In this document: piece after piece, positions 1-64,000 of the stretch
Layout of the letters: each line of letters starts with the position of its first letter
Numbering within the stretch: the first letter of the stretch is position 1
Assembly: GCF_056746865.1 (NCBI RefSeq)
Contig: NZ_CM163382.1
Reading direction: 5' to 3' (one strand)
DNA length: 64,000 nucleotides
Position numbers and translations under genes: made by a program
The notes under the pieces: model-generated
The model's input: only the letters and a program-made list of their open reading frames with translations
Databases searched by the model: none
Told to the model about the DNA's origin: nothing

Positions 1-31
1 GCCCTGAAAGGCATGGTCATTCCGCATTGCA
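1..31 (-). other. Fragment homologous to an internal region of the beta-propeller paralogs; possible truncated fourth copy continuing left of the window
   Basis: 18-nt exact match (gaaaggcatggtcattcc, positions 7-24) to paralog B at about 3118-3135; minus-strand translation gives GMTMPF, a motif shared with paralogs B and C; the adjacent 32-119 is AT-rich non-coding. Confidence 0.3.
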
Positions 32-767
32 TTTTTAAAGTTTTTTATCCATTATTTATTCTGATTAATAATCAAAATTGAAATCCTGTCTTTGAAATGT
101 AATGGCAGTGCAACAATCACTATTCAGAACAGAAATCACCTTTCTCTGCCTGAACACAATTAATCAATATATCCCAGTGACCGTTCTCTAAGCGAGCTAC
201 ACCATAATACCCAGCCAGAACCAGGGTTTTTTCTGTACAACTGATATAACCAGTGCACATTTTTACCTCGCTGGGTAAATCTGGCTGAACAACATCATCC
301 CCGATTATTTGCCACACACCATAATCAGACGTTGCCCAGACACAATTTTCATACCATACCATTTGCCTGAACGGTAAGGTTAACTCCCCCCGATGAATCA
401 TCTTCCATTGATCTTTTCGACCTTTAAATACAGTACCGCTTTGCGCACCGATATAAACATAGCCATCCTGACCACAACAGATAGATTCAATGAGCATGTT
501 GCTGGGAAAATGAATTTGCCTCCATTCATCACCATCGAAATTCCAGACATCTCCTTTACCGCCTGCGGCATAGATATCATTTTCAGAGAAGCCATCCACA
601 CAACTAAAACCAGCAGCATCCAGGAATAGCATCTGTTCACGGATTGTTTTAATTTCATCTTGCGCAGGGAGATGGATACCTTTATTTAGTTTCTCCCAAT
701 TATTTCTATCTATCCTGCGAACAACACTACGTGCGGATCCTACAACATACAATCGATGGATTTGCCC

Positions 768-1673
768 CTATATTTCCAGACACCTGTTATCACTTAACCC
801 ATTACTGGCCCGCTGCCGTAGATATTCCCGTGGCGAGCGATAACCCAGTGCACTATGCGGATGCCATTCGTTATAATGCTCGAACGCCTCTGCAAGGTTC
901 TTTGCTGCCGTTAACCCGTCTGGTTTAGGCATGATACTGATGTAGTCACGCTTTATCGTTTTCACGAAGCTCTCTGCTATGCCGTTACTCTCCGGACTCC
1001 GCACCGCCGTGTTCTTCGGTTCAAGCCCCAACATCCGGGCAAACTGCCGTGTTTCATTAGCCCGGTAGCATGAACCATTATCCGTCAGCCACTCTACTGG
1101 AGACGCCGGAAGCTCGTTGCCGAAGCGGCGTTCCACCGCTCCCAGCATTACGTCCTGTACTGTTTCACTGTCGAAGCCGCCCGTAGTGACTGCCCAGTGC
1201 AGTGCCTCACGGTCACAGCAGTCCAGCGCGAACGTGACTCGCAGTTTTTCTCCGTTATCACAGCGGAACTCGAACCCGTCAGAGCACCATCGTTGATTGC
1301 TTTCTTTCACGGCCACTTTGCCAGTATGTGCCCGTTTCGATGGCGGTACAGCGGTTTTTCGCTCAAGCAACAGCGCATTCTGGCGCATGATCCGGTAAAC
1401 ACGTTTGGCATTGATCGCAGGCATACCATCAAGTTCGGCCTGTCTGCGAAGCAGCGCCCATACCCGACGATAACCATACGTGGGCAGCTCTCCGATAACA
1501 TGGTGTATACGGAGAAGCACATCCGTATCATCTGAGTGACGGCTGCGGCGACCATCTTTCCAGTCATCGGTTCGTCTGAGAATGACGTGCAACTGCGCAC
1601 GCGACACCCGGAGACAACGGCTGACTAAGCTTACTCCCCATCCCCGGGCAATAAGGGCGCGTGCGCTATCCAC
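768..1673 (-). CDS. insD: IS2 transposase OrfB (InsD)
   Basis: 301-aa ORF recognised as IS2 InsD (ends ...[31 protein letters not shown]); integrase catalytic core. Confidence 0.9.
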
Positions 1674-1996
1674 TTTTTTGCACGCCCGTATTCAACGGCT
1701 TCTTTAAGGAGTTCATTTTCCATCGTTTTTTTGCCGAGCAGGCGCTGGAGTTCTTTAATCTGCTTCATGGCAGCAGCAAGTTCAGAGGCAGGAACGACCT
1801 GCTCTCCTGCGGCCACAGCAGTAAGACTTCCCTCCTGGTATTGCTTGCGCCAGAGAAATAACTGGCTGGCTGCCACACCGTGTTGCCGGGCAACAAGGGA
1901 GACCGTCATTCCCGGTTCAAAACTCTGCTGAACAATAGCGATCTTTTCCTGTGTAGTACGCCGTCTGCGTTTCTCCGGTCCTAAGACATCAATCAT
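1631..1996 (-). CDS. insC: IS2 OrfA (InsC), helix-turn-helix protein
   Basis: ORF contains [56 protein letters not shown]; start placed at the internal Met matching the 121-aa InsC; overlaps insD as expected for a frameshift-fused transposase. Confidence 0.85.
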
Positions 1997-2497
1997 CTGC
2001 TCTCCAATGACTAGTCTAAAAACTAGTATTAAGACTATCACTTATTTAAGTGATATTGGTTGTCTGGAGATTCAGGGGGCCAGTCTAATCGACCACCAAT
2101 AGTCCGGGTATTGCTAATGGCAAATTCATATGGGATCGGTTCTTCAAGCCCTTCAAAACCACTACCTATAGCAAAAACCTCATTTTCCATTGTAACGCCC
2201 ACGTACTGACTGAATGGAATACTGGTTGTAGCCGAAAATATCTTGTCCATTCCTTCATAACCGCTGTATCCCCATTGCTCTCCTAATGGTTCATCAAAAA
2301 AAAAGGAAACAAAATTTTTTCTTGCCAGATGTTCTTCCATTACAGGGTCTATATCATCTCGCTTTTCTCGTGTAGTTATATAAATATAACCAGTGTCTCT
2401 TACTGCAACACCATTAATATAAAACCCTTTGAATATTTCATTGTACTCATCTTGAGTAATAATCATGTTTTTAATCTCATATTATTTTCATTTGTTT

Positions 2498-2812
2498 TTA
2501 CTGGAGTAAGAGTATGGACGGGATTGTTTTCCACCCATGCCCTTTCTGGAATCCCGGTGTCGCCGGAACATTCCCTTCACTGGTAGAGAAATACGAGCGA
2601 TCTTTCTGTGCCACCATCGACTTACAGATAAATACGGTAGCTGTTCCGTTCTGCAAATCCCGGGCATACGCCGTGTTGGAATAAGGCACAACGACCGGGC
2701 CTGTGGGCGGAGGAGGAGGGGACCAGCAGGGATCGGGAAATGCGCCAGCAGATTTCCCGTCAGACGCTCTGGAGCAGGCTTCCCGCCCGTTGATATAAAC
2801 GTTAGTTTCCAT
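2498..2812 (-). CDS. Hypothetical small ORF (104 aa, proline-rich) between paralog B and paralog A
   Basis: ORF ends 31 bp upstream of the paralog A start; its first codons (METNVY) lie in the conserved repeat downstream of B and C; the remainder is a GC-rich segment absent from the C-to-B spacer; coding status uncertain. Confidence 0.25.
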   Translation of the reverse strand: METNVYINGREACSRASDGKSAGAFPDPCWSPPPPPTGPVVVPYSNTAYARDLQNGTATVFICKSMVAQKDRSYFSTSEGNVPATPGFQKGHGWKTIPSILLLQ

Positions 2813-3365
2813 AATGTGCTATCCGTGTACCCACTTTCCTTTAAATTAACTGCTGGCCCGGGAGGCTATTCAAACGCCATTGAATCAAAGAGGACATTCC
2901 AGGCATTACCATCATAAATAGCAGCTCCTCTGGAGCCACAAACCATCATCACTGTCCCATCGGGGGAAACATCAATTCTTTTACTTAAAACGGCCACTTC
3001 AGGAGGGACGGGTTTATGTTTTGCATGCATGGCGAGCACCAGTTTGTCATCTTCCAGTACCCAGATGCCATAATCACTGGCACACCAGAGACGTCCATCA
3101 AACCATCCCATGTCGAGGAAAGGCATGGTCATTCCACCATGCGTAATTTGTGTCCATTGCTCATTGCGACCCTTCCATATAGCACCGTCAAAATCAGCAA
3201 TATAAACAAATCCGTCACCGGCACAGCAAACTGTGTACAGAAGTTTATTTGTCGGAAAAGGGAGTTTTTTCCATTGCTCACCATTAAAGTGATAAACGGT
3301 TCCCGTTCCACCCACTGCATACATATCTGACTCGGAAAAACCAGATAAATCCTGAAATAAGCTTC
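2796..3365. repeat. Direct repeat copy 1, about 570 bp: 3' half of paralog B plus about 70 bp of its 3' flank
   Basis: Near-identical to 3943..4512 (a handful of mismatches); repeat spacing 1147 bp. Confidence 0.85.
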
Positions 3366-3906
3366 TGGACATCGACTCAGCCTTCCGTTCCAGGAATCCA
3401 TCGGGAACAGGAATAGTTTGTGAAGCATCCAGCCAAACCTGATGATTAATTCGTTTATATATTCTTAACCCTCCCCCAATTGCATAGACACTTGTTCCTA
3501 CTCTGACTACCTTAATTATAGCTGTTCTCATGTCTGAGGATTTAGAAATAGGAATATCCAGATTATTTTCTCGTCCCTTGTATTCTCTGGTTTTGTAGCT
3601 TATGACTTCACAGTCGATATCAACTATAACTAATTCAGTTTGGGAAGGTGACCATCCAGCCGATATCGTTGGATAGCTCAAATTACCGAAAGACATCCCA
3701 AACACCCTGTTTTCAGGAGGGTTGTCAATAACTATTGATACCAGCTTGTGTTTAGGCATGTAATAGTCGTTGCCATATTCGATATGATTTTCATCAATTT
3801 TTTCAATTAATAATAAGCCAACGCGGCCATGTTCAAAGCCATATGTACAATCATATACTTCAAAATTTTTAAAGGTTTTATCCCAACGTTCTTGACTAAT
3901 AATCAT
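2866..3906 (-). CDS. Hypothetical protein, paralog B (346 aa) with beta-propeller-like repeats resembling BNR/Ycf48 or Kelch blades
   Basis: Intact 346-aa ORF; the C-terminal ~155-160 aa (from DLSGFSESDMYAVGG) are identical to paralog C, the N-terminal half about 60 percent identical; repeated blade-like motifs (YAIGGG...W, YAVGGTGTVYHFNGEQW, FDGAIWKGRNEQW, YDGNAW). Confidence 0.75.
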   Translation of the reverse strand: MIISQERWDKTFKNFEVYDCTYGFEHGRVGLLLIEKIDENHIEYGNDYYMPKHKLVSIVIDNPPENRVFGMSFGNLSYPTISAGWSPSQTELVIVDIDCEVISYKTREYKGRENNLDIPISKSSDMRTAIIKVVRVGTSVYAIGGGLRIYKRINHQVWLDASQTIPVPDGFLERKAESMSRSLFQDLSGFSESDMYAVGGTGTVYHFNGEQWKKLPFPTNKLLYTVCCAGDGFVYIADFDGAIWKGRNEQWTQITHGGMTMPFLDMGWFDGRLWCASDYGIWVLEDDKLVLAMHAKHKPVPPEVAVLSKRIDVSPDGTVMMVCGSRGAAIYDGNAWNVLFDSMAFE

Positions 3907-3942
3907 TTCATTTCCTTAGTTATCACAATTATCATCATAGCT

Positions 3943-4512
3943 ATCTATAAACGTTAGTTTCCATAATATGCTATCCGTGTGCCCACTTTCCTTTAAATTA
4001 ACTGCTGGCCCGGGAGGCTATTCAAACGCCATTGAATCAAAGAGGACATTCCAGGCATTACCATCATAAATAGCAGCTCCTCTGGAACCACAAACCATCA
4101 TCACGGTCCCATCGGGTGAAACATCAATTCTTTTACTTAAAACGGCCACTTCAGGAGGGACGGGTTTATGTTTTGCATGCATGGCAAGCACCAGTTTGTC
4201 ATCTTCCAGCACCCAGATGCCATAATCACTGGCACACCAGAGACGTCCATCAAACCATCCCATGTCGAGGAATGGCATGGTCATTCCACCATGCGTAATT
4301 TGTGTCCATTGTTCATTGCGACCCTTCCATATAGCACCGTCAAAATCAGCAATATAAACAAATCCGTCACCGGCACAGCAAACTGTGTACAGAAGTTTAT
4401 TTGTCGGAAAAGGGAGTTGTTTCCATTGCTCACCATTAAAGTGATAAACCGTTCCCGTTCCGCCCACTGCATACATATCCGATTCGGAAAAACCAGATAA
4501 ATCTCGGAATCG
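3943..4512. repeat. Direct repeat copy 2, about 570 bp: 3' half of paralog C plus its 3' flank
   Basis: Near-identical to 2796..3365. Confidence 0.85.
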
Positions 4513-5058
4513 ACTTCTGGTTATTGCTTCTACCTTCCTATCTAACAATCCATCGGGGACAGGCAGGTATGTAGAATGTTCCCGCCAAATTTGGTGATCA
4601 ACACGTTTGTATATTCTGAAACCACTACCGATAGCGTAAACACTGTTTTCAATTCGTACTACTTTTATTATAACGGAAAACATATCGATAGAACCTGGTA
4701 TGAGTATATTTATACTTTCTTCTACTCCTTTGTATACATCTTCTTTATAACTCATAACATCACGGTCCTGACTGACCATAACATATTCGGTCTGAGATGG
4801 GGGCCAACCAGAAGATATAGTCATCAGAGATATCCCTGTTGCGCGACGACCATATATGCGATATTTTTTGGAGAGGGTAAACGTAATGGAAATTAATCTC
4901 TTTTCAGGTGGGTAAAAAGGGTTTTCATATTCGGCATGCTCCTCATCTACCACTTCAATCAATGAAAGACCTACTTTTCCATGCTCGTAACCATAGGTGC
5001 AGTCATATATATAAAAGCCTTTGAGATATTTCTGATACGATTCTATATCTATGATCAT
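4018..5058 (-). CDS. Hypothetical protein, paralog C (346 aa) with beta-propeller-like repeats
   Basis: Intact 346-aa ORF; C-terminal half identical to paralog B, N-terminal half diverged; low GC. Confidence 0.75.
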   Translation of the reverse strand: MIIDIESYQKYLKGFYIYDCTYGYEHGKVGLSLIEVVDEEHAEYENPFYPPEKRLISITFTLSKKYRIYGRRATGISLMTISSGWPPSQTEYVMVSQDRDVMSYKEDVYKGVEESINILIPGSIDMFSVIIKVVRIENSVYAIGSGFRIYKRVDHQIWREHSTYLPVPDGLLDRKVEAITRSRFRDLSGFSESDMYAVGGTGTVYHFNGEQWKQLPFPTNKLLYTVCCAGDGFVYIADFDGAIWKGRNEQWTQITHGGMTMPFLDMGWFDGRLWCASDYGIWVLEDDKLVLAMHAKHKPVPPEVAVLSKRIDVSPDGTVMMVCGSRGAAIYDGNAWNVLFDSMAFE

Positions 5059-5083
5059 TTATCACCTCAAATATCTTCATCGT

Positions 5084-5383
5084 TTATAACACCCCCATCA
5101 CCTGCATTGATTTTTGCAGAGTTAAATCACCACAGGTATAAGCGTCTTGGTAAGCTTTATCCAGTTGCGCTTTCAAACAAGATTTATCACAACCGTACAT
5201 TAATGCAACCTCATCAATTACCATACATCTGGCATCTTTATAACTCATTTCTTTTCCAAAATGCTTTTCTTCTATTAGAGTGCCTGTAGCTGAGTGTAAT
5301 GCACCATGTGAACCAGTACGATTGTCTTTTCCTTCCAGACAAATTGTAGGCGCTTTGCCTTCGGTATATTCCCCCCCCAGCAC
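5084..5383 (-). CDS. Hypothetical small protein (99 aa), tightly coupled upstream of paralog C
   Basis: ORF ends 26 bp before the paralog C start; GTG start codon inferred; a run of 8 G on the coding strand sits at codons 3-5; no recognisable homology. Confidence 0.35.
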   Translation of the reverse strand: MLGGEYTEGKAPTICLEGKDNRTGSHGALHSATGTLIEEKHFGKEMSYKDARCMVIDEVALMYGCDKSCLKAQLDKAYQDAYTCGDLTLQKSMQVMGVL

Positions 5384-5751
5384 TTTCTTGTTGGATATTT
5401 GCTACGGGGCATTCTTTATATTAATTTTTCTTCCTTATGGAGTATCTCTGTTTGACACTTTAAAGTCTCTATGAGAATTATAAGATTTTTTTTAAAATAA
5501 TACGTTTTCAGATTTAGCAACAGGATTTTCACTCATACGATTAATATACGATATTTTAATCTCAAAAATATATTTGGCTGGTGAAGCTATCTGGGGTGTA
5601 TATTCACACCACATATATTATCAAAAGGCAGTTACGCTACCGCCATACCCTGATAAAACTCACCATCTGCACGAAACGGATTTTACGCTTTTTCTTCCGG
5701 CGAAATATCAAATTCTCAATTCAAATAATATCTATTGCGTTATATGACCTA

Positions 5752-7200
5752 TCACTCCCTCTCCGGCAGCACAATCACAAACCTTGTTCCTCGCGCATCT
5801 GACGTTACCGCAACTGTGCCTTTATGCGCGACAACAATCGATTTCACTATCGCCAGCCCAATGCCGCTACCTTCGCCTTTTCGCTGGCGGGAAGGATCAA
5901 CGCGGTAGAAACGGTCAAACAATCGCGGTAAGTGTTCGGGCGCAATGGGCGTACCGGGGTTTTCGACGGTAACTTGCACCTGATGATCGACCGCCTGGCA
6001 GCGTACTACAATAGCCTCTCCGGGTGGCGTATAACGCAGGGCATTAGAAAGCAGGTTGTTTAACGCCCGACGCAGCATCAGCGGATCGCCCGCAACCTGA
6101 CACTCGTCACCAACAAACCGCAACTCCACGCCGCGATCTTCCGCTAACGCCTCGAAAAAATCGAACACTTTGCCGACTTCATCCGCCAGGTTGAGCATTT
6201 TCTTTTCGGGGATTAACTGGTTGTTATCGGCCTGGGCGAGAAACAACATATCGCTGACCATTTTCGCCATTCGCGTCAGCTCTTCGAGATTAGAGTAGAG
6301 CACATCTTCCAGCTCCTTCTGGCTGCGTGACTGGCTGAGGGCGATTTCGGTTTGCGTTATGAGATTCGTAATTGGTGTACGAATTTCGTGAGCGATATCC
6401 GCTGAGAAATTGGACTGGCGAGTAAAGACATCCTCAATACGCTCGATCATATGGTTGAACGACAGTACCAGCTGTTCCAGCTCAATCGGCACGGTCTGCG
6501 GGTCAAGGCGAACGTCGAGATCTTTCGAGGTGATATTCTGGATTTGACGGCTGACGCTGCGGATCGGCGCGTGACCTTTATGTACCGCCAATAGCACGAT
6601 AAAGACGATCAGGATGCTGATGATCGATGCGGTCATAATAAGTTTATTCATCAAATCATTTATGTAATGAAGATGAAAATCGATCGAAAGCGCGATGTAG
6701 AGCGTATAAATCGGTTTGCCGTCCACCAACGGGCCAACCGGCAAGTTAATCATCCGCCAGTTGCTGTGTTCCATATGCCCGTGACCGTGGCCCGGCATCA
6801 TCATTGTCGGGCCGGAAAGGAGATACACCTCGCCGCCCCGCGCGTCTTTATCGGGTATGGCATCACGTGCAAACTCGCGGATATCGGGCGCACCGGGGGA
6901 GTGATATACCGTTTTACCGTGGCTATCTGCCAGGGAGATCAACACATTGGAATAACCACTGACAATATCTTCCAGCGTCATTAAGCGTCGGGCTTGCGTT
7001 TCGTCAGGGTGATTAAGTACCCGTTCAAGTGTGGCGCTAATTTCTTTTAAATCATTAATATCCTGCTCGGCAAAATGCACTTTTACCGAGTGGATCATTA
7101 TCCATGCAAAGGCGAAAAACGCCGCGATGGTGGCGAGGCTGATAAAAAAGGTCAGGCGGGTTGCCAGCGAAAACGGGCGCTGAAATGGCTTACTGACCAT
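5752..7200 (-). CDS. cusS: Copper/silver-sensing histidine kinase CusS
   Basis: Translation matches CusS ([16 protein letters not shown]...; periplasmic sensor, HAMP, HisKA and ATPase regions); start set at the internal Met of the 486-aa ORF. Confidence 0.92.
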
Positions 7201-7873
7201 CCGGCACCTCAAGCATGTAACCCACGCCGCGCACGGTTTGAATCAGCTTCGGCTCAAAGTCGTTGTCGATTTTGCCACGCAGCCGCTTCACCGCCACATC
7301 AATGGCGTTAGTGTCGCTGTCGAAATTCATGTCCCACACCTGCGAGGCGATAAGCGAGCGGGGCAGCACTTCGCCCTGATGGCGAAGGAAAAACTCCAGC
7401 AGAGTAAACTCTTTACTGGTCAGAGTGATGCGCGTACCGCTGCGGGTGACTTTGCGGCTGACGAGATCGACCATCAAATCGGCAACCTGAAACTGACTTT
7501 CGATAATCACCGCCGCCCCGCGCCGCAGTAATGTGCGCACCCGCGCCAGCAGTTCAGCAAAAGCGAATGGCTTCACCAGGTAGTCATCTGCCCCCAACTC
7601 CAGCCCCTTGACGCGATGTTCAATGGTGCCAAGCGCGGTAAGCAACAGAATCGGCATCCCTTTATTGGCGGAACGCAACATACGCACGATATCCCAGCCG
7701 TTCACGTCTGGCAGCATAATATCGAGGATTATCAGGTCATAATCACCGGTCATCGCCAGATGGTAGCCATTCAGCCCGTTGTCGGCCAAATCGACCACAA
7801 AACCGGCTTCGGTTAACCCTTTGGTCAAGTATTCTCCGGTTTTCTTTTCATCTTCGACAATCAACAGTTTCAT
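7190..7873 (-). CDS. cusR: Copper-responsive response regulator CusR (OmpR family)
   Basis: 227-aa [23 protein letters not shown]...; receiver plus winged-helix domains; overlaps the cusS start by 11 bp. Confidence 0.95.
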
Positions 7874-7938
7874 ATTTCCTCCGCATGTTGCCCGGGCAAT
7901 TCTAGAGTAGCGGGATCAGATGGCAATCGCTTATTGGC

Positions 7939-7960
7939 AAAATGACAATTTTGTCATTTT
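7939..7960. promoter_or_regulatory. CusR box palindrome in the cusR-cusC divergent promoter region
   Basis: Perfect inverted repeat aaaatgacaa-tt-ttgtcatttt between divergent cusR and cusC. Confidence 0.7.
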
Positions 7961-8029
7961 CCTGTCACCGGAAAATCAGAGCCTGGCGGGTAAAGTTGGC
8001 GACATAAAATCACCAGAAATTATGTGCCT

Positions 8030-9412
8030 ATGTCTCCTTGTAAACTTCTGCCATTTTGTGTGGCCCTTGCGCTAACCGGTTGTTCACTGGCACCGGATTA
8101 TCAGCGCCCGGCAATGCCCGTGCCGCAGCAGTTCTCACTCAACCAGAACGGCCTGGTTAACGCAGCAGATAACTACCAGAACGCGGGCTGGCGCACCTTT
8201 TTTGTTGATAATCAGGTGAAGACGCTGATTAGCGAGGCGCTGGTGAATAACCGGGATTTGCGCATGGCGACGCTGAAAGTGCAGGAAGCGCGGGCGCAAT
8301 ATCGTCTGACCGATGCCGACCGCTACCCACAGCTCAATGGCGAGGGCAGCGGCAGCTGGAGCGGCAATCTTAAAGGCGATTCAGCCACGACGCGGGAGTT
8401 CTCGACTGGCCTTAACGCCAGCTTTGATCTCGATTTTTTCGGTCGCTTAAAGAACATGAGCGAAGCCGAGCGACAAAATTATTTAGCCACTGAGGAAGCC
8501 CAGCGCGCGGTGCATATTCTGCTGGTTTCTAATGTCGCGCAAAGCTATTTCAATCAGCAGCTGGCGTATGCGCAATTGCAAATCGCCGAAGAAACGCTGC
8601 GTAATTATCAGCAGTCATATGCGTTTGTCGAAAAACAACTGTTGACCGGTAGCAGCAATGTTCTGGCGCTGGAACAGGCTCGCGGGGTGATTGAAAGTAC
8701 CCGCAGCGACATCGCTAAACGTCAGGGGGAACTGGCGCAGGCGAATAATGCATTGCAACTGTTATTGGGAAGCTACGGCAAGCTGCCGCAAGCGCAGACA
8801 GTAAACAGCCACAGCCTGCAAAGCGTTAAATTACCGGCGGGCTTGTCGTCGCAAATTTTATTGCAGCGCCCGGATATTATGGAAGCTGAACACGCGTTAA
8901 TGGCGGCTAATGCCAATATTGGTGCTGCACGTGCAGCATTTTTCCCGTCTATCAGCCTGACCAGCGGAATATCGACCACCAGCAGCGATCTGTCGTCATT
9001 ATTTAACGCCAGCAGCGGGATGTGGAATTTTATTCCCAAAATTGAGATCCCCATTTTTAATGCCGGACGCAACCAGGCCAATCTGGATATCGCCGAAATT
9101 CGCCAGCAGCAGTCGGTGGTGAATTATGAACAGAAAATCCAGAACGCCTTTAAAGAAGTGGCAGATGCGCTGGCATTACGTCAAAGCCTGAACGATCAAA
9201 TTAGCGCCCAGCAGCGTTATCTGGCGTCGCTGCAAATTACTTTGCAACGGGCGCGGGCATTATATCAGCACGGCGCGGTAAGTTATCTGGAAGTGCTGGA
9301 TGCTGAGCGTTCTTTATTTGCAACCCGACAAACTTTACTTGACCTGAATTATGCCCGTCAGGTTAATGAAATTTCTTTATATACCGCCTTAGGCGGCGGT
9401 TGGCAGCAATAA
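8030..9412 (+). CDS. cusC: Outer-membrane efflux lipoprotein CusC
   Basis: Translation MSPCKLLPFCVALALTGCSLAPDYQRP... with a lipobox; TolC-like channel. Confidence 0.93.
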   Translation: MSPCKLLPFCVALALTGCSLAPDYQRPAMPVPQQFSLNQNGLVNAADNYQNAGWRTFFVDNQVKTLISEALVNNRDLRMATLKVQEARAQYRLTDADRYPQLNGEGSGSWSGNLKGDSATTREFSTGLNASFDLDFFGRLKNMSEAERQNYLATEEAQRAVHILLVSNVAQSYFNQQLAYAQLQIAEETLRNYQQSYAFVEKQLLTGSSNVLALEQARGVIESTRSDIAKRQGELAQANNALQLLLGSYGKLPQAQTVNSHSLQSVKLPAGLSSQILLQRPDIMEAEHALMAANANIGAARAAFFPSISLTSGISTTSSDLSSLFNASSGMWNFIPKIEIPIFNAGRNQANLDIAEIRQQQSVVNYEQKIQNAFKEVADALALRQSLNDQISAQQRYLASLQITLQRARALYQHGAVSYLEVLDAERSLFATRQTLLDLNYARQVNEISLYTALGGGWQQ

Positions 9413-9435
9413 TTTTTAACTCCAGGAGAGAATAA

Positions 9436-9768
9436 ATGAAAAAAGCACTGCAAGTCGCAATGTTCAGTCTGTTTACCGTTATTGGCTTTAATGCCCAGGC
9501 TAACGAACATCATCATGAAACCATGAGCGAGGCACAACCACAGGTCATTAGCGCCACCGGTGTGGTAAAAACCATTGATCTGGAAAGCAAAAAAATCACC
9601 ATCCACCACGATCCAATTACCGCGGTGAACTGGCCGGAGATGACCATGCGCTTTACCATCACCCCGCAGACGAAAATGAGTGAAATTAAAACCGGCGACA
9701 AAGTGGCGTTTAATTTTGTCCAGCAGGGCAACCTTTCTTTATTACAGGATATTAAAGTCAGCCAGTAA
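9436..9768 (+). CDS. cusF: Periplasmic copper chaperone CusF
   Basis: 110-aa ORF MKKALQVAMFSLFTVIGFNAQANEHHHETMSEAQPQ... Confidence 0.95.
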   Translation: MKKALQVAMFSLFTVIGFNAQANEHHHETMSEAQPQVISATGVVKTIDLESKKITIHHDPITAVNWPEMTMRFTITPQTKMSEIKTGDKVAFNFVQQGNLSLLQDIKVSQ

Positions 9769-9783
9769 CCCAGGTTTAATGAG

Positions 9784-11007
9784 ATGAAAAAAATCGCGCT
9801 TATTATCGGCAGCATGATCGCGGGCGGTATTATTTCTGCGGCAGGTTTTACCTGGTTTGCAAAGGCGGAACCGCCCGCAGAAAAAACGTCGACCGCAGAA
9901 CGTAAAATTTTATTCTGGTACGACCCGATGTATCCCAATACGCGGTTCGATAAACCAGGTAAATCGCCGTTTATGGATATGGATCTGGTGCCGAAATATG
10001 CCGATGAAGAGAGTTCTGCGTCTGGTGTGCGCATTGACCCGACTCAGACGCAGAATCTGGGGGTGAAAACGGCTACCGTCACGCGCGGGCCGCTGACTTT
10101 TGCCCAGAGTTTCCCGGCGAATGTCAGTTACAACGAGTATCAGTATGCCATTGTGCAGGCTCGCGCTGCCGGGTTTATCGACAAGGTGTATCCGCTTACC
10201 GTGGGCGATAAAGTGCAAAAGGGCACACCGCTTCTCGACCTGACCATTCCCGACTGGGTGGAAGCGCAGAGTGAGTATTTACTGCTGCGCGAAACCGGCG
10301 GTACGGCGACCCAGACTGAAGGCATTCTTGAGCGGCTGCGACTGGCGGGAATGCCGGAGGCGGATATTCGCCGCCTGATCGCCACGCAAAAAATCCAGAC
10401 TCGCTTTACGCTCAAAGCGCCCATTGATGGCGTGATCACCGCGTTTGATCTGCGCGCGGGAATGAATATCGCCAAAGATAATGTGGTAGCGAAAATTCAG
10501 GGTATGGACCCGGTGTGGATCACTGCCGCGATCCCGGAGTCCATCGCCTGGCTGGTGAAAGATGCCTCGCAGTTTACGCTCACCGTTCCGGCGCGACCTG
10601 ATAAAACACTCACCATTCGCAAATGGACCCTGCTACCCGGCGTGGATGCCGCGACCCGCACGCTGCAGCTGCGTCTGGAAGTCGACAACGCCGACGAGGC
10701 GCTAAAACCGGGAATGAACGCCTGGTTGCAACTCAACACCGCCAGCGAACCGATGCTGCTCATTCCGTCACAGGCGCTGATTGATACCGGCAACGAACAG
10801 CGGGTGATTACCGTTGATGCCGACGGACGCTTTGTACCGAAACGCGTTGCCGTTTTCCAGGCATCGCAAGGCGTCACCGCGTTACGCTCTGGTCTGGCGG
10901 AAGGTGAAAAGGTGGTTTCCAGCGGCCTGTTCCTGATTGATTCCGAAGCCAATATTTCTGGCGCACTGGAGCGGATGCGCTCTGAAAGTGCTACCCATGC
11001 GCATTGA
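9784..11007 (+). CDS. cusB: Membrane fusion protein CusB
   Basis: 407-aa ORF matches CusB. Confidence 0.95.
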   Translation: MKKIALIIGSMIAGGIISAAGFTWFAKAEPPAEKTSTAERKILFWYDPMYPNTRFDKPGKSPFMDMDLVPKYADEESSASGVRIDPTQTQNLGVKTATVTRGPLTFAQSFPANVSYNEYQYAIVQARAAGFIDKVYPLTVGDKVQKGTPLLDLTIPDWVEAQSEYLLLRETGGTATQTEGILERLRLAGMPEADIRRLIATQKIQTRFTLKAPIDGVITAFDLRAGMNIAKDNVVAKIQGMDPVWITAAIPESIAWLVKDASQFTLTVPARPDKTLTIRKWTLLPGVDAATRTLQLRLEVDNADEALKPGMNAWLQLNTASEPMLLIPSQALIDTGNEQRVITVDADGRFVPKRVAVFQASQGVTALRSGLAEGEKVVSSGLFLIDSEANISGALERMRSESATHAH

Positions 11008-11018
11008 GGGAATAGCCA

Positions 11019-14000
11019 ATGATTGAATGGATTATTCGTCGCTCGGTGGCGAACCGTTTTCTGGTGCTGATGGGCGCGTTGTGTCTGAGTATCTGGGGCA
11101 CCTGGACCATCATTAACACGCCAGTGGATGCACTGCCGGATCTCTCTGATGTACAGGTGATTATTAAAACCAGCTATCCCGGTCAGGCACCGCAAATCGT
11201 TGAAAATCAGGTGACTTATCCGCTAACCACCACTATGTTGTCGGTGCCTGGCGCGAAGACTGTGCGCGGTTTCTCGCAGTTTGGCGACTCTTATGTGTAT
11301 GTCATTTTCGAAGATGGCACCGATCCATACTGGGCGCGCTCGCGGGTGCTGGAGTACCTCAACCAGGTACAGGGTAAGCTGCCTGCGGGAGTCAGCGCCG
11401 AGCTGGGGCCAGATGCCACGGGTGTTGGCTGGATCTATGAATATGCACTGGTGGATCGCAGCGGTAAGCACGATCTTGCCGATTTACGCTCATTGCAGGA
11501 CTGGTTTCTCAAATATGAGCTGAAAACCATTCCTGACGTTGCGGAAGTGGCGTCGGTAGGCGGTGTGGTGAAAGAGTATCAGGTGGTTATCGATCCTCAG
11601 CGCCTGGCGCAATATGGCATCAGTCTCGCCGAAGTAAAAAGCGCGCTGGATGCTTCAAACCAGGAAGCGGGCGGTTCGTCGATCGAACTGGCGGAAGCGG
11701 AATATATGGTGCGCGCCAGCGGCTATCTGCAAACGCTCGACGACTTTAATCACATCGTTTTAAAAGCCAGTGAAAATGGCGTGCCCGTTTATCTGCGCGA
11801 TGTTGCGAAGGTCCAGATTGGCCCGGAGATGCGCCGGGGCATTGCCGAACTGAGCGGCGAAGGCGAAGTGGCGGGCGGGGTGGTGATCCTGCGCTCCGGC
11901 AAAAACGCCCGAGAAGTGATCGCCGCCGTGAAAGACAAACTGGAAACGCTGAAAAGTAGTCTGCCGGAAGGCGTGGAGATAGTTACAACATACGATCGCA
12001 GCCAGCTCATTGACCGCGCCATCGACAACCTCAGCGGCAAGTTGCTGGAAGAGTTTATTGTGGTGGCGGTAGTCTGTGCGCTGTTTCTCTGGCATGTGCG
12101 CTCGGCGCTGGTGGCGATTATTTCGTTGCCGCTGGGGTTGTGTATTGCTTTTATTGTCATGCACTTTCAGGGACTGAACGCCAATATTATGTCGCTGGGC
12201 GGCATTGCGATTGCCGTCGGGGCGATGGTCGATGCCGCTATCGTCATGATCGAGAATGCGCATAAACGGCTGGAAGAGTGGCAGCACCAGCATCCTGACG
12301 CCACGCTGGATAATAAAACGCGCTGGCAGGTGATCACCGATGCGTCTGTTGAAGTGGGTCCGGCGTTGTTTATCAGTCTGCTGATTATCACGTTGTCGTT
12401 TATCCCGATCTTCACCCTGGAAGGGCAGGAAGGGCGTCTGTTTGGCCCGCTGGCGTTCACCAAAACGTATGCGATGGCGGGTGCGGCGCTGCTGGCGATC
12501 ATAGTGATCCCTATCCTGATGGGTTACTGGATCCGTGGCAAAATTCCGCCAGAAAGCAGTAACCCGCTCAATCGCTTTTTGATTCGTGCTTATCATCCGC
12601 TGTTGCTGAAAGTACTGCACTGGCCAAAAACCACGCTGCTGGTGGCAGCGCTTTCGGTGCTGACGGTTCTCTGGCCGCTCAATAAAGTTGGCGGGGAATT
12701 TTTACCGCAGATCAATGAAGGCGACTTGTTGTATATGCCATCGACGCTGCCGGGGATTTCCGCAGCAGAGGCGGCGAGTATGCTGCAAAAAACCGACAAG
12801 CTGATTATGAGCGTACCTGAAGTGGCGCGGGTATTTGGCAAAACCGGGAAAGCGGAAACCGCCACCGATTCTGCTCCGCTGGAGATGGTAGAAACGACCA
12901 TCCAGCTTAAGCCACAAGATCAGTGGCGGCCAGGCATGACGATGGACAAAATCATTGAAGAACTGGATAACACCGTGCGTCTGCCGGGGCTGGCGAATCT
13001 GTGGGTGCCGCCAATTCGTAACCGTATCGATATGCTCTCAACCGGCATTAAAAGCCCTATCGGCATTAAAGTTTCCGGCACTGTGCTGGCGGATATCGAC
13101 GCGATGGCGGAGCAAATTGAAGAAGTGGCGCGAACGGTGCCAGGCGTAGCTTCTGCGCTTGCCGAGCGTCTGGAAGGTGGGCGCTATATTAACGTTGAGA
13201 TTAACCGTGAAAAAGCCGCGCGTTACGGTATGACGGTGGCGGATGTGCAATTGTTTGTGACATCTGCGGTGGGCGGGGCGATGGTTGGCGAAACGGTGGA
13301 AGGGATTGCCCGTTATCCAATTAATCTGCGTTATCCGCAAAGCTGGCGCGATAGTCCGCAGGCGCTGCGCCAGTTGCCGATTCTGACGCCGATGAAGCAG
13401 CAAATCACCCTGGCAGACGTGGCTGACGTTAAAGTCTCTACCGGACCGTCGATGCTGAAAACCGAGAATGCGCGCCCGACGAGCTGGATTTATATCGATG
13501 CCCGCGATCGTGACATGGTGTCGGTGGTTCACGATCTGCAAAAAGCGATAGCTGAAAAAGTGCAGTTAAAACCGGGCACCAGCGTGGCATTCTCCGGGCA
13601 GTTCGAGCTACTGGAGCGCGCCAACCATAAGCTGAAACTGATGGTGCCGATGACGTTGATGATCATCTTCGTGCTGTTGTATCTGGCGTTCCGTCGGGTG
13701 GGCGAAGCGTTGCTGATTATCAGCAGCGTACCGTTTGCGCTGGTGGGCGGCATCTGGTTGCTGTGGTGGATGGGCTTTCATCTTTCCGTGGCGACGGGCA
13801 CCGGTTTTATTGCCCTTGCCGGGGTTGCCGCCGAATTTGGCGTGGTGATGCTGATGTATTTACGTCATGCCATAGAGGCCGAGCCGTCGTTGAATAATCC
13901 GCAAACATTCAGCGAGCAGAAGCTGGATGAGGCGTTGTATCACGGCGCTGTCCTGCGCGTGCGCCCGAAAGCGATGACGGTGGCGGTGATTATCGCTGGT

Positions 14001-14162
14001 CTGCTGCCGATTCTGTGGGGAACGGGAGCAGGTTCAGAGGTGATGAGCCGGATTGCCGCGCCGATGATTGGCGGCATGATCACCGCGCCTTTGCTATCGC
14101 TGTTTATTATCCCGGCGGCGTATAAGCTGATGTGGCTGCACCGACATCGGGTACGGAAATAA
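11019..14162 (+). CDS. cusA: RND copper/silver efflux pump CusA
   Basis: 1047-aa [30 protein letters not shown]...; heavy-metal-efflux RND family. Confidence 0.97.
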
Positions 14163-14263
14163 AAGCAGGATACCCGGTTTAACCGTGTGGATTGTGTCTT
14201 GCGACGATGGGCACTAAATGTTAAAAGGTGCCCCTCAACAAAAAAGACACACAGGGGAAAGGC

Positions 14264-15640
14264 GTGAAAAACGCGTCAACCGTATCGGAAGATACTGCGT
14301 CGAATCAAGAGCCGACGCTTCATCGCGGATTACATAACCGTCATATTCAACTGATTGCGCTGGGTGGCGCAATTGGTACTGGTCTGTTTCTAGGCATTGG
14401 CCCGGCGATTCAGATGGCGGGTCCGGCTGTATTGCTGGGCTACGGCGTCGCCGGGATCATCGCTTTCCTGATTATGCGCCAGCTTGGCGAAATGGTGGTT
14501 GAGGAGCCGGTATCCGGTTCATTTGCCCACTTTGCCTATAAATACTGGGGACCGTTTGCGGGCTTCCTCTCTGGCTGGAACTACTGGGTAATGTTCGTGC
14601 TGGTGGGAATGGCAGAGCTGACCGCTGCGGGCATCTATATGCAGTACTGGTTCCCGGATGTTCCAACGTGGATTTGGGCTGCCGCCTTCTTTATTATCAT
14701 CAACGCCGTTAACCTGGTGAACGTGCGCTTATATGGCGAAACCGAGTTCTGGTTTGCGCTGATTAAAGTGCTGGCAATCATCGGTATGATCGGCTTTGGC
14801 CTGTGGCTGCTGTTTTCTGGTCACGGCGGCGAGAAAGCCAGTATCGACAACCTCTGGCGCTACGGTGGTTTCTTTGCCACCGGCTGGAATGGGCTGATTT
14901 TGTCGCTGGCGGTGATTATGTTCTCCTTCGGCGGTCTGGAGCTGATTGGGATTACTGCCGCTGAAGCGCGCGATCCGGAAAAAAGCATTCCGAAAGCGGT
15001 AAATCAGGTAGTGTATCGCATCCTGCTGTTTTATATCGGTTCACTGGTAGTTTTACTGGCACTCTATCCGTGGGTGGAAGTGAAATCCAACAGTAGCCCG
15101 TTTGTGATGATTTTCCATAATCTCGACAGCAACGTGGTAGCTTCTGCGCTGAACTTCGTCATTCTGGTAGCATCGCTGTCAGTGTATAACAGCGGGGTTT
15201 ACTCTAACAGCCGCATGCTGTTTGGCCTTTCTGTGCAGGGTAATGCGCCGAAGTTTTTGACTCGCGTCAGCCGTCGCGGCGTGCCGATTAACTCGCTGAT
15301 GCTTTCCGGAGCGATCACTTCGCTGGTGGTGTTAATCAACTATCTGCTGCCGCAAAAAGCGTTTGGTCTGCTGATGGCGCTGGTGGTAGCAACGCTGCTG
15401 TTGAACTGGATTATGATCTGCCTGGCGCATCTGCGTTTTCGCGCGGCGATGCGACGTCAGGGACGTGAAACACAGTTTAAGGCGCTGCTTTATCCGTTCG
15501 GCAACTATCTTTGTATTGCCTTCCTCGGCATGATTTTGCTGCTGATGTGCACGATGGATGATATGCGCTTGTCAGCGATCCTGCTGCCGGTGTGGATTGT
15601 ATTCCTGTTTGTGGCATTTAAAACGCTGCGTCGGAAATAA
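14264..15640 (+). CDS. pheP: Phenylalanine-specific permease PheP
   Basis: Translation from the GTG start (VKNASTVSEDTASNQEPTLHRGLHNRHIQLIALGGAIGTGLF...) matches PheP; amino-acid permease family. Confidence 0.93.
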   Translation: MKNASTVSEDTASNQEPTLHRGLHNRHIQLIALGGAIGTGLFLGIGPAIQMAGPAVLLGYGVAGIIAFLIMRQLGEMVVEEPVSGSFAHFAYKYWGPFAGFLSGWNYWVMFVLVGMAELTAAGIYMQYWFPDVPTWIWAAAFFIIINAVNLVNVRLYGETEFWFALIKVLAIIGMIGFGLWLLFSGHGGEKASIDNLWRYGGFFATGWNGLILSLAVIMFSFGGLELIGITAAEARDPEKSIPKAVNQVVYRILLFYIGSLVVLLALYPWVEVKSNSSPFVMIFHNLDSNVVASALNFVILVASLSVYNSGVYSNSRMLFGLSVQGNAPKFLTRVSRRGVPINSLMLSGAITSLVVLINYLLPQKAFGLLMALVVATLLLNWIMICLAHLRFRAAMRRQGRETQFKALLYPFGNYLCIAFLGMILLLMCTMDDMRLSAILLPVWIVFLFVAFKTLRRK

Positions 15641-15671
15641 GGCATTCACGCTACATCCGACAAAACGATGT

Positions 15672-15705
15672 CCGCTCTCATCCATTCGATGAGAGCGGTT
15701 TTTTT
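15672..15705. terminator. Rho-independent terminator between convergent pheP and ybdG
   Basis: Hairpin ccgctctcatc/gatgagagcgg followed by a T run (ggttttttt). Confidence 0.75.
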
Positions 15706-15707
15706 AA

Positions 15708-17003
<1,296 letters not shown>

Positions 17004-17062
17004 TTATGCAAATCAGGAGAATCTGAGGGGAAATAGCCGGGCAGATGCCCGGCAAGAGAGAA

Positions 17063-17716
17063 TTACACTTCGGTTAAGGTGATGTTTTGCGGCAGACGAG
17101 ATTTCGGCAGCGTAGCGTTAAAATCTTCAACGCTGTGATGACCCACCGGAACAACTACCAGACTGGTGTAGCCTTTCTCTTTCAGACCAAATTCTGCATC
17201 GAGGATTGCGGCGTCAAAACCTTCGATGGGTACCGCGTCCAGACCCAGCGCCGCCACGCCGAGCAGGAAGTTGCCGACGTTGAGATAAACCTGTTTTGCC
17301 ATCCACTCTGCATCATCATGCAGATCTTTACGGTGCATATCGGCGAAGAACTTGCGACCTTTATCGTTCGCGGCTTTCGCTTCCGGCGTGGCAAAGCGGC
17401 CATCGGCATCTTCCTGGTCAACAACCAGCTTCAGCCAGGCATCGTCCATCGCGGTTTTTGCACAGAACACCACAACGTGCGAGGCATCAAGCATTTTACG
17501 CTCGTTGAACACGTAATTACCGGCAGCGGATTTGGCAACACGCGCTTTACCTTCTTCCGTGCTGGCAACAATAAAATGCCACGGCTGGGAGTTGGTGCTG
17601 GATGGGCTGTATTGCAGGAGAGTTTTGATCTGCTCGGCCTGTTCCGGGGTTAGTTTTTTGCTGGCATCAAATGCCTTAGTGGAATGACGCTTTAAGGCGA
17701 CAGAAATGATATCCAT
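17063..17716 (-). CDS. nfsB: Oxygen-insensitive NAD(P)H nitroreductase NfsB
   Basis: 217-aa [53 protein letters not shown]... matches NfsB. Confidence 0.97.
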
Positions 17717-17794
17717 AAAGACTCCATGTGAAAGTAATTTTGCGTGCCAGCAGATTACAAGGATCGAGATGAAATGGTAAGCGAGAAAAATGCG

Positions 17795-18178
17795 CTATTG
17801 ATTTACGGTTGAGTAAGGACGCAGTCGTTTTTGATCGCGTTTAGCCAGACCATCAACCACCAGATTCCACGAATCGTTGATCAGATCGCGAAGTAACGCT
17901 TCGGAGATTTCCTCGCCGGGATACACCGAAATCCAGTGCTTTTTATTCATGTGATACCCTGGCTTGATGCTTGGGTATATTTGCTGATTTAGCAGGGATT
18001 TTTGTGGATCGGACTTCAGATTGATAAAGGGGACGCCGCGCAGCTCCGACGACAGCATAAAAATCTTGCCGCCAATTTTAAAAACATCGAACTCCGGGCC
18101 AAAAGGCCAGCAAAGCTCGACAAAGGGTAACTCAAGGGCCAGGCGTTTCGTCGTTTCGTGCGGTGATTGCTTATCCAT
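17795..18178 (-). CDS. ybdF: YbdF (DUF419-family protein)
   Basis: Translation from the internal Met ([44 protein letters not shown]...) matches YbdF; the longer upstream ORF extension overlaps ybdJ and is discounted. Confidence 0.85.
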
Positions 18179-18242
18179 AAACGTTCCTTTAGGCGAAGGA
18201 GAATAAGCAAAGTATGCCGCGAAGTTCGGCGATAATCGACGT

Positions 18243-18491
18243 TTAATCCGCCAGCGAGAACCAGCGTCGCCAGATAAAGCGCAGAACAAAATACTCAATA
18301 GCGCCCAGCACTAAAAACCACAGACAAAACAATAAAGTGTAAAGCTGGCTAAGATCCATCAGATGGAACGTGGTCACCAGTTTTTGTGCCAGCGTCAGCC
18401 CCAATGCGGGGGCGGGAAGCAGCAGGCAAGAGAGGAAAGCCATCAGCAAAATGCCTGCTGCGGTGGTCAAGGTTTCTAAAGGGTGTTTCAT
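18243..18491 (-). CDS. ybdJ: Small membrane protein YbdJ
   Basis: 82-aa [85 protein letters not shown]. Confidence 0.9.
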
Positions 18492-18556
18492 AACATTGTT
18501 AAATGTAAGTTAAAACACCATTGTCAGGGATATTCTTCTGTAAGGCAATTCCCGAC

Positions 18557-19684
<1,128 letters not shown>

Positions 19685-20019
19685 TTATGTTGGCGTTTTC
19701 TATTCAGTATAGAAGTCGGAGCGGCTGGGCGAGATGCGGAAGTTCTGGAATGCTTCTTTTTTTTGGTGATGGTGAACTGATTGTGACTGAAGAAGTTTGG
19801 CTACTTTTGCAATGTGACAAGTTATGGCAGAGCTGGCTGGTGGCGAAGAATTTTGACGATTGAGGCATGCAGAAAAATACGGGTTCAGCTTCAGTTGATC
19901 AAATGAGGAGTGAGAAGTCCGAAACAGGACTCACTGTATAAATAAACAGCTATTTTGCTGAAGAAGGGTAAGATAACGGCGGGTGCCTGAAGCTTTCCGG
20001 TTTCAGGTTTACTCTGAGG

Positions 20020-20085
20020 TCTGGAAAGATGAAGCCCCAGGACGATATTTCTATCAACCCTGGGGCTGCCACTCCAAACCCAAAC
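20020..20085 (-). ncRNA. sokE: Putative SokE antisense RNA region
   Basis: Placed by analogy with hok/sok loci, where Sok is antisense to the mok translation-initiation region; no promoter or terminator was resolved, so boundaries are approximate. Confidence 0.3.
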
Positions 20086-20217
20086 AATTTGGATGGTAGT
20101 CCCTTCTTCGCATGGAGGCAATATAAACATGCTGACGAAATATGCCCTTGTGGCTGTCATAGTGCTGTGTTTAACGGTGCTGGGATTTACGCTTCTGGTC
20201 GGAGACTCGCTGTGTGA
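20029..20217 (+). CDS. mokE: MokE, overlapping reading frame needed for hok translation
   Basis: 62-aa ORF starting ATGAAGCCCCAGG upstream of hokE and overlapping it in another frame, as is typical for mok. Confidence 0.55.
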
Positions 20218-20281
20218 GTTTACGGTGAAGGAACGTAATATTGAGTTTAAGGCTGTTCTCGCTTACGAACCGAAGAAGTAG
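20129..20281 (+). CDS. hokE: Hok-family toxin HokE (50 aa), copy 1
   Basis: [50 protein letters not shown], Hok/Gef family. Confidence 0.9.
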
Positions 20282-20302
20282 CCGTTGTGCGGGGAGTAAT
20301 CC

Positions 20303-21641
20303 CATAAGCGCTAACTTAAGGGTTGTGGTATTACGCCTGATATGATTTAACGTGCCGATGAATTACTCTCACGATAACTGGTCAGCAATTCTGGCCCATA
20401 TTGGTAAGCCCGAAGAACTGGATACTTCGGCACGTAATGCCGGGGCTCTAACCCGCCGCCGCGAAATTCGTGATGCTGCAACTCTGCTACGTCTGGGGCT
20501 GGCTTACGGCCCCGGGGGGATGTCATTACGTGAAGTCACTGCATGGGCTCAGCTCCATGACGTTGCAACATTATCTGACGTGGCTCTCCTGAAGCGGCTG
20601 CGGAATGCCGCCGACTGGTTTGGCATACTTGCCGCACAAACACTTGCTGTACGCGCCGCAGTTACGGGTTGTACAAGCGGAAAGAGATTGCGTCTTGTCG
20701 ATGGAACAGCAATCAGTGCGCCCGGGGGCGGCAGCGCTGAATGGCGACTACATATGGGATATGATCCTCATACCTGTCAGTTCACTGATTTTGAGCTAAC
20801 CGACAGCAGAGACGCTGAACGGCTGGACCGATTTGCGCAAACGGCAGACGAGATACGCATTGCTGACCGGGGATTCGGTTCGCGTCCCGAATGTATCCGC
20901 TCACTTGCTTTTGGAGAAGCTGATTATATCGTCCGGGTTCACTGGCGAGGATTGCGCTGGTTAACTGCAGAAGGAATGCGCTTTGACATGATGGGTTTTC
21001 TGCGCGGGCTGGATTGCGGTAAGAACGGTGAAACCACTGTAATGATAGGCAATTCAGGTAATAAAAAAGCCGGAGCTCCTTTTCCGGCACGTCTCATTGC
21101 CGTATCACTTCCTCCCGAAAAAGCATTAATCAGTAAAACCCGACTGCTCAGCGAGAATCGTCGAAAAGGACGAGTAGTTCAGGCGGAAACGCTGGAAGCA
21201 GCGGGCCATGTGCTATTGCTAACATCATTACCGGAAGATGAATATTCAGCAGAGCAAGTGGCTGATTGTTACCGTCTGCGATGGCAAATTGAACTGGCTT
21301 TTAAGCGGCTCAAAAGTTTGCTGCACCTGGATGCTTTGCGTGCAAAGGAACCTGAACTCGCGAAAGCGTGGATATTTGCTAATCTACTCGCCGCATTTTT
21401 AATTGACGACATAATCCAGCCATCGCTGGATTTCCCCCCCAGAAGTGCCGGATCCGAAAAGAAGAACTAACTCGTTGTGGAGAATAACAAAAATGGTCAT
21501 CTGGAGCTTACAGGTGGCCATTCGTGGGACAGTATCCCTGACAGCCTACAAAACGCAATTGAAGAACGCGAGGCATCGTCTTAACGAGGCACCGAGGCGT
21601 CGCATTCTTCAGATGGTTCAACCCTTAAGTTAGCGCTTATG
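20303..21641 (+). mobile_element. IS186 insertion sequence with a 10-bp target site duplication (ggagtaatcc)
   Basis: Terminal inverted repeats cataagcgctaacttaagggttg (20303-) and caacccttaagttagcgcttatg (-21641); flanked by ggagtaatcc at 20293-20302 and 21642-21651; target is the GC-rich palindrome gcggggagtaatccccgc. Confidence 0.9.
20352..21470 (+). CDS. insL: IS186 (IS4-family) transposase
   Basis: 372-aa ORF MPMNYSHDNWSAILAHIGKPEELDTSARNAGALTRRREIRDAATLLRLGLAYGPGGMSLREV... Confidence 0.93.
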   Translation: MPMNYSHDNWSAILAHIGKPEELDTSARNAGALTRRREIRDAATLLRLGLAYGPGGMSLREVTAWAQLHDVATLSDVALLKRLRNAADWFGILAAQTLAVRAAVTGCTSGKRLRLVDGTAISAPGGGSAEWRLHMGYDPHTCQFTDFELTDSRDAERLDRFAQTADEIRIADRGFGSRPECIRSLAFGEADYIVRVHWRGLRWLTAEGMRFDMMGFLRGLDCGKNGETTVMIGNSGNKKAGAPFPARLIAVSLPPEKALISKTRLLSENRRKGRVVQAETLEAAGHVLLLTSLPEDEYSAEQVADCYRLRWQIELAFKRLKSLLHLDALRAKEPELAKAWIFANLLAAFLIDDIIQPSLDFPPRSAGSEKKN

Positions 21642-21765
21642 GGAGTAATCCCCGCATATCCGGTTGTCAGGTCAGGGTGGTAAGGCACCTGCTTTACACT
21701 TTCGCCCGCGGTCAGCAATGGCTGCGGGCGATTTCGTTTTACGAACAATAACGAGCGTTGCCAAC

Positions 21766-22235
21766 AGAAGTCCGAAACAGGACTCGCTGTATAAATAAAC
21801 AGCTATTTTGATAAGGAAGGGTAAGATAACGGCGGGTGCCTGAAGCTTTCCGGTTTCAGGTTTACTCTGAGGTCTGGAAAGATGAAGCCCCAGGAGATAT
21901 TTCTATCAACCCTGGGGCTGCCACTCCAAACCAGACAATTTGGATGGTAGTCCCTTCTTCGCATGGAGGCAATATAAACATGCTGACGAAATATGCCCTT
22001 GTGGCAGTCATAGTGCTGTGTTTAACGGTGCTGGGATTTACGCTTCTGGTCGGAGACTCGCTGTGTGAGTTTACGGTGAAGGAACGTAATATTGAGTTTA
22101 AGGCTGTTCTCGCTTACGAACCGAAGAAGTAGCCGTTGTGCGGGGAGTAATCCCCGCATATCCGGTTGTCAGGTCAGGGTGGTAAGGCACCTGCTTTACA
22201 CTTTCGCCCGCGGTCAGTGATGGCTGCGGGCGAAT
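21766..22235. repeat. hokE locus repeat unit, copy 2 (complete unit between IS186 and entD)
   Basis: Matches copy 1 (19913..20302 plus 21642..21765) apart from a few substitutions and two 1-nt deletions in the mok region; contains an intact copy of the IS186 target palindrome at about 22139-22156. Confidence 0.85.
21980..22132 (+). CDS. hokE: Hok-family toxin HokE, copy 2 (50-aa frame intact; upstream mok frame altered)
   Basis: Identical Hok peptide; in this copy two 1-nt deletions truncate mok to about 22 codons and open an upstream-extended ORF (21836..22132) in the hok frame. Confidence 0.75.
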
Positions 22236-22253
22236 CGTACCAGAAGTTGTCAA

Positions 22254-22874
22254 TTAATCGTGTTGGCACAGCGTTATGACTATCTTTTCTTTTATCTGCC
22301 AGTGCACAGCAAACTGCTCATCCTCTAGTCGAATGATGATCCGCTGTTTATTCCAGCTAATTATCTGATAATCCAGAAAACCTTGAGCGGCCTGTATCTT
22401 GCTTGCCTTAAATGCGCTCTCTTTGGCGGAAAATGCCAGTGTCAGCGCCAGAGAAAAGGTTAAACCGCATTCTGCGAGTCGCTCGTGTTCTGCTGGTGTA
22501 ATAATGTTGTCTGTCAATTCTCTTGCGGTTTGTACAGAGAAAATCTCTTCGATATCAATGCCAATCGGTTGACGAGATACCACGGCTAATGCCGTAGTCC
22601 CGCAGTGGCTAATACTGCCGTATACCTCCGCAGGCCACACAGGTTGGCGTAGCTCGCCGATAGCGGGCACATATTTATAGCCATATTCCCGCAAGGCATA
22701 AACAGCAGCGATTCGTCCAGCTAAATGCTCTGTTTTACGTTTACGTCCAGCGTGTTGCAGTTGTGCGTAGTGTGGCAGCCAGAGTAAATCCTGCTCGCGA
22801 AAACTCGCCGGATCGAACTCAACAAAATGCAGCGTATGTCCGGCAAAGGGGAGGGCGGTATGCGTAGTTTTCAT
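22254..22874 (-). CDS. entD: Phosphopantetheinyl transferase EntD
   Basis: Translation from the internal Met (MKTTHTALPFAGHTLHFVEFDPASFREQDLLWLPHYAQLQHAGRKRKTEHLAGRIAAVYALREYG...) matches EntD; the exact start is ambiguous. Confidence 0.9.
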   Translation of the reverse strand: MKTTHTALPFAGHTLHFVEFDPASFREQDLLWLPHYAQLQHAGRKRKTEHLAGRIAAVYALREYGYKYVPAIGELRQPVWPAEVYGSISHCGTTALAVVSRQPIGIDIEEIFSVQTARELTDNIITPAEHERLAECGLTFSLALTLAFSAKESAFKASKIQAAQGFLDYQIISWNKQRIIIRLEDEQFAVHWQIKEKIVITLCQHD

Positions 22875-23048
22875 ATCGACTATATTCGAGACTGATGACA
22901 AACGCAAAACTGCCTGATGCGCTACGCTTATCAGGCCTACATGGTCCTGCAATATATTGAATTGGCAAGATTTTTGTAGGCCGGATAAGGCGTTCACGCC
23001 GCATCCGGCATGAACGACGCGCACTTTGTCAACAATCTGACGTTAGCA

Positions 23049-25289
23049 TCAGAAGTGAGTATTAATGCTCATATACCACGTACGTCCCGGCTCGTTATAG
23101 GTATACGCCCCGGCACCGGCGATATAGTTGGCTCCTGCCAGATCGCCCGTGGTCTGGGCATTACCCGCACGCCACAAACGTTTGTCGAACAGGTTGTCCA
23201 CGCCGCCGGTCAGACTGACATTCTTCGTTACATCCCAGGTCGCGCTCAGGCCAACAATGCTGTACGGGCTGATTTCTTTGGTTTCCGGTCCAACCGCTGG
23301 CTGACCTTTATAGTTGTACTTCTTCGGCTGCTGCTTGCCGTACCAGGTGAAGGTTGTTTGCATCGACAAATCTTCCCGTGCCTGCCAGCTCAGCGTTGAG
23401 TTCAACGTATACTCCGGGATGATCGACAAACGGTCGCCCGTGGTTTTGTTTTCACTCTTCAGCATATAAGTGATGTTATTGGTCCACATCACCGTTTCGC
23501 TAACCGGTACGTTTAACGATCCTTCCAGACCTTCAACCACCGCTTTCGGTACGTTATCCCACTGATAGAGATCGGTGCCGACTGCGTTTTGCCCTACAGC
23601 CACATAGCCCGCTTCAATCTTATTGCGATAATCGTTACGGAACCAGGTGACGCCCGCCAGCCAGCCGTCGCGTTTGAACTCCAGACCAATCTCCTTGTTG
23701 ATACTGGTTTCCGCTTTCAGGTCATCATTACCTTGCAGATAGCAGCCGCCCGCGCTGGCATAGCAGCCCTGACCTTTACTGTAGAGAATGTAGTTTGGGT
23801 TAGTCTGGTACAGACTCGGCGCTTTATAAGCACGGGCAATGCCCATTTTCAGCGTGAAGTCATCGCCTAAACCTTGCGAGATATTCAGCGCCGGACTCCA
23901 GTTATTGCCAACAATGCTGTGATGATCGAAACGCAGCCCCGGCGTTACGATGGTGCTGTCAGTCAGCTCCATATTGTTTTCGGCAAACAGCGAGAAAATT
24001 TCTGCTTTTGAATATGGGCTACGGTCGGTGGCACTCACGCCATCAATAGCGCCACCGGTATTCGTCCCGGTGAGCGCCTGGGTGTTGGAACTTAAGTCCT
24101 TCATCCGTTGCTGATTCCACTCCGTACCCAGCGTCAGCGTCTGGTTAACGAGGAAATCAATCGGCAGGTTAACTTCGCTATGCAGCATCACGTCATCGAG
24201 ATCGATATCGACGAAATCCTGTGTCGCTTTTTCGTTAAATTTCCCTTCTGTGCCGCCCGCCAGACCTTCCGGGATGCGCGAGTTACGGGTGTGTTCGTAC
24301 TGCACCCAGTTGCTGGTGGTCACGCCGTTATCCCAGCCGCCGTTCCAGGTCAGCGAGTAGTTCTGGCGATACAGACGGTTGGTTTCATCGCCATATTTCG
24401 AGCGGGTATAGGAGTCAGAGTTGGTGTTCTGGGTATCGCCCGCATACAGGTTACCCTGGCGGCTGTAACCCGCTTCCAGTTCCAGCGATTGCAATGGTGC
24501 GAAGTCCCAGCGCACCACGCCATTAATATCTTTGTTGATCACCCCTTCGCGCCCGGCTGGTAACGTCGTGGCATAGGTTCCGGCACGCGCGGACTGATGG
24601 CCCTGGTTGATATCCCACGCGTCAGCCTGGGTTTTGTCGAGGTTGCCATACAAGCGGAAGCTGAATTCGTCGCCCAGCGGACCGGTGAGGCTAAAGTTAG
24701 TGCGTTTGGTGGCACCTTCCTCTTTATGTTCTGGCGCATTGAAATATGCGTCCCAGGAGCCGTGCCACTCACCACTGCCTTTTTTGGTAATGATGTTAAC
24801 CACGCCGCCCGCCGCGCCGTTGCCATAACGCGCAGCTGCCGGACCACGCAGAACTTCAATACGTTCAATCATTTCAGGTGGCACCCAGGAGGTATCACCA
24901 CGGGTATCGCGCTCGCCACGCCAGCCCTGACGCACCGAGTTACGGCTGCTTACCGGCTTGCCGTCAATCAAAATCAGCGTGTTTTCCGGACCCATGCCGC
25001 GAATATCAATTTGTCGGTTATTCCCACGCTGACCACTGGTGGAGTTACCGGTCAGGTTAACGCCTGGCATGGTACGGATGATCTCCGACACATCGCGGGC
25101 AACGGGGTTTTTGCGGATTTCATCTGCGGTGATGGTCGAAACGCCAGGCGCTTGCAAGTTCTGCTCGGCGGCGGTAACGACAATGGTATCGTCGTGTGAA
25201 ACAGGAGTATCGGTTGGCTCTTGTGCCTGTGCTACCCCATAAATCCCCAGATTGACCAACAAGGCCAGGGAATGAATCTTCTTGTTCAT
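23049..25289 (-). CDS. fepA: Ferric enterobactin outer-membrane receptor FepA (TonB-dependent)
   Basis: Translation MNKKIHSLALLVNLGIYGVAQAQEPTDTPVSHDDTIVVTAAEQNLQAPGVSTITADEIRKNPVARDVSEIIRTMPGVNLTG... ending ...TWYMSINTHF. Confidence 0.95.
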   Translation of the reverse strand: MNKKIHSLALLVNLGIYGVAQAQEPTDTPVSHDDTIVVTAAEQNLQAPGVSTITADEIRKNPVARDVSEIIRTMPGVNLTGNSTSGQRGNNRQIDIRGMGPENTLILIDGKPVSSRNSVRQGWRGERDTRGDTSWVPPEMIERIEVLRGPAAARYGNGAAGGVVNIITKKGSGEWHGSWDAYFNAPEHKEEGATKRTNFSLTGPLGDEFSFRLYGNLDKTQADAWDINQGHQSARAGTYATTLPAGREGVINKDINGVVRWDFAPLQSLELEAGYSRQGNLYAGDTQNTNSDSYTRSKYGDETNRLYRQNYSLTWNGGWDNGVTTSNWVQYEHTRNSRIPEGLAGGTEGKFNEKATQDFVDIDLDDVMLHSEVNLPIDFLVNQTLTLGTEWNQQRMKDLSSNTQALTGTNTGGAIDGVSATDRSPYSKAEIFSLFAENNMELTDSTIVTPGLRFDHHSIVGNNWSPALNISQGLGDDFTLKMGIARAYKAPSLYQTNPNYILYSKGQGCYASAGGCYLQGNDDLKAETSINKEIGLEFKRDGWLAGVTWFRNDYRNKIEAGYVAVGQNAVGTDLYQWDNVPKAVVEGLEGSLNVPVSETVMWTNNITYMLKSENKTTGDRLSIIPEYTLNSTLSWQAREDLSMQTTFTWYGKQQPKKYNYKGQPAVGPETKEISPYSIVGLSATWDVTKNVSLTGGVDNLFDKRLWRAGNAQTTGDLAGANYIAGAGAYTYNEPGRTWYMSINTHF

Positions 25290-25454
25290 TGTTTTATTCC
25301 TGCATTTTTGCCACGAATTGCAACTGTCGGGCATGGTCGTCATCAATACGACGCACCCCGCTACCGCGAAAACCTTTGATCCTGAAAGACACGCAGTGCA
25401 GTTGGTTAATTAATGTCCGCGCTTCCCACGGCGCGCCATTACGCTATTGCAAAT

Positions 25455-25490
25455 GCAAATAGTTATCAATAATATTATCAATATATTTCT
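25455..25490. promoter_or_regulatory. Fur box in the divergent fepA / fes-ybdZ-entF promoter region
   Basis: Sequence aaatagttatcaataatattatcaatata resembles the Fur consensus gataatgataatcattatc; lies between divergent iron-regulated operons. Confidence 0.6.
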
Positions 25491-25531
25491 GCAATCAATG
25501 AAAAATTGCACAGTAAACATGGGGTTATGGT

Positions 25532-26734
25532 GTGACGGCGTTAAAAGTAGGAAGTGAGAGCTGGTGGCAGTCGAAACATGGCCCGGAATGGCAGCGTCTG
25601 AATGACGAAATGTTTGAGGTCACTTTCTGGTGGCGTGATCCCCAAGGTTCTGAAGAATACTCGACGATAAAGCGGGTATGGGTCTACGTCACTGGTGTGA
25701 CCGATCACCATCAGAACAGCCAGCCCCAGTCGATGCAGCGAATTGCAGGCACCAACGTCTGGCAGTGGACGACACAACTCAATGCCAACTGGCGCGGCAG
25801 CTACTGTTTTATTCCCACCGAACGCGATGACATTTTTTCTGCACCATCCCCCGATCGCCTCGAATTACGTGAAGGCTGGCGAAAACTATTACCCCAGGCG
25901 ATAGCCGATCCGCTGAATCCACAAAGCTGGAAAGGCGGGCGAGGGCACGCTGTTTCTGCACTCGAAATGCCGCAAGCGCCTCTGCAACCGGGATGGGATT
26001 GTCCGCAAGCGCCAGAAATACCTGTCAAAGAAATTATCTGGAAAAGTGAACAGTTGAAAAATTCACGCCGTGTATGGATTTTTACCACCGGCGATGCAAC
26101 AGCAGAAGAACGCCCGCTGGCAGTTTTGCTTGATGGCGAATTTTGGGCGCAGAGTATGCCCGTCTGGCCTGCGCTGACTTCGCTGACCCATCGTCGGCAA
26201 CTTCCTCCCGCCGTGTATGTGTTGATCGACGCTATCGACACCACGCACCGCGCTCACGAACTGCCGTGTAATGCGGATTTCTGGCTGGCAGTACAGCAAG
26301 AGTTATTACCCCTGGTGAAAGCTATTGCCCCTTTTAGCGATCGCGCCGATCGCACCGTGGTCGCCGGGCAGAGTTTTGGTGGGCTTTCCGCGCTGTATGC
26401 CGGACTGCACTGGCCTGAACGTTTTGGCTGTGTATTAAGCCAGTCAGGATCGTACTGGTGGCCGCATCGGGGCGGGCAGCAAGAAGGTGTTTTACTTGAG
26501 CAACTTAAAGCTGGTGAAGTTAGCGCCGAAGGTCTGCGCATTGTGCTGGAAGCGGGTATTCGCGAGCCGATGATCATGCGGGCCAATCAGGCGCTGTATG
26601 CGCAATTACACCCTATAAAAGAATCCATTTTCTGGCGTCAGGTTGACGGCGGACATGATGCGCTTTGTTGGCGCGGTGGCTTGATGCAGGGGCTAATCGA
26701 CCTCTGGCAACCACTTTTCCATGACAGGAGTTGA
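25532..26734 (+). CDS. fes: Enterochelin esterase Fes
   Basis: 400-aa ORF from a GTG start, MTALKVGSESWWQSKHGPEWQRLNDEMFEVTFWWRDPQGSEEYSTIKRVWVY... Confidence 0.93.
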   Translation: MTALKVGSESWWQSKHGPEWQRLNDEMFEVTFWWRDPQGSEEYSTIKRVWVYVTGVTDHHQNSQPQSMQRIAGTNVWQWTTQLNANWRGSYCFIPTERDDIFSAPSPDRLELREGWRKLLPQAIADPLNPQSWKGGRGHAVSALEMPQAPLQPGWDCPQAPEIPVKEIIWKSEQLKNSRRVWIFTTGDATAEERPLAVLLDGEFWAQSMPVWPALTSLTHRRQLPPAVYVLIDAIDTTHRAHELPCNADFWLAVQQELLPLVKAIAPFSDRADRTVVAGQSFGGLSALYAGLHWPERFGCVLSQSGSYWWPHRGGQQEGVLLEQLKAGEVSAEGLRIVLEAGIREPMIMRANQALYAQLHPIKESIFWRQVDGGHDALCWRGGLMQGLIDLWQPLFHDRS

Positions 26735-26736
26735 AT

Positions 26737-26955
26737 ATGGCATTCAGTAATCCCTTCGATGATCCGCAGGGAGCGTTTTACATTTTGCGCAATGCGCAGG
26801 GGCAATTCAGTCTGTGGCCGCAACAATGCGCCTTACCGGCAGGCTGGGACGTTGTGTGTCAGCCGCAGTCACAGGCGTCCTGCCAGCAGTGGCTGGAAGC
26901 CCACTGGCGTACTCTGACACCGTCGAATTTCACCCAGTTGCAGGAGGCGCAATGA
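26737..26955 (+). CDS. ybdZ: MbtH-like protein YbdZ
   Basis: MAFSNPFDDPQGAFYILRNAQGQFSLWPQQCALPAGWDVVCQPQSQASCQQWLEAHWRTLTPSNFTQLQEAQ; overlaps the fes stop and the entF start. Confidence 0.9.
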   Translation: MAFSNPFDDPQGAFYILRNAQGQFSLWPQQCALPAGWDVVCQPQSQASCQQWLEAHWRTLTPSNFTQLQEAQ

Positions 26956-29900
26956 GCCAGCATTTACCTTTGGTCGCCGCACAGCCCGGCATCTGGATGG
27001 CAGAAAAACTGTCAGATTTACCCTCCGCCTGGAGCGTGGCGCATTACGTTGAGTTAACCGGAGAGGTTGATGCGCCATTACTGGCCCGCGCGGTGGTTGC
27101 CGGATTAGCGCAAGCAGATACGCTGCGGATGCGTTTTACGGAAGATAACGGCGAAGTCTGGCAGTGGGTCGATGATGCGCTGACGTTCGAACTGCCAGAA
27201 ATTATCGACCTGCGAACCAACATTGATCCGCACGGTACTGCGCGGGCATTAATGCAGGCGGATTTGCAACAAGATCTGCGCGTCGATAGCGGTAAACCAC
27301 TGGTCTTTCATCAGTTGATACAGGTGGCGGATAACCGCTGGTACTGGTATCAGCGTTATCACCATTTGCTGGTCGATGGCTTCAGTTTCCCGGCCATTAC
27401 ACGCCAGATCGCCAATATTTACTGCGCATTGCTGCGTGGCGAACCAACGCCTGCTTCGCCGTTTACGTCTTTCGCTGATGTAGTGGAAGAGTATCAGCAG
27501 TACCGCGAAAGTGAAGCCTGGCAGCGTGATGCGGCATTCTGGGCGGAACAGCGTCGTCAACTGCCACCGCCCGCGTCACTTTCTCCGGCACCTTTACCGG
27601 GGCGCAGCGCTTCGGCAGATATTTTGCGCCTGAAACTGGAATTTACCGACGGGGAATTCCGCCAGCTGGCTATGCAACTTTCAGGTGTGCAGCGTACCGA
27701 TTTAGCCCTTGCGCTGGCGGCTTTGTGGCTGGGGCGATTGTGCAATCGCATGGACTACGCCGCCGGATTTATCTTTATGCGTCGACTGGGCTCGGCGGCG
27801 CTGACGGCTACCGGACCCGTGCTCAACGTTTTGCCGTTGGGGATTCACATTGCGGCACAAGAAACGCTGCCGGAACTGGCAACCCGACTGGCAGCACAAC
27901 TGAAAAAAATGCGTCGTCATCAACGTTACGATGCCGAACAAATTGTCCGTGACAGCGGGCGAGCGGCAGGAGAGGAACCGCTGTTCGGTCCGGTACTCAA
28001 TATCAAGGTATTTGATTACCAACTGGATATTCATGGTGTTCAGACGCAAACCCATACCCTGGCAACCGGTCCGGTTAATGACCTTGAACTGGCCCTGTTC
28101 CCAGATGAACACGGTGATTTGAGTATTGAGATCCTCGCCAATAAACAGCGTTACGATGAGCCAACGTTAATTCAACACGCTGAACGCCTGAAAATGCTGA
28201 TTGCCCAGTTCGCCGCGGATCCGGCGCTGTTGTGCGGCGATGTCGATATTATGCTGCCAGGTGAATATGCGCAGCTGGCGCAGATCAACGCCACTCAGGT
28301 TGAGATTCCAGAAACCACGCTGAGCGCGCTAGTGGCAGAACAAGCGGCAAAAACACCGGATGCTCCGGCGCTGGTTGATGCGCGTTACCAGTTTAGCTAT
28401 CGGGAAATGCGCGAACAGGTGGTGGCGCTGGCGAATCTGCTGCGTGAGCGCGGCGTTAAACCAGGCGACAGCGTGGCGGTGGCGCTACCGCGCTCGGTCT
28501 TTTTGACCCTGGCGCTGCATGCAATTGTTGAAGCAGGCGCGGCCTGGCTACCGCTGGATACCGGCTATCCGGACGATCGTCTGAAGATGATGCTGGAAGA
28601 TGCGCGCCCGTCGCTGTTAATCACCACCGACGATCAACTGCCGCGCTTTGCCGATGTTCCAGATTTAACCAGCCTTTGCTATAACGCCCCGCTTAAACCG
28701 CAGGGCAGTGCGCCGCTGCAACTTTCACAACCGCACCACACGGCTTATATCATCTTTACCTCCGGTTCCACCGGCAGACCGAAAGGGGTAATGGTCGGGC
28801 AGACGGCTATCGTCAACCGCCTGTTGTGGATGCAAAACCATTACCCGCTTACAGGCGAAGATGTCGTTGCCCAAAAAACGCCGTGCAGTTTTGATGTCTC
28901 GGTGTGGGAGTTTTTCTGGCCGTTTATTGCCGGGGCGAAACTGGTGATGGCTGAACCGGAAGCGCACCGCGACCCGCTCGCTATGCAGCAATTCTTTGCC
29001 GAATATGGCGTAACGACCACGCACTTTGTGCCCTCTATGCTGGCGGCATTTGTTGCTTCGCTGACGCCGGAAACTGCTCGCCAGAGTTGCGCGACCTTGA
29101 AACAGGTTTTTTGTAGCGGTGAAGCCTTACCGGCCGATTTATGCCGCGAATGGCAACAGTTAACCGGCGTGCCGTTGCATAATCTATATGGCCCGACGGA
29201 AGCGGCGGTAGATGTCAGCTGGTATCCGGCTTTTGGCGAGGAACTGGCACAGGTGCGCGGTAGCAGCGTGCCGATTGGTTATCCAGTGTGGAATACGGGC
29301 CTGCGTATTCTTGATGCGATGTTGCATCCGGTGCCGCCGGGTGTGGCAGGCGATCTCTATCTCACCGGCATCCAACTGGCGCAAGGGTATCTGGGACGAC
29401 CCGATCTGACCGCCAGCCGCTTTATTGCCGATCCTTTTACCCCAGGTGAACGCATGTACCGTACCGGAGATGTTGCCCGCTGGCTGGAAAACGGCGCGGT
29501 GGAGTATCTCGGGCGTAGTGACGATCAGCTAAAAATTCGTGGTCAGCGAATTGAACTGGGCGAAATCGATCGCGTGATGCAGGCGCTGCCGGATGTCGAG
29601 CAAGCTGTTACCCACGCTTGTGTGATTAATCAGGCGACAGCCACCGGGGGGGATGCGCGTCAGCTGGTGGGCTATCTGGTGTCGCAATCAGGTCTGCCGT
29701 TGGATACCAGCGCATTGCAGGCGCAACTGCGCGAAACATTGCCGCCGCATATGGTACCCGTCGTTCTGCTGCAACTTCCACAGTTACCTCTTAGCGCCAA
29801 CGGCAAGCTGGATCGCAAAGCCTTACCGTTGCCTGAACTGAAAGCACAAGCGCCGGGGCGTGCGCCGAAAGCGGGCAGTGAAACGATTATCGCCGCGGCA

Positions 29901-30833
29901 TTCTCGTCGTTGCTGGGTTGTGACGTGCAGGATGCCGATGCTGATTTCTTTGCGCTTGGCGGTCATTCGCTACTGGCAATGAAACTGGCTGCGCAGTTAA
30001 GTCGGCAGTTTGCCCGTCAGGTGACGCCGGGGCAGGTGATGGTCGCGTCAACTGTCGCCAAACTGGCAACGATTATTGATGGTGAAGAAGACAGCTCCCG
30101 GCGCATGGGATTCGAAACCATTCTGCCGTTGCGTGAAGGTAATGGCCCGACGCTGTTTTGTTTCCATCCTGCGTCCGGTTTTGCCTGGCAGTTCAGCGTG
30201 CTCTCGCGTTATCTCGATCCACAATGGTCGATTATCGGCATTCAGTCGCCGCGCCCTCATGGCCCCATGCAGACCGCGGCAAACCTGGATGAAGTCTGCG
30301 AAGCGCATCTGGCAACGTTACTTGAACAACAACCGCACGGCCCTTATTACCTGCTGGGGTATTCGCTGGGCGGTACGCTGGCGCAGGGCATAGCGGCGCG
30401 ACTGCGTACCCGTGGTGAACAGGTGGCATTTCTTGGCTTGCTGGATACCTGGCCGCCAGAAACGCAAAACTGGCAGAAAAAAGAGGCTAATGGTCTGGAC
30501 CCGGAAGTACTGGCGGAGATTAACCGCGAGCGCGAGGCCTTCCTGGCGGCACAGCAGGGAAGTACTTCAACGGAGTTGTTTACCACCATTGAAGGCAACT
30601 ACGCTGATGCTGTGCGCCTGCTGACGACTGCTCATAGTGTACCGTTTGACGGTAAAGCGACGCTGTTTGTTGCTGAACGCACGCTTCAGGAAGGTATGAA
30701 TCCCGAACGCGCCTGGTCGCCGTGGATTGCGGAGCTGGATATCTATCGTCAGGATTGTGCGCATGTGGATATTATCTCTCCGGTGGCGTTTGAAAAAATT
30801 GGGCCGATTATTCGTGCGACGCTAAATAAGTAA
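26952..30833 (+). CDS. entF: Enterobactin synthase component F (NRPS: C-A-PCP-TE, serine-activating)
   Basis: Translation from MSQHLPLVAAQPGIWMAEKLSDLPSAWSVAHYVELTGEVDAPLLARAV... matches EntF; contains the adenylation core FTSGSTGRPKGV, the PCP motif FFALGGHSL and the thioesterase GYSLGG. Confidence 0.95.
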   Translation: MSQHLPLVAAQPGIWMAEKLSDLPSAWSVAHYVELTGEVDAPLLARAVVAGLAQADTLRMRFTEDNGEVWQWVDDALTFELPEIIDLRTNIDPHGTARALMQADLQQDLRVDSGKPLVFHQLIQVADNRWYWYQRYHHLLVDGFSFPAITRQIANIYCALLRGEPTPASPFTSFADVVEEYQQYRESEAWQRDAAFWAEQRRQLPPPASLSPAPLPGRSASADILRLKLEFTDGEFRQLAMQLSGVQRTDLALALAALWLGRLCNRMDYAAGFIFMRRLGSAALTATGPVLNVLPLGIHIAAQETLPELATRLAAQLKKMRRHQRYDAEQIVRDSGRAAGEEPLFGPVLNIKVFDYQLDIHGVQTQTHTLATGPVNDLELALFPDEHGDLSIEILANKQRYDEPTLIQHAERLKMLIAQFAADPALLCGDVDIMLPGEYAQLAQINATQVEIPETTLSALVAEQAAKTPDAPALVDARYQFSYREMREQVVALANLLRERGVKPGDSVAVALPRSVFLTLALHAIVEAGAAWLPLDTGYPDDRLKMMLEDARPSLLITTDDQLPRFADVPDLTSLCYNAPLKPQGSAPLQLSQPHHTAYIIFTSGSTGRPKGVMVGQTAIVNRLLWMQNHYPLTGEDVVAQKTPCSFDVSVWEFFWPFIAGAKLVMAEPEAHRDPLAMQQFFAEYGVTTTHFVPSMLAAFVASLTPETARQSCATLKQVFCSGEALPADLCREWQQLTGVPLHNLYGPTEAAVDVSWYPAFGEELAQVRGSSVPIGYPVWNTGLRILDAMLHPVPPGVAGDLYLTGIQLAQGYLGRPDLTASRFIADPFTPGERMYRTGDVARWLENGAVEYLGRSDDQLKIRGQRIELGEIDRVMQALPDVEQAVTHACVINQATATGGDARQLVGYLVSQSGLPLDTSALQAQLRETLPPHMVPVVLLQLPQLPLSANGKLDRKALPLPELKAQAPGRAPKAGSETIIAAAFSSLLGCDVQDADADFFALGGHSLLAMKLAAQLSRQFARQVTPGQVMVASTVAKLATIIDGEEDSSRRMGFETILPLREGNGPTLFCFHPASGFAWQFSVLSRYLDPQWSIIGIQSPRPHGPMQTAANLDEVCEAHLATLLEQQPHGPYYLLGYSLGGTLAQGIAARLRTRGEQVAFLGLLDTWPPETQNWQKKEANGLDPEVLAEINREREAFLAAQQGSTSTELFTTIEGNYADAVRLLTTAHSVPFDGKATLFVAERTLQEGMNPERAWSPWIAELDIYRQDCAHVDIISPVAFEKIGPIIRATLNK

Positions 30834-30848
30834 ATTTATATTATCTAT

Positions 30849-30890
30849 AAACCCATAATTACAGAAAATAATTATGGGTTTATCATTTGT
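30849..30890 (+). terminator. Putative rho-independent terminator after entF
   Basis: Perfect 13-bp inverted repeat aaacccataatta / taattatgggttt with a 7-nt loop, followed by a T-rich stretch. Confidence 0.6.
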
Positions 30891-31048
30891 TTAATTTATA
30901 AATTTGGTGGGTGTTTCTCTGAAATAGAGTGAATGTTGCATTCAGTGGGAGTAATTTACAAACTTCAGCTTCGGATAAATCTCACCAACTGGTAGAGTGG
31001 GGGCCGTGGAGATTTACTCTTATTGGACTCATTTTCAGGTTATACCCC

Positions 31049-32167
31049 ATGTCATCACTGAATATTAAACAGGGAAGTGACACTCATTTTCCCGAGTATC
31101 CTCTGGCGTCGCCCAGTAATAATGAAATTGATTTACTTAATCTAATCGAAGTTTTATGGCGGGCCAAAAAAACGGTCATGGCGGTCGTTTTTGCGTTTGC
31201 CTGCACAGGATTGCTGATCTCTTTCATCCTGCCGCAAAAATGGACCAGCGCGGCGGTTGTCACGCCTCCAGAACCTGTTCAGTGGCAGGCGCTTGAGAAA
31301 ACATTCACTAAGCTTCGTGTGCTGGATCTGGATATCAAAATTGATCGTACAGAAGCATTTAACCTGTTTATCAAGAAGTTTCAGTCGGTTAGCTTGCTGG
31401 AAGAGTACCTGCGCTCAACACCTTATGTGATGGACCAATTAAAAGAGGCGAAAATCGACGAGCTGGATTTGCATCGCGCAATTGTCGCATTGAGCGAAAA
31501 AATGAAAGCGGTTGATGACAATGCCAGTAAGAAAAAAGATGAACCGTCACTGTATAACTCCTGGACGCTAAGTTTTACCGCGCCAACCAGTGAAGAGGCG
31601 CAGACCGTTTTGAGCGGGTATATCGATTATATCTCTGCGTTGGTGGTGAAAGAGTCGATAGAAAACGTCCGTAATAAACTGGAGATCAAAACCCAGTTTG
31701 AAAAAGAAAAACTGGCTCAGGACCGCATTAAAACGAAAAATCAACTTGATGCAAACATTCAGCGCCTCAATTATTCACTCGACATTGCTAACGCGGCAGG
31801 AATTAAAAAGCCCGTTTACAGTAATGGTCAGGCCGTTAAAGATGACCCCGATTTCTCTATTTCTCTCGGCGCAGACGGTATTGAACGCAAACTGGAAATT
31901 GAAAAAGCGGTTACTGACGTTGCGGAACTGAACGGTGAATTACGTAATCGTCAGTATCTTGTTGAGCAGTTAACAAAAGCAAATATCAACGATGTGAATT
32001 TTACGCCGTTTAAATATCAGTTAAGCCCGTCATTGCCAGTGAAAAAAGACGGTCCGGGTAAGGCGATTATTGTGATCCTTTCTGCGATGATCGGCGGGAT
32101 GGTGGCTTGTGGTGGCGTGCTGTTGCGCCATGCGATGGCATCCAGAAAACAGGATGCCGTGATGTAA
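31049..32167 (+). CDS. fepE: FepE, polysaccharide co-polymerase (Wzz-like chain-length regulator)
   Basis: Translation from the internal Met, MSSLNIKQGSDTHFPEYPLASPSNNEIDLLNLIEVLWRAKKTVMAVVFAFACTGLLISFILPQKW... Confidence 0.9.
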   Translation: MSSLNIKQGSDTHFPEYPLASPSNNEIDLLNLIEVLWRAKKTVMAVVFAFACTGLLISFILPQKWTSAAVVTPPEPVQWQALEKTFTKLRVLDLDIKIDRTEAFNLFIKKFQSVSLLEEYLRSTPYVMDQLKEAKIDELDLHRAIVALSEKMKAVDDNASKKKDEPSLYNSWTLSFTAPTSEEAQTVLSGYIDYISALVVKESIENVRNKLEIKTQFEKEKLAQDRIKTKNQLDANIQRLNYSLDIANAAGIKKPVYSNGQAVKDDPDFSISLGADGIERKLEIEKAVTDVAELNGELRNRQYLVEQLTKANINDVNFTPFKYQLSPSLPVKKDGPGKAIIVILSAMIGGMVACGGVLLRHAMASRKQDAVM

Positions 32168-32178
32168 GAGCACTTAGT

Positions 32179-32994
32179 TTAACTATTTGCGGTTGAAGGT
32201 GCCGTTCGTCCGAGCGGCACCACGAGCGGCGTTCCGGCAACCGGGTCGTCAATAATCATGCAGCGCAGACCATAAATGCGCTCGATCAATTCAGCAGTGA
32301 CAATCTCTTTCGGCGCTCCCTGAGCAACAATTTTCCCTTCCCGCAATGCAATCAAATGGCTGGCGTAACGACAGGCCTGATTAAGATCGTGCAGCACCGC
32401 CGCCAGGGTATAGCCTTTCTCGCGGTTCAGTTCGCTTAACAGTTCCAGGAGATCAATCTGATGACTGATATCCAGCCAGGTCGTGGGTTCATCGAGCAGC
32501 ATAATTGCCGTTTCCTGGGCCAGCACCATCGCGATCCACGCTCTCTGGCGTTGCCCACCGGAGAGGGTATCCACGCTTTGATCCGCCAGATGGGTGATTC
32601 CCGTGGCCTGCATCGCTTTTGTGACGGCCTCTTCATCTTCTTTGCGCCAGCGGGTAAACAGCGGTTGATGCGGGTAACGCCCACGCGCCACCAGCTCCTG
32701 CACGGTGATATCTCCCGGCGTGGTGGCGTTTTGCGCCAACAGGCCAATCCGGCGTGCAACCTCTTTACTGGCGTAATGTTGAATGTGCTCACCATCCAGC
32801 CAGACATGCCCGTGAGCAGGCGTCATCAGGCGGCTTAAGGTACGCAGTAACGTGGATTTACCGCAGCCATTTGGCCCGATAATTGCCGTGAAGTGACCAT
32901 CAGGTATTTCTACAGTCAGATTTTCCGCAACGGTATATTTGCCATATCCGAGGGTTAACTGTTCGCCACGCAAACGGGCTACTGATTCGGTCAT
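32179..32994 (-). CDS. fepC: Ferric enterobactin ABC transporter ATPase FepC
   Basis: Translation MTESVARLRGEQLTLGYGKYTVAENLTVEIPDGHFTAIIGPNGCGKSTLLRTL... (Walker A); start at the internal Met of the longer ORF. Confidence 0.93.
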   Translation of the reverse strand: MTESVARLRGEQLTLGYGKYTVAENLTVEIPDGHFTAIIGPNGCGKSTLLRTLSRLMTPAHGHVWLDGEHIQHYASKEVARRIGLLAQNATTPGDITVQELVARGRYPHQPLFTRWRKEDEEAVTKAMQATGITHLADQSVDTLSGGQRQRAWIAMVLAQETAIMLLDEPTTWLDISHQIDLLELLSELNREKGYTLAAVLHDLNQACRYASHLIALREGKIVAQGAPKEIVTAELIERIYGLRCMIIDDPVAGTPLVVPLGRTAPSTANS

Positions 32995-33983
32995 TTTTTG
33001 CGAGACTCCTGAATTAACAAGACGATAAGGTAAATACCGCCGAGGCTGACGGTAACGACGCCAACCGGAAGTTGATACGGCATAAACAGTTGTTGGGCGC
33101 AGAGATCGGCCGCCAGCAGTAACAACGCCCCGCACAGCGCCGCCTGGGTCAGCCCCCAGCGAGCGGTGCCGCTAATGCGTCGGGCAATGTGCGGCGCGAC
33201 TAAAGCAATAAAGGAAATCGGCCCGGCAAGCGCTGTTGCCGCAGCGGTAAGCACCACTGCAACCAGCATCATTAACAGACGCGAACGTTCGACGCTGACG
33301 CCCAGCGCACACGCGGTATCATCGCCCATTTCCAGCAAGCGCATCCGGCGTACCAGTAAGGCGGCGGCAATGAGCATCAATATAATGATGGGTGCGGAAG
33401 GCGAGGTTTTTGCCCACGTCAGGCCGTTGAGCGATCCGGCATTCCACAAACCCGCTGTTAGCGCCGTTTCTAAAGACGCTTTCAGCAACAGCCAGGTATT
33501 AAAGGCCACCAGCATGGCGCGAACGCCGATGCCGATAATAATCAACCGAAAGGTGTCGATGCCGTTACGCCAGGCAAGCAGCCAGACCAACAGCGAAGTG
33601 ATAATGCCCCCCGCCATTGCTGCCAGGGCAATAGCCGTCAGGTCCTGACCAAACAGCACCATCGCCACCAGCACGCCGCTCCACGCCCCGGTGTTAAAGC
33701 CCATTACGTCAGGGCTGCCGAGCGGGTTACGCATCAGCGACTGAAAAATCGCGCCGCTGACGCCCAGTGCCGCGCCAATCAACAGCGCCATCAGCACGCG
33801 TGGTAAACGCCATTCGGTGACCACCATCGTCATACTGCGCGGCGCATCGCCCATCAGCGCGGCGAATATCTGCGAGGTTTCCAGCGTGACGGTACCGCTG
33901 CGTAATCCCCAGATACCTGCAACCACACAGGCGGTAATTAGCAGCAAACAGGTGATGATTAATCGGCGAGAGACGTAAATCAT
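32991..33983 (-). CDS. fepG: Ferric enterobactin ABC transporter permease FepG
   Basis: 330-aa ORF MIYVSRRLIITCLLLITACVVAGIWGLRSGTVTLETSQIFAALMGDAPRSMTMVVTEWRLPRV... Confidence 0.95.
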   Translation of the reverse strand: MIYVSRRLIITCLLLITACVVAGIWGLRSGTVTLETSQIFAALMGDAPRSMTMVVTEWRLPRVLMALLIGAALGVSGAIFQSLMRNPLGSPDVMGFNTGAWSGVLVAMVLFGQDLTAIALAAMAGGIITSLLVWLLAWRNGIDTFRLIIIGIGVRAMLVAFNTWLLLKASLETALTAGLWNAGSLNGLTWAKTSPSAPIIILMLIAAALLVRRMRLLEMGDDTACALGVSVERSRLLMMLVAVVLTAAATALAGPISFIALVAPHIARRISGTARWGLTQAALCGALLLLAADLCAQQLFMPYQLPVGVVTVSLGGIYLIVLLIQESRKK

Positions 33984-34984
33984 GCGCCACCTCGCGTTTT
34001 ACGTCGCACGAGGAAGATCAGCACCGGTGCGCCAATAAAGGCACTGACTACAGAAACGCGCAGTTCGCCGGGCACAATCACCCGCCCGATGATATCGGCA
34101 AACAGCAGCAGGGCAGGGGTGGCAAGTAGTGTGACGGGCAGCGACCAGCGATGATCTGCTCCAACCAACCAACGTGCCATATGCGGCATCATCAGGCCAA
34201 TAAAGGCAATCGGGCCAACTACCGCCGTCGCACTACCACAAAGCACGGTAATCGCCAGCAGACCAATCAACTGTGTGCGCGCCACGCGACTACCCAGCGC
34301 CGTCGCGGTGTCACTGCCGAGGCTTAAACTGTTCAGCGCGCGGCTCAGTAATAGCGCGGTTGCTCCGGCGATCAGCACCGGGATCAGCACCACTTTTAAG
34401 GTATGTAGATTGCGAATATCCAGCGAACCGGCTTGCCAGAAACGCAACTGATCGTAGACGTCAGGATTAAGCAGGGCGATGCCGCTGGTCAGCCCTTCCA
34501 GCACCGCCGCCAGTGCCACGCCCGCCAGGGTTAAACGCACCGGACTTAACTGCCCGCCGCCCTGGCTGCCGGTAAAGGCAACAATCAATGAGGCCACCAG
34601 CGCCCCGGCGAAGGCCATCGCCAGTTGTTCCTGCGCGGATGAGTAACCAAACAGCGCCGCACCCAGCACAATGGCAAAGCTGGCTCCGGCGTTCACACCA
34701 AGCAAGCCGGGGTCGGCAAGTGGGTTTCGGGTGAGGGTTTGCATCAACGCCCCGGCAAGGCCAAGCGCACCGCCGGCCAGTAAACCGGCAAGGGTGCGCG
34801 GCAGTCGCGCGTCGAGCACGATGGTGCAGTCGGCGCTCTGGCAGGTGCCGGAGAAGGCCTCCAGCACTACGGAAGCGGGGAGTGATTTTGCCCCAATGAG
34901 CAGGCTTAATGCCGTCGCGATAATCAGTAATAACAGCAATCCGGGCACGGCAATGGCGCGTGTCACGGCAACAGAACCAGACAT
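33980..34984 (-). CDS. fepD: Ferric enterobactin ABC transporter permease FepD
   Basis: Translation MSGSVAVTRAIAVPGLLLLLIIATALSLLIGAKSLPASVVLEAF... Confidence 0.95.
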   Translation of the reverse strand: MSGSVAVTRAIAVPGLLLLLIIATALSLLIGAKSLPASVVLEAFSGTCQSADCTIVLDARLPRTLAGLLAGGALGLAGALMQTLTRNPLADPGLLGVNAGASFAIVLGAALFGYSSAQEQLAMAFAGALVASLIVAFTGSQGGGQLSPVRLTLAGVALAAVLEGLTSGIALLNPDVYDQLRFWQAGSLDIRNLHTLKVVLIPVLIAGATALLLSRALNSLSLGSDTATALGSRVARTQLIGLLAITVLCGSATAVVGPIAFIGLMMPHMARWLVGADHRWSLPVTLLATPALLLFADIIGRVIVPGELRVSVVSAFIGAPVLIFLVRRKTRGGA

Positions 34985-34995
34985 ACGAACTTCCA

Positions 34996-35024
34996 TGATA
35001 ATGAAATTAATTATCGTTATCGAT
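34996..35024. promoter_or_regulatory. Fur box in the divergent fepDGC / entS promoter region
   Basis: gataatgaaattaattatcgttatcgat resembles the Fur consensus. Confidence 0.6.
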
Positions 35025-35094
35025 CATATTTGGATATGTTAGCATGTGCAGCCTAAGAATAGGTATTTAAAATATTTGATGGCAAGGTATTGTA

Positions 35095-36345
35095 ATGAAT
35101 AAACAATCCTGGCTGCTTAACCTCAGCCTGTTGAAAACGCACCCGGCGTTTCGCGCAGTATTCCTCGCTCGTTTTATCTCAATTGTGTCTCTGGGTTTGC
35201 TCGGCGTCGCGGTACCGGTGCAGATCCAGATGATGACGCATTCTACCTGGCAGGTGGGGCTTTCGGTGACGCTGACCGGCGGCGCGATGTTTGTTGGCCT
35301 GATGGTCGGCGGTGTGCTGGCGGATCGCTATGAACGCAAAAAAGTGATTTTGCTGGCGCGCGGCACCTGTGGCATTGGCTTCATTGGACTGTGCCTTAAT
35401 GCACTGCTGCCGGAGCCATCTCTATTGGCAATCTATTTACTCGGTTTATGGGATGGTTTTTTCGCATCGCTTGGCGTTACGGCGCTACTGGCGGCGACAC
35501 CTGCACTGGTAGGGCGTGAAAACTTAATGCAGGCCGGGGCGATCACCATGTTGACCGTGCGTCTGGGGTCGGTGATTTCGCCTATGATTGGCGGTTTATT
35601 GCTGGCGACCGGCGGCGTAGCCTGGAACTACGGGCTGGCGGCGGCGGGCACGTTTATTACCTTGCTACCGTTGTTAAGCCTTCCGGCGTTGCCACCGCCA
35701 CCGCAGCCGCGTGAGCATCCGTTGAAATCATTACTGGCAGGATTTCGTTTTCTGCTCGCCAGCCCGCTGGTGGGAGGGATTGCGCTGCTGGGTGGTTTAT
35801 TGACGATGGCGAGCGCGGTGCGGGTACTGTATCCGGCGCTGGCTGACAACTGGCAGATGTCGGCGGCACAGATTGGTTTTCTCTATGCGGCGATCCCGCT
35901 CGGTGCGGCTATTGGCGCGTTAACCAGCGGGAAGCTGGCACATAGCGCGCGACCAGGGTTATTGATGCTGCTTTCCACGCTGGGATCGTTCCTCGCCATT
36001 GGTCTGTTTGGCCTGATGCCGATGTGGATTTTAGGCGTGGTTTGTCTGGCGCTGTTCGGCTGGCTGAGCGCGGTTAGTTCGTTGCTGCAATACACAATGC
36101 TGCAAACGCAAACCCCGGAAGCGATGTTAGGGCGGATTAACGGTTTGTGGACGGCGCAAAACGTGACGGGCGATGCCATAGGCGCGGCGCTGCTGGGCGG
36201 TTTGGGCGCGATGATGACACCGGTTGCTTCCGCAAGCGCGAGCGGTTTTGGTTTGTTGATTATCGGCGTGTTGTTATTGCTGGTGCTGGTGGAGTTGCGG
36301 CGTTTTCGCCAGACGCCGCCGCAGGTGACAGCGTCCGACAGTTAA
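35095..36345 (+). CDS. entS: Enterobactin exporter EntS (MFS)
   Basis: 416-aa [72 protein letters not shown]... Confidence 0.95.
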
Positions 36346-36348
36346 TGC

Positions 36349-37305
36349 TTAAAACAGCGCCTTAAGCCGTTCCAGCACTTGCATGGCGCTGTAGTAATCC
36401 AGACGGAACGTCTCGGTTCCCAGCGCATAAACCTGCTTGTTTTGTACTGCAGGCAGGTGCGCGAGCAGCGGATTAGCATAAATCGCATCGGCATCTTTCT
36501 GATCACCGGCGAACAGGAATAGTGACTCGCCATTTAACCCTGAAGCCAGATTTTCCCCACCAAGCTGAATGATGTCATGGCGTTTGCCCTGGCTTTGGCT
36601 GGCGTTTAACCCTGCTGGCAACTTCGCCAGCGTAAAGCCGAGTTGTTCCAGCATCTGCCCTTGTGCTGATTCAGGCGTCCAGAGATTAGCACTGTGTGCA
36701 GCGGCGGTATAGACAATGGCAGTGACCGGCTGCGGAGGTAATTTGATTTGCTCTTTCGCCGCCGCCAGTTGCTTATCAAACTGCGCAATCCGCTCTGCCG
36801 CTTGTTTCTCATGCCCGGTAATTTCGCCAAGCTGCGTTAACAGCGACTGCCAGCTTTTGTCGTCGTAATTGATGATTAATGTTGGGGCGATGGTGGAAAG
36901 CTGATCGTACAGCGCCAGCGCCGAATCGCCGCCGGTTGCGCTAATTAAAATCAGATCCGGCATTTGCGCGGCAACGGCTTCTGCACTTGGTTCGCCGATA
37001 TAGAGCCGTTGCAGTTTGCGTTCTTTCGCCACCTTGCTCCACTGGCGTAAAAAGCCCTGGTCATCCGCGACGCGGTTATTCGGCGTGGTCGCGCCGCTGG
37101 CAATCACCGGAGCATCAATCGCCAGCAGTGAGCCGGTCAGGGTGACGCTGGTGGAAACAATACGCTGCGGCTGGCTTTCCAGGGTATGAGTGCCCCGGCT
37201 GTCAGTAATCTGACGCGGCCAGTCGGCGGCCTGAACTGCGACTATTCCTGAAAGCAAAAGTCCTGTTAATAGAAGGGCGTTGCGGTAGAGCGGGGCGAGT
37301 CTCAC
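36349..37305 (-). CDS. fepB: Periplasmic ferric enterobactin-binding protein FepB
   Basis: 318-aa [70 protein letters not shown]... Confidence 0.95.
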
Positions 37306-37445
37306 AAGTCAGCTTCCTGTTATTAATGAAGTTAATGCTTCTCATTTTCATTGTAACCACAACCAGATGCAACCCCGAGTTGCAGATTGCGTTACCTCAA
37401 GAGTTGACATAGTGCGCGTTTGCTTTTAGGTTAGCGACCGAAAAT

Positions 37446-37464
37446 ATAAATGATAATCATTATT
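37446..37464. promoter_or_regulatory. Fur box in the divergent fepB / entCEBAH promoter region
   Basis: ataaatgataatcattatt is a near-consensus Fur box. Confidence 0.75.
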
Positions 37465-37493
37465 AAAGCCTTTATCATTTTGTGGAGGATGAT

Positions 37494-38669
<1,176 letters not shown>

Positions 38670-38678
38670 GGAGTGAGG

Positions 38679-40289
38679 ATGAGCATTCCATTCACCCGCT
38701 GGCCGGAAGAGTTTTCCCGTCGCTATCGGGAAAAAGGCTACTGGCAGGATTTGCCGCTGACCGACATTCTGACCCGTCATGCCGCAAGCGACAGCATCGC
38801 GGTCATCGACGGCGAGCGGCAGTTGAGTTACCGGGAGCTGAATCAGGCGGCGGATAACCTCGCGTGTAGTTTGCGCCGTCAGGGCATTAAACCTGGTGAA
38901 ACCGCGCTGGTACAACTGGGTAACGTCGCTGAACTTTACATTACCTTTTTCGCGCTGCTGAAACTGGGCGTTGCGCCGGTGCTGGCGCTGTTCAGCCATC
39001 AGCGTAGTGAACTGAACGCCTATGCCAGCCAGATTGAACCGGCGTTACTGATTGCCGATCGCCAGCATGCGCTGTTTAGCGGAGATGATTTCCTCAATAC
39101 ATTTGTTGCAGAGCATTCCTCCATTCGCGTGGTGCAACTGCACAACGACAGCGGTGAGCATAACTTGCAGGATGCGATTAACCATCCGGCTGAGGATTTT
39201 ACTGCCACGCCGTCACCTGCTGATGAAGTGGCCTATTTCCAGCTTTCCGGCGGCACCACCGGCACACCGAAGCTGATCCCGCGCACTCATAACGACTACT
39301 ACTACAGCGTGCGTCGTAGCGTCGAGATTTGTCAGTTCACACAACAGACACGCTACCTGTGCGCGATCCCGGCGGCTCATAACTACGCCATGAGTTCGCC
39401 AGGATCGCTGGGCGTATTTCTCGCTGGCGGCACTGTCGTTCTGGCTGCCGACCCCAGCGCCACGCTCTGCTTCCCATTGATTGAAAAACATCAGGTGAAC
39501 GTCACCGCGCTGGTGCCACCCGCAGTCAGCCTGTGGTTACAGGCGCTGACCGAAGGCGAAAGCCGGGCGCAGCTTGCCTCGCTGAAACTGTTACAGGTCG
39601 GTGGTGCACGTCTTTCTGCCACGCTTGCGGCGCGTATTCCCGCAGAGATTGGCTGCCAGTTACAGCAGGTATTCGGCATGGCGGAAGGGCTGGTGAACTA
39701 CACCCGTCTTGATGATAGCGCGGAGAAAATTATCCATACCCAGGGCTATCCAATGTGTCCGGACGATGAAGTGTGGGTTGCCGATGCTGAAGGAAATCCA
39801 CTACCGCAAGGAGAAGTTGGACGCCTGATGACGCGCGGTCCGTACACCTTCCGTGGCTATTACAAAAGCCCGCAGCACAATGCCAGCGCCTTTGATGCCA
39901 ACGGTTTTTACTGTTCTGGCGATCTGATCTCTATTGATCCAGAGGGGTACATCACCGTGCAGGGGCGCGAGAAAGATCAGATCAACCGTGGCGGCGAGAA
40001 GATCGCTGCCGAAGAGATCGAAAACCTGCTGCTGCGCCATCCGGCGGTGATCTACGCCGCACTGGTGAGCATGGAAGATGAGCTGATGGGCGAAAAAAGC
40101 TGTGCTTATCTGGTGGTAAAAGAGCCTCTACGCGCGGTGCAGGTGCGTCGTTTCCTGCGTGAACAGGGTATTGCCGAATTTAAATTACCGGATCGCGTGG
40201 AGTGTGTGGATTCACTTCCGCTGACGGCGGTCGGGAAAGTCGATAAAAAACAATTACGTCAGTGGCTGGCGTCACGCGCATCAGCCTGA
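38679..40289 (+). CDS. entE: 2,3-dihydroxybenzoate-AMP ligase EntE
   Basis: Translation [74 protein letters not shown]... Confidence 0.95.
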
Positions 40290-40302
40290 AGGAGAGAACA
40301 CG

Positions 40303-41159
40303 ATGGCTATTCCAAAATTACAGGCTTACGCACTGCCGGAGTCTCACGATATTCCGCAGAATAAAGTCGACTGGGCCTTTGAACCGCAACGTGCCGCGTT
40401 GTTAATCCATGATATGCAGGACTATTTTGTCAGCTTCTGGGGCGAGAACTGCCCGATGATGGAGCAGGTGATCGCGAATATTGCGGCACTACGCGACTAC
40501 TGCAAACAGCACAATATCCCGGTTTATTACACCGCCCAGCCGAAAGAGCAGAGCGATGAAGATCGGGCGCTGTTGAATGATATGTGGGGGCCTGGCCTGA
40601 CCCGTTCGCCGGAACAGCAAAAGGTGGTGGATAGCCTGACGCCAGATGCCGACGACACGGTGCTGGTGAAGTGGCGCTACAGCGCGTTTCATCGTTCCCC
40701 GCTGGAGCAAATGCTGAAAGAGAGTGGACGTAACCAGCTGATTATTACCGGGGTATATGCCCACATTGGCTGTATGACCACCGCAACCGACGCATTTATG
40801 CGCGATATTAAACCGTTTATGGTGGCAGATGCGCTGGCCGATTTCAGCCGTGACGAGCATTTGATGTCGCTGAAATATGTGGCCGGACGTTCTGGCCGGG
40901 TGGTGATGACCGAAGAATTACTGCCAGCACCTATCCCCGCCAGCAAAGCGGCGCTGCGTGAGGTGATCCTGCCGTTGCTGGACGAGTCCGATGAACCGTT
41001 CGATGACGACAACCTGAACGACTACGGTCTGGATTCGGTGCGGATGATGGCGCTGGCGGCGCGCTGGCGCAAAGTGCATGGCGATATCGACTTTGTCATG
41101 CTGGCGAAAAACCCGACCATCGACGCCTGGTGGAAGCTACTTTCCCGCGAGGTGAAATA

Positions 41160-41160
<1 letters not shown>
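40303..41160 (+). CDS. entB: Isochorismatase / aryl carrier protein EntB
   Basis: 285-aa ORF MAIPKLQAYALPESHDIPQNKVDWAFEPQRAALLIHDMQDYFVSFWGENCPMMEQVIANIAALRDYC... Confidence 0.95.
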
Positions 41161-42322
<1,162 letters not shown>

Positions 42323-42502
42323 GCCCGACAGAATTAAATGAGATTGCAGGAAAACTCGGTTAACGGAGTGATCGAGTTAACATTGTTAAGTTAAATATTG
42401 GTTTCAACTCCGATTTACATGGTTGCCGTGTTGTTAAATTGTACAAAGATGTTATAGAAACAAAATGTAACATCTCTATGGACACGCACACGGATAACAA
42501 CT

Positions 42503-44608
42503 ATGAACAAATCAGGGAAATACCTCGTCTGGACAGTGCTCTCTGTAATGGGAGCATTTGCTCTGGGATACATTGCTTTAAATCGTGGGGAACAGATCAA
42601 CGCGCTGTGGATTGTGGTGGCGTCGGTCTGTATCTATCTGATCGCTTACCGTTTTTATGGGCTGTATATCGCCAAAAATGTGCTGGCGGTTGACCCGACG
42701 CGTATGACGCCAGCGGTGCGCCATAACGACGGGCTGGACTATGTGCCGACGGACAAAAAAGTGCTGTTCGGTCACCATTTTGCGGCCATTGCCGGAGCAG
42801 GTCCGTTGGTTGGGCCGGTACTGGCGGCGCAAATGGGTTACCTGCCAGGGATGATCTGGCTGCTCGCTGGGGTGGTTCTCGCCGGTGCGGTGCAGGATTT
42901 CATGGTGCTGTTTGTTTCTACGCGCCGCGATGGTCGCTCGCTGGGTGAGCTGGTCAAAGAAGAGATGGGGCCAACCGCCGGGGTGATTGCGCTGGTGGCC
43001 TGCTTTATGATCATGGTCATTATCCTTGCAGTACTGGCGATGATCGTGGTGAAAGCCCTGACCCATAGTCCGTGGGGAACGTATACCGTTGCGTTCACCA
43101 TTCCGCTGGCGCTGTTTATGGGGATCTACCTGCGTTATCTGCGTCCGGGGCGTATTGGCGAAGTGTCGGTGATTGGCCTGGTATTCCTGATTTTCGCCAT
43201 TATCTCTGGCGGCTGGGTGGCAGAAAGTCCGACCTGGGCACCGTACTTTGATTTTACGGGTGTGCAGCTGACCTGGATGCTGGTGGGTTACGGCTTCGTG
43301 GCGGCGGTGCTGCCAGTGTGGTTGCTGCTGGCTCCGCGCGACTACCTCTCAACCTTCCTGAAAATCGGGACTATCGTCGGTCTGGCGGTAGGCATTTTGA
43401 TTATGCGCCCGACGCTGACCATGCCTGCGCTAACTAAATTTGTCGATGGCACAGGCCCGGTATGGACCGGTAACCTGTTCCCGTTCCTGTTTATCACCAT
43501 CGCTTGTGGCGCGGTGTCTGGCTTCCATGCGCTGATCTCTTCCGGTACCACGCCGAAGATGCTGGCGAACGAAGGGCAGGCGTGTTTTATCGGCTACGGC
43601 GGGATGTTAATGGAATCCTTCGTAGCGATTATGGCGCTGGTTTCCGCCTGTATCATCGATCCGGGTGTGTACTTCGCCATGAACAGCCCGATGGCGGTGC
43701 TGGCTCCGGCAGGGACGGCGGATGTGGTTGCTTCTGCCGCGCAGGTGGTGAGTAGCTGGGGCTTTGCGATTACCCCGGATACGCTAAACCAGATTGCCAG
43801 CGAAGTGGGTGAACAGTCGATCATTTCCCGTGCGGGCGGTGCGCCGACCCTGGCGGTGGGGATGGCCTACATTCTGCACGGTGCGCTGGGCGGCATGATG
43901 GATGTGGCGTTCTGGTATCACTTCGCCATTCTGTTTGAAGCACTGTTTATTCTGACGGCGGTGGATGCAGGTACGCGTGCCGCGCGCTTTATGTTGCAGG
44001 ATCTGCTGGGCGTGGTGTCTCCGGGCCTGAAACGGACCGATTCACTGCCTGCTAACCTGCTGGCAACGGCGCTGTGCGTACTGGCGTGGGGCTACTTCCT
44101 CCATCAGGGTGTGGTCGATCCGCTGGGCGGTATTAACACCTTGTGGCCGCTGTTTGGTATTGCCAACCAGATGCTGGCAGGGATGGCGCTGATGCTCTGT
44201 GCTGTGGTGCTGTTCAAAATGAAACGTCAACGTTACGCCTGGGTGGCGCTGGTACCAACGGCCTGGCTGCTGATTTGTACCCTGACCGCAGGCTGGCAGA
44301 AAGCGTTTAGCCCGGATGCGAAAGTCGGCTTCCTGGCGATTGCTAACAAGTTCCAGGCAATGATCGACAGCGGCAATATTCCATCGCAGTATACTGAGTC
44401 ACAACTGGCGCAACTGGTGTTCAACAACCGTCTTGATGCCGGGTTAACCATCTTCTTTATGGTGGTCGTGGTGGTTCTGGCACTGTTCTCGATTAAGACG
44501 GCACTGGCGGCATTGAAAGAGCCGAAGCCAACGGCGAAAGAAACGCCGTATGAGCCAATGCCGGAAAATGTCGAGGAGATCGTGGCGCAGGCGAAAGGCG
44601 CGCACTAA
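42503..44608 (+). CDS. cstA: Carbon starvation protein CstA (peptide/pyruvate transporter family)
   Basis: 701-aa ORF MNKSGKYLVWTVLSVMGAFALGYIALNRGEQINALWIVVASVCIYLIAYRFYGLYIAKNVLAVDPTRMTPAV... Confidence 0.97.
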   Translation: MNKSGKYLVWTVLSVMGAFALGYIALNRGEQINALWIVVASVCIYLIAYRFYGLYIAKNVLAVDPTRMTPAVRHNDGLDYVPTDKKVLFGHHFAAIAGAGPLVGPVLAAQMGYLPGMIWLLAGVVLAGAVQDFMVLFVSTRRDGRSLGELVKEEMGPTAGVIALVACFMIMVIILAVLAMIVVKALTHSPWGTYTVAFTIPLALFMGIYLRYLRPGRIGEVSVIGLVFLIFAIISGGWVAESPTWAPYFDFTGVQLTWMLVGYGFVAAVLPVWLLLAPRDYLSTFLKIGTIVGLAVGILIMRPTLTMPALTKFVDGTGPVWTGNLFPFLFITIACGAVSGFHALISSGTTPKMLANEGQACFIGYGGMLMESFVAIMALVSACIIDPGVYFAMNSPMAVLAPAGTADVVASAAQVVSSWGFAITPDTLNQIASEVGEQSIISRAGGAPTLAVGMAYILHGALGGMMDVAFWYHFAILFEALFILTAVDAGTRAARFMLQDLLGVVSPGLKRTDSLPANLLATALCVLAWGYFLHQGVVDPLGGINTLWPLFGIANQMLAGMALMLCAVVLFKMKRQRYAWVALVPTAWLLICTLTAGWQKAFSPDAKVGFLAIANKFQAMIDSGNIPSQYTESQLAQLVFNNRLDAGLTIFFMVVVVVLALFSIKTALAALKEPKPTAKETPYEPMPENVEEIVAQAKGAH

Positions 44609-44611
44609 AGT

Positions 44612-44700
44612 CAGAGTGAGGGGGGAATGTTGGCGAAAGTTGGCATGGTGCCGAGTGTTCCCCCTCACCCTAACCCTCTCCCCGTTGGGGCGAGGGGACT
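44612..44700. repeat. REP-like palindromic element or terminator between cstA and ybdD
   Basis: Two GC-rich hairpins: gagtgaggggggaa ... ttccccctcac, and ccctctcccc-gttg-gggcgagggg. Confidence 0.5.
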
Positions 44701-44758
44701 GACCGAGCGCGTTGATAGCTATTAATGCACTCTATCAGCAACCTGTTTACCGGAGGTA

Positions 44759-44959
44759 TTGATGTTTGATTCACTGGCAAAAGCCGGAAAATATTTAGGT
44801 CAGGCGGCGAAACTGATGATTGGTATGCCTGATTACGACAACTATGTCGAACATATGCGGGTTAACCATCCCGATCAAACGCCGATGACCTACGAGGAGT
44901 TTTTCCGTGAGCGGCAGGACGCGCGCTACGGTGGAAAAGGCGGCGCGCGCTGCTGCTAA
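44759..44959 (+). CDS. ybdD: Small protein YbdD (DUF466)
   Basis: [65 protein letters not shown]; immediately downstream of cstA. Confidence 0.9.
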
Positions 44960-44968
44960 ATATGTACG

Positions 44969-46057
44969 TCAGGCTTTAAACGATTCCACTTTTTCGAACG
45001 CTGCACGCAACGTATCCGGTGTCAGCGTGACCGGCAGGTAATGAATGGATTCCACCGGACGCAAGGTGTGGGCAATCACTTTGTCGATCTCCGCCTGATT
45101 ATTGATATCCACTTCCAGCTCCGCCAGCGTAGTCGGCAGATGAAAACGCTGATACGCTCCAGTTAATTGCGCCAGCACATCATCCTGACCCAGCAAGGCG
45201 CTTTGCACCAGAATTCCGTAGGCGACTTTGGTGCCGTGGAGAAACTTCTCGGTTTGCGGCAGCACGGTCAGACCGTTATGCACGGCATGAGCTGCTGCCA
45301 CACGCGTAAAACGATCGCCCAGACCACCGACCATTCCACCTCCGGCAATAATCGCATCCACCACATCGCAAAATGATTGCGTTAACTGGTGATTTTGCTG
45401 ATCGGCAAGCGCCTGTTCGCTACTGTTTAACAAGACGTCGCGAATGGCCTGCGCATTATTGATCCCCAGTCGCACGGTTAGCGGCAACGTTTCTGGTTGC
45501 GGGGCCAGCACCACCGCTTCATACCATTTCGCCAGCGTGTCACCGATCCCCGCCAGCAGATATTCTTGCGGCGCATTGAGGATAATCTCTGGCTCCACCA
45601 GCACCATAAAATTGGCGTCGTCGAAAATCTCATAATGCAGCGCCTGTCCGGCATCGTTATACCAGACGGAGAGCGGTGTCCAGGCGGCGCAGGTGGCGGC
45701 GATCGTCGGAACGGCAACAAACGGCAGACCGAGACGGCGGGCGAGGGCTTTCGCGGTGTCGAGCAGTGCGCCGCCGCCGACGCCAATCACCACGCTGCGA
45801 TCGTCACCGGACTCAGCCGCCAGTTGTTGTACATCGCTTTCGCTGCAATGGCCGCGAAACAAAATATGCTTTGCCCCTGGCAGTTCAAACGCTGGCGGAA
45901 GTTTTGTTTGCGCCGCAGCAATGGCGCGTTCGCCGTAGATCCACACCGCGCGAGAAAGTTGTTCATCAGTGAAAAAATCGTGCAGGTGATTGAGACTGCC
46001 GGGATGTGAAAAGTAGTTAGCCGGGCCGACGACCACGCGGATAGGATTGTGAGGCAT
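44969..46057 (-). CDS. ybdH: YbdH, iron-containing alcohol dehydrogenase / glycerol dehydrogenase family oxidoreductase
   Basis: 362-aa ORF MPHNPIRVVVGPANYFSHPGSLNHLHDFFTDEQLSRAVWIYGERAIAAAQTKLPPAFELPGAKHILFRGHC... Confidence 0.93.
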   Translation of the reverse strand: MPHNPIRVVVGPANYFSHPGSLNHLHDFFTDEQLSRAVWIYGERAIAAAQTKLPPAFELPGAKHILFRGHCSESDVQQLAAESGDDRSVVIGVGGGALLDTAKALARRLGLPFVAVPTIAATCAAWTPLSVWYNDAGQALHYEIFDDANFMVLVEPEIILNAPQEYLLAGIGDTLAKWYEAVVLAPQPETLPLTVRLGINNAQAIRDVLLNSSEQALADQQNHQLTQSFCDVVDAIIAGGGMVGGLGDRFTRVAAAHAVHNGLTVLPQTEKFLHGTKVAYGILVQSALLGQDDVLAQLTGAYQRFHLPTTLAELEVDINNQAEIDKVIAHTLRPVESIHYLPVTLTPDTLRAAFEKVESFKA

Positions 46058-46164
46058 GTTGTGTTGTCCTTATTGTTTTATTTAGACATCTAAACGTCTT
46101 GATTGCCAAATACTAGCATCGTGTTATAGTGCCTTCAACACAACTTCGTCAGGCACAATAAAAA

Positions 46165-47325
46165 ATGACAAATAACCCTCTGATTCCACAAAGCAAACTT
46201 CCACAACTTGGCACCACTATTTTCACCCAGATGAGCGCGCTGGCGCAGCAACACCAGGCGATTAACCTTTCGCAAGGCTTTCCTGATTTTGATGGTCCGC
46301 GCTATTTGCAGGAGCGGCTGGCGTACCATGTTGACCAGGGGGCAAACCAATACGCGCCTATGACTGGCGTGCAGGCCTTGCGCGAGGCGATTGCTCAGAA
46401 AACGGAACGTCTGTATGGCTATCAACCGGATGCCGATAGTGATATCACCGTAACGGCAGGGGCGACGGAAGCGTTATATGCAGCGATTACCGCATTGGTG
46501 CGCAATGGTGATGAAGTGATCTGCTTTGATCCCAGCTATGACAGTTACGCGCCCGCCATCGCGCTTTCGGGGGGAATAGTGAAACGTATTGCACTGCAAC
46601 CACCGCATTTTCGCGTGGACTGGCAGGAATTTGCCGCATTGTTAAGCGAGCGCACCCGACTGGTGATCCTCAACACCCCGCATAACCCCAGTGCAACTGT
46701 CTGGCAGCAGGCTGATTTCGCCGCTTTGTGGCAGGCAATTGCCGGGCACGAGATTTTTGTCATTAGCGATGAAGTTTACGAGCACATCAACTTTTCACAA
46801 CAGGGCCATGCCAGCGTGCAGGCGCATCCGCAGCTGCGTGAGCGGGCGGTGGCAGTTTCTTCATTTGGCAAGACCTATCATATGACCGGCTGGAAAGTGG
46901 GTTATTGCGTTGCGCCAGCGCCCATCAGTGCCGAAATTCGCAAGGTACATCAGTATCTGACCTTTTCGGTGAATACCCCGGCACAGCTGGCGCTTGCCGA
47001 TATGCTACGTGCAGAACCTGAGCATTATCTTGCGTTACCGGACTTTTATCGCCAGAAGCGCGATATTCTGGTGAATGCCTTAAATGAAAGCCGGCTGGAG
47101 ATTTTACCGTGCGAAGGTACATACTTTTTGCTGGTGGATTACAGCGCCGTATCTACCCTGGATGACGTTGAGTTTTGCCAGTGGCTGACGCAGGAGCACG
47201 GCGTAGCGGCGATTCCGCTATCGGTGTTTTGCGCCGATCCCTTCCCACATAAACTGATTCGTCTCTGTTTTGCCAAGAAGGAATCGACGTTGCTGGCAGC
47301 AGCTGAACGCCTGCGCCAGCTTTAG
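46165..47325 (+). CDS. ybdL: Methionine aminotransferase YbdL (PLP-dependent)
   Basis: 386-aa ORF MTNNPLIPQSKLPQLGTTIFTQMSALAQQHQAINLSQGFPDFDGPRYLQERLAYHVDQGANQYAPMTGVQALREAIA... Confidence 0.95.
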   Translation: MTNNPLIPQSKLPQLGTTIFTQMSALAQQHQAINLSQGFPDFDGPRYLQERLAYHVDQGANQYAPMTGVQALREAIAQKTERLYGYQPDADSDITVTAGATEALYAAITALVRNGDEVICFDPSYDSYAPAIALSGGIVKRIALQPPHFRVDWQEFAALLSERTRLVILNTPHNPSATVWQQADFAALWQAIAGHEIFVISDEVYEHINFSQQGHASVQAHPQLRERAVAVSSFGKTYHMTGWKVGYCVAPAPISAEIRKVHQYLTFSVNTPAQLALADMLRAEPEHYLALPDFYRQKRDILVNALNESRLEILPCEGTYFLLVDYSAVSTLDDVEFCQWLTQEHGVAAIPLSVFCADPFPHKLIRLCFAKKESTLLAAAERLRQL

Positions 47326-47955
47326 CTATTTAACCGTCCAGGCGCGGGAATATTGACGGTCGGCAAACAACTCTTGCAGGCCGTTAATTTGCTTCAGGCG
47401 TAGCACTTCGTCGCTGTCCATTCCCAGCTCTTTGCCAATTTTATTATCGTCCCATCCCAACTGGCTGAGTTCACGGACGATTTCTGACATGGCAGTGATT
47501 TGGTGACGTCCACGAGCGCGGTTATGACGAATAGTCGCGGCGATGCGTTGATTACGCGTACCTTCCAGACAGGTCACCGGCAAATAACCTTTTAAGCGTA
47601 ATTTTAACGATGATGAGCCTTTACCAATTTCATGGCGGTGAAAACCATCCACGATTTCCAGGGCATTTTTATCCGTATGCGTGACCACAATGGGTTGGGT
47701 AAAACCATCTATTTCAATGGATTTTTTCAGCAGTTTTTTTTCGGGTGGTGCCACGTTGTTTGGGTTGTAATCATTAGGCATAAGTTGGCTGTTTTTAACC
47801 CACAGAACGCAATCCACTGGCTCTTCTCGAAAGGGGCTAACCTGATGGATCGCCATGCGGATTTCATTAATCGCTTTGATGCGATCGTCTTCCGGCAAGC
47901 TGGCGAGAAATTGGGTTAAATCCTGCGTTAATCGTTGTTGCATAGTATCCCCCAT
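47326..47955 (-). CDS. ybdM: YbdM, ParB/Srx-like nuclease-domain protein
   Basis: 209-aa ORF MGDTMQQRLTQDLTQFLASLPEDDRIKAINEIRMAIHQVSPFREEPVDCVLWVKNSQLMPNDYNPNNVAPPEKKLLKKSIEIDGFTQPIVV... Confidence 0.9.
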   Translation of the reverse strand: MGDTMQQRLTQDLTQFLASLPEDDRIKAINEIRMAIHQVSPFREEPVDCVLWVKNSQLMPNDYNPNNVAPPEKKLLKKSIEIDGFTQPIVVTHTDKNALEIVDGFHRHEIGKGSSSLKLRLKGYLPVTCLEGTRNQRIAATIRHNRARGRHQITAMSEIVRELSQLGWDDNKIGKELGMDSDEVLRLKQINGLQELFADRQYSRAWTVK

Positions 47956-49148
47956 TCCTGACGTTTTCCTTTTATTCGTTCGTTATAACGCTGATAGTTC
48001 TTCGCTTTGGTCGGGCTAAATGATAATGCCCGACACCAGTAATCGTTATTGAGTAAAACTTTGCATATTCGCCGCCAGGAGGGGATATCTTTCGCGCCAA
48101 TGTCCCCTTGCTGGGTTTGTGGAACCTCGATGCCTTTTTTCTGATACCAGTGCAAATAAATGGCGATTTTATTGCGATAATGCTCAGCTGTTTTCTCCGG
48201 CATGCTGTTGAGTAGCAATAATGCATACTCCTGCCAGTCTAAATGTTCGGGCTTGAGGATTTTCCGATGACCATAAAAATGGTTGTCATGTCCGGCGTAA
48301 ATGCCGCCACTTTTTACCCCGCTGACTCGTGCGCACATAGCAGCCCAGCGATCCGGTTCGATAACGTGATAGAGCCATAATCCTTGCCGTTGTTCCGGAC
48401 CAAAAGGTTCGCAAATTCGCATATGACGTAGAGGAACGCCTGCCTGATACATTATATTATACAGTGGGTTACAGAGGCGTTGATGGCTAGCATACCAGGT
48501 CCAGATATCAGCGACTTTCCAGTCGTAGATGGGGTAAATGTACCAGCTATGACCGCCTGGTGCGGCAGTAGTCCAGGGCTTATCATCGGCAAAACGTTGT
48601 TTATTTAAACTGGCGATGGCGACAAAACGGTTGTAGGACTCATCCGCACGGATGCCGATCATCATCGCCGCCGGACGTTTTTGCGAAAACCATTCGGCAA
48701 ACTCACGCACAAATTGTTCGAAGGTCATGCCAGGCTGGTAAAAGGAGAAAAAGTCAGGATCGGTTATCGCATCTTGCGGGGGCTGACGTACCCATTCGAC
48801 ATCAGGTTCCCAGCACTGCCATTCGGGTTGGTATTGTGATAGGGAATTTTGCGTTGTAAGCGGGAGCGCAATCCAGTAAAACTCTTCGATGACATCGGTG
48901 TACAACTCGCGCAGAGACTGAACATAGTTAATGGTGCAAGAGAACTGAGCTTCCCAGTCGATAAATAAAACACAAATTTTTTTGCCCATTTGTCGGGCAA
49001 GTTCGGCGGTCAGATGCAGCATTAATCCGGAATCTTTACCACCCGAAAAAGAAACGCAGACGCGGGGTAGGGTGTTAAGTGTCCAGGTAATACGTTCTTT
49101 TGCAGCTTCCAGAATATTCAGTGGAAGCGGGATTTTATAAATAGACAT
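47928..49148 (-). CDS. ybdN: YbdN, PAPS reductase-like (adenine nucleotide alpha hydrolase) domain protein
   Basis: 406-aa ORF MSIYKIPLPLNILEAAKERITWTLNTLPRVCVSFSGGKDSGLMLHLTAELARQMGKKICVLFIDWEAQF... with the PP-loop motif SFSGGKDS; 3' end overlaps the ybdM start by 28 bp. Confidence 0.9.
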   Translation of the reverse strand: MSIYKIPLPLNILEAAKERITWTLNTLPRVCVSFSGGKDSGLMLHLTAELARQMGKKICVLFIDWEAQFSCTINYVQSLRELYTDVIEEFYWIALPLTTQNSLSQYQPEWQCWEPDVEWVRQPPQDAITDPDFFSFYQPGMTFEQFVREFAEWFSQKRPAAMMIGIRADESYNRFVAIASLNKQRFADDKPWTTAAPGGHSWYIYPIYDWKVADIWTWYASHQRLCNPLYNIMYQAGVPLRHMRICEPFGPEQRQGLWLYHVIEPDRWAAMCARVSGVKSGGIYAGHDNHFYGHRKILKPEHLDWQEYALLLLNSMPEKTAEHYRNKIAIYLHWYQKKGIEVPQTQQGDIGAKDIPSWRRICKVLLNNDYWCRALSFSPTKAKNYQRYNERIKGKRQEWGILCNND

Positions 49149-49294
49149 CTGAAAACGCTCTCTGAACGTTACGGGGTGACTCGTGAGATGAATCCGTTAA
49201 TTATAGGGTAAACGAAGCAAGATAGAGCACATTATTTTATATTCACACAATGAATTAATTGATGCGTAATATAACATTTATCCGTGGTAATAAA

Positions 49295-50197
49295 TCAGAA
49301 GCTATCATTTAAACGATCTATGAATCGTGAGAAGACAAGGTTGTTCAACGAAGCCTTGTTATAGGAAATATAAAGTTTAACCGCAGGAAGTGGTCGTTCC
49401 AGTTTTATCTCTTGTAACTTCAAAAAATCACGATGTAAATCGTACAGTTCGGTGGGCACAATGCCCAATAAGTCAGTAACAGAAATACTATTAATTATCG
49501 TCAACAAAGAAGAACTGCGAAATGAAACTTTACGGTTCATAAAACGTTCATCTATGTCCATTTGAATTTCGTCAATCCCTGCTGATTTAGATATCAACAA
49601 GGTGAATTCTTCGGCGATAATTTGTTCATAGTTACTGGTATCGGTAATACGAGGATGTTTGTTGCTACATATAAGAGAATTGCGAATAGTATGTAACGGC
49701 ATGCAGATGACAGAGCGGCTAATTACTGGTTGTAGTGTAATTGCCAGGTCAGTTTTGCGTTGAACCAACAGTTCTTCGGCATTTTCAGCTGAAAGCAGTA
49801 TGTCATGGCATTCTATATCGATTGAAGTATCTTGTCTAAGACAGCGGATTAGCATGTTGTTATTAGTACAAGAAATAAGCTGAGGACCGTAGATAATAAA
49901 ATTTTTCTTTAGCTCAGACTTATTAACAATATTGATCGTTTGTTCAATGCCTCTGAGATTTTTCTCAAGATGATGATGCAGATTTAACCCTGTCGTAGTC
50001 GGCGCGATACCTTTCCCTGAGCGAATGAATAACGGGTCATTAAATTGCGCACGTAAACGTTGTAACGACTGACTAACAGCAGAGGGCGTTATATATAATG
50101 ATTCTGCCGCTTTACTAATGCTGAGATGTTGATAAATACACTCAAATATGACCAGTAAATTCAGATCAAATTTTTTTAGGTCATAAAGATTCGCCAT
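49295..50197 (-). CDS. ybdO: LysR-family transcriptional regulator YbdO
   Basis: Translation MANLYDLKKFDLNLLVIFECIYQHLSISKAAESLYITPSAVSQSLQRLRAQFNDPLFIRSGKGIAPTTTG... (HTH plus LysR substrate-binding domain); AT-rich gene. Confidence 0.9.
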   Translation of the reverse strand: MANLYDLKKFDLNLLVIFECIYQHLSISKAAESLYITPSAVSQSLQRLRAQFNDPLFIRSGKGIAPTTTGLNLHHHLEKNLRGIEQTINIVNKSELKKNFIIYGPQLISCTNNNMLIRCLRQDTSIDIECHDILLSAENAEELLVQRKTDLAITLQPVISRSVICMPLHTIRNSLICSNKHPRITDTSNYEQIIAEEFTLLISKSAGIDEIQMDIDERFMNRKVSFRSSSLLTIINSISVTDLLGIVPTELYDLHRDFLKLQEIKLERPLPAVKLYISYNKASLNNLVFSRFIDRLNDSF

Positions 50198-50404
50198 AAC
50201 ATACTCCGTTATATTATCTCTTCTATAAATCATTCATTTGTTCAATAATGTTGCTGTTGTATTTATTTGTATTATGTTTTTTTGCTTAACTCAGAATTAA
50301 GTTTTTCTAAAATAGCACAGCCACTTAGGGCAGAGCGAGCAATTCATGCTTTTTTAGGATGGTTGAAAAATAGGGATATATTTCAACCATCCATGAATTA
50401 TCTT

Positions 50405-51151
50405 TTATTTATTCCCCATAATGATATTAAGCGTTTTCTGATCGGGCAACCCCACGGCCTGTTGCAGTGTATTTTCCTTACTCATGTAGTAGATAGCTGG
50501 TGTGACATTTGCCCCCAGATCGTCCATCAGTTTCTCGTTGTCGCTTAACACTTTCATTTGCTCTGTACTTACGTTTGCAGGCACGTTTAGCTTAAGCTTG
50601 CCACCAGAGGCTTCATATTCTTGCCAGGTTTTTGCGGGATCTTTGGAGGCAAGAATTGCCGCTGCTGTCGCCGGGCTTTCTGGCTTGATAACGCCAACCA
50701 ACAATGTTCTTAATTGCACTTTGCCAGAATCAACCCACGGGCGAGCCTGCTGCCAGAACTGTTTACAATATGGGCAGAACGGATCGGCGAAGACGTAGAC
50801 AATGACCGGCGCGTCTTTTTTACCGTCGAGGAGCCAGTGGGATTGTTCCATCCGTTGCCACATTTCGCGCCCGGCTGGTGCGTAAATTTCTTTTTCGATA
50901 AGTGTGTTACTCAGGTTTTCACCTTTCTCGTTGTACATGTAACCGGAGATAGCGTGCTTACCATCTGGAGTCAGGTAGATGGTGACGCCCATATCCTGAT
51001 ACTTGCCGAGATAACCTTTCATTCCTCCGGGAGCATCGAACGTTTTGATGATTGTAATGCCCTGTTTTTCAATCGCTTTTACTGGATCAGGAAGTTCCTC
51101 TGCGAAGGCGATTGCAGGAAGCAGAGCCAGTAAAAGTATCTTTTTTAACAT
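50405..51151 (-). CDS. dsbG: Periplasmic thiol:disulfide interchange protein DsbG
   Basis: Translation [75 protein letters not shown]... with the CPYC active site. Confidence 0.95.
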
Positions 51152-51522
51152 TAATTTGTCCTTTTCAGTCAGTGCAAAAGTCGGGTAAAAGGCATAACCT
51201 ATCACTGTCATAGGTAAGAGCTTAGATCAGGTGATTGCCCTTTGTTTATGAGGGTGTTGTAATCCATGTCGTTGTTGCATTTGTAAGGGCAACACCTCAG
51301 CCTGCAGGCAGGCGCTGAAGATACCAAAGGGTAGTTCAGATTACACGGTCACCTGGAAAGGGGGCCATTTTACTTTTTATCGCCGCTGGCGGTGCAAAGT
51401 TCACAAAGTTGTCTTACGAAGGTTGTAAGGTAAAACTTATCGATTTGATAATGGAAACGCATTAGCCGAATCGGCAAAAATTGGTTACCTTACATCTCAT
51501 CGAAAACACGGAGGAAGTATAG

Positions 51523-52086
51523 ATGTCCTTGATTAACACCAAAATTAAACCTTTTAAAAACCAGGCATTCAAAAACGGCGAATTCATCGAAATCACCGAA
51601 AAAGATACCGAAGGCCGCTGGAGCGTCTTCTTCTTCTACCCGGCTGACTTTACTTTCGTATGCCCGACCGAACTGGGTGACGTTGCTGACCACTACGAAG
51701 AACTGCAGAAACTGGGCGTAGACGTATACGCAGTATCTACCGATACTCACTTCACCCACAAAGCATGGCACAGCAGCTCTGAAACCATCGCTAAAATCAA
51801 ATATGCGATGATCGGCGACCCGACTGGCGCCCTGACCCGTAACTTCGACAACATGCGTGAAGATGAAGGTCTGGCTGACCGTGCGACCTTCGTTGTTGAC
51901 CCGCAGGGTATCATCCAGGCAATCGAAGTTACCGCTGAAGGCATTGGCCGTGACGCGTCTGACCTGCTGCGTAAAATCAAAGCAGCACAGTACGTAGCTT
52001 CTCACCCAGGTGAAGTTTGCCCGGCTAAATGGAAAGAAGGTGAAGCAACTCTGGCTCCGTCTCTGGACCTGGTTGGTAAAATCTAA
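51523..52086 (+). CDS. ahpC: Alkyl hydroperoxide reductase peroxiredoxin AhpC
   Basis: 187-aa [86 protein letters not shown]... Confidence 0.98.
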
Positions 52087-52150
52087 ATTTCCTTCGTCTT
52101 TCGCGCTACCAACTCCGGCGCGAAATACTTCGGAAATTCACCTAATTCTT

Positions 52151-52177
52151 CGGGTGCTGCGGCACCCGATTTTCTTC
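52151..52177 (+). terminator. Putative partial terminator or attenuator hairpin between ahpC and ahpF
   Basis: Stem cgggtgc / gcacccg with a 4-nt loop, followed by a T-rich stretch (attttcttcc). Confidence 0.5.
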
Positions 52178-52256
52178 CCCGCACCATGATGCAAGCTGCA
52201 TCCAGGTAGCCGCAGAGGCCGCTTGCATGATGATGTTTAAAGCCCAGGAGATAAAC

Positions 52257-53822
52257 ATGCTCGACACAAATATGAAAACTCAACTCAAGGCTTACCTTGA
52301 GAAATTGACCAAGCCTGTTGAGTTAATTGCCACGCTGGATGACAGCGCTAAATCGGCAGAAATCAAGGAACTGTTGGCTGAAATCGCAGAACTGTCAGAC
52401 AAAGTCACCTTTAAAGAAGATAACAGCTTGCCGGTGCGTAAGCCGTCTTTCCTGATCACTAACCCAGGTTCCAACCAGGGGCCACGTTTTGCAGGTTCCC
52501 CGCTGGGCCACGAGTTTACCTCGCTGGTACTGGCGTTGTTGTGGACCGGTGGTCATCCGTCGAAAGAAGCGCAGTCTCTGCTGGAGCAGATTCGCCATAT
52601 TGACGGTGATTTTGAATTCGAAACCTATTACTCGCTCTCTTGCCACAACTGCCCGGATGTGGTGCAGGCGCTGAATCTGATGAGCGTACTGAACCCGCGC
52701 ATCAAGCACACTGCAATTGACGGCGGCACCTTCCAGAACGAAATCACCGATCGCAACGTGATGGGCGTTCCGGCAGTGTTCGTAAACGGGAAAGAGTTTG
52801 GTCAGGGTCGCATGACGTTGACTGAAATCGTCGCCAAAATTGATACTGGCGCGGAAAAACGTGCGGCAGAAGAGCTGAACAAGCGTGATGCTTATGACGT
52901 ATTAATCGTCGGTTCCGGCCCGGCGGGTGCAGCGGCAGCAATTTACTCCGCACGTAAAGGCATCCGTACCGGTCTGATGGGCGAACGTTTTGGTGGTCAG
53001 ATCCTCGATACCGTTGATATCGAAAACTACATTTCTGTACCGAAGACCGAAGGCCAGAAACTGGCAGGTGCGCTGAAAGTTCACGTTGATGAATACGACG
53101 TTGATGTGATCGACAGCCAGAGCGCCAGCAAACTGATCCCGGCAGCGGTTGAAGGTGGCCTGCATCAGATTGAAACAGCTTCTGGCGCGGTACTGAAAGC
53201 ACGCAGCATTATCGTGGCGACCGGTGCAAAATGGCGCAACATGAACGTTCCGGGCGAAGATCAGTATCGCACCAAAGGCGTGACCTACTGCCCGCACTGC
53301 GACGGCCCGCTGTTTAAAGGTAAACGCGTAGCGGTTATCGGCGGCGGTAACTCCGGCGTGGAAGCGGCAATTGACCTGGCGGGTATCGTTGAGCACGTAA
53401 CGCTGCTGGAATTTGCGCCAGAAATGAAAGCCGACCAGGTTCTGCAGGACAAACTGCGCAGCCTGAAAAACGTCGAAATTATTCTGAATGCGCAAACCAC
53501 GGAAGTGAAAGGCGACGGCAGCAAAGTCGTTGGTCTGGAATATCGCGATCGTGTCAGCGGCGATATTCACAACATCGAACTGGCCGGTATTTTCGTGCAG
53601 ATTGGTCTGCTGCCGAACACCAACTGGCTCGAAGGCGCAGTCGAACGTAACCGCATGGGCGAGATTATCATTGATGCGAAATGCGAAACCAACGTGAAAG
53701 GCGTGTTCGCAGCGGGTGACTGTACAACGGTTCCGTACAAGCAGATCATCATCGCCACTGGCGAAGGTGCCAAAGCCTCTCTGAGTGCTTTTGACTACCT
53801 GATTCGCACCAAAACAGCATAA
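52257..53822 (+). CDS. ahpF: Alkyl hydroperoxide reductase flavoprotein AhpF
   Basis: Translation [71 protein letters not shown]...; redox-active CHNC and CPHC motifs. Confidence 0.97.
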
Positions 53823-53851
53823 GAAGAAGTAAGATTCACCTGCAATTGCTT

Positions 53852-53882
53852 AGCCGCCGGGGTCAAACCTGGCGGCTTTTTT
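53852..53882 (+). terminator. Rho-independent terminator of ahpF
   Basis: Hairpin agccgccgg...ccggcggct followed by tttttt. Confidence 0.75.
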
Positions 53883-53887
53883 ATGGC

Positions 53888-53933
53888 AATAAAAAGCCCC
53901 GCCGGGATGGCTCCGGGCAGGGCGGGATATTTA
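53888..53933 (-). terminator. Putative rho-independent terminator of uspG
   Basis: GC-rich hairpin (gccccgccgggatggctccgggcagggcggg) with an A run on the plus strand, giving a U run on the minus-strand transcript, just downstream of the uspG stop. Confidence 0.55.
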
Positions 53934-53942
53934 TTCTGGCAA

Positions 53943-54371
53943 TTAACGCACAACCAGCACCGGCAGATTGGCGTGGCGGATCACGCTCGAGGCGTTAGAA
54001 CCTAACAGATGGGTCGAAATCGATGGGTTGCGAGAACCGATAACTACAACATCAGCCCCCAGTTCTTCTGCCAACTCATTGACTTCATCCCGCACGCTAC
54101 CAAAACGGACATGTTGCTTAATGCGGGAAGGATCGATGGTGAAGTGGCTGACCATCGTTTGCAGACGTTCTTCTGCTTCATGTTGCAGATGCTCTTCAAA
54201 ACGACGCACATCAGCGGCAAAACGGTGCAGGCTCAGGCTGGCTGACCCGGGTAGTACGTGAAGTAGATGAATAACTCCGTCATCCTGGGCGAGGAATTCA
54301 GCGTGGCGAACAGCTTTGTCGCTCAATTCCATTTCGAAAACATCCACTGGCATGATGATTGTCTTGTACAT
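53943..54371 (-). CDS. uspG: Universal stress protein UspG (YbdQ)
   Basis: Translation [81 protein letters not shown]... ; start at the internal Met. Confidence 0.93.
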
Positions 54372-54494
54372 AAGCATTCTCTCCTTGTTTTTGCATGTAT
54401 ACATAACAGCACATTATTGGTTATGAATCTATGATTTGCGAGGCTGATTTGATCTGAATTTGCTATTGAGCTGGAAAATAAATAAAACCAGGCG

Positions 54495-54584
54495 CTACCA
54501 GCGTTGTTCAAGGTATAGCACTGCAGCAACAATAATCGCGGCTATGAATATATAAAATGCAGTGATACCGAGAGCTTCGCTCAT
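54495..54584 (-). CDS. Candidate small hydrophobic protein (29 aa), not in the supplied ORF track
   Basis: ATG-initiated minus-strand ORF MSEALGITAFYIFIAAIIVAAVLYLEQRW: one predicted transmembrane helix and a charged C-terminal tail; weak Shine-Dalgarno sequence; sits in the uspG-rnk intergenic region. Confidence 0.25.
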   Translation of the reverse strand: MSEALGITAFYIFIAAIIVAAVLYLEQRW

Positions 54585-54726
54585 ATGAGGTTCCGCAGAT
54601 GAATAACCAGTTCAGATTAGAATGCTGCGCTTAAGAGCAAAATGATAAATCTGGTTGATATTTGAGCGAAAAGAGGATGCGAGTGCATCCTCTGGGCAAA
54701 GCGAGTTATCGCTTGTGCAGATGGGA

Positions 54727-55137
54727 TTAAAGCAGGTAGTCGCCAGCAGCTTCTGGCTGGTATTCGAGTTCCAGCACTTCAAGGTGGGTTGCAACGCCGC
54801 CCGGAAGTTCCCAGTGAATGGAATCGCCAACGCGCAGCCCCAGCAGTGCGGCACCTACCGGAGCCATAACGGAAAGCTGAGTATTGCTGTCGGTCATTTT
54901 TGCCGGATACACCAGCGTGCGCACACGCACTTCGCCATCGCTAAGATTGCGGAATTTAACCCGGCTGTTCATTGTCACCACGTCGTGTGGCATCTCTTCT
55001 GGCGAACACATTTGGGCGCGATCCAACTCTGCGTTTAACGCGTCGGCGATTGGCAAACCAGCATAGGCGGGTTGCTCCAGCAGAATATCGATGCGTTCGG
55101 CATCCAGGTCGTTAATGATGATAGTTGGTCTGGACAT
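54727..55137 (-). CDS. rnk: Regulator of nucleoside diphosphate kinase Rnk (GreA/GreB-like)
   Basis: 136-aa [83 protein letters not shown]... Confidence 0.95.
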
Positions 55138-55366
55138 TTTTACTCCATGTCGTCGGTACTGCGAGTGTCGCAGATAAACATACCCAAAAGAAAACCCTCA
55201 CCGTCAGGCGGCGAGGGTTTAACTCACATGATGATACTGACTGTTGCTCACTCTTTGAAGTGATTTGCGTCACATTCAGGGAATTCCTCAATGTAGCGCA
55301 TTATGTATAAATCTTAATCGTCATGGTTTATGGAAGACGAATTAGCGTGTTTTGTAAATCAGAGGA

Positions 55367-56173
55367 TTAATAACCTGCTTTATCAATCACAAAGGTTTTG
55401 CCACAGTTGCCTGGGTGTGGTTGTGGCAAGAATGAGTTGGCAGAAAGCGGAGCGTTGATGGCGTCAGCTTTGATCGAGATCTGAATTTCAGTCAAATACG
55501 CAGGGTTACCCTGGCACGTTAGCTTAACTGCTTTCACGTTCTCTTTTCCCCAGCTTTTGGCAAAGGCGGCATCAAAGTCACGGCGGCTCACTGTGTTACC
55601 GTAGTTATCCGCAAGGAATTTTCCGGCTTCGCTCTCTTTAATTTCTTGATTCAGGCGTACCATCGTGCCGAAGTATGCGTCTGGATCAAAACCAAAGCAG
55701 GCACCGTGTTTGGCATATTCGTAGCGTTCCAGGCAGGAACGTCCGCCAGCTCCTGGCATGACTTCACTTAGTTTAGCGGCCGTTTCCAGCGATAACCCGG
55801 TTTCCGGCGATGAACACATTCGGCTGGCGCGCGCTTCTGGTAGATTCGGGATTGGGCGAGTAGCGCAACCGAAGCGCATCCAGCGGCGTTCATCAACACC
55901 ACGGGCAGCAACCGATTTAGGCAATCCTGGCCATAGACCATGTACGGTCAGAAAATCAGCTTTGTTGGTCGTTTCGGTTTGCAGGCGACATTCATCTCGT
56001 TCGTTACGATTTCGATCGTGTTGACTCTGGCAAAATCCGGTTTGCCAGGAGAGGGCCAGGACATAGCGATCAAAATCGCCATACTGTTTTGCCTGCAACG
56101 CCACGGCGTTGGCAGAAGAGAAGGGAAGCAGAGAAACCGCGAGCAACGCGGCGTTACGCCAGAATGCTTTCAT
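55367..56173 (-). CDS. rna: Periplasmic ribonuclease I (RNase T2 family)
   Basis: Translation MKAFWRNAALLAVSLLPFSSANAVALQAKQYGDFDRYVLALSWQTGFCQSQHDRNRNERDECRLQTE... Confidence 0.95.
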   Translation of the reverse strand: MKAFWRNAALLAVSLLPFSSANAVALQAKQYGDFDRYVLALSWQTGFCQSQHDRNRNERDECRLQTETTNKADFLTVHGLWPGLPKSVAARGVDERRWMRFGCATRPIPNLPEARASRMCSSPETGLSLETAAKLSEVMPGAGGRSCLERYEYAKHGACFGFDPDAYFGTMVRLNQEIKESEAGKFLADNYGNTVSRRDFDAAFAKSWGKENVKAVKLTCQGNPAYLTEIQISIKADAINAPLSANSFLPQPHPGNCGKTFVIDKAGY

Positions 56174-56221
56174 AATGGGTGTGGAACTCATACATACACT
56201 GAATACTATCTATTAAATCAT

Positions 56222-56255
56222 AAAAAAGCCCGCCAGGTGGGCTTACCTGGCGGGC
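56222..56255 (-). terminator. Rho-independent terminator of citT
   Basis: Hairpin gcccgccaggt / acctggcgggc preceded on the plus strand by aaaaaa (a U run on the minus-strand transcript), 30 bp downstream of the citT stop. Confidence 0.7.
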
Positions 56256-56286
56256 GTGATGATTTATTCAGCGTTTGGCGAACGTA

Positions 56287-57750
56287 TTAGTTCCACATGG
56301 CGAGAATCGGCCAGCCAACCAACAGCAGCATAGAGATGTAAATCACCCCGAAGATTGCACCAAGTCGCCAGTAATCTTTTGATTTCACATAGCCACAGCC
56401 GTAAATAATCACCCCAGGACCGGTTGCATACGGCGTCAGACAGCCCATGATACCGATAGACAGCACCAGCAGGATACACAGTTGTTCCATTGGTACGCCC
56501 GGAATACCTTTACCGACGGCCAGAATAACCGGCAGCATGGTTGCGGTGTGCGCAGACAGGCTGGCAAACAGGTAGTGCGCAAAGTAGAACACCAGAACCA
56601 GTACAATCACCGTTGCGTTTGGTGAGAATCCTTCCAGGTGCGTACTCATGGTACCGGCGAACCAGTCAATAAAACCAGAACGAGTCAGGCCATTAGCCAT
56701 CACAACCAGAGTTGCCAGGTTGACCAGTGTGTTCCATGCGCTGTTATAGCGGGTAATGTCTTTCCACGGCACAACGTGCAGGGCCAGCATTAGCGAAACT
56801 GCCAGCAGACCTACCGCAGTAGCATTAATGACTTCACTGCCAAATACCCACAAACCTAAGCTGAGCAATACAAGACCAATCAGCGTCCACTCTCTGCGTG
56901 TCAGCGCACCCATGGTTTTTAGTTCATCACCCGCCCAGGTTGCCACTTCTTCACTGTGTGTGATTTCCGGTTTGTACAGCACGTAGGAAAGCCACGGCGC
57001 AATGATAAGCAAGATAACCCCAACCGGCAGGAAGCAGAGGAACCACTGCAACCAGCTAATCTGGATACCGGCAATTTTGCTGACGAACTCCAGACCCAGT
57101 ACGTTTGGTGCCGCACCGGTGACAAACATGGACGAACTCAGACTGGTACTAATGACCATCATCCACATCAAATAGCCGCCAATACGACGCGCGGACGGAT
57201 CGTTCGGGAATGATTTAAACAGCGGCGGCAGGTTTTTAATGACCGGAAAAACCGTACCCCCGGTACGCGCGGTGTTGGACGGTGTAAACGGTGCCAGCAG
57301 AATGTCGATAATGACAATCGCATAACCCAACGTCAGCGTGCGTTTGCCCATGAATTTCACCAGGAAAAGGGCAATGCGACGACCTAACCCGGAAACTTCA
57401 TACCCTAATGCAAAAATAAATGCGCCAAATACCAGCCATACCGTGGTGCTGGAAAAACCAGCCAGACCCCATTTCAGCGCCTGTTTTTGCGCATTAAACG
57501 CTGGGTCAGCTAATTCTTTGGCATCAAAGAGCAGGTAATTACTGCCAATAACGCAAATAGTAACCGCAATAAAACTGATCGCCGTTGCCGGAATTGGCTC
57601 GAGGATCATGCCGACAATCATTGCCACAAACACTGCAAAGTAATGCCACGCCTGCGGCGGCATACCGTCAGGTACAGGGATAAGAAACATGACACCCATC
57701 ACCACCAGGGGCGCCAATAATTTCCATATATTATCTTTTGCTAAAGACAT
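56287..57750 (-). CDS. citT: Citrate:succinate antiporter CitT
   Basis: 487-aa ORF MSLAKDNIWKLLAPLVVMGVMFLIPVPDGMPPQAWHYFAVFVAMIVGMILEPIPATAISFIAVTICVIG... Confidence 0.95.
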   Translation of the reverse strand: MSLAKDNIWKLLAPLVVMGVMFLIPVPDGMPPQAWHYFAVFVAMIVGMILEPIPATAISFIAVTICVIGSNYLLFDAKELADPAFNAQKQALKWGLAGFSSTTVWLVFGAFIFALGYEVSGLGRRIALFLVKFMGKRTLTLGYAIVIIDILLAPFTPSNTARTGGTVFPVIKNLPPLFKSFPNDPSARRIGGYLMWMMVISTSLSSSMFVTGAAPNVLGLEFVSKIAGIQISWLQWFLCFLPVGVILLIIAPWLSYVLYKPEITHSEEVATWAGDELKTMGALTRREWTLIGLVLLSLGLWVFGSEVINATAVGLLAVSLMLALHVVPWKDITRYNSAWNTLVNLATLVVMANGLTRSGFIDWFAGTMSTHLEGFSPNATVIVLVLVFYFAHYLFASLSAHTATMLPVILAVGKGIPGVPMEQLCILLVLSIGIMGCLTPYATGPGVIIYGCGYVKSKDYWRLGAIFGVIYISMLLLVGWPILAMWN

Positions 57751-57799
57751 ACGGGTTCTCCGACAATTAATATTCCAATTTTATCAAGTGCTTAAATAA

Positions 57800-59204
<1,405 letters not shown>

Positions 59205-59207
59205 GGC

Positions 59208-60740
59208 TTATTCCTTCACCTGATGCACAACATCGATCACCGAGCCATCGCGGTAACGCACAACGGCAACGACGCGGTCGGTGAATTCAATCGGCTGTGG
59301 TTCACCGGTCAGCAGACGCGCACGTTCACGCAGCCACTCAATAGAAACCACTTTGATCCCCGCTTCCTGCAGACGTTCTGCCAGTTCCGGACGTGCCGGG
59401 TTAACTGCGATACCGTGGTCTGTGACCAGAATATCGACACTGGAGCCCGGGGTGATGCAGGTCAGCACGTTATCCACCAGAGTCGGAATACGACCGCGTA
59501 CCAGCGGTGCGACGATGATGGAAAGTGCAGAGGCAATCGCGGTATCGCAGTGACCACCGGAAGCGCCACGCAGTACGCCGTCAGAGCCGGTCAGCACGTT
59601 AACGTTGAACTGGGTGTCAATTTCCAGCGCGCTCAGTACCACCACGTCGAGACGATCAACCGATGCACCTTTTGAACCCCAGTTAGCGTACTGGTTGGCG
59701 CTGATTTCGATGTGATTGGGGTTACGGGCCAGCGATTGTGCAGCGTGGCTGTCAAAGCTCTGTACATCCAGCAGTTTGCGGATCAGACCTTTTTCGTGCA
59801 GATCAACCATCGTTGCGGTAATACCGCCAAGGGCGAAGTCGGCGCGAATATCGCGGCTACGCATTTTGTCTTCCAGGAAACGGGTTACCGCCAGCGATGC
59901 GCCGCCGGTGCCGGTTTGCATGGAGAAACCTTCTTTAAAGTAGCCTGAGTTGAAAATCACATCCGCAGCGCTACGGGCAATAAGCAGTTCGCGCGGGTTA
60001 GTGGTCATACGGGTCGCGCCAGCGCCGATTTTCGCGGCATCGCCAACGCGATCAACTTTGACGATCAGATCAACCTGATCTTGCTCAATGCTTGCCGGAT
60101 TATGAGGATAAGGCAGCAGTTCTTCAGTGAGCATCACAACCTGTTTCGCGTTGTCTGCATCAACCATTGCATAGCCGAGGGAGCCGCAGCAGGCTTTACC
60201 GGTGTAGCCGTTGGCATTACCGAATTCATCACAGGACGGGACGCCGAGGAAAGCCACGTCTATATTCAGTTCGCCGCTCTGTACCAGATGCACACGTCCG
60301 CCGTGAGAGTGGATTTGCACCGGTTCCGCCAGCAGACCACGGGAGATTTCTTCCGCCAGTGGACCGCGCAGGCCAGAGGTATAAATGCGGGTAACCACGC
60401 CCTGGCGAATGTGTTCTACCAGCGGCGCATGGCAATCACTCAGGGAGCTGGAGGCCAGAGTCAGGTTTTTAAAGCCCATCTTCGCGATGACGTCCATCAC
60501 CATATTGACGGTCAGGTCACCGCCACGGAAAGCGTGATGGAAGGAAACCGTCATACCGTCCTGTAAACCCGAGCGACGAATCGCTTCTTCCAGGTTGGCG
60601 CACAGTTTGCGATCGCGCGCTTTTTCAGCCTGGTAGGTTTGCTTTGGCGAGTTCTGGAAAGCGGCAAGATCGCATTCAGCGCGACGATTCCAGGCCGCTA
60701 CCCGTTCTTGTCGTTGAGATTGTTCAATTTTCTGCGTCAT
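59208..60740 (-). CDS. citF: Citrate lyase alpha subunit CitF
   Basis: Translation from the internal Met, MTQKIEQSQRQERVAAWNRRAECDLAAFQNSPKQTYQAEKARDRKLCANLEEAIRRSGLQDGMTVSFHHAF... Confidence 0.93.
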   Translation of the reverse strand: MTQKIEQSQRQERVAAWNRRAECDLAAFQNSPKQTYQAEKARDRKLCANLEEAIRRSGLQDGMTVSFHHAFRGGDLTVNMVMDVIAKMGFKNLTLASSSLSDCHAPLVEHIRQGVVTRIYTSGLRGPLAEEISRGLLAEPVQIHSHGGRVHLVQSGELNIDVAFLGVPSCDEFGNANGYTGKACCGSLGYAMVDADNAKQVVMLTEELLPYPHNPASIEQDQVDLIVKVDRVGDAAKIGAGATRMTTNPRELLIARSAADVIFNSGYFKEGFSMQTGTGGASLAVTRFLEDKMRSRDIRADFALGGITATMVDLHEKGLIRKLLDVQSFDSHAAQSLARNPNHIEISANQYANWGSKGASVDRLDVVVLSALEIDTQFNVNVLTGSDGVLRGASGGHCDTAIASALSIIVAPLVRGRIPTLVDNVLTCITPGSSVDILVTDHGIAVNPARPELAERLQEAGIKVVSIEWLRERARLLTGEPQPIEFTDRVVAVVRYRDGSVIDVVHQVKE

Positions 60741-60750
60741 TTTGATTGCC

Positions 60751-61659
60751 TTATTCTTCGCGGATGCCGGAAAGTTCTGCGCGGGAGAGCACCAGACGGG
60801 CGCGATCGATAACCGGACCGTCCACCATCTTGCCATTCAGGGAAACCACGCCGAGGCCTTCGCGAGCGGCGGCTTCAGCGGCTTCTACGACGCGGCGGGC
60901 GTGATCCACTTCTTTCTGGGTCGGTGCGTAGAGGTTGTGCAGCAGATCAATCTGACGCGGGTTAATCAGCGATTTGCCGTCAAAGCCCAGCTGTTTGATG
61001 TGGGCGGCTTCTTGCAGGAATCCGGCTTCGTTGTTAGCGTCGGAATAGACGGTATCGAACGCCTGAATACCCGCAGAGCGCGCGGCCTGCAAAATGGAGC
61101 AGCGAGCGAACAGCAGTTCAATTCCTTCCGGGGAGCGTTCTGTACGCAGGTTGCGCACATAGTCTTCTGCACCGAGGGCGATACCGATCAAACGCTCGGA
61201 AGCGTGAGCGATTTCCACTGCGCGGGTAATGCCCAGCGGAGATTCAATCGCCGCCAGCAAGCCGGTACTGCCGGGTTCACGACCACAGGCTTTTTCGATA
61301 CGCAGGATCTCTTTTTCGATATCCAGAACATCCTGAGCGGTATCGGTTTTCGGCAGACGCACAACGTCCGCACCACCGCGAACGACGGCTTCCAGGTCGT
61401 TAACACCCCATTCGGAATCCAGCGCGTTTACACGCACAATGGTTTCAATATCGCGATACAGCGGATGTTGCAGCGCGTGGTAAACCATGCGGCGGGCGGT
61501 GTCTTTTTCACGTAATGCCACGGAGTCTTCGAGGTCAAACATCAGGGCATCAGCCGGGTAGATGAAGGAGTTGCTGACCATCGCGGCATTGGCACCAGGC
61601 ACAAACAACATGCTGCGGCGGGTGCGAGTTTTACGTTGTTGCAGCGAAGCGGAAATCAT
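60751..61659 (-). CDS. citE: Citrate lyase beta subunit CitE
   Basis: Translation [79 protein letters not shown]... Confidence 0.93.
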
Positions 61660-61952
61660 TGGCAATCCTCCCATGGCAGAGCCGGGATACCGCTGGCGCG
61701 TGCCAGCAGGGCTTCCAGTCGTGCACGTAAAATGCAGTCCAGTGCGCCTTTGTCATCGACATTCAGCTGTACGCCGCGCACGTTGTAGCGGGCGAGAACG
61801 TCCAGAATGGTGGTGCGAATTGCATCGCCAAACTGTTTCTCAACGCTGCTGTTGATTTGCAGGTCGATATCCTGCGTATCGAGTGGGGCGATGCGTATCA
61901 TCACATCCCCAGACTCAAGGGTGCCTGCAACGGCGGGCTGGTTTATTTTCAT
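61656..61952 (-). CDS. citD: Citrate lyase acyl carrier protein CitD (gamma subunit)
   Basis: 98-aa [85 protein letters not shown]... Confidence 0.95.
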
Positions 61953-61966
61953 TTTTCACCTGTTTC

Positions 61967-63025
61967 TCATGCGGGGGTCTTTTGACGAGCTGCCGCGTCC
62001 TGGCGGGAGTGCTCAAGCAGGTTCTGCAAATAATGCAGCGTGACTGCAGGGACCAGCGGCGCGATAGCCGTGAGATCGTTTTTCGCCAGCAGTTGACGTA
62101 CCCGGGAAGCGGATATCGGCATCTCCTGGTAACGCAGCCGCTCAATTTCAACCAGTTCGATGGGCGGTGCGGAGATAGTCGGCGTTTCCAGCCAGTAGCG
62201 CATATCCTGGTTGTACTGGGCGGTAACGCGACAAAAGGGTTCAGTACCGACAAAGCGGTGAGTTACACCCAGCGCGGGAGCGAGGTACTGACGGAAAATC
62301 TTCAGATCAATTTCGGTGTAACAATGGTTAATGACGCTCTGTTCTTTAATGAAGTAGCAAGGGAACGTAGCGCGGGAGATGATGTATTCGGAGCCGCGAT
62401 GCACAGTCAGGCGTGGAATATCGGCGGTGCCTTTTAACACCAGATCCAGCCGGTCTTCATAGGGAAAGCGTGAAGAATCTTCTTTAACTAAAAACAGATG
62501 CAACCAGTCGCACTGTGCTGCAGCCTGTTGAATCAGATAACGGTGACCATTCGTAAAGGGATTGGCGTTCATCACAATGCAGCCAATCTTGTTCCCTGGA
62601 TGACGAAATTTTTTCAGCGATTCGGCATAGCGTTTCAGTCGCGTGGCGCTGTTTTCCATCAGCACCATCACGCCGGGTACACTGGTCAGCGTGGAAAAAC
62701 CGCACTGGCGGAACAGCGCCTCGTATTCGGTTTTGGTATAAATAAACAGATGCGTGCTGTGCCGCTCATAGGCGAGGTTAATTAGCTCGGTGGCTAATGT
62801 CAGCGCCAGTCCTTCACCGCGAACGGATTCACTGATAGCAACGCATTTAATAATATTTCCGGCAATTCCACCGCACGCGATAAGCTTTTCATCGCGGGTT
62901 ACGGTAATAAATACTTCGACTGTGGTGTCAACGCTCAAATCATTTTCATGCAGGAATTGGGCGATTTCCGCCATTTTTTTATTTTCTGAACGTTTTACAC
63001 GGGTGCAAATATCATTGCCGAACAT
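61967..63025 (-). CDS. citC: [Citrate (pro-3S)-lyase] ligase CitC
   Basis: Translation from the internal Met, MFGNDICTRVKRSENKKMAEIAQFLHENDLSVDTTVEVFITVTRDEKLIACGGIAGNIIKCVAISESVRGEGLALTLATEL... Confidence 0.92.
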   Translation of the reverse strand: MFGNDICTRVKRSENKKMAEIAQFLHENDLSVDTTVEVFITVTRDEKLIACGGIAGNIIKCVAISESVRGEGLALTLATELINLAYERHSTHLFIYTKTEYEALFRQCGFSTLTSVPGVMVLMENSATRLKRYAESLKKFRHPGNKIGCIVMNANPFTNGHRYLIQQAAAQCDWLHLFLVKEDSSRFPYEDRLDLVLKGTADIPRLTVHRGSEYIISRATFPCYFIKEQSVINHCYTEIDLKIFRQYLAPALGVTHRFVGTEPFCRVTAQYNQDMRYWLETPTISAPPIELVEIERLRYQEMPISASRVRQLLAKNDLTAIAPLVPAVTLHYLQNLLEHSRQDAAARQKTPA

Positions 63026-63404
63026 AATAAATAGTATCCTGAAGGTGCATGTTGTTATCGATTTGCAACGAATGTTGTTCGATGTTGCAAACTGATAACC
63101 TTTTATTTTCACTTGGGAGAAAGGGGGGCGATCGAGGTATATCTTTTTCTCCTTTCGCTATACATCCTAAGGAGTATTGCAGCGTGAAATTTTGATTTAT
63201 TTCACATAGAGTTAGTGGTTTTTTATTTATTTAATGGTTTTAAGTTTTTTAATTAATGTAATTACGAAATGACCCGCAGGTTTAAGTGATTTAATTGATT
63301 TAATGAATAAAATTTGCCACGATTATATTTAATATCTATGTATTTTGATTCAACATTTTAATTACATCCGTCAAAGAGGCTCGGGACAACCCGCAAGGAA
63401 AACA

Positions 63405-64000
63405 ATGTTGCAGCTTAACGAGAATAAACAGTTTGCATTTTTCCAAAGACTGGCATTTCCGCTGCGTATCTTTTTGCTGATTCTGGTGTTCTCAATATTT
63501 GTCATTGCAGCCCTGGCGCAATATTTTACGGCCAGTTTTGAGGACTATTTAACGCTTCATGTGCGCGACATGGCAATGAATCAGGCAAAAATTATTGCTT
63601 CTAATGACAGTATCATCAGCGCAGTGAAAACGCGTGACTACAAGAGGCTGGCGACCATCGCTGACAAATTACAAAGAGATACTGATTTCGATTATGTGGT
63701 GATTGGCGATCGGCACTCGATTCGTCTTTACCATCCTAATCCGGAGAAAATTGGTTATCCTATGCAGTTCACCAAACCGGGCGCGCTGGAGAAAGGGGAG
63801 AGCTACTTCATCACCGGGAAAGGGTCAATTGGCATGGCGATGCGTGCCAAAACGCCAATCTTTGATGACGATGGAAAAGTCATCGGCGTGGTGTCGATTG
63901 GCTACCTGGTGAGTAAAATCGATAGCTGGCGTGCTGAGTTTTTATTACCGATGGCAGGTGTGTTTGTCGTGCTGTTAGGGATTCTGATGTTGCTATCGTG
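63405..64000 (+). CDS. citA: Sensor histidine kinase CitA (DpiB), 5' part; truncated by the window end
   Basis: ATG at 63405 gives MLQLNENKQFAFFQRLAFPLRIFLLILVFSIFVIAALAQYFTASFEDYLTLHVRDMAMNQAKIIASNDSIISAVKTRDYKRLATIADKLQRDTDFDYVVIGDRHSIRLYHPNPEKIGYPMQFTKPGALEKGESYFITGKGSIGMAMRAKTPIFDDDGKVIGVVSIGYLVSKIDSWRAEF...; divergent from citC. Confidence 0.9.
   Translation, partial: MLQLNENKQFAFFQRLAFPLRIFLLILVFSIFVIAALAQYFTASFEDYLTLHVRDMAMNQAKIIASNDSIISAVKTRDYKRLATIADKLQRDTDFDYVVIGDRHSIRLYHPNPEKIGYPMQFTKPGALEKGESYFITGKGSIGMAMRAKTPIFDDDGKVIGVVSIGYLVSKIDSWRAEFLLPMAGVFVVLLGILMLLS

Follow-up and report, generated by a model that had tools for sequence, protein, structure and literature searches.

An AT-rich stretch of DNA adjoins the copper sensor gene cusS in the Escherichia coli chromosome analysed here, which raises the question of what this DNA is, how it came to lie there and whether its genes could still serve the cell. 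The window is a stretch of 64,000 nucleotides (contig NZ_CM163382.1 of assembly GCF_056746865.1), and the DNA in question occupies its positions 1–5751. An earlier note, made from the letters alone, described it as a low-GC accessory island holding an array of paralogous genes at the site that nfrB and nfrA take up in K-12. It is a genuine strain-variable island, consisting of three gutted T6SS nuclease-toxin genes and three surviving immunity-type genes, one of which is split by IS2.

Composition, site and distribution of the island

Without IS2, the cusS-proximal 5.7 kb (1–756 and 2088–5751, 4,420 bp) has a GC content of 40.7%, compared with 51.9% for cusS, 52.4% for window positions 5752–64000 and 52.9% for IS2 itself. 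The AT-richness that the note had judged by eye therefore holds on calculation, and the composition is not uniform: 500-bp windows over the rest of the window have a mean GC of 0.524 (sd 0.052), and only 10% of them fall below 0.46. The GC3 values of the island ORFs range from 0.27 to 0.36, as against 0.56–0.67 for cusS, cusR and cusC. The compositional exception among the island ORFs is the PAAR-like stub described below, at 54% GC.

In K-12 MG1655, nfrB indeed lies directly beside cusS, with a spacer of 149 bp. The array adjoins cusS as nfrB does there, but it does not occupy the place of nfrBA, as had been supposed; it is inserted between nfrB and cusS, and nfrBA is kept. In 118UI and SCU-105, the two carriers inspected, which are nearly identical, an intact nfrB is found roughly 6.5 kb to the left of the window's first base, beyond about 6.3 kb of further island, and in 118UI it is followed by an intact nfrA and ybcH. 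The island totals around 10.8 kb and runs past the window's left edge, such that the window starts inside it and positions 1–5751 represent its cusS-proximal half. Positions 1–756 are 100% identical to 12001–12756 of the 118UI locus (L001), and 1–119 form a spacer from which the island goes on leftward. Next in 118UI, just outside the window, comes what is left (92 aa) of a thiolase-like T6SS accessory gene, where L001 11716–11994 is 85.5% identical to amino acids 268–336 of a 347-aa Salmonella thiolase-like protein. On the right, the island is flanked by cusS itself (5752–7212, minus strand).

Carriers, defined by an array contiguous with cusS at an identity of at least 99%, make up only 152 of 5,426 complete E. 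coli genomes (2.8%), and a K-12-like empty nfrB–cusS junction is present in 2,328 (43%). Other genomes hold other cargo at these junctions, such as the vgrG–Rhs–immunity island of O157:H7 or variants with SMI1/KNR4 or SUKH-3 immunity-type genes. The low GC, the 2.8% presence, the alternative cargo and the IS elements together support the note's view of a strain-variable, horizontally acquired locus. As an accessory locus it is of an ordinary kind. Two hallmarks of a genomic island are present, namely deviating base composition and presence or absence between strains at a conserved chromosomal site. An integrase, a tRNA target and flanking direct repeats are lacking: there is no integrase among the window ORFs, no tRNA or Rfam match for the island and no direct repeat seen at its junctions, and the only mobile elements are IS elements.

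The O157:H7 island (L003; vgrG–DcrB-like–Rhs–immunity–orphan toxin–ISAs1) resembles the present one in its frame. The two share their left junction sequence, and on the right both abut the cusS stop codon. CusS ends here in VIVLPERE and is judged to end in the same way at O157-type occupied sites, whereas the K-12 protein ends in VITLPA; homology at the cusS end resumes at 5774 against K-12 and at 5751 against O157. In both islands the cargo is T6SS-related and ISAs1/ISEc1 (H-rpt) lies near the nfrB side, the ISEc1 of 118UI being farther left than the window. The cargo itself is entirely different. The O157:H7 island encodes VgrG in intact form and an Rhs effector of 1,616 aa; its DNA matches the window in cusS alone, no window ORF has an Rhs or VgrG domain or sequence, and the locus does not qualify as an Rhs element.

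Remains of three toxin genes

From cusS outward, the minus strand carries a GHH2 remnant, ImmA, a 19-nt toxin remnant, ImmB, a PAAR-like stub and ImmC. The GHH2 remnant (5067–5419) represents the last 100 or so codons of a PAAR-like/Tox-GHH2 nuclease toxin and matches positions 31–120 of the 122 in the Pfam Tox-GHH2 model (E=8.8e-8). Because it aligns to amino acids 404–503 of an intact 529-aa Salmonella toxin, in which the GHH motif occurs at amino acid 369, the motif and everything upstream of it are missing. Its lesions comprise a poly-G/C(8) tract at 5371–5378 and a 1-bp deletion in a T-run at 5124–5126, with two frameshifts. The G8 run, which has 6 or 7 G in database variants, puts the upstream MPRSKYPTRKCWG out of frame, and the true tail, FNSAKINAGDGGVINDEDI followed by a stop, sits in another frame.

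The second toxin gene (3907–3964, minus strand) is gutted to its first 19 nt, ATGGAAACTAACGTTTATA (3964–3946), and a 39-bp tail. The same 19 nt open the stub at 2812. The tail encodes DSYDDNCDN and a stop in another frame, an acidic D/N-rich end similar to toxin C-termini in the compared loci, and it holds the ribosome-binding site of ImmB. The third (2498–2812, minus strand) is a stub comprising codons 1–91 of a PAAR-like (DUF4150/PIPY) effector (2812–2540), then 13 unrelated codons and a stop. It matches Pfam Tox-PAAR-like with E=1.5e-11, and only over model positions 4–63 of 108. The stub is 88–89% identical to amino acids 1–91 of Salmonella toxins of 538 and 529 aa, and the homology stops at amino acid 91. 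A conserved 53-bp spacer from immunity stop codon to toxin start codon occurs in two nearly identical copies (3965–4017 and 2813–2865, both on the minus strand).

RefSeq carries two of these fragments as CDSs with domain names, a 99-aa 'HNH/endonuclease VII fold toxin-2' (5084–5383) and a 104-aa 'PAAR-like' protein, as would befit an active T6SS effector–immunity locus in which both are functional. We regard such a locus as highly improbable, and the sequence already contradicts it through the missing GHH motif, the frameshifts and the truncated PAAR-like domain. Furthermore, the 99-aa ORF has no trafficking domain and a frameshifted C-terminus, and the 104-aa ORF spans 60 model positions with no toxin domain. 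A Tse7-like effector would join a complete DUF4150/PAAR-like domain to a C-terminal Tox-GHH2 domain with its GHH motif in a single ORF linked to vgrG/DUF2169. Here 2.3 kb and two immunity genes separate the two domain fragments, and vgrG and DUF2169 are absent both from the island and from elsewhere in the carrier 118UI.

The beta-propeller family and its intact relatives

ImmA (4018–5058) and ImmB (2866–3906) are intact minus-strand genes for immunity-type proteins of 346 aa, and each has a good ribosome-binding site. ImmC, the third paralog on this strand, is interrupted: its 5′ part (2088–2466, start codon at 2466) and 3′ part (120–756) are separated by a minus-strand IS2 of 1,331 bp (757–2087) that aligns without gaps, end to end, to K-12 IS2A at about 96% identity and is flanked by 5-bp target duplications (ATCGA, 752–756 and 2088–2092). 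In 118UI the gene is uninterrupted and encodes 336 aa (L001 12120–13130).

ImmA is confidently predicted to be a beta-propeller. Its AlphaFold2 model is all-beta (pLDDT 94.2, pTM 0.92), and Foldseek searches with this model return generic 7-bladed WD40/G-beta propellers (TM about 0.55–0.6). The protein has no N-terminal hydrophobic segment, no Pfam match at threshold, no NCBIfam or PADLOC match and no PDB match at E < 0.1.

Relatives of this family of roughly 340 aa directly follow Tox-GHH2 toxins in Salmonella, E. coli ET350 and Pseudomonas. The Salmonella locus (L008) reads VgrG–DUF6484–DUF2169–thiolase-like–538-aa PAAR-like/GHH2 toxin–342-aa protein–529-aa toxin–346-aa protein, the ET350 cluster has the same architecture, and in a Pseudomonas species a 489-aa Tox-GHH2 protein is encoded 12 bp upstream of a family member. 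ImmA and ImmB are 68% and 70% identical, respectively, to the Salmonella 346-aa protein directly after the 529-aa GHH2 toxin. ImmC shares 35% identity with the 342-aa protein directly after the 538-aa toxin and 35–36% with two ET350 members of 342–348 aa, one of them directly after a PAAR-like/GHH2 toxin. Thus, all three have homologs directly downstream of effectors in other genomes, and no intact cognate effector stands alongside them here, the three upstream toxin genes being truncated or gutted. Gene adjacency in five toxin–propeller pairs is what points to these propellers as immunity proteins, which presumably are expressed and protective.

Because beta-propeller proteins are known from many kinds of system, and because the island is low in GC, contains IS elements and occupies a variable site, we considered a role outside T6SS, such as anti-phage defence or a prophage remnant. 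This seems extremely unlikely, given that none of five island products has a PADLOC match, that phage genes are absent along with the integrase, tRNA and Rfam elements, and that each recognisable piece corresponds to part of a T6SS auxiliary cluster.

ImmA and ImmB are mosaic: their identity is about 58% in the first 540 nt and 97–100% from nucleotide 631 to the end, a near-identity that continues past the stop codon and across the spacer into the toxin's first 19 nt. This pattern, along with the 88–89% conservation of toxin N-terminal regions across genera, would fit a cassette reservoir of the sort put forward for Rhs/CDI orphan modules, in which toxin fragments and conserved joints would supply cassettes, moved by homologous recombination at the joints into an effector gene of full length. 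Read in this way, the joint consists of an immunity 3′ half, the 53-bp spacer and a toxin 5′ start, and the swapped cassette of a toxin C-terminus and an immunity N-terminus. We consider a reservoir improbable. The 118UI genome offers no full-length recipient gene or DUF2169 cluster, and DUF2169, thiolase-like and toxin DNA do not recur elsewhere in it; the GHH2 remnant, with its two frameshifts, lacks the upstream region needed for in-frame recombination.

Retention or decay of the immunity-type genes

With the anatomy, homologies, truncations, distribution and fold of the array established, it is very probable that positions 1–5751 are the wreck of a tandem T6SS effector–immunity array of the Tse7/Tsi7 kind, the survivors of which would constitute orphan immunity. 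In the ancestral module, the toxin would have had a PAAR-like (DUF4150/PIPY) spike-tip domain at its N-terminus and an HNH-type Tox-GHH2 DNase at its C-terminus, and behind each toxin gene would have come the gene for a cytoplasmic beta-propeller immunity protein of about 340 aa. Deletions would then have destroyed all three toxin genes, leaving about 100 last codons of one, 19 nt and a tail of another and codons 1–91 of the third, while the immunity-type genes would have been retained as full ORFs, with ImmC split only later by IS2 in this strain. Of the delivery genes, vgrG, DUF6484 and DUF2169 are absent, and the thiolase-like accessory gene persists only as the 92-aa scrap. If the site is a recombination hotspot and the DNA comes from the horizontal exchange of polymorphic toxins, its low GC, strain variability and IS elements would follow. 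The most likely role predicted for ImmA–C is orphan immunity against foreign GHH2 toxins: the proteins would bind and neutralise nucleases injected by Salmonella, Citrobacter or rare E. coli competitors, making the locus one of defence without offence.

It is possible, if unlikely, that the whole island, immunity-type genes included, is instead a neutral, decaying remnant hitchhiking in one E. coli lineage with no benefit. All three toxins are dead, and the 152 carriers are at least 99% identical and have a cusS 3′ allele that, at 99% identity or above, is confined to them, a pattern that suggests one clade so young that selection has had little time to act. No sigma-70-like promoter is found on the minus (coding) strand of the gap before the array (5384–5751), where a terminator scan places a terminator-like hairpin after cusS (5644–5627 plus a T-tail, minus strand). 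From strain to strain, separate IS insertions have struck ImmC, ImmA or the spacer: beside the IS2 described here, there is an IS3-family element in ImmA of SCU-105, IS5 in GN05505 and IS1 in FDAARGOS_1291. Among the 5,426 complete genomes, no single contiguous match spans the IS2 insertion, and the sole match that extends over 80% or more of the query has a different IS, in ImmA. These independent insertions fit relaxed selection as well as chance.

In contrast, neutrality sits poorly with the fact that toxins were deleted three times and the adjoining immunity ORF was spared each time, and with the intact state of ImmA and ImmB in both 118UI and the window (they are also annotated in the carrier records listed). 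Orphan copies of the family occur in Paraburkholderia, as a tandem pair, and in Massilia. Between the 3′ halves of ImmA and ImmB (codons 181–346), 15 changes are synonymous and only 3 are nonsynonymous, giving a dN/dS of 0.05, and the value against the Salmonella homolog is 0.13. The immunity ORFs thus show purifying selection, and the low dN/dS reflects mostly history that preceded toxin loss.

Orphan T6SS immunity genes and gene arrays of Vibrio cholerae are reportedly described by Kirchberger et al. in 2017. Orphan T6SS immunity genes have been reported in V. cholerae and in E. coli (PMC6730261). Like such arrays, for which protection against neighbours is proposed, the present locus keeps immunity-type ORFs with no adjacent functional cognate effector, and these are homologous to members of intact pairs in other strains and genera. 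Unlike them, it is an island at a chromosomal hotspot outside any T6SS cluster, and its toxins were removed by deletions that leave 5′ stubs and were not visibly displaced by incoming effectors.

Tse7 combines DUF4150 with Tox-GHH2 and is paired with the immunity protein Tsi7 (PMC9846239). In the Pseudomonas aeruginosa vgrG1b cluster (PA0095–PA0101; PMC9846239, PMC11883445), as in the intact relatives, the immunity gene, there Tsi7 (PA0100), lies directly downstream of the toxin; no P. aeruginosa protein is named among the matches to the propeller family. The thiolase-like remnant adjoining the array recalls the 'synteny type A' cluster (VgrG–DUF6484–DUF2169–thiolase-like with a DUF4150 effector; PMC11883445). 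The array differs from Tse7–Tsi7 in having no intact toxin or delivery genes, and the toxins of its enterobacterial relatives, at about 530–540 aa, are longer than Tse7 (315–386 aa). TseV/TsiV of Salmonella bongori SPI-22 (PMC9635880) likewise joins a PAAR-like N-terminal domain to a nuclease toxin and has duplicated downstream immunity genes and vgrG/DUF2169 auxiliary loci in Enterobacteriaceae, but pairs a VRR-Nuc toxin with DUF3396 immunity where Tox-GHH2 and a beta-propeller stand here.

The AT-rich gap of some 370 bp next to cusS is present as the note described it, with 368 bp and 32.1% GC. Its left 36 bp (5384–5419) are toxin-derived pseudogene sequence, and the remainder (5420–5751) is the spacer at the island's right end, with 27–35% GC. 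The imperfect palindrome GGTGTATATTCACACC exists, with a 5-bp stem and a 6-nt loop, but it lies at 5595–5610 rather than at 5593–5608, and it is no signal: because the gap holds 4 hairpins of this type as against 3.5 ± 2.2 in shuffled sequence, it is at chance level. Arms of 8 bp with at most one mismatch number 6 as against 1.6 expected, a count reached in 3% of shuffles. The segment 5519–5751, which has no match in the O157-type island, matches a different island variant (L005) at 90%.

A variable site between nfrB and cusS

An earlier note, made from the sequence alone, described the AT-rich array of paralogs beside cusS as a strain-variable locus that occupies the place of nfrB and nfrA. 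The two genes nfrB and cusS are indeed neighbours in K-12 MG1655, 149 bp apart, and strain variability is borne out by the presence of the array–cusS joint in 152 of 5,426 complete genomes, counted as carriers where a query across the joint was covered to at least 80% (every carrier is at least 99% identical). The proposed replacement did not hold. In the carrier E. coli 118UI, the genes ybcH, nfrA and nfrB are all intact; nfrB, on the left, is separated from cusS by an island of roughly 10.8 kb (positions 5671–16437 of L001, the 118UI locus), and the near-identical carrier SCU-105 is arranged in the same way on its nfrB side. Because nfrBA is intact beside the island in 118UI, the island was inserted next to these genes. 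The non-IS sequence of the window is 100% identical to that of 118UI, and the window starts inside the island, at L001 position 12001.

Base composition agrees with the low GC content claimed for the first 5.7 kb outside IS2. Sliding GC values are 0.35–0.46 over positions 1–750 and 2000–5750, and 0.52–0.59 in the cus genes. By segment, the island without IS2 (4,420 bp) has a GC content of 40.7%, compared with 52.4% for the rest of the window, 52.9% for IS2 and 51.9% for cusS. Likewise, GC3 is 0.27–0.36 in the island ORFs versus 0.56–0.67 in cusS, cusR and cusC. The sole GC-normal piece of the island (54%) is the stub of a PAAR-like toxin gene.

Fewer than half of the complete E. coli genomes have an uninterrupted, K-12-like nfrB–cusS junction: a query across the K-12 junction matched without a break in only 2,328 of the 5,426, and most of the other genomes drawn from the ranking share a single breakpoint. 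In the examples of other junctions that were inspected, the site holds either cargo for interbacterial warfare or just one IS element. The O157:H7 island carries vgrG, a DcrB-like gene, Rhs, an immunity gene, an orphan metallopeptidase toxin and ISAs1; strain 2017-02-2CC carries an SMI1/KNR4 gene and two small genes; and SLK172 carries only IS1. The O157-type and window-type islands have the same left junction sequence and also the same right junction, which falls at the stop codon of cusS, and no direct repeats were seen at the island junctions. Given the other cargo found at this site and the common junctions, the nfrB–cusS site is a long-standing hotspot at which cargo is exchanged. A vgrG–cusS junction query puts O157-type islands at very roughly 1,900–2,250 records (evenly spaced ranking), a count confounded by vgrG paralogs elsewhere. 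A match to a small ‘plasmid’ (H68, GN06156) was left out because it is a linear contig of low quality whose cus genes are frameshifted.

The 3′ end of cusS also differs among strains. CusS ends in VIVLPERE in the window and in VITLPA in K-12; the O157-type occupied site matches the window through the cusS stop codon, and its CusS appears to end alike. In this region (window 5752–6029), the last 256 bp or so of cusS are 91.8% identical to K-12, with roughly 96.5% identity over the remainder of cusS–cusC. At a threshold of at least 99%, this 3′ allele is common only to the 152 island carriers.

Three toxin–immunity modules with inactivated toxins

All genes of the array lie on the minus strand and are described here reading away from cusS. 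An AT-rich spacer (5420–5751), which contains a terminator-like hairpin and whose right 233 bp are common to the 2017-02-2CC variant, is followed by a Tox-GHH2 toxin remnant (5419–5067) covering positions 31–120 of the 122 in the Pfam model, and then by ImmA (346 aa, 5058–4018), the first of three beta-propeller immunity-type paralogs. Next come the first copy of a 53-bp spacer (4017–3965), the first 19 nt of a PAAR-like toxin gene (3964–3946) with a 39-bp tail that reads DSYDDNCDN and a stop codon in another frame, ImmB (346 aa, 3906–2866), the second copy of the 53-bp spacer and a PAAR-like toxin stub retaining codons 1–91 (2812–2540, ORF end at 2498). The last member, ImmC (2466–120), is 336 aa long in 118UI and is split in the window by a 1,331-bp IS2 (757–2087), which matches K-12 IS2A over its full length and is bounded on both sides by an ATCGA duplication; none of the 5,426 complete genomes gave a single contiguous match across this insertion.

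Just left of the window, 118UI has a 92-aa ‘hypothetical protein’ that represents the 3′ end (aa 268–336, 85.5% identical) of a T6SS accessory gene of the thiolase-like kind. The left half of the 118UI island (L001 5671–12000, outside the window) holds two ISEc1 (H-rpt) copies and an SUKH-3 immunity-type gene. Also found there are a 66-aa ORF with a weak BrxL-ATPase-like match and two hypothetical genes of about 145 aa, which recur in the SMI1/KNR4 island variant of 2017-02-2CC.

A search with the GHH2 fragment returned only short proteins, from E. coli, Salmonella and Citrobacter. The Salmonella enterica locus reads, in order, VgrG, DUF6484, DUF2169, a 347-aa protein, a 538-aa PAAR-like/Tox-GHH2 protein, a 342-aa protein, the 123-aa match and a 346-aa protein. 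A conserved free-standing orphan Tox-GHH2 ORF, as the 123-aa protein had suggested, was dropped as a candidate: in a six-frame reading, this call is the C-terminal end of an uninterrupted 529-aa PAAR-like/GHH2 ORF (8783–10372 in the comparator loci L007 and L008). Salmonella therefore carries two intact tandem toxin–immunity modules. As this case illustrates, short gene calls in the protein collection can conceal intact long genes. The Salmonella locus is of the ‘synteny type A’ cluster type, a P. aeruginosa example of which delivers Tse7 (PMC11883445). In Tse7, DUF4150 occupies aa 1–135 and precedes a Tox-GHH2 domain that bears a GHH motif; the gene for Tsi7 lies downstream (PMC9846239).

Near yafV, ivy and fadE, E. 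coli ET350 has an intact cluster of this kind, in which two PAAR-like/GHH2 toxins are each followed by a family member of 327 or 348 aa. Beyond the island carriers, blastn matched such clusters in only a handful of E. coli genomes, and it detected no second cluster copy in 118UI. The ET350 region, a rare T6SS auxiliary region for E. coli, has three VgrG modules, one of them an intact VgrG–DUF6484–DUF2169–thiolase-like cluster. It also has one ISAs1 copy and a segment of about 110 bp that is roughly 97% identical (tblastx, translated) to DNA beside the 118UI thiolase-like remnant.

Alignment to these relatives identifies what each toxin has lost. The GHH2 remnant aligns to aa 404–503 of the Salmonella 529-aa toxin with 64% identity and, because the GHH motif of that toxin is at aa 369, the remnant lacks both the motif and the first 400 or so residues. 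Within it, a G8 tract (5371–5378, eight C on the plus strand) throws the upstream ‘MPRSKYPTRKCWG’ out of frame, and through a 1-bp loss in the T-run at 5124–5126 the true tail, FNSAKINAGDGGVINDEDI and a stop codon, is replaced. Database versions of the remnant imply six (P0003), seven (P0001) or eight (P0002) G nucleotides, and the tract length thus varies between strains or assemblies. The PAAR-like stub is 88–89% identical to aa 1–91 of both Salmonella toxins. ImmA and ImmB are 68–70% identical to the Salmonella 346-aa protein, and ImmC is 35% identical to the 342-aa protein.

These data show that three tandem toxin–immunity modules once stood at the locus, that all toxins were inactivated by deletion and that all immunity-type ORFs survived. 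What had been called an AT-rich island with paralogs is now a defined object, and the version in the window records loss of a toxin with retention of its immunity gene through three rounds. Delivery genes are absent from the locus, and its sequence excludes an active effector locus. Anti-phage defence was also rejected, as neither PADLOC nor NCBIfam gave a match. The RefSeq CDSs named ‘HNH/endonuclease VII fold toxin-2’ and ‘PAAR-like’ in the island are pseudogene fragments. Loci of this kind are already known as polymorphic-toxin or T6SS auxiliary islands with orphan immunity genes, and constitute ordinary accessory-genome biology. The literature searched contained nothing relevant linking cusS/nfrB with vgrG or Rhs, and did not include this array, hotspot or propeller family.

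A candidate immunity family

ImmA has no Pfam match above threshold, no NCBIfam or PADLOC match and no meaningful PDB sequence match. A homolog search yielded 85 proteins from Enterobacteriaceae, several Betaproteobacteria (Massilia, Chitiniphilus, Ralstonia, Paraburkholderia and Azoarcus) and Pseudomonas. The AlphaFold2 model of ImmA, built from a 49-sequence alignment, is all-beta and of high confidence (pLDDT 94.2, pTM 0.92), and Foldseek matches it only to generic seven-bladed WD40/G-beta propellers (TM roughly 0.55–0.6, around 10% identity). A 489-aa Tox-GHH2 protein is encoded 12 bp upstream of the Pseudomonas member; Paraburkholderia has two tandem copies without a toxin, and Massilia a lone copy adjoining a transposase. 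The N-termini of the propeller proteins have no hydrophobic leader, which is consistent with cytoplasmic neutralization of a DNase.

ImmA and ImmB form a mosaic, with about 58% identity over the first 540 nt and 97–100% identity in what follows, up to and including the stop codon, spacer and toxin start. Of the 18 differences in the half that they share, 15 are synonymous (dN/dS = 0.05); against the Salmonella homolog, dN/dS is 0.13. We tentatively propose, as a possibility that we consider somewhat doubtful, that this family of approximately 340-aa propellers is a new immunity class against Tox-GHH2 DNases, with specificity residing in the variable N-terminal half, a recombination joint made up of the conserved C-terminal half, the 53-bp spacer and the toxin 5′ end, and protection that crosses genera. 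Toxin–immunity cassettes would be exchanged at this joint, and such arrays would shield an E. coli lineage without cognate delivery genes from Salmonella, Citrobacter and rare E. coli attackers. The most likely role of the surviving propellers is orphan immunity, in which they would protect the cell from GHH2 nucleases that competitors inject; this pattern has been described for arrays in V. cholerae, and E. coli is mentioned in the same connection (PMC6730261). Should the propellers indeed neutralize such nucleases, they would constitute an immunity family that lacks annotation, with a bearing on how E. coli competes with Salmonella or Citrobacter in the gut.

The main rival to orphan immunity is that the entire island is neutral debris in a single young clade. 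This explanation is favoured by the absence of a predicted promoter, by the restriction of the cusS allele to carriers and by independent IS insertions in several strains: besides IS2 in the window, SCU-105 has an IS3-family element in ImmA, GN05505 has IS5 and FDAARGOS_1291 has IS1 in the spacer. The array might alternatively serve as a cassette reservoir, but with no recipient gene in carriers this possibility is a weak one.

The AT-rich gap and other low-GC segments

The AT-rich gap next to cusS (5384–5751) is as the earlier note described it, with 368 bp at 32.1% GC. The imperfect palindrome reported within it, GGTGTATATTCACACC, is present but lies at 5595–5610, two bases to the right of the position first assigned (5593–5608). 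Hairpins of its quality (5-bp stem) occur at chance frequency, with four observed versus 3.5 ± 2.2 in shuffled sequences, and a T-tail is missing on both strands; the palindrome was therefore dropped as a regulatory or att site. Positions 1–8000 of the window gave no Rfam match at E ≤ 1 and no tRNA.

A separate terminator-like hairpin is found on the minus strand at 5627–5644, where GGCGGTAGCGTAACTGCC is followed by TTTTGATAAT, at a distance of 108 bp beyond the stop codon of cusS. This hairpin falls within the 233-bp segment that the window shares with the 2017-02-2CC variant and that K-12 lacks. Further dips in GC content (0.34–0.40) occur at 49000–50500 and 62750–63500 of the window. They cover or surround ORFs whose domains are of the PAPS-reductase/DUF3440, LysR-family and citrate lyase ligase types, and an ORF for a DsbC/DsbG-like thiol-disulfide isomerase comes immediately after. 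Going by the K-12 gene order, these look like ybdN, ybdO, dsbG and citC, core genes rather than islands.

Follow-up and report, generated by a model that had tools for sequence, protein, structure and literature searches.

Introduction

Arrays of orphan T6SS immunity genes have been described in Vibrio cholerae, where they are brought about by sequential effector displacement (Kirchberger et al., 2017; PMC5361080), and the AID clusters of gut Bacteroidales are orphan immunity arrays as well (bioRxiv 10.1101/471110). Effector clusters with DUF2169 genes have been grouped as “synteny type A”, with vgrG1b-Tse7/Tsi7 of P. aeruginosa and PefE of P. mirabilis as examples (PMC11883445). Tox-GHH2 is cited in PMC9635880 as a characterised T6SS nuclease domain. 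Here, we analyze a stretch of 64,000 nt of an E. coli chromosome (NZ_CM163382.1), in the following called the window, which carries an island between nfrB and cusS. A full-text literature search for this nfrB-cusS island of E. coli did not return any earlier description. The island contains three paralogous genes A, B, and C, and a first-pass annotation of the window had proposed the remnant of a fourth paralog directly at its left edge.

Window positions 1-756 are 100% identical in 153 of 5,426 complete E. coli genomes, and strain 118UI (NZ_CP032515.1, locus L001) was used as reference for the left flank, so that an L001 position minus 9000 gives the window position. IS2 at 757-2086 aside, the window and 118UI are identical across the following 8.9 kb. 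The other loci compared are those of Citrobacter sp. Cf108 (L002), Salmonella enterica (L005), and Escherichia sp. 94.0001 (L008).

Immunity Paralogs and Toxin Fragments of the Island

All genes and gene fragments of the array are located on the minus strand. In the 118UI island PGAP calls a Tox-GHH2 fragment, a PAAR-like fragment, a 336-aa protein corresponding to paralog A, and two 346-aa proteins named “WD40/YVTN/BNR-like”, which are the paralogs C and B; further calls are a 92-aa hypothetical protein and a SUKH-3 gene between two ISEc1 copies. Paralog A would encode 336 aa if intact, as it does in 118UI (L001 10130-9120). In the window, its 3′ two-thirds are located at 120-752 and its 5′ third at 2087-2466. 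The IS2 copy in between (757-2086, minus strand, target duplication approximately AATCG) is absent from 118UI, and as it splits a gene that is intact there, one of the three surviving immunity genes is knocked out in this strain. Paralog A is followed by its native 3′ flank (75-119), which shares ~90% identity with the sequence downstream of the A-type gene in Salmonella enterica, and a 28-mer spanning the end of the gene and this flank, GTTCTGAATAGTGATTGTTGCACTGCCA, is conserved.

Paralogs B (2866-3906) and C (4018-5058) each encode 346 aa. With respect to each other, B (2813-3906) and C (3946-5058) are chimeric: the first ~550 nt are just 48-65% identical, whereas the last ~440 nt, the 53 nt past the stop codon, and the start of the PAAR-like toxin gene are 97-100% identical. 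This identity pattern suggests that the 3′ half has recently undergone recombination or gene conversion. Neither Pfam nor NCBIfam contains a model for this immunity family, and PDB searches returned no solved structure; a homologue with 33% identity is present in Pseudomonas sp.

All toxin genes in the window are fragments. A PAAR-like (DUF4150/PIPY) N-terminal fragment of 104 aa is located at 2498-2812 (PF13665, E = 1.5e-11), and a C-terminal fragment of a Tox-GHH2 nuclease toxin with 99 aa is found at 5084-5383 (PF15635, E = 8.8e-08). Between paralogs C and B, a relic of 19 nt (3946-3964) with the codons METNVY represents the start of a further PAAR-like toxin gene. Since only these 19 nt are left of it, the whole C-B toxin has been cleanly deleted.

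To the left of the window lies a SUKH-3 immunity gene with an ISEc1 copy on either side (L001 5189-8476), and a 66-aa ORF resembling a fragment of the BrxL ATPase (PF13337, E = 7.9e-05) is also located between the two copies. This SUKH-3/ISEc1 module seems to be a further orphan immunity module whose origin differs.

Relatives With Intact Toxin-Immunity Cassettes

The Citrobacter locus L002 displays the gene order Hcp, VgrG, DUF6484, DUF2169, thiolase-like, three toxin-immunity pairs, HEAT-repeat, and thioredoxin. Its thiolase/ketosynthase-like protein comprises 348 aa (NCBIfam NF004798, E = 5.5e-74), and the immunity proteins of the first, second, and third cassette have 336 aa (A-type), 343 aa, and 346 aa (B/C-type), respectively. 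Both a PAAR-like (PF13665) and a Tox-GHH2 (PF15635) domain are present in the second and the third Citrobacter toxin. An assembly gap interrupts the first toxin gene; a PAAR-like start precedes the gap, and the called product gave only a weak Tox-GHH2 hit. Moreover, the 3′ end of the thiolase-like gene recurs within L002 4277-11330 as stubs of 143 aa and 42 aa in front of the second and third cassette, respectively, and it is likely that this repeated stretch is a homology anchor for cassette exchange. The set of VgrG, DUF6484, DUF2169, thiolase-like gene, DUF4150 effector, and ARM/HEAT gene is present in L002 and in Escherichia sp. (L012) and partially in Salmonella enterica (L005), and in Escherichia sp. 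Sa2BVA5 the cluster is intact. A full-length thiolase-like gene occurs in none of the 5,426 complete E. coli genomes, which ruled out a comparison with a copy of E. coli's own.

In Escherichia sp. 94.0001, an intact 524-aa PAAR-like/GHH2 toxin is directly followed by a gene to which paralog A is 97.6% identical, and B/C-type genes adjoin intact toxins on the downstream side in Citrobacter and in Escherichia sp. L012. Because of this gene position beside intact toxins in the relatives, paralogs A, B, and C are predicted to be immunity genes. Their intact forms would most likely still protect against Tox-GHH2 nuclease toxins from related enterobacteria. The E. coli island thus consists of tandem genes homologous to immunity genes that are found elsewhere directly downstream of intact effectors, and the cognate effectors are degraded at the locus itself to the 99-aa GHH2 fragment, the 104-aa PAAR-like fragment, and the 19-nt toxin start. 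With all toxins reduced to fragments and no full-length thiolase-like gene in complete E. coli genomes, the island is a fossil: its array consists of orphan T6SS immunity genes, and the cluster type is that of Tse7/PefE.

A Probable Vestige of a Fourth Immunity Gene at the Window Edge

The window opens with gccctGAAAGGCATGGTCATTCCgc, and the 18-mer GAAAGGCATGGTCATTCC at 6-23 was found by pattern search to be identical to 3118-3135 (+ strand) within paralog B. Read on the minus strand, it corresponds to nt 772-789 of B, the codons GMTMPF. The exact match of 18 nt had already been recognized in the first-pass annotation, but was placed there one base further right at 7-24. Paralog C contains the 18-mer at 4270-4287 with one mismatch. 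The GMTMPF motif on the minus strand had also been read correctly, although its frame is not open: it is a stop-bounded stub of 13 codons, MQCGMTMPFRAKA*, which terminates four codons past the motif.

We assign a probability of roughly 85% to the reading that window positions 1-74 together with ~16 nt to their left are a vestige, left by the collapse of a fourth immunity gene (B/C type) directly downstream of paralog A, a reading built on sequence comparison. It goes back to an alignment of the 140-nt spacer to paralog B in which long jumps in B were permitted (spliced alignment). The best path comprises three collinear B/C-type blocks with a total of ~91 nt, reaching from window position 74 to 16 nt left of the edge. 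Block 1 (31-74, approximately B nt 2-42) covers the start-codon region and reads (L)IINQNK*W(D)KNFKN compared to MIISQERWDKTFKN in B. Block 2 (window 30-7, approximately B nt 765-789) contains the 18-mer as its core. Block 3 (from window position 6 to 16 nt beyond the left edge, L001 9006-8984, approximately B nt 880-899) carries the AKHKP codons and matches GCAAAACATAAACCCG with three single-G insertions. Three pieces of a B/C-type gene therefore survive in correct order and orientation, namely the first ~42 nt, ~25 nt around GMTMPF, and ~20 nt around AKHKP, and the vestige has no open frame. A short-word BLAST search of the then unexplained segment had already detected a second B-specific patch, GGATAAAA(A)ACTTTAAAAAT, which equals B codons 9-15 (WDKTFKN) with one mismatch. 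The remnant of a fourth paralog proposed for the edge is thereby supported. The sequence to its right (32-119), which had been taken as non-coding, turned out to consist of the first 42 nt of the B-type gene (31-74) and the 3′ flank of paralog A (75-119).

The spliced alignment reached a score of 56, compared to 24.8 ± 4.0 with a maximum of 43 for 400 shuffles. As controls, the reverse complement of B scored 23, which is background, and paralog A was at background as well. When the 18-mer was masked and the remaining blocks were tested irrespective of their position, the observed score was reached by 11 of 200 shuffles, which is marginal. The single blocks were also tested against the region of B that is set by collinearity, with 2000 shuffles each. 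Block 1 as a whole was reached by 28 of them, the part of block 1 that is absent from Salmonella (1b) by six (p ~0.003), and block 3 alone by 12 (p ~0.006); the part of block 1 common to Salmonella, its first ~29 nt, was reached by 255 and is not significant alone.

That the 18-mer might have arisen in an intergenic spacer by chance or through base composition is suggested by its shortness, its sharp boundaries with respect to today's B, and the AT-rich surroundings, and also by the background score of the test for a decayed toxin-gene 5′ end described below. However, the match occurred in none of 100 dinucleotide-preserving shuffles of the window, and a rough expectation for uniform base composition is ~5e-3 across the entire window and ~5e-6 when only this spacer and strand are considered. 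Such a coincidence would furthermore not go along with two more collinear blocks at p ~0.003 and ~0.006, nor with a match that grows when other alleles are compared. We therefore consider it very improbable. Concerning membership in the family, the collinear similarity of the three blocks, the 18-mer, and the 20-nt match to other alleles exceeds chance. An open reading frame of family length (~340 codons) or a long truncated ORF is not present, as stop codons occur in every frame of the relic. Searches for an RNA family, a promoter-like site, and a terminator in the relic and the junction were empty.

Besides the marginal outcome with the masked 18-mer, several observations count against the vestige. 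Block 3 requires three single-base insertions, the string CTTTC(A/G)GGG can alternatively be assigned to the thiolase-like gene, and the Salmonella spacer, which shares the first ~29 nt of block 1, gave no score against B when taken as a whole. The weakest links of the chain are block 3 and that part of block 1 which is also present in Salmonella.

The vestige can be compared with further alleles of the family. When the alleles of Escherichia sp. Sa2BVA5 are used for comparison, 20 nt (window 6-25) match exactly, and 23 of 25 nt match going further upstream. Just upstream of the 18-mer the relic reads GCGG, which agrees with the GGC-type alleles as in Sa2BVA5, compared to GGT in B. The N-terminus of the relic, IINQ..WDKNFKN, lies within the natural variation of the family (e.g., MIINK..W.K.FKG or MIISQERWDKTFKN), and N-termini of the type MIIN... 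are present in living family members. The frame-shifting A-run in block 1 is polymorphic (A5/A6) among E. coli strains, and the relic is kept in Escherichia sp. 94.0001 with one substitution. These data bear on the idea that a short patch was copied recently from the resident gene B into an unrelated spacer by gene conversion or templated repair. The 100% identity to B over 18 nt with abrupt ends would fit such a patch, as would the clear recent recombination between B and C with its 97-100% identity over the 3′ 440 nt. However, the sequence upstream of the 18-mer follows the GGC-type alleles of other Escherichia and not GGT as in B, the N-terminal block has IIN-Q and not IIS-Q as in B, and the junction is identical in Escherichia sp. 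94.0001 on a contig of 8 kb without a B-type gene. A single patch would also not give three collinear blocks, and we regard this origin as quite improbable. Due to the GGC-type fit and an N-terminus within family variation, the vestige derives from an independent allele and was not recently copied from B. Speaking against the vestige, no intact gene was found at its position in Salmonella, Shigella, Citrobacter, Escherichia sp. 94.0001, or Escherichia sp. Sa2BVA5.

The Junction Left of Paralog A

Read on the minus strand, the sequence downstream of paralog A (L001 9119-9046) is 90% shared with Salmonella, and its last ~29 nt double as the start of block 1. The Salmonella counterpart enters a toxin-gene start, ATGGATACGAAC..., which is cut by an ISAs1-family element after 16 codons. 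In Salmonella enterica (L005 13673-13790) the spacer after the A-type gene is shared including ATTATTAATCAG and switches at ATGGATA to the start of the PAAR-like toxin. In E. coli, ~66 nt follow (L001 9045-8980), which contain the 18-mer and have no counterpart in Citrobacter, Shigella, or Salmonella. The ATGGATA of Salmonella had suggested that these 66 nt are the decayed 5′ end of a PAAR-like toxin gene, an idea that was dropped, as alignments to seven toxin starts were at shuffle background; the shared ATGGATA is possibly a microhomology junction. Other spacers of the array were rejected as source of the segment as well, as there is no similarity.

At L001 8979, homology to the thiolase-like gene begins sharply, where the relatives read ...FYFRETE|LAVLRS. 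The fragment (L001 8979-8777) comprises 203 nt of the 3′ end of this gene; its identity to the relatives is 77-79%, and that to a second copy, located in L008, is 98%. The 18-mer region itself was rejected as diverged thiolase-like sequence, since just one in-frame 8-mer (CTTTCGGG in L008) is common to both, and this 8-mer is possibly microhomology at the fusion point.

The thiolase-like fragment is followed by a piece of 115 nt (L001 8777 to ~8668, i.e., −223 to −332 relative to the window), which begins with the ISAs1-type end motif CAGGGAAAGA. It starts with the ISAs1/ISEc1 terminal motif TGTCAGGGAAAGA and is otherwise unlike ISEc1; an internally deleted ISEc1 was ruled out, as the match is limited to 13 terminal nt. 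In thousands of E. coli genomes the same piece accompanies Rhs-linked ISEc1 copies, with a variable gap of 44-62 nt to the IS, and in Escherichia sp. 94.0001 it is present at the deletion junction without any ISEc1. It may be either a solo IS end or a MITE.

Next to it, a remnant of 46 nt (L001 8667-8622, 333-379 nt left of the window edge) encodes QIAFPTNMFLYSVCC and is 82% identical to the 343-aa immunity protein of Citrobacter. This fifth family member belongs to the 343-aa type and hence to a different subtype than the relic, from whose 18-mer it is separated by the thiolase-gene fragment. It abuts ISEc1, which extends leftward from L001 8625/8621. In Escherichia sp. 94.0001 the junction is 98.5% identical across 1,589 nt and ISEc1 is missing; the junction is therefore old. 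There, the 46-nt piece belongs to a longer remnant of a 343-type immunity gene, namely its C-terminal 130 codons, and the HEAT and thioredoxin genes come next. The 46-nt remnant in E. coli and the 130-codon remnant in L008 bear out the suggestion that the array once extended leftward.

This map also concerns the nature of the truncation. The first-pass annotation had suggested a 5′-truncated paralog whose remainder lies to the left of the window, where the 3′ part would then continue as a longer and possibly intact segment, and indeed the 18-mer and GMTMPF are located at the edge and oriented like the array. However, the left sequence is known from a 100% identical genome, that of 118UI, and no contiguous paralog is found there: the GMTMPF frame ends after four codons, and in the 9 kb left of paralog A BLASTN and TBLASTN detected nothing contiguous with the 18-mer that resembles A, B, or C. 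The start-codon region of the relic lies to the right of the 18-mer (74-31), and the relic ends ~16 nt left of the edge at the thiolase-like fragment, which runs leftward from L001 8979. The further paralog similarity that was expected left of the window is thus missing next to the 18-mer, and a 5′-truncated gene of this kind is extremely unlikely.

The ORF WP_000647578.1 Across the Junction

The 92-aa protein called by PGAP, WP_000647578.1 (L001 8716-9027), overlaps window 1-27, and its ORF comprises 103-111 aa. The leftward ORF of 103 aa uses a frame other than that of GMTMPF. Its homologues in Citrobacter, Salmonella, and Shigella align solely from “LAVLRSLEHKV...” on; upstream of LAVLRS they read “...SHESFYFRETE”, compared to “MRNDHAFQGKSMKARV” in E. 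coli. Since the homologues align only from LAVLRS on, the ORF is a fusion and the 18-mer lies in its non-homologous part. By its sequence, WP_000647578.1 is a chimera, in which relic block 3 is joined to the thiolase-like fragment and the 115-nt piece.

One could nevertheless argue that a real small gene (92-111 aa) begins in this region and is expressed, and that the likeness to the paralogs is incidental, given that PGAP annotates a CDS and that an ORF of 103-111 aa is conserved with 97-100% in Escherichia. Against this stand the chimeric composition of the ORF out of three unrelated pieces, including the 115-nt piece with the IS-end motif, a start that moves with the A-run polymorphism, and the lack of a Pfam family. 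Moreover, searches of the relic for promoter-like sites, terminators, and RNA families were negative, and all homologues are fragments of the same kind. A genuine small gene is accordingly quite unlikely. Very doubtful, too, is the possibility that the chimeric ORF is an expressed newborn gene, which might for example act as a mimic of the thiolase-like C-terminus and hinder incoming PIPY-effector complexes.

Proposed History of the Array

For the vestige of a B/C-type gene, the following course of events is proposed. A fourth B/C-type immunity gene would formerly have been located downstream of paralog A, with its intact start (ATGATTATTAATCAG...) ~45 nt after A. Of the gene body, ~95% would then have been lost through two or more internal deletions and a truncation at the 3′ end, and the truncation probably joined the vestige to the 203-nt thiolase-like 3′ fragment. 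Normally, this fragment precedes every toxin-immunity cassette, and its probable role is that of a homology anchor when cassettes are exchanged. A further IS-associated deletion and an ISEc1 insertion would have removed the next toxin gene and the next immunity gene except for 46 nt. At the joints there are short identities, namely TGG(G)ATA at the position of block 1 and the toxin start and CCTTTC or CTTTCGGG at the fusion, which suggest microhomology-mediated events. The vestige would hence record a turnover of the array by homology-anchored and microhomology-mediated recombination and is presumably functionless today.

For the annotation of such genomes, this means that the “hypothetical protein” over the relic is a chimera of gene fragments, and that the neighbouring “WD40/YVTN/BNR-like” proteins are, from their sequence context, best read as putative orphan T6SS immunity proteins against Tox-GHH2. 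Relic and 46-nt remnant together indicate that the island formerly had at least five immunity genes. The array is eroding via microhomology deletions and IS elements, with three immunity genes kept, which is consistent with selection for defence after loss of the weapon. Vestiges in polymorphic-toxin/immunity arrays are an expected by-product of the known recombination-driven turnover, and the relic is an ordinary, non-functional genomic scar that matters modestly, as a historical record.

Comparison With Known Systems

The island shares some features with the orphan modules of Rhs/CDI systems and with H-repeat (ISEc1) rearrangements, as displaced 3′ toxin fragments are found together with immunity genes. 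ISEc1/H-rpt elements are located at the edges, and directly left of the window two ISEc1 copies enclose the SUKH-3 gene. However, the toxins are of the PAAR-like/PIPY-GHH2 type and are neither Rhs nor CdiA proteins, and the island has no Rhs core.

The arrays of V. cholerae and the Bacteroidales are similar as well. As in these, the E. coli island consists of tandem immunity genes of one family whose effectors were displaced or degraded, and relatives carry the same immunity genes beside intact effectors. Furthermore, a conserved upstream stretch is repeated at the cassette boundaries, which here is the thiolase-like 3′ end together with the PAAR-like domain, and this is consistent with homology-facilitated illegitimate recombination. 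In contrast to V. cholerae and the Bacteroidales, the E. coli array is detached from the T6SS apparatus and VgrG, and all effectors are fragments. It has also been eroded by IS2, ISEc1, and internal deletions, which left vestiges of ~91 nt and 46 nt.

With regard to “synteny type A”, the relatives in Citrobacter and Escherichia sp. show the corresponding order of VgrG, DUF6484, DUF2169, thiolase-like gene, DUF4150/PAAR-like-Tox-GHH2 toxin, immunity gene, and HEAT/ARM gene. The E. coli window, in contrast, has toxin fragments and immunity genes only, and a 203-nt thiolase-like piece is found in the island. Since the T6SS apparatus and the accessory genes are missing except for fragments, the E. 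coli island is not itself a member of “synteny type A”, but it derives from a DUF2169 cluster of this type.

Follow-up and report, generated by a model that had tools for sequence, protein, structure and literature searches.

PAAR-like (DUF4150) effectors that carry a Tox-GHH2 nuclease domain and are followed by an immunity gene in a vgrG1b-type cluster have been tested in P. aeruginosa as Tse7/Tsi7 (PMC4067218; PMC10281587; PMC11872809). Residues 2-340 of Tsi7 are described as aligning structurally with a protein that has, in addition, some likeness to a glycoside-hydrolase domain of the propeller type (PMC11872809). PAAR-like effectors of such clusters need accessory proteins (PMC11883445; PMC7714669). 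In the polymorphic-toxin catalogue of Zhang et al., the immunity family of Tox-GHH2 is given as '-' (PMC3482391). Orphan T6SS immunity islets are an established concept (PMC7400221; bioRxiv 10.1101/471110; PMC10539506), and useful orphan immunity is expected to show itself by immunity genes being kept selectively once the toxin is lost (PMC7400221).

The window analysed here is a stretch of 64,000 nucleotides (GCF_056746865.1, NZ_CM163382.1). Three paralogous genes, designated immA, immB and immC (A, B and C), are co-oriented on its minus strand, and their ORFs were read directly at the positions reported in a preliminary description of this DNA. We consider this locus, with a probability of about 85%, to be the decayed 3' end of a T6SS effector-immunity array located between nfrB and cusS, whose surviving genes would encode toxin-blocking immunity proteins. 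The preliminary description regarded it as a candidate undescribed system, a view we do not retain, since the Tse7/Tsi7 type and orphan T6SS immunity islets are both already described; the system type is known, and the antidote protein family itself is unnamed. The locus adjoins cusS (5752..7212) in a low-GC island where the G+C content falls to 35% (5000-5750). The island site is fixed between nfrB and cusS, with SUKH-3, ISEc1 and nfrB as neighbours in related strains. A scan of the window for T6SS genes found no vgrG and none of any other kind.

Features of the locus (positions counted from the first nucleotide of the window)
Feature	Position	Strand	Basis or remark
immA 3' part, C-terminal ~210 codons	120..756	-	ORF 120..752; cut off from 5' part by IS2
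IS2-type (IS3 family) insertion within immA	757..2086	-	Edges from alignment to IS-free allele
immA 5' part, N-terminal ~127 codons	2087..2466	-	ORF 2038..2466 extends into IS
Effector A remnant: Tox-PAAR-like codons 1-91 (2812..2540) and the effector's last ~30-60 nt	2498..2812	-	Pfam, tblastn, blastn
Conserved 53-nt spacer copy 1, immunity stop codon to next effector start	2813..2865	-	Nearly identical to copy 2
immB, intact putative orphan immunity gene, 346 aa, B type	2866..3906	-	ORF; N-half match
Effector B remnant: first 18-19 nt (ATGGAAACTAACGTTTAT, M-E-T-N-V-Y) and last ~30 nt	3916..3964	-	Sequence read; E. whittamii L005 alignment
Conserved 53-nt spacer copy 2	3965..4017	-	Sequence read
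immC, intact putative orphan immunity gene, 346 aa, C type	4018..5058	-	ORF; N-half match; AF2 model
Effector C remnant: last ~110 codons of Tox-GHH2 nuclease domain	5084..5439	-	Pfam, tblastn, sequence read
Terminator-like hairpin after cusS	5627..5644	-	AT-rich island/core junction between hairpin and 5440

The proposed length of about 346 aa applies to B and C only, as A is an intact gene of 336 aa in strain 118UI. The splitting of A by IS2 was confirmed. Window positions 1-756 and 2087-2900 are each 100% identical to strain 118UI, and the element, with transposase ORFs orfA (2041..1631) and orfB (1673..768), is flanked by a 5-6 bp target duplication in the alignment to the IS-free allele. 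None of the other complete E. coli genomes has an IS at this site, indicating a strain-specific insertion. As described before, A is the more diverged paralog throughout, sharing approximately 30% identity with B and with C. B and C are mosaic, with one variable and one conserved half. Their N-terminal halves (residues 1-185) differ at 89 positions and share 52% identity, lower than the earlier figure of about 60%. Residues 186-346, previously called identical, are 99% identical with a single difference (K/Q214), and the corresponding 3' halves are not identical DNA, as they carry 12 substitutions, 11 of them synonymous.

The small ORFs preceding A and C (2498..2812 and 5084..5383) both exist as reported. 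Rather than interaction partners, they are, judged by Pfam and tblastn matches, pseudogene stumps of T6SS effectors, and they differ because they derive from opposite ends of the same effector gene type. The effector A remnant matches PF13665 (E=7e-11, model positions 4-63 of 108) and shares 88-90% identity with the first 91 residues of C. freundii effectors. In blastn, its nt 1-272 correspond to effector nt 1-272 and its nt 272-299 to effector nt 1522-1549 of 1581, an out-of-frame junction left by an internal deletion of ~1.25 kb. The effector C remnant matches PF15635 (E=3.7e-6, model positions 31-120 of 122) and corresponds, in two frames, to residues 204-314 of the 328-aa C-part of C. freundii effector 3 with 67-73% identity. 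It is frameshifted in a G8 run (5371..5378) and lacks the catalytic GHH motif and everything 5' of it; GHH lies at residue 176 of the C. freundii C-part, and the E. coli remnant begins 28 residues past it. B is also preceded by an effector remnant, which the preliminary description missed. In the alignment with E. whittamii L005, window 5432..3946 equals L005 4655..6154 and window 3945..2805 equals L005 7705..8849, revealing a ~1.55-kb deletion between C and B. A 300-nt direct repeat (2794-3093 and 3946-4245, 98%) takes in the two spacer copies. The window has no functional effector bearing the s[AGP]HH catalytic motif, and none is intact in 5426 E. coli genomes.

A genome-neighbourhood survey, as suggested in the preliminary description, linked the family to T6SS PAAR-like/Tox-GHH2 effectors and not to phage defence. 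Among homologs with upstream DNA visible, 20 of 40 ORFs, at 16 of 25 loci, lie directly 3' of such effectors, intact or partial. In Citrobacter, E. whittamii, Kluyvera, Azoarcus, Massilia and others, the homologs begin a few bases past intact effectors. The clusters follow the arrangement VgrG, OB-fold (DUF6484), DUF2169, thiolase-like and, further on, HEAT-repeat genes, as seen in C. koseri L164, Azoarcus L162, E. whittamii L005 and C. freundii L003. In C. freundii L003, an 88%-like immA counterpart comes after the intact effector 1, and type-matched live effector-immunity pairs are present in E. whittamii. The Tox-GHH2 unit of Azoarcus L162 is adjoined by a PAAR-like and TsiV pair. Toxin-less arrays of up to seven immunity copies also occur, and one homolog carries a fused SUKH immunity domain. 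The earlier suggestions of a polymorphic toxin-immunity array, and of an immunity-like rather than a toxin role, are upheld by the position of homologs directly after effectors and by the single SUKH fusion.

An improbable alternative is that the propeller protein serves the effector as a chaperone, adaptor or secretion co-factor and is not an antitoxin. The gene is always co-oriented with and tightly coupled to the effector, and accessory proteins are needed by PAAR-like effectors of this cluster type. However, the known adaptor genes (DUF2169, thiolase-like) lie upstream of the effector, and in the tested system it is the immunity gene that lies downstream. An accessory gene would not be kept after effector loss, or multiplied into toxin-less arrays, and the SUKH fusion suits immunity rather than chaperoning. 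It is very improbable that the locus is a new sensor or defence system, for instance an anti-phage one, based on a variable β-propeller. The low-GC island, the tandem diversified paralogs and the lack of Pfam annotation would fit such a system, but PADLOC models gave no family matched by A, B or C, no enzymatic or effector gene other than the T6SS toxin remnants is associated with them, and the family context in other genomes is T6SS.

Structure prediction and profile searches, also recommended earlier, gave a propeller and no named family. The AF2 model of immC is a confidently predicted 7-bladed β-propeller, in which the whole chain, not only the C-half, forms a single propeller. The preliminary description placed about five blade-like repeats in the C-terminal half; about five were found (residues 139-160, 194-215, 234-253, 272-291 and 320-341), the first of them in the variable half. 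It also noted a resemblance to BNR, Ycf48 or Kelch propellers, which stands for the predicted fold but not for family membership, as no profile of such families matched. The Pfam search gave no significant match, the best being Tectonin (E=0.34); NCBIfam models and a PDB sequence search gave no match, and the Imm, SUKH and SuFu immunity families of Pfam showed no profile match to the A/B/C family. The family comprises at least 758 clusters at 50% identity (E<=1e-30), labelled in RefSeq as 'WD40/YVTN/BNR-like repeat-containing protein' or otherwise as 'hypothetical'. This label, together with structural neighbours that are generic propellers, could point to a housekeeping role, as an enzyme or a binding protein with a β-propeller (sialidase/BNR, Ycf48-like, Kelch or WD40 scaffold). 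Such a role is hardly credible, given the failed profile searches, only 6-15% identity to the PDB neighbours, a toxin-linked genomic context, and presence in a low-GC island of only 2.8% of complete E. coli genomes.

The B and C types have counterparts in E. whittamii: the N-half of immB is 76% identical to imm2 and that of immC 71% identical to imm1 of this species. That the variable part is N-terminal had been regarded as the reverse of the classical arrangement. The polarity is explained by contiguity on the DNA, as the variable immunity N-half adjoins the variable toxin C-terminus and both therefore fall in one swap cassette. This swap unit, toxin C-terminus plus immunity N-half, flanked by the conserved immunity C-half, the spacer and the PAAR-like 5' end, also accounts for the mosaic of B and C. 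Across distant pairs, both immunity halves track toxin divergence to a similar degree, so the placement of specificity in the N-half rests mainly on close comparisons. In crude pairwise Nei-Gojobori estimates, which do not isolate the E. coli branch, dN/dS was 0.023 between the C-halves of B and C (11 synonymous and 1 non-synonymous) and 0.06-0.14 between type-matched E. coli and E. whittamii pairs, showing at the sequence level that the immunity genes are under purifying selection to be retained. The proposed dN/dS comparison of the N-halves gave values with no sign of positive selection.

We suggest that the ancestral array consisted of tandem units of a PAAR-like/Tox-GHH2 DNase effector and a ~340-aa β-propeller immunity gene, of the kind that E. 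whittamii and Citrobacter still carry undamaged. Deletions then destroyed every effector gene in E. coli (C by 5' truncation, with a frameshift, B by the ~1.55-kb and A by the ~1.25-kb deletion) while the three immunity genes kept full reading frames, and IS2 later struck A in the strain of the window. The propeller protein may stay cytoplasmic, bind the Tox-GHH2 nuclease injected by a competitor's T6SS and block DNA cleavage. Its variable N-terminal blades (residues 1-185) would set the toxin allele recognised, and the conserved C-terminal blades would complete the fold and, at the DNA level, provide one homology arm for recombination. The other arm would be the conserved spacer and the PAAR-like 5' region, and recombination between the two arms would exchange the toxin C-terminus and immunity N-half as a cassette. 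A present-day protective benefit to E. coli is presumed.

In 152 complete E. coli genomes, a minority lineage that includes strains 042 and UMN026-like, immB is an annotated, intact CDS. The genes may instead be a genomic fossil, immunity descendants now idle in E. coli and hitch-hiking in a clonal lineage toward decay. We consider this unlikely, although several observations agree with it. All three effectors are dead, and IS insertions interrupt A in the strain of the window and C in strain SCU-105. A promoter search for the orphan immunity genes gave nothing convincing, with 5 promoter-like sites where chance alone would yield 13.7. Across the 152 genomes the island hardly varies, and this near-invariance leaves little evidence of selection within E. 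coli. Against idleness, B and C keep full 346-codon frames in 152 genomes, in contrast to three independent large effector deletions, the dN/dS values are low, and retention of immunity after toxin loss is what useful orphan immunity predicts.

The analysis supporting orphan immunity assigns a role to a family that public annotation names only by its repeat or as 'hypothetical', and that has no Pfam, NCBIfam or immunity-catalogue entry. It would supply the immunity family that the polymorphic-toxin catalogue lacks for Tox-GHH2, and it records an islet of orphan immunity genes in an E. coli lineage of clinical relevance. A further gain is a clean natural case of a toxin-immunity cassette whose swap boundary falls within the immunity gene, a case that predicts the location of specificity. 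Nothing here alters what is known of T6SS effector-immunity biology. We propose tentatively, at somewhat below even odds, that these proteins make up a widespread, nameless class of nuclease immunity proteins with a modular β-propeller. The N-blades would act as an interchangeable determinant of specificity and, owing to a recombination boundary within the immunity gene, would move along with the toxin tip, and the C-blades would be a conserved scaffold homogenised within arrays; the E. coli lineage might be pre-armed against at least two to three Tox-GHH2 alleles of Citrobacter, Salmonella or E. whittamii in the gut.

Among known systems, Tse7-Tsi7 (PA0099-PA0100) shares the effector design, with a DUF4150/Tox-PAAR-like N-terminus and a Tox-GHH2 C-terminus, and the gene order VgrG, OB-fold, DUF2169, thiolase-like, effector, immunity and HEAT-repeat protein. 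Its immunity gene of ~340 aa is directly 3' of the effector, the slot taken by the homologs. Tse7 homologs are reported at 315-386 aa, whereas the enterobacterial effectors are longer (526-554 aa); the enterobacterial units come in tandem, and the E. coli effectors are dead, with no linked vgrG. The likeness to Tsi7 is one of position and description and not of demonstrated sequence similarity, as PA0100 was compared by description only and no P. aeruginosa protein is among the profile-search matches or the best 50 AFDB50 neighbours. TseV-TsiV of S. bongori SPI-22 has a PAAR-like carrier, a vgrG/DUF2169 context and duplicated immunity genes adjoining the effector, but its VRR-Nuc toxin fold and DUF3396 immunity family differ (PMC9635880).

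Rhs/CDI cassettes and polyimmunity loci likewise combine a conserved N-terminal delivery part with a variable cassette of C-terminal toxin and immunity, show displaced 'orphan' toxin-tip fragments followed by immunity genes, and diversify by recombination (Zhang et al., 2012; PMC3482391). Here, in contrast, the delivery module is a PAAR-like domain, not Rhs/FHA repeats, and the cassette ends, on its downstream side, within the immunity gene, so that only the N-half is swapped. A working analogy, and only that, is offered by the colicin DNase-Im pairs. In the 'dual recognition' of these HNH-type DNases, a conserved part of the immunity protein gives basal binding and a variable part allele specificity. 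Im proteins are ~85-aa helical proteins, whereas the A/B/C family is a predicted ~340-aa β-propeller.

S. Typhi SAIDI-1, Bacteroidales AID and the Serratia orphan Rhs immunities are arrays of immunity genes whose own genome has no functional cognate toxin; their homologs lie beside live toxins in other species of the same habitat, and their presumed role is protection from non-self attack. The E. coli locus resembles them in that B and C are intact (and A in IS-free strains), the effectors are dead and live pairs exist elsewhere. It is not a collection of unrelated immunity genes gathered on a mobile element. The only mobile genes nearby are the transposases of IS2 and ISEc1, no integrase or recombinase was seen near the island, and the integrative or mobile element with its own recombinase that defines AID-type clusters is absent. 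Unlike these islets, the E. coli array is homogeneous, with three paralogs of one family, and was made by in-situ decay that left the toxin stumps recognisable.

Three paralogous genes, immA, immB and immC (A, B and C), lie on the minus strand of the E. coli chromosome just downstream of cusS (5752..7212) and are read here as orphan T6SS immunity genes. All three ORFs were found where the preliminary description had placed them. Core-genome genes (cusRCFBA, pheP, ent/fep, ahpCF, cit and dpiAB) make up the rest of the window. The G+C content of the first 5.7 kb is 35–46%, compared with about 52–55% in the flank. In related strains free of the IS, the island extends beyond the left edge of the window, up to nfrB. 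The stretch from immA to nfrB in E. coli 118UI (L001 3466-8994) carries a SUKH-3 domain gene, several small hypothetical genes and two copies of ISEc1 (ISAs1 family), a content that looks like more orphan-immunity genes of the same island. The IS2 within A is specific to the window strain, and E. coli SCU-105 has a different IS3-family element inside gene C (L002 7932-10308), so the island has been struck by IS elements at least two times independently. Elsewhere in the window, two hokE copies surround an IS186-type transposase ORF (19913-22154); their direct repeats are 97–99% identical, and in the reference strain 118UI the copies are 502 bp apart without an IS between them.

Coordinates of the features in the window and, where a locus number is given, in surveyed loci
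Feature	Coordinates	Strand	Remark
immA, interrupted	120..2466	-	
IS2-type element splitting immA	757..2086		5-6 bp target duplication
ORF with Tox-PAAR-like match	2498..2812		
Stretch aligned to effector codons 1-91	2812..2540		88-90% identity
immB	2866..3906	-	346 aa
immC	4018..5058	-	346 aa
ORF with Tox-GHH2 match	5084..5383		
Stretch aligned to final ~110 effector codons	5439..5111		67-73% identity
Terminator-like hairpins in immB; immC	2921-2939; 4073-4091	-	
Terminator-like hairpins in immB; immC	3123-3142; 4275-4294	+	
hokE ORFs	20093..20281; 21836..22132	+	
IS186-type transposase ORF	20352..21470		
hokE direct repeats	19913-20303; 21766-22154		
Effector split site, locus L012	5741-5806		
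Effector split site, locus L015	5729-5794		
Effector split site, locus L014	4291-4356		
Effector split site, locus L162 (Azoarcus sp. L1K30)	8372-9985		

Over residues 1-185 (the N-half), the proteins encoded by B and C have 89 differences (52% identity), against a single one over the last 161 residues (the C-half, 186-346). A (336 aa in strain 118UI, where the gene is intact) shares about 30% amino acid identity with each of them. As DNA, the shared 3' halves of B and C are not identical, with 12 substitutions, 11 of which are synonymous (dS 0.115, dN 0.0026). The repeat exceeds the genes, since the 53 nt past each stop codon are also nearly identical and both lead into ATGGAAACTAACGTTTAT. 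No tandem repeats were detected by TRF, and promoter and terminator scans were uninformative. Terminator-like hairpins recur at corresponding sites of B and C, within the duplicated 3' block; these hairpins probably fit the consensus by chance and were carried along with the repeat.

The small ORFs beside the paralogs are remnants of effector genes. The ORF next to A matches the Pfam Tox-PAAR-like model (E=7e-11) over only its first 60%, and the ORF next to C has a match to Tox-GHH2 (E=3.7e-6), a DNase toxin of the HNH/EndoVII fold, that spans the C-terminal three quarters of the domain. The RefSeq names of both ORFs agree with these assignments. Alignment to intact effectors of C. freundii and E. 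whittamii showed that the first stump retains the effector start and that, past position 2540, a ~1.25-kb deletion has fused it out of frame to the 3' end of the effector gene, of which a few dozen bases are left. The second stump starts 28 residues past the catalytic GHH motif and contains a frameshift in a G8 run. In the gap between C and B, a third effector is reduced by a ~1.55-kb deletion to its first 18–19 nt and last ~30 nt. These alignments give the locus order [Δeffector–immC][Δeffector–immB][Δeffector–immA::IS2], in which the effectors are dead.

In other genomes, members of the same family follow live effectors with a PAAR-like N-terminus and a Tox-GHH2 nuclease C-terminus, and the E. 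coli paralogs derive from such genes and remain homologous to them. C. freundii encodes four tandem units of effector and downstream family member, followed by a HEAT-repeat gene, and E. whittamii encodes two intact units after VgrG, an OB-fold protein, DUF2169 and a thiolase-like protein. The C. koseri units lie inside a full T6SS cluster (TssE, VipB, VipA, Hcp, VgrG, DUF6484, DUF2169, units, HEAT), and Azoarcus has the same gene order. Across 25 surveyed loci, a Tox-GHH2 ORF is directly upstream of 20 of the 40 family ORFs whose upstream DNA is visible; most of the others belong to toxin-less tandem arrays of up to seven copies. The array of Roseateles depolymerans (L025 6896-15160), with seven tandem members in 15 kb free of Tox-GHH2 and PAAR-like genes, is much larger than that of E. 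coli. Just upstream of the VgrG gene preceding the Tox-GHH2 unit, Azoarcus sp. L1K30 carries a second PAAR-like effector and a TsiV (PF11876) gene (L162 1630-3743), so a single vgrG locus can hold two PAAR-like effectors differing in toxin and immunity type. The effector of Parazoarcus, Azoarcus and Paracidovorax is interrupted directly behind a conserved '...THNHG' by a single TAA or TGA codon in frame, with an ATG 1–4 codons further on; enterobacterial effectors have no break there. Either the gene has undergone fission where the PAAR and toxin domains meet, or the stop codon is a site of read-through.

Comparison of intact units located the variation. Between units 1 and 2 of E. whittamii, DNA identity is 93–100% across the 600 nt at the 5' end of the effector gene, 55–77% across the toxin C-terminus and 45–70% across the immunity N-half, and returns to 92–100% across the immunity C-half. 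The window has the same pattern, with a conserved block made up of the immunity C-half, the 53-nt spacer and the effector start. With conserved blocks on both sides, the toxin C-terminus and the immunity N-half form one contiguous variable cassette, which accounts for the reversed polarity remarked on in the preliminary description. The N-halves cluster by type between species: C shares 71% identity with E. whittamii imm1 and B shares 76% with imm2, while cross-type values are 50–56%. The C-halves are 93–99% identical in all combinations, with the highest likeness within a genome. For type-matched genes, dS is 1.1–1.4 in the N-half versus 0.3–0.5 in the C-half. The two halves therefore differ in age, which is direct evidence that a recombination boundary lies within the immunity gene. 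Family-wide, mean identity is 25% in the N-half versus 49% in the C-half, and the near-invariant residues all fall at positions 152–336. Among 17 pairs, toxin divergence correlates with N-half and C-half divergence alike (both about 0.4–0.5), a comparison that is confounded by phylogeny and does not separate the halves, so the argument rests on the close comparisons.

The B-C array was present in 152 of 5426 complete E. coli genomes, strain 042 among them, with both genes annotated as intact in every case. No intact effector of the PAAR-like/Tox-GHH2 type was found in the 5426 genomes; only the two stumps are present, in 166 of them. The dN/dS ratio, which the preliminary description had proposed to compare between the N-halves, was low (0.02–0.15 throughout) and gave, at this coarse resolution, no indication of positive selection. 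From these sequence comparisons, the ratios indicate that purifying selection conserves the immunity frames.

A, B and C have no match in NCBIfam, Pfam, PDB sequences or PADLOC. Homologs are nonetheless common: 85–117 clusters at 90% identity were retrieved by word-indexed search, and in an exhaustive profile search the number of clusters at 50% identity was 758 for E≤1e-30 and rose to 4913 for E≤1e-10; most of these proteins have a single domain and a length of 320–350 aa. A SUKH domain is fused to one member, and ankyrin-annotated tails occur in some, as in polyimmunity proteins (PMC3482391). Giant proteins of 2000–6700 aa (P0099, P0112, P0117, P0143, P0159, P0184, P0187) also contain 14–43 repeated stretches matching the family profile; these matches are confined to profile positions ~172–250, and large repeat proteins thus share the blade motif that is conserved in the C-half. 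The AlphaFold2 model, built from a 28-sequence alignment (pLDDT 92, pTM 0.91), is all-β, with about 28 strands grouped by four, and Foldseek agrees with the predicted propeller fold. The AFDB50 neighbours are uncharacterised proteins of the same family (TM 0.8–0.98), including those of E. coli UMN026 and 042. Fold searches returned generic propellers or uncharacterised family members only, with no solved immunity protein among the matches. As the modelled propeller covers the entire protein, the variable N-half and the conserved C-half would be blades of one domain. We infer a cytoplasmic role in which the paralogs bind Tox-GHH2 nuclease domains as these enter and prevent them from cleaving DNA. 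The N-terminal blades may set allele specificity, and putative expression of the genes would protect the E. coli lineage from T6SS attack by relatives with matching toxins.

In the literature searched, we found no name or profile for this immunity family, no description of it as a large β-propeller family, and no cassette boundary placed inside an immunity gene; Zhang et al. (2012) list no immunity family for Tox-GHH2 (PMC3482391). The nearest described pair is Tse7/Tsi7 (PA0099/PA0100) of P. aeruginosa. Tse7, a DUF4150 and Tox-GHH2 protein encoded within PA0095-PA0101, is a VgrG1b-dependent antibacterial DNase, and tsi7, the next gene, is its immunity gene (PMC4067218, PMC10281587, PMC11872809). 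No P. aeruginosa entry came up when the word-indexed proteins were searched by profile twice, and an exact probe of metagenome contigs with a published PA0099-deletion primer gave 120 chance matches, none accompanied by the other primers or by an effector/immunity HMM match. No sequence tie to Tsi7 emerged from these searches; the published PA0095-PA0101 layout is the layout of the family homologs. The type of system is already known from Tse7/Tsi7, orphan immunity islets and polymorphic toxin cassettes (PMC11872809, PMC7400221, PMC3482391, PMC9635880, PMC10539506, bioRxiv 10.1101/471110).

Follow-up and report, generated by a model that had tools for sequence, protein, structure and literature searches.

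The closest described counterpart of the transposon analysed here is IS2A of Escherichia coli K-12 (in yaiX, NC_000913 381260..382590), a 1331-bp element that encodes InsC and a 301-aa InsD, carries an A6G site and a 5-bp target duplication, and splits its host gene into two annotated fragments. The genes around the insertion are best compared with the T6SS effector–immunity pair Tse7–Tsi7 (PA0099–PA0100) from the vgrG1b cluster of Pseudomonas aeruginosa. Tse7 combines an N-terminal DUF4150/PAAR-like (PIPY) domain with a C-terminal Tox-GHH2 domain, and the gene located downstream provides its immunity (PMC4067218, PMC9846239). Also relevant are the orphan immunity arrays of T6SS and polymorphic-toxin loci, in which immunity-type genes are arrayed without a functional cognate toxin.

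The locus described here, located within a window of 64,000 nucleotides (the whole stretch of DNA analysed) from contig NZ_CM163382.1, shares features with each of these systems. Its IS2 element has the same length, ends and gene content as IS2A and likewise interrupts a host gene, referred to below as paralog A. A Citrobacter cluster homologous to the locus resembles tse7-tsi7 in the domain architecture of the effector, in the presence of vgrG, DUF2169 and other genes of synteny type A, and in the downstream immunity slot, whereas the E. coli locus lacks vgrG, DUF2169 and an intact effector and consists of effector remnants and three downstream-type genes. As in orphan immunity arrays, these genes are mosaic by recombination, with near-identical 3' halves in two of them, and reside in an AT-rich, IS-rich island; unlike the known arrays, they belong to an uncharacterised, predicted beta-propeller family without a Pfam model, and their protective role is putative. 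Gene inactivation by IS2 with a 5-bp duplication is textbook knowledge, and the insertion as such is an ordinary knockout. The more useful part is its context, namely, a toxin-purged array in which the presumed immunity genes were kept.

A complete IS2 element splits paralog A

Sequence inspection shows a complete IS2 element (1331 bp) at 757..2087, co-oriented on the minus strand with the gene that it interrupts. The inverted repeats of IS2 are known to be imperfect and 41/42 bp long (PMC3299598). In the window, IRR is located at the 757 end and begins TGGATTTGCCCC (the low-coordinate end reads TGGATTTGCCCCTATATTTCCAGAC), and IRL is located at the 2087 end and finishes GGGGGCCAGTCTA (the high-coordinate end reads GGTTGTCTGGAGATTCAGGGGGCCAGTCTA), the terminal inverted repeats of IS2 being present as IRL 5'-TAGACTGG... 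and IRR ...CAAATCCA-3'. An end search across the 64-kb window detected no IS2 ends besides those of this element. Aligned end to end with IS2A from K-12 MG1655, the element matches over 1331/1331 bp, with 56 substitutions and no indels (95.8% identity). Under ISfinder practice, copies of the same IS (isoforms) share about 95% nucleotide identity or more, a level that is narrowly exceeded here. With these substitutions and approximately 11 residue changes in InsD, the element is an IS2 isoform and not the K-12 copy.

The coding content is that of an intact IS2. The first gene, insC (orfA; 1631..1996, minus strand), encodes the 121-aa repressor/TnpA, counted from ATG, which is identical to InsC1 of K-12 and matches the NCBIfam model of the IS2 repressor TnpA (NF006928) with 275.8 bits (cut-off 229). 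The overlapping second gene, insD (orfB; 768..1673, minus strand), encodes the full-length DDE transposase part of 301 aa and matches the IS2 TnpB model (NF006918) with 707.8 bits (cut-off 597) over positions 1–301/301. The A6G (AAAAAAG) slippery site, at which a −1 frameshift fuses orfA and orfB, is found at 1673..1679 on the minus strand and is conserved at IS coordinate 409. Pfam searches recovered HTH_Tnp_1 among the IS2 products, along with the catalytic rve and rve_3 domains in InsD. The assignment of the two genes to InsC and InsD, made in a preliminary description from the sequence, is thus borne out by NCBIfam, Pfam and the alignment with IS2A, and every sequence-level hallmark of IS2 is present.

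The element is flanked by direct copies of the pentamer ATCGA at 752..756 and 2088..2092, as expected for the 5-bp target duplication of IS2; the expectation for a canonical element to be bordered by an exact 5-mer repeat by chance is about 1/1024. The repeat had been reported in the preliminary description and was found at both ends on re-inspection, although the left-hand coordinates given there (753 for the repeat and 758 for the element) were one base too high, the actual positions being 752 and 757. Uninterrupted alleles contain a single ATCGA copy at the empty site.

Deletion of 757..2087 together with the 2088..2092 repeat copy joins ORF 2038..2466 to ORF 120..752 in frame, in agreement with the earlier prediction, and yields a gene of 1011 nt encoding 336 aa without internal stops, in which the junction reads ...NTRTIGGRLYVVGSARSVVRR... 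as anticipated. As defined by the ORFs and by this excision, the split paralog A extends over 120..2466 on the minus strand, and the insertion point follows nt 379 of the gene, inside codon 127. The 5' part (2088..2466, minus strand) corresponds to nt 1–379, that is, codons 1–126 and the first base of codon 127; its reading frame enters IRL and stops at 2038, producing a 142-aa product of which 15 residues are encoded by the IS. The 3' part (120..751, minus strand) covers nt 380–1011, stop included, and the TTG start assigned to it by the ORF finder at 752..750 is the native Leu127 codon of paralog A.

The reconstructed sequence has an exact natural counterpart. Window positions 1..5800, from which the element and one repeat copy were excised (4464 nt), are identical to E. 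coli 118UI (NZ_CP032515) at 4464/4464 positions, and in this strain paralog A is annotated as a 336-aa CDS (WP_000587531.1). The uninterrupted allele corresponding to the excision product was found in 118UI and, more broadly, in 151 genomes (see below). Paralog A is broken by IS2, and the annotation should combine ORFs 120..752 and 2038..2466 into one pseudogene, with the IS boundaries at 757..2087.

A toxin-purged array

All genes between window positions 120 and 7873 are encoded on the minus strand, and the array follows cusR-cusS when read 5' to 3' on it. The island lies between nfrB and cusS and has a GC content of 35–46%, compared to about 52% in cus. In strains 042 and 118UI, it reaches nfrB and contains ISEc1 copies, an IS1 and a SUKH-3 immunity-type gene; in 118UI, a 92-aa ORF is located approximately 125 nt downstream of paralog A.

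In transcriptional order, the array opens with a 3' effector fragment (5084..5383, minus strand; 99 aa) that retains the Tox-GHH2 domain only (32.9 bits, profile positions 31–120/122) and aligns with the end of a Citrobacter effector gene (locus L005, 12521..14086). It is followed by the intact paralog C (4018..5058, minus strand; 346 aa), which aligns with the gene following the third Citrobacter effector. Next come a 19-nt stub (~3964..3946, minus strand), which matches the beginning of an effector gene exactly, and the intact paralog B (2866..3906, minus strand; 346 aa). The last two members are a small ORF (2498..2812, minus strand; 104 aa), which matches the Tox-PAAR-like profile with 44.8 bits over positions 4–63/108, and the interrupted paralog A. 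Identity of paralog A to B and C is 27–31%, varying with the alignment, and is about 29% for B. Comparison of B with C reveals a mosaic, in which the 5' 540 nt are 40–65% identical and the 3' 500 nt are 97–100% identical.

The intact state of such a locus is found in Citrobacter. The Citrobacter freundii homologue of paralog A is 79% identical to it and starts 16 nt after the gene for a 526-aa effector, in which both the Tox-PAAR-like (94 bits) and the Tox-GHH2 (31 bits, cut-off 25) domains exceed the Pfam cut-offs. In C. freundii CP040698, this effector gene spans L005 6405..7985, with the Tox-GHH2 domain at residues ~383–526. Two further effector/paralog pairs follow in tandem, and the effector cluster includes vgrG, DUF6484, DUF2169, a thiolase-like gene and a HEAT-repeat gene. 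Clusters of this kind have been described as 'synteny type A' DUF2169 clusters (PMC11883445), and the same arrangement is represented by tse7-tsi7 of P. aeruginosa (PMC4067218, PMC9846239).

DNA alignment establishes the synteny of L005 with the window and accounts for the small ORF. Window positions 2813..2541 (273 nt) align to the start of the Citrobacter effector gene (L005 6404..6676), and positions 2541..111, with IS2 excised, align to L005 7926..9017, comprising the final ~60 nt of the effector gene and the gene downstream. The small ORF is the remnant of a PAAR-like (DUF4150/PIPY)::Tox-GHH2 T6SS effector gene: its first 91 codons are those of the effector, 80/91 residues being identical to the 526-aa Citrobacter protein, and around position 2541 they are fused to ~60 nt from the end of the effector gene. 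Since the excised window aligns to the two ends of the effector only, approximately 1.25 kb including the toxin domain is, judging from this alignment, deleted from the cognate effector in E. coli. Consistently, a DNA-level search of the complete E. coli genomes recovered the PAAR-like 5' region of the cognate Citrobacter effector gene but nothing similar to its toxin part.

All that remains of the three effector genes is thus a 99-aa 3' fragment, a 19-nt stub and a 91-codon 5' stub without Tox-GHH2, and the locus contains no functional cognate toxin. Each of the three toxins was lost in its own way, and the three downstream genes were kept in the E. coli array.

A predicted beta-propeller family with a putative immunity role

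Searches of Pfam and NCBIfam with paralogs A, B and C matched no family, and sequence comparison with the PDB produced weak matches to designed propeller blades (Cake), with no immunity protein among them. The AlphaFold2 model of paralog A, built with 60 homologues, has a pLDDT of 93.4 and a pTM of 0.91; it is all-beta, and the entire chain forms a propeller, a closed ring of blades with four antiparallel strands each. The best PDB matches of the model in Foldseek are 6- to 8-bladed propellers, including virginiamycin B lyase, RACK1 and the Pizza and Cake designs. Accordingly modelled, the protein is predicted to be a single-domain beta-propeller. In the model, the IS2 break falls between strands 117–123 and 126–131, inside a blade, so that neither fragment can fold and close the ring, and paralog A is inactivated.

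The family is small, with about 70 homologue clusters in 5.8 billion proteins. Neither the 70 word-seeded nor the 73 profile-search homologue matches included P. aeruginosa proteins or Tsi7; the profile search with 60 homologues added just three matches (P0071–P0073), none from Pseudomonas. We keep the paralog A family apart from Tsi7, to which sequence homology was not detected in these comparisons. The Snodgrassella homologue is a lone gene amid housekeeping genes and is uninformative with respect to effector pairing.

The gene neighbourhood offers the principal clue to function. In Citrobacter (L005 and L006) and Ralstonia (L007), which displays the same effector/downstream-propeller arrangement, the propeller genes are co-oriented with the effector genes and located directly 3' of them, with divergent paralogs paired with effectors that have divergent C-termini. 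Given this neighbourhood, and because in E. coli the toxins were deleted in three ways while the downstream genes were kept, the probable role of paralog A is that of an orphan immunity gene, directed at a T6SS nuclease effector of the Tse7 type.

A role of the propeller gene as an accessory or adaptor of the effector system, or one unrelated to it, appears unlikely, albeit less so than any other alternative considered here. [quoted passage not shown] However, that lone copy also resembles an orphan immunity gene, and a role outside immunity sits poorly with the occupation of the canonical slot 3' of each effector in Citrobacter and Ralstonia by one divergent paralog per divergent effector. 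Moreover, retention of the gene in E. coli despite the toxin deletions fits immunity and not an accessory function in delivery.

If paralog A is indeed an immunity gene, its loss would cost the cell nothing internally, the toxin part of the cognate effector being absent from the locus and, at DNA level, from the complete E. coli genomes, and would remove protection only against attackers, for instance Citrobacter, that fire this toxin variant. We infer that the insertion entails lost protection against one Tox-GHH2 variant, without self-intoxication because no cognate toxin is left in the locus.

Reach, age and distribution of the insertion

The outward −35 element of IS2 is located in IRR and requires a −10 element exactly 17 bp away, and IRL bears the inward promoter PIRL (PMC3299598, PMC9330008). 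Fusion promoters formed through the IRR −35 have been documented, for example, at ampC and acrEF (PMC9330008), raising the question of whether selection favoured the insertion because of a regulatory effect, with the outward −35 or read-through activating neighbouring genes. We consider this improbable. The preliminary description proposed that the outward-facing end could affect the small ORF and paralog B, but these are located upstream, on the IRL side of the insertion and on the same strand, and IRR at the 757 end points away from them, facing the 3' fragment of paralog A. The IRR contains a −35 hexamer TGGAAA, and the flank hexamers at 16, 17 and 18 bp (TCGATT, CGATTG and GATTGT, respectively) are poor −10 elements on inspection; a consensus promoter scan found no promoter-like sites at either IS2 junction, and a fusion promoter at the IS2 ends was rejected on both counts. 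Because IS2 is co-oriented with the array and the effector remnant and paralog B lie upstream, any polar or read-out effects would fall downstream, on the paralog A 3' fragment and on genes beyond window position 1, the counterpart of which in 118UI is the 92-aa ORF; a regulatory benefit would have as its reachable targets only the dead 3' fragment and whatever lies beyond that position.

Less probable still is that a repeat copy of IS2 was placed here by misassembly. Repeats commonly cause misassembly, and IS2 is multicopy in most E. coli, with a median of 3–4 places per genome, but an assembly error would not yield a perfect 5-bp duplication at the exact ends of a complete 1331-bp element.

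To assess the age of the insertion, we searched 5,426 complete E. coli genomes. Paralog A is carried by 153 of these, in all cases with at least 99% identity, and is uninterrupted in 151, including strains 042 and 118UI; the intact alleles come from many unrelated strains, some of which were isolated from poultry, cattle or wild birds. When each IS2/host boundary was taken as the midpoint of a 200-bp query, neither junction was retrieved from the 5,426 genomes among the matches listed, with up to 40 matched pieces considered per genome, so that a junction could in principle escape in a genome very rich in IS2. The best match in another genome comparison, E. coli SCU-105 (87% coverage), does not share the insertion: the apparent match is a join artefact, and the IS2 of this strain, 99.6% identical to that in the window, is located in paralog C.

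The flanks of the element are 100% identical to the intact alleles, which, along with the absence of both junctions elsewhere and the 151 genomes with an intact gene, indicates that the insertion is recent. The unsubstituted flanks, the perfect target duplication, the intact transposase genes and the lack of any other carrier among the complete genomes searched are all marks of recency, and the earlier suggestion of a recent inactivation of paralog A is upheld by this evidence. A recent, strain-private insertion of IS2, taken as one explanation together with the immunity role of the interrupted gene, is very probably correct. The reverse scenario, in which IS2 was present ancestrally and was later lost from the 151 intact alleles through precise excision, an event that does occur between target-duplication copies at low frequency, is not tenable, being effectively refuted by the spread of the intact allele over many unrelated strains and the confinement of the junctions to this genome among the matches listed, and disfavoured also by the unsubstituted flanks and intact IS ORFs.

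The insertion had further been taken to show that the array is dispensable under the conditions experienced by the strain. This holds for member A in this strain and does not extend to the array as a whole, because paralogs B and C are intact here. Single members have been hit in other strains as well: E. coli MSB1_7C carries an IS5 in paralog A, at a different site, and in SCU-105 the same IS2 variant interrupts paralog C. These independent IS insertions point to relaxed selection on single members. As far as the searches show, the other 150 of the 153 carriers have no such insertion in any of the three paralogs, and the array as a whole is therefore not obviously decaying.

These observations lead us to lean, if only slightly, towards a more general interpretation, in which members of this rare, unnamed beta-propeller family would confer immunity to Tse7-like PAAR-like/PIPY::Tox-GHH2 T6SS nucleases, a minority of the E. 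coli genomes (153/5,426) would keep the toxin-purged three-gene array to defend the cell against attackers like Citrobacter, and the IS2 and IS5 hits would represent member-by-member decay where the attacker is absent. The strain analysed here, MSB1_7C and SCU-105 provide natural knockouts of single array members.

Effector remnants in the E. coli array and their apparent intact counterparts

All three PAAR-like::Tox-GHH2 effector genes of the array, which lie on the minus strand, have been destroyed, each by a different route, and all three downstream beta-propeller genes (paralogs A, B and C) are still intact in 151 genomes. One remnant (window 2498..2812) retains 91 N-terminal codons after an internal deletion of ~1.25 kb; the second persists as a stub of just 19 nt from the 5′ end, ATGGAAACTAACGTTTATA (3946..3964); and all that survives of the third is a 99-aa Tox-GHH2 3′ fragment (5084..5383). 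In two Citrobacter freundii loci (CP040698 and DBKZQH010000001), three to four full-length PAAR-like::Tox-GHH2 effectors are arranged in tandem 3′ of vgrG-DUF6484-DUF2169-thiolase-like genes, with a divergent beta-propeller gene after each effector. These arrays appear to represent the E. coli remnant in its intact state. A homologue of paralog A (54% identity) is also found at 8001..8948 in two Snodgrassella communis loci (L008 and L009), where it is solitary among housekeeping genes (cysS, rpmE and PTS genes). No adjoining effector gene was called in either locus, and this homologue may represent a further orphan copy.

Mosaic structure of paralogs B and C

Paralogs B (2866..3906) and C (4018..5058) are mosaics: identity is just 40-65% over the 5′ 540 nt but 97-100% over the 3′ 500 nt, and the ~70 nt located 3′ of each gene are near-identical as well. 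This combination of divergent 5′ regions with near-identical 3′ and downstream sequences suggests recombination or gene conversion among the array members. The only sigma-70-like match on the minus strand within positions 1..5800, TGGAAA-18-TATGAT (3963..3934), is located inside the effector stub, just 5′ of paralog B, and could, as a consensus match, be a candidate promoter of this gene.

Insertion sequences in the array and elsewhere in the window

The IS2 that splits paralog A (757..2087, minus strand) differs from the K-12 reference copy, IS2A, by 56 substitutions. Changes in insC are mostly synonymous and the InsC protein is identical, whereas InsD carries ~11 residue changes. At 95.8% identity to IS2A, the element is near the conventional isoform boundary. 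The same array has been struck independently by IS elements in other strains: in E. coli SCU-105, an IS2 of the same variant (99.6% identity) occupies paralog C (8658..9988 in L002, the locus of that strain), and in E. coli MSB1_7C, an IS5 (~3806..5000 in the corresponding locus, L004) lies in paralog A at a site different from that of the window insertion. Outside the array, a 372-aa IS4-family transposase ORF (20352..21470, plus strand), flanked by ybdK (18557..19675) and entD (22254..23024), probably corresponds to IS186, an element present at the equivalent place in K-12.

Follow-up and report, generated by a model that had tools for sequence, protein, structure and literature searches.

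An open reading frame between two orphan immunity genes is very probably the deletion scar of a PAAR-like T6SS effector gene

The 104-codon open reading frame (ORF) on the minus strand at 2498-2812 is very probably an inactivated deletion scar of a T6SS effector gene, in other words an ordinary pseudogene remnant. Positions given here refer to the window, the whole stretch of 64,000 nucleotides from contig NZ_CM163382.1 (assembly GCF_056746865.1) that was analysed. Taken as a whole, the ORF is a chimaera in which effector residues 1-91 are followed by 13 out-of-frame residues. In the mechanism that we propose, the N-terminus of the parent effector would have been a PAAR-like (DUF4150) domain sitting on the VgrG spike, connected through a helical linker to a Tox-GHH2 nuclease at the C-terminus. 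An internal deletion of ~1.25 kb would have fused codon 91, out of frame, to the final ~17 codons, and the neighbouring paralog A would be the cognate immunity gene, retained as an orphan. The remnant peptide, if it is made at all, would be expected to lack both effector and spike function, and the remnant may be at most a transcribed leader of immA.

The two ends of the parent gene can be placed to the base. The ORF, which the first-pass annotation had listed and which is indeed open throughout on the minus strand, lies within the spacer between paralogs B and A (2467-2865). Its first 272 nt (2541-2812, minus strand) correspond to codons 1-91, the 5’ end of a PAAR-like(DUF4150)-linker-Tox-GHH2 gene matched by Pfam PF13665, and the 3’ end of the same effector follows at 2467-2540. 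By blastn, window positions 2813-2541 align with 1885-2157 of the Citrobacter freundii contig L005, the first 273 nt of the tox526 gene, at 80.6% nucleotide identity, while positions 2541-2090 align at 74% with L005 3407-3855, which spans the last 60 nt of tox526 and the start of a 336-aa gene. The two matches meet at one and the same position of the window but are widely separated in L005, so about 1250 nt of the parent appear to have been deleted; this length, and the 1-2 nt of G microhomology or ambiguity at the junction (2541/2540, where ...CAGAAAGG runs directly into GCATGGG...), are read from a relative and not from the true ancestor, since no intact parent closer than ~80% nucleotide identity was found. 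Beyond the junction the sequence matches the toxin only in the +1 frame, which scores 61 against the tox526 C-terminus compared with 16 and 24 for the other two, and whose translation, GMGGKQSRPYSYSSKNK-stop, aligns with the tox526 ending SGMGGKQSRPFPYKTGKNSK-stop. Residues 92-104 of the ORF (HGWKTIPSILLLQ-stop in the ORF frame) are therefore an out-of-frame read of this tail. The ORF ends at a TAA (2498-2500), and the ancestral stop is a TGA at 2488-2490, separated by 21 nt from the start of paralog A.

Intact relatives of the remnant are T6SS effectors of 526-547 aa in which a linker connects a PAAR-like domain to a Tox-GHH2 nuclease. An immunity gene of ~340 aa, a member of the family that includes paralogs A, B and C, comes after each of them, and vgrG and DUF2169 genes are present around them. 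Tox-GHH2 was found at the C-terminus of PAAR542, PAAR547, C. freundii tox526 and Salmonella tox531 (contigs L007 and L008). A search for distant DNA matches also identified vgrG islands of Escherichia coli (strains A16 and 2017-02-2CC) in which 542-547-aa genes open with a PAAR-like domain and precede genes for ~340-aa ‘WD40/YVTN/BNR-like’ members of the paralog family. The longer parent gene for which the first-pass annotation had recommended nucleotide and translated searches was thus found, with clear homology to the 526-547-aa effector genes, and its view of the segment as derived from a longer coding sequence holds.

Gene order in these relatives connects the remnant with the gene downstream. 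In C. freundii and Salmonella contigs, the homologue of the remnant’s toxin gene stands directly upstream of the paralog A homologue, which suggests that the remnant is what is left of paralog A’s own cognate effector. A Salmonella contig carries tox531, imm346, a tox526-like fragment and the paralog A homologue in the same order as the islet. At the protein level, paralog A is 79% identical to the 336-aa gene product encoded directly downstream of C. freundii tox526, and paralog B is 76% identical to that of the Salmonella 346-aa gene directly downstream of intact tox531; for paralog C, identity to Salmonella imm346 is 69%.

The domain content of the ORF points to the same parentage. Against PF13665, Tox-PAAR-like (DUF4150), it scores 44.8 bits (E 1.5e-11; gathering cut-off 31) and covers only positions 4-63 of the 108 in the profile, whereas intact relatives cover positions 4-106 at 93-95 bits and additionally match Tox-GHH2. 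The ORF retains ~58% of the PAAR-like domain, with ~42% gone, has neither linker nor nuclease, and gives no Tox-GHH2 match in Pfam. Protein searches returned homologues with a best E of 1e-65, among them complete stand-alone DUF4150 proteins of 128-129 aa and several truncated fragments from E. coli, Citrobacter and Salmonella. In alignments the ORF follows the DUF4150 family to about residue 91, with 87-89% amino-acid identity to intact 526-538-aa toxins across residues 1-91, and then departs from it. The block IKGKAYF..WS..VK.EGLNVCRH.DPMTHNH, present in every full-length homologue whether stand-alone or fused, is missing, and the nearly invariant E82 is a valine. Prolines account for 12 of the 104 residues, and their PPPPP run is part of a PDPCWSPPPP motif found across the family. 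An AlphaFold2 model of the complete PAAR-like domain from a 16-sequence alignment reached a pLDDT of 32 and a pTM of 0.18, too low to be of use, and a PDB sequence search with the intact domain gave no match. Pfam likewise returned nothing for the overlapping plus-strand ORFs at 2537-2917, 2514-2684 and 2329-2586 or for the minus-strand ORF at 2488-2691, and Rfam gave only a chance-level match over 2000-5800.

The spacer between paralogs C and B appears to be a scar of the same kind, cut further. As the first-pass annotation had noted, the two spacers differ in size (~400 versus 111 bp) and open with the same codons: the B-to-A spacer measures 399 bp and the C-to-B spacer (3907-4017) 111 bp, with ATG GAA ACT AAC GTT TAT in each. 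The 72 nt that follow the upstream paralog’s stop are common to both, comprising 53 nt and then ATG GAA ACT AAC GTT TAT A, with 2 mismatches, and beyond this shared stretch the spacers diverge completely. The 53-nt leader from the paralog B stop to the remnant ATG (2813-2865, minus strand) is a repeat copy matching 3965-4017; homology to Citrobacter or Salmonella loci was looked for upstream of the remnant ATG and none was found. The 19 nt at 2794-2812 (ATGGAAACTAACGTTTATA) recur without change at 3946-3964 (minus strand), as the opening of a PAAR-like effector gene. The short copy in the C-to-B spacer reads METNVYR-stop at 3941-3964; the earlier description of a stop after seven codons stands, and the coordinates given for it, 3937-3960, were 4 nt off.

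The remaining 39 nt of the C-to-B spacer (3907-3945, minus strand) end in a tox531-like 3’ end (...GATAACTAA) and the ribosome-binding region of paralog B. Window positions 3924-2867 align with L007 3838-4895, from 9 nt before the tox531 stop through the imm346 leader and gene. Read in phase with that stop, the spacer gives FIDSYDDNCDN-stop, an acidic, asparagine-rich tail that seems to resemble the ...TENKDN-stop of tox531, and positions 3925-3945 are probably homologous to the effector 3’ end as well. The spacer would then be what is left of the effector of a neighbouring module, trimmed to 19 nt of its 5’ end and 39 nt at its 3’ end.

Both scars are embedded in an islet whose order on the minus strand is toxin tip, immC, scar, immB, scar, immA and a fragment of the next module’s adaptor-side gene. 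Paralogs C (4018-5058) and B (2866-3906), both of 346 aa and on the minus strand, are 74% identical overall and ~98% identical at the nucleotide level over their last ~570 nt, and differ mainly in their N-terminal halves. Upstream of paralog C lies a 3’ fragment of a Tox-GHH2 effector gene (5084-5399, minus strand), in which nucleotide homology begins at 5399 and a 99-aa ORF occupies 5084-5383. This ORF matches PF15635 (Tox-GHH2) with E 8.8e-8 over profile positions 31-120 of 122, and shares 74% amino-acid identity with tox531 residues 418-505; it is a true, classical orphan toxin tip, cut off where the islet ends on its cusS side. Downstream of paralog A, the C-terminal ~70-85 residues of a ~340-aa gene begin at window position ~27 and run off the window; the intact form of this gene precedes PAAR-like toxins in vgrG islands.

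The setting of an orphan toxin/immunity array, which had also been recognised in the first-pass annotation, is borne out by the three paralogs that stand beside one toxin tip and two scars. As for the features of an effector locus, the 104-codon ORF has a cognate immunity gene downstream and lacks the link to vgrG or DUF2169: the islet of strain 118UI, which is located between nfrB and cusS, contains neither gene. Judged by gene content and order, the islet appears to be a decayed copy of the effector-immunity arrays that follow vgrG-DUF2169 in Citrobacter, Salmonella and some E. coli. The retained immunity genes may protect against Tox-GHH2 effectors delivered by neighbouring bacteria, a prediction that follows from the position of their homologues beside intact toxins in the relatives.

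Of 5426 complete E. coli genomes, 153 carry the remnant DNA at an identity of at least 99%, and in every case it is chromosomal. Among these 5426 genomes, none was found with an intact toxin next to paralog A, and all 153 carriers have the scar. Each carrier contains a single place matching the remnant DNA, and a search at the DNA level thus reveals no further PAAR-like gene related to it. The start codon is kept and the ORF is open in about 152 genomes, which says little about selection since the carriers are at least 99% identical at the locus. RefSeq lists the ORF as WP_001305541.1, a ‘PAAR-like domain-containing protein’, and treats it as an intact CDS. The other E. coli alleles that the protein database contains have a frameshift, a truncation or a changed C-terminus; in one of them, P0002, the translated end is what we take to be the end of IS1. 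A Logan contig carries a further 75-nt deletion (window 2536-2610). The +2 tail frame, in which a Logan variant reads, was considered as the ancestral one and rejected, as the C. freundii C-terminus matches the +1 frame and the variant is a secondary 75-nt deletion. A search of the literature on WP_001305541.1 and on the nfrB-cusS islet found nothing.

Several other explanations of the ORF need to be weighed against its reading as a deletion scar. Its short length and the outcome of an NCBIfam search, which gave no meaningful match for the ORF or the paralogs, would suit a spurious frame in non-coding spacer, but the strength of the Pfam match and the 87-89% identity to intact toxins across 91 residues make such an origin vanishingly improbable. 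The branch leading to the ORF copy also carries 22 synonymous against 9 non-synonymous codon changes, a count that cannot separate changes before the deletion from those after it since, in the comparison with three intact genes, the E. coli copy takes the outgroup position. The ORF thus derives from real coding sequence and not from chance. It is very unlikely that it encodes a functional short PAAR-like protein capping a VgrG spike: the ORF does score above the Pfam gathering threshold, stand-alone DUF4150 proteins of 128-129 aa do exist and RefSeq does list the ORF as a protein, but profile positions 64-108 and the conserved C-terminal block are missing, the last 13 residues come from the toxin 3’ end read out of frame, and the islet has no vgrG or DUF2169 gene. 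The first-pass annotation had favoured the capture of a fragment from another source, on the model of toxin tips displaced in orphan arrays, and had based this on composition. GC content is 0.54 in the ORF and 0.55 in its homologous 272 nt, and the description of the segment as GC-rich holds against the AT-rich paralogs (0.38-0.42) but not against the window mean of 0.516. In six intact relatives, however, the toxin gene drops from a GC of 0.49-0.54 over its initial 273 nt to 0.34-0.41 over the remainder, and values of 0.31-0.42 were obtained for the four immunity genes of relatives that were scored. Such a step in GC belongs to the gene family itself, in which a conserved delivery domain stands beside variable, AT-rich toxin and immunity parts, and because intact parents show it too, the contrast is no sign of foreign capture. 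The islet does hold a true orphan toxin tip at 5084-5399, but the 104-codon ORF consists of the N-terminal delivery domain and the last ~50 nt of the gene read out of frame and not of a C-terminal toxin, and it is colinear with the cognate effector that directly precedes the paralog A homologue in C. freundii and Salmonella. Capture from elsewhere is consequently extremely unlikely.

An explanation of another kind accepts the scar and supposes that it is maintained for use in cis, which we regard as unlikely. In one form, ribosomes loaded at the start codon and translating the ORF would cover the 399-nt gap against Rho-dependent polarity so that the orphan immA is expressed; in another, the conserved 5’ sequence would be a homology handle through which a complete PAAR-like effector module could re-enter by recombination. 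Both scars retain the effector ATG and the 3’ end with the immunity gene’s ribosome-binding region, both out-of-frame ORFs end ~30 nt before the immunity start codon, and there is no terminator-like site between paralogs B and A, all of which would fit a role of this sort. Module exchange through homologous recombination in conserved regions has, moreover, been described for T6SS and Rhs arrays (PMC5361080). Against this, the carriers are nearly clonal at the locus and hence give no selection signal, there are alleles with frameshifts, further deletions and changed C-termini, and the carriers have no second related PAAR-like gene as a recombination partner. The C-to-B scar retains only 7 codons, and a long translated ORF is thus not needed upstream of paralog B. 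A promoter scan found 5 promoter-like sites compared with 11.3 in shuffled sequence, and since there are fewer than in the shuffled control no promoter is claimed. If cis use were nevertheless true, orphan islets away from T6SS clusters would have to be seen as units that are regulated or can be re-armed, and not as decaying arrays.

Read as a deletion scar, the ORF can be compared with known systems of the same domain plan. The DUF4150 PAAR-like effector with a Tox-GHH2 DNase in Pseudomonas aeruginosa is reportedly Tse7, with Tsi7 as its partner (PA0099/PA0100), described by Pissaridou in 2018. Going by such descriptions, the parent effectors share this domain plan and the vgrG-DUF2169 context, whereas the copy in the window lacks the nuclease domain and part of the PAAR-like domain. 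The Tse7 type of P. aeruginosa is also cited in PMC9635880. In Proteus mirabilis HI4320, PefD is a PAAR-Phasin2-Tox-GHH2 nuclease encoded in an hcp-vgrG-DUF2169 operon and followed by the 320-aa immunity protein PefE, and T6SS secretion and nuclease toxicity neutralised by the immunity protein have been published for this pair (PMC5714391). By description its architecture is that of the intact parents found here; in the window, by contrast, the effector is cut to a 5’ and 3’ remnant and the locus lies outside any vgrG cluster. P. mirabilis also has an orphan second copy, PefE2, which differs in its N-terminal region (PMC5714391), much as paralogs B and C differ mainly in their N-terminal halves. 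As the ORF has no C-terminal Tox-GHH2 domain of the PefD/Tse7 type and its parents do, it would be classed as a remnant of the PAAR-like-Tox-GHH2 effectors and not as a member of the group.

Orphan immunity arrays offer a second comparison. In T6SS clusters of Vibrio cholerae such arrays have formed by effector displacement (PMC5361080), and SAIDI-1 of Salmonella Typhi is a putative T6SS immunity islet (PMC7400221); both have been read as protection against attack by non-kin (PMC5361080, PMC7400221). Like the islet described here, they consist of runs of immunity genes without intact cognate effectors and with degraded effector remnants in between. The scar in the window differs in keeping the effector’s 5’ start, N-terminal domain and 3’ end, and retention of both ends is the signature of an internal deletion. 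The islet differs further in its site between nfrB and cusS, away from T6SS genes and flanked by ISEc1 copies. Arrays of orphan Rhs/CDI C-terminal toxin modules are alike in combining toxin fragments with immunity genes, and the fragment at 5084-5399 fits that description. Orphan modules of the Rhs/CDI type, however, keep the 3’ toxin end and have no start codon, whereas the 104-codon ORF is the opposite end of its gene, with a start codon and an N-terminal domain and without a toxin domain.

The present findings have consequences for annotation. For WP_001305541.1, encoded in about 150 complete E. coli genomes, ‘pseudogene fragment’ is the more fitting label, and neither tallies of PAAR spike proteins nor arguments for an active T6SS effector should include it. 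Decay of an array in this manner will not surprise the specialist, and the locus offers a clean case, resolved to the base, of an effector-immunity array decaying to an immunity-only islet via internal deletions. The three beta-propeller-like proteins encoded by the paralogs are candidate immunity factors against the Tox-GHH2 nucleases of Citrobacter, Salmonella and E. coli neighbours.

In strain 118UI, the wider islet also includes a SUKH-3 gene, and ISEc1 copies flank it. Paralog A is intact in that strain, with 336 aa; in the window, this orphan immunity gene is divided into an N-terminal part at 2088-2466 and a C-terminal part at 120-756, both on the minus strand. The two parts are separated by a 1331-bp element (757-2087, minus strand) that we take to be IS2 from its ends and proteins; the junction sequence and ORFs of the InsC/InsD type point to the insertion, as does comparison with the uninterrupted L004 and L001. 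A 5-bp target duplication, ATCGA, flanks the element at 752-756 and 2088-2092.

Paralogs B (2866-3906) and C (4018-5058), two of the orphan immunity genes in the islet, are mosaics. Over the initial ~540 nt they share only ~60% identity, whereas identity rises to ~98% in the final ~570 nt and is equally high in the 53-nt leader and in the 19 nt that open the effector gene. This step suggests that recombination or gene conversion took place recently, with a putative breakpoint near 3340/4490. The arrangement is reminiscent of PefE and PefE2, where functional differences between both copies have been linked to differences at their N-termini (PMC5714391).

A promoter-like pair lies on the minus strand across the C-to-B deletion junction (3934-3963). 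It comprises TGGAAA, drawn from the effector's first codons, and TATGAT, drawn from its 3' tail, separated by 18 nt. As the region shows no enrichment of promoter-like sites, this pair may be due to chance.

Downstream of paralog A, on the minus strand, lies a fragment corresponding to the C-terminal ~70-85 residues of a ~340-aa gene that sits before PAAR-like toxins in vgrG islands. It occupies positions 1-27 and runs past the window start; in E. coli 118UI (L001) it spans 10586-10864. The C. freundii contig carries a comparable piece of ~95 aa ahead of each of its two complete toxin genes, so the modules seem to have been copied along with the 3' end of the upstream ~340-aa gene. The ~95-aa piece before tox526, the intact 526-aa PAAR-like-Tox-GHH2 gene, may instead be where a complete copy of that gene ends.

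Paralog A itself is interrupted in this strain by a 1331-bp element (757-2087), identified as IS2 by its ends and proteins and flanked by a 5-bp target duplication, ATCGA (752-756 and 2088-2092). The uninterrupted gene, encoding 336 aa, is present in strain 118UI and one Logan contig. The remaining nfrB-cusS islet of 118UI (L001 4946-10864) carries two copies of ISEc1 (ISAs1 family), a number of small hypothetical genes and a protein with SUKH-3, a domain of known immunity type; on this content it is a composite immunity islet. Upstream of paralog C, a Tox-GHH2 fragment (5084-5399) has its edge at 5399, where homology to intact toxins starts and which forms the cusS-side border of the islet. 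Its match covers only profile positions 31-120 of 122, so the nuclease domain appears to lack its N-terminal portion.

Variant alleles of the effector scar were also found (L004, Logan SRR19656627, 48-320; proteins P0002-P0004, P0008 and P0021). In one, an additional 75-nt deletion restores a different frame of 90 aa; others are frameshifted, one form is truncated at 63 aa, and the tail of P0002 reads as the translated end of IS1. In the vgrG island of E. coli 2017-02-2CC, a single PAAR-like-GHH2 effector (L002 5347-6930) is annotated as three CDSs: DUF4150 (187 aa), 'FlxA-like' (165 aa) and HNH/EndoVII toxin-2 (116 aa). Since each matches consecutive portions of intact 542-547-aa proteins, this locus is, by homology, another pseudogenised effector listed as separate genes. 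Metagenomes commonly encode DUF4150 proteins that are complete and stand alone at 128-129 aa (P0007-P0020, metagenome contigs), with the same METxVYxN...PDPCWSPPPP start.
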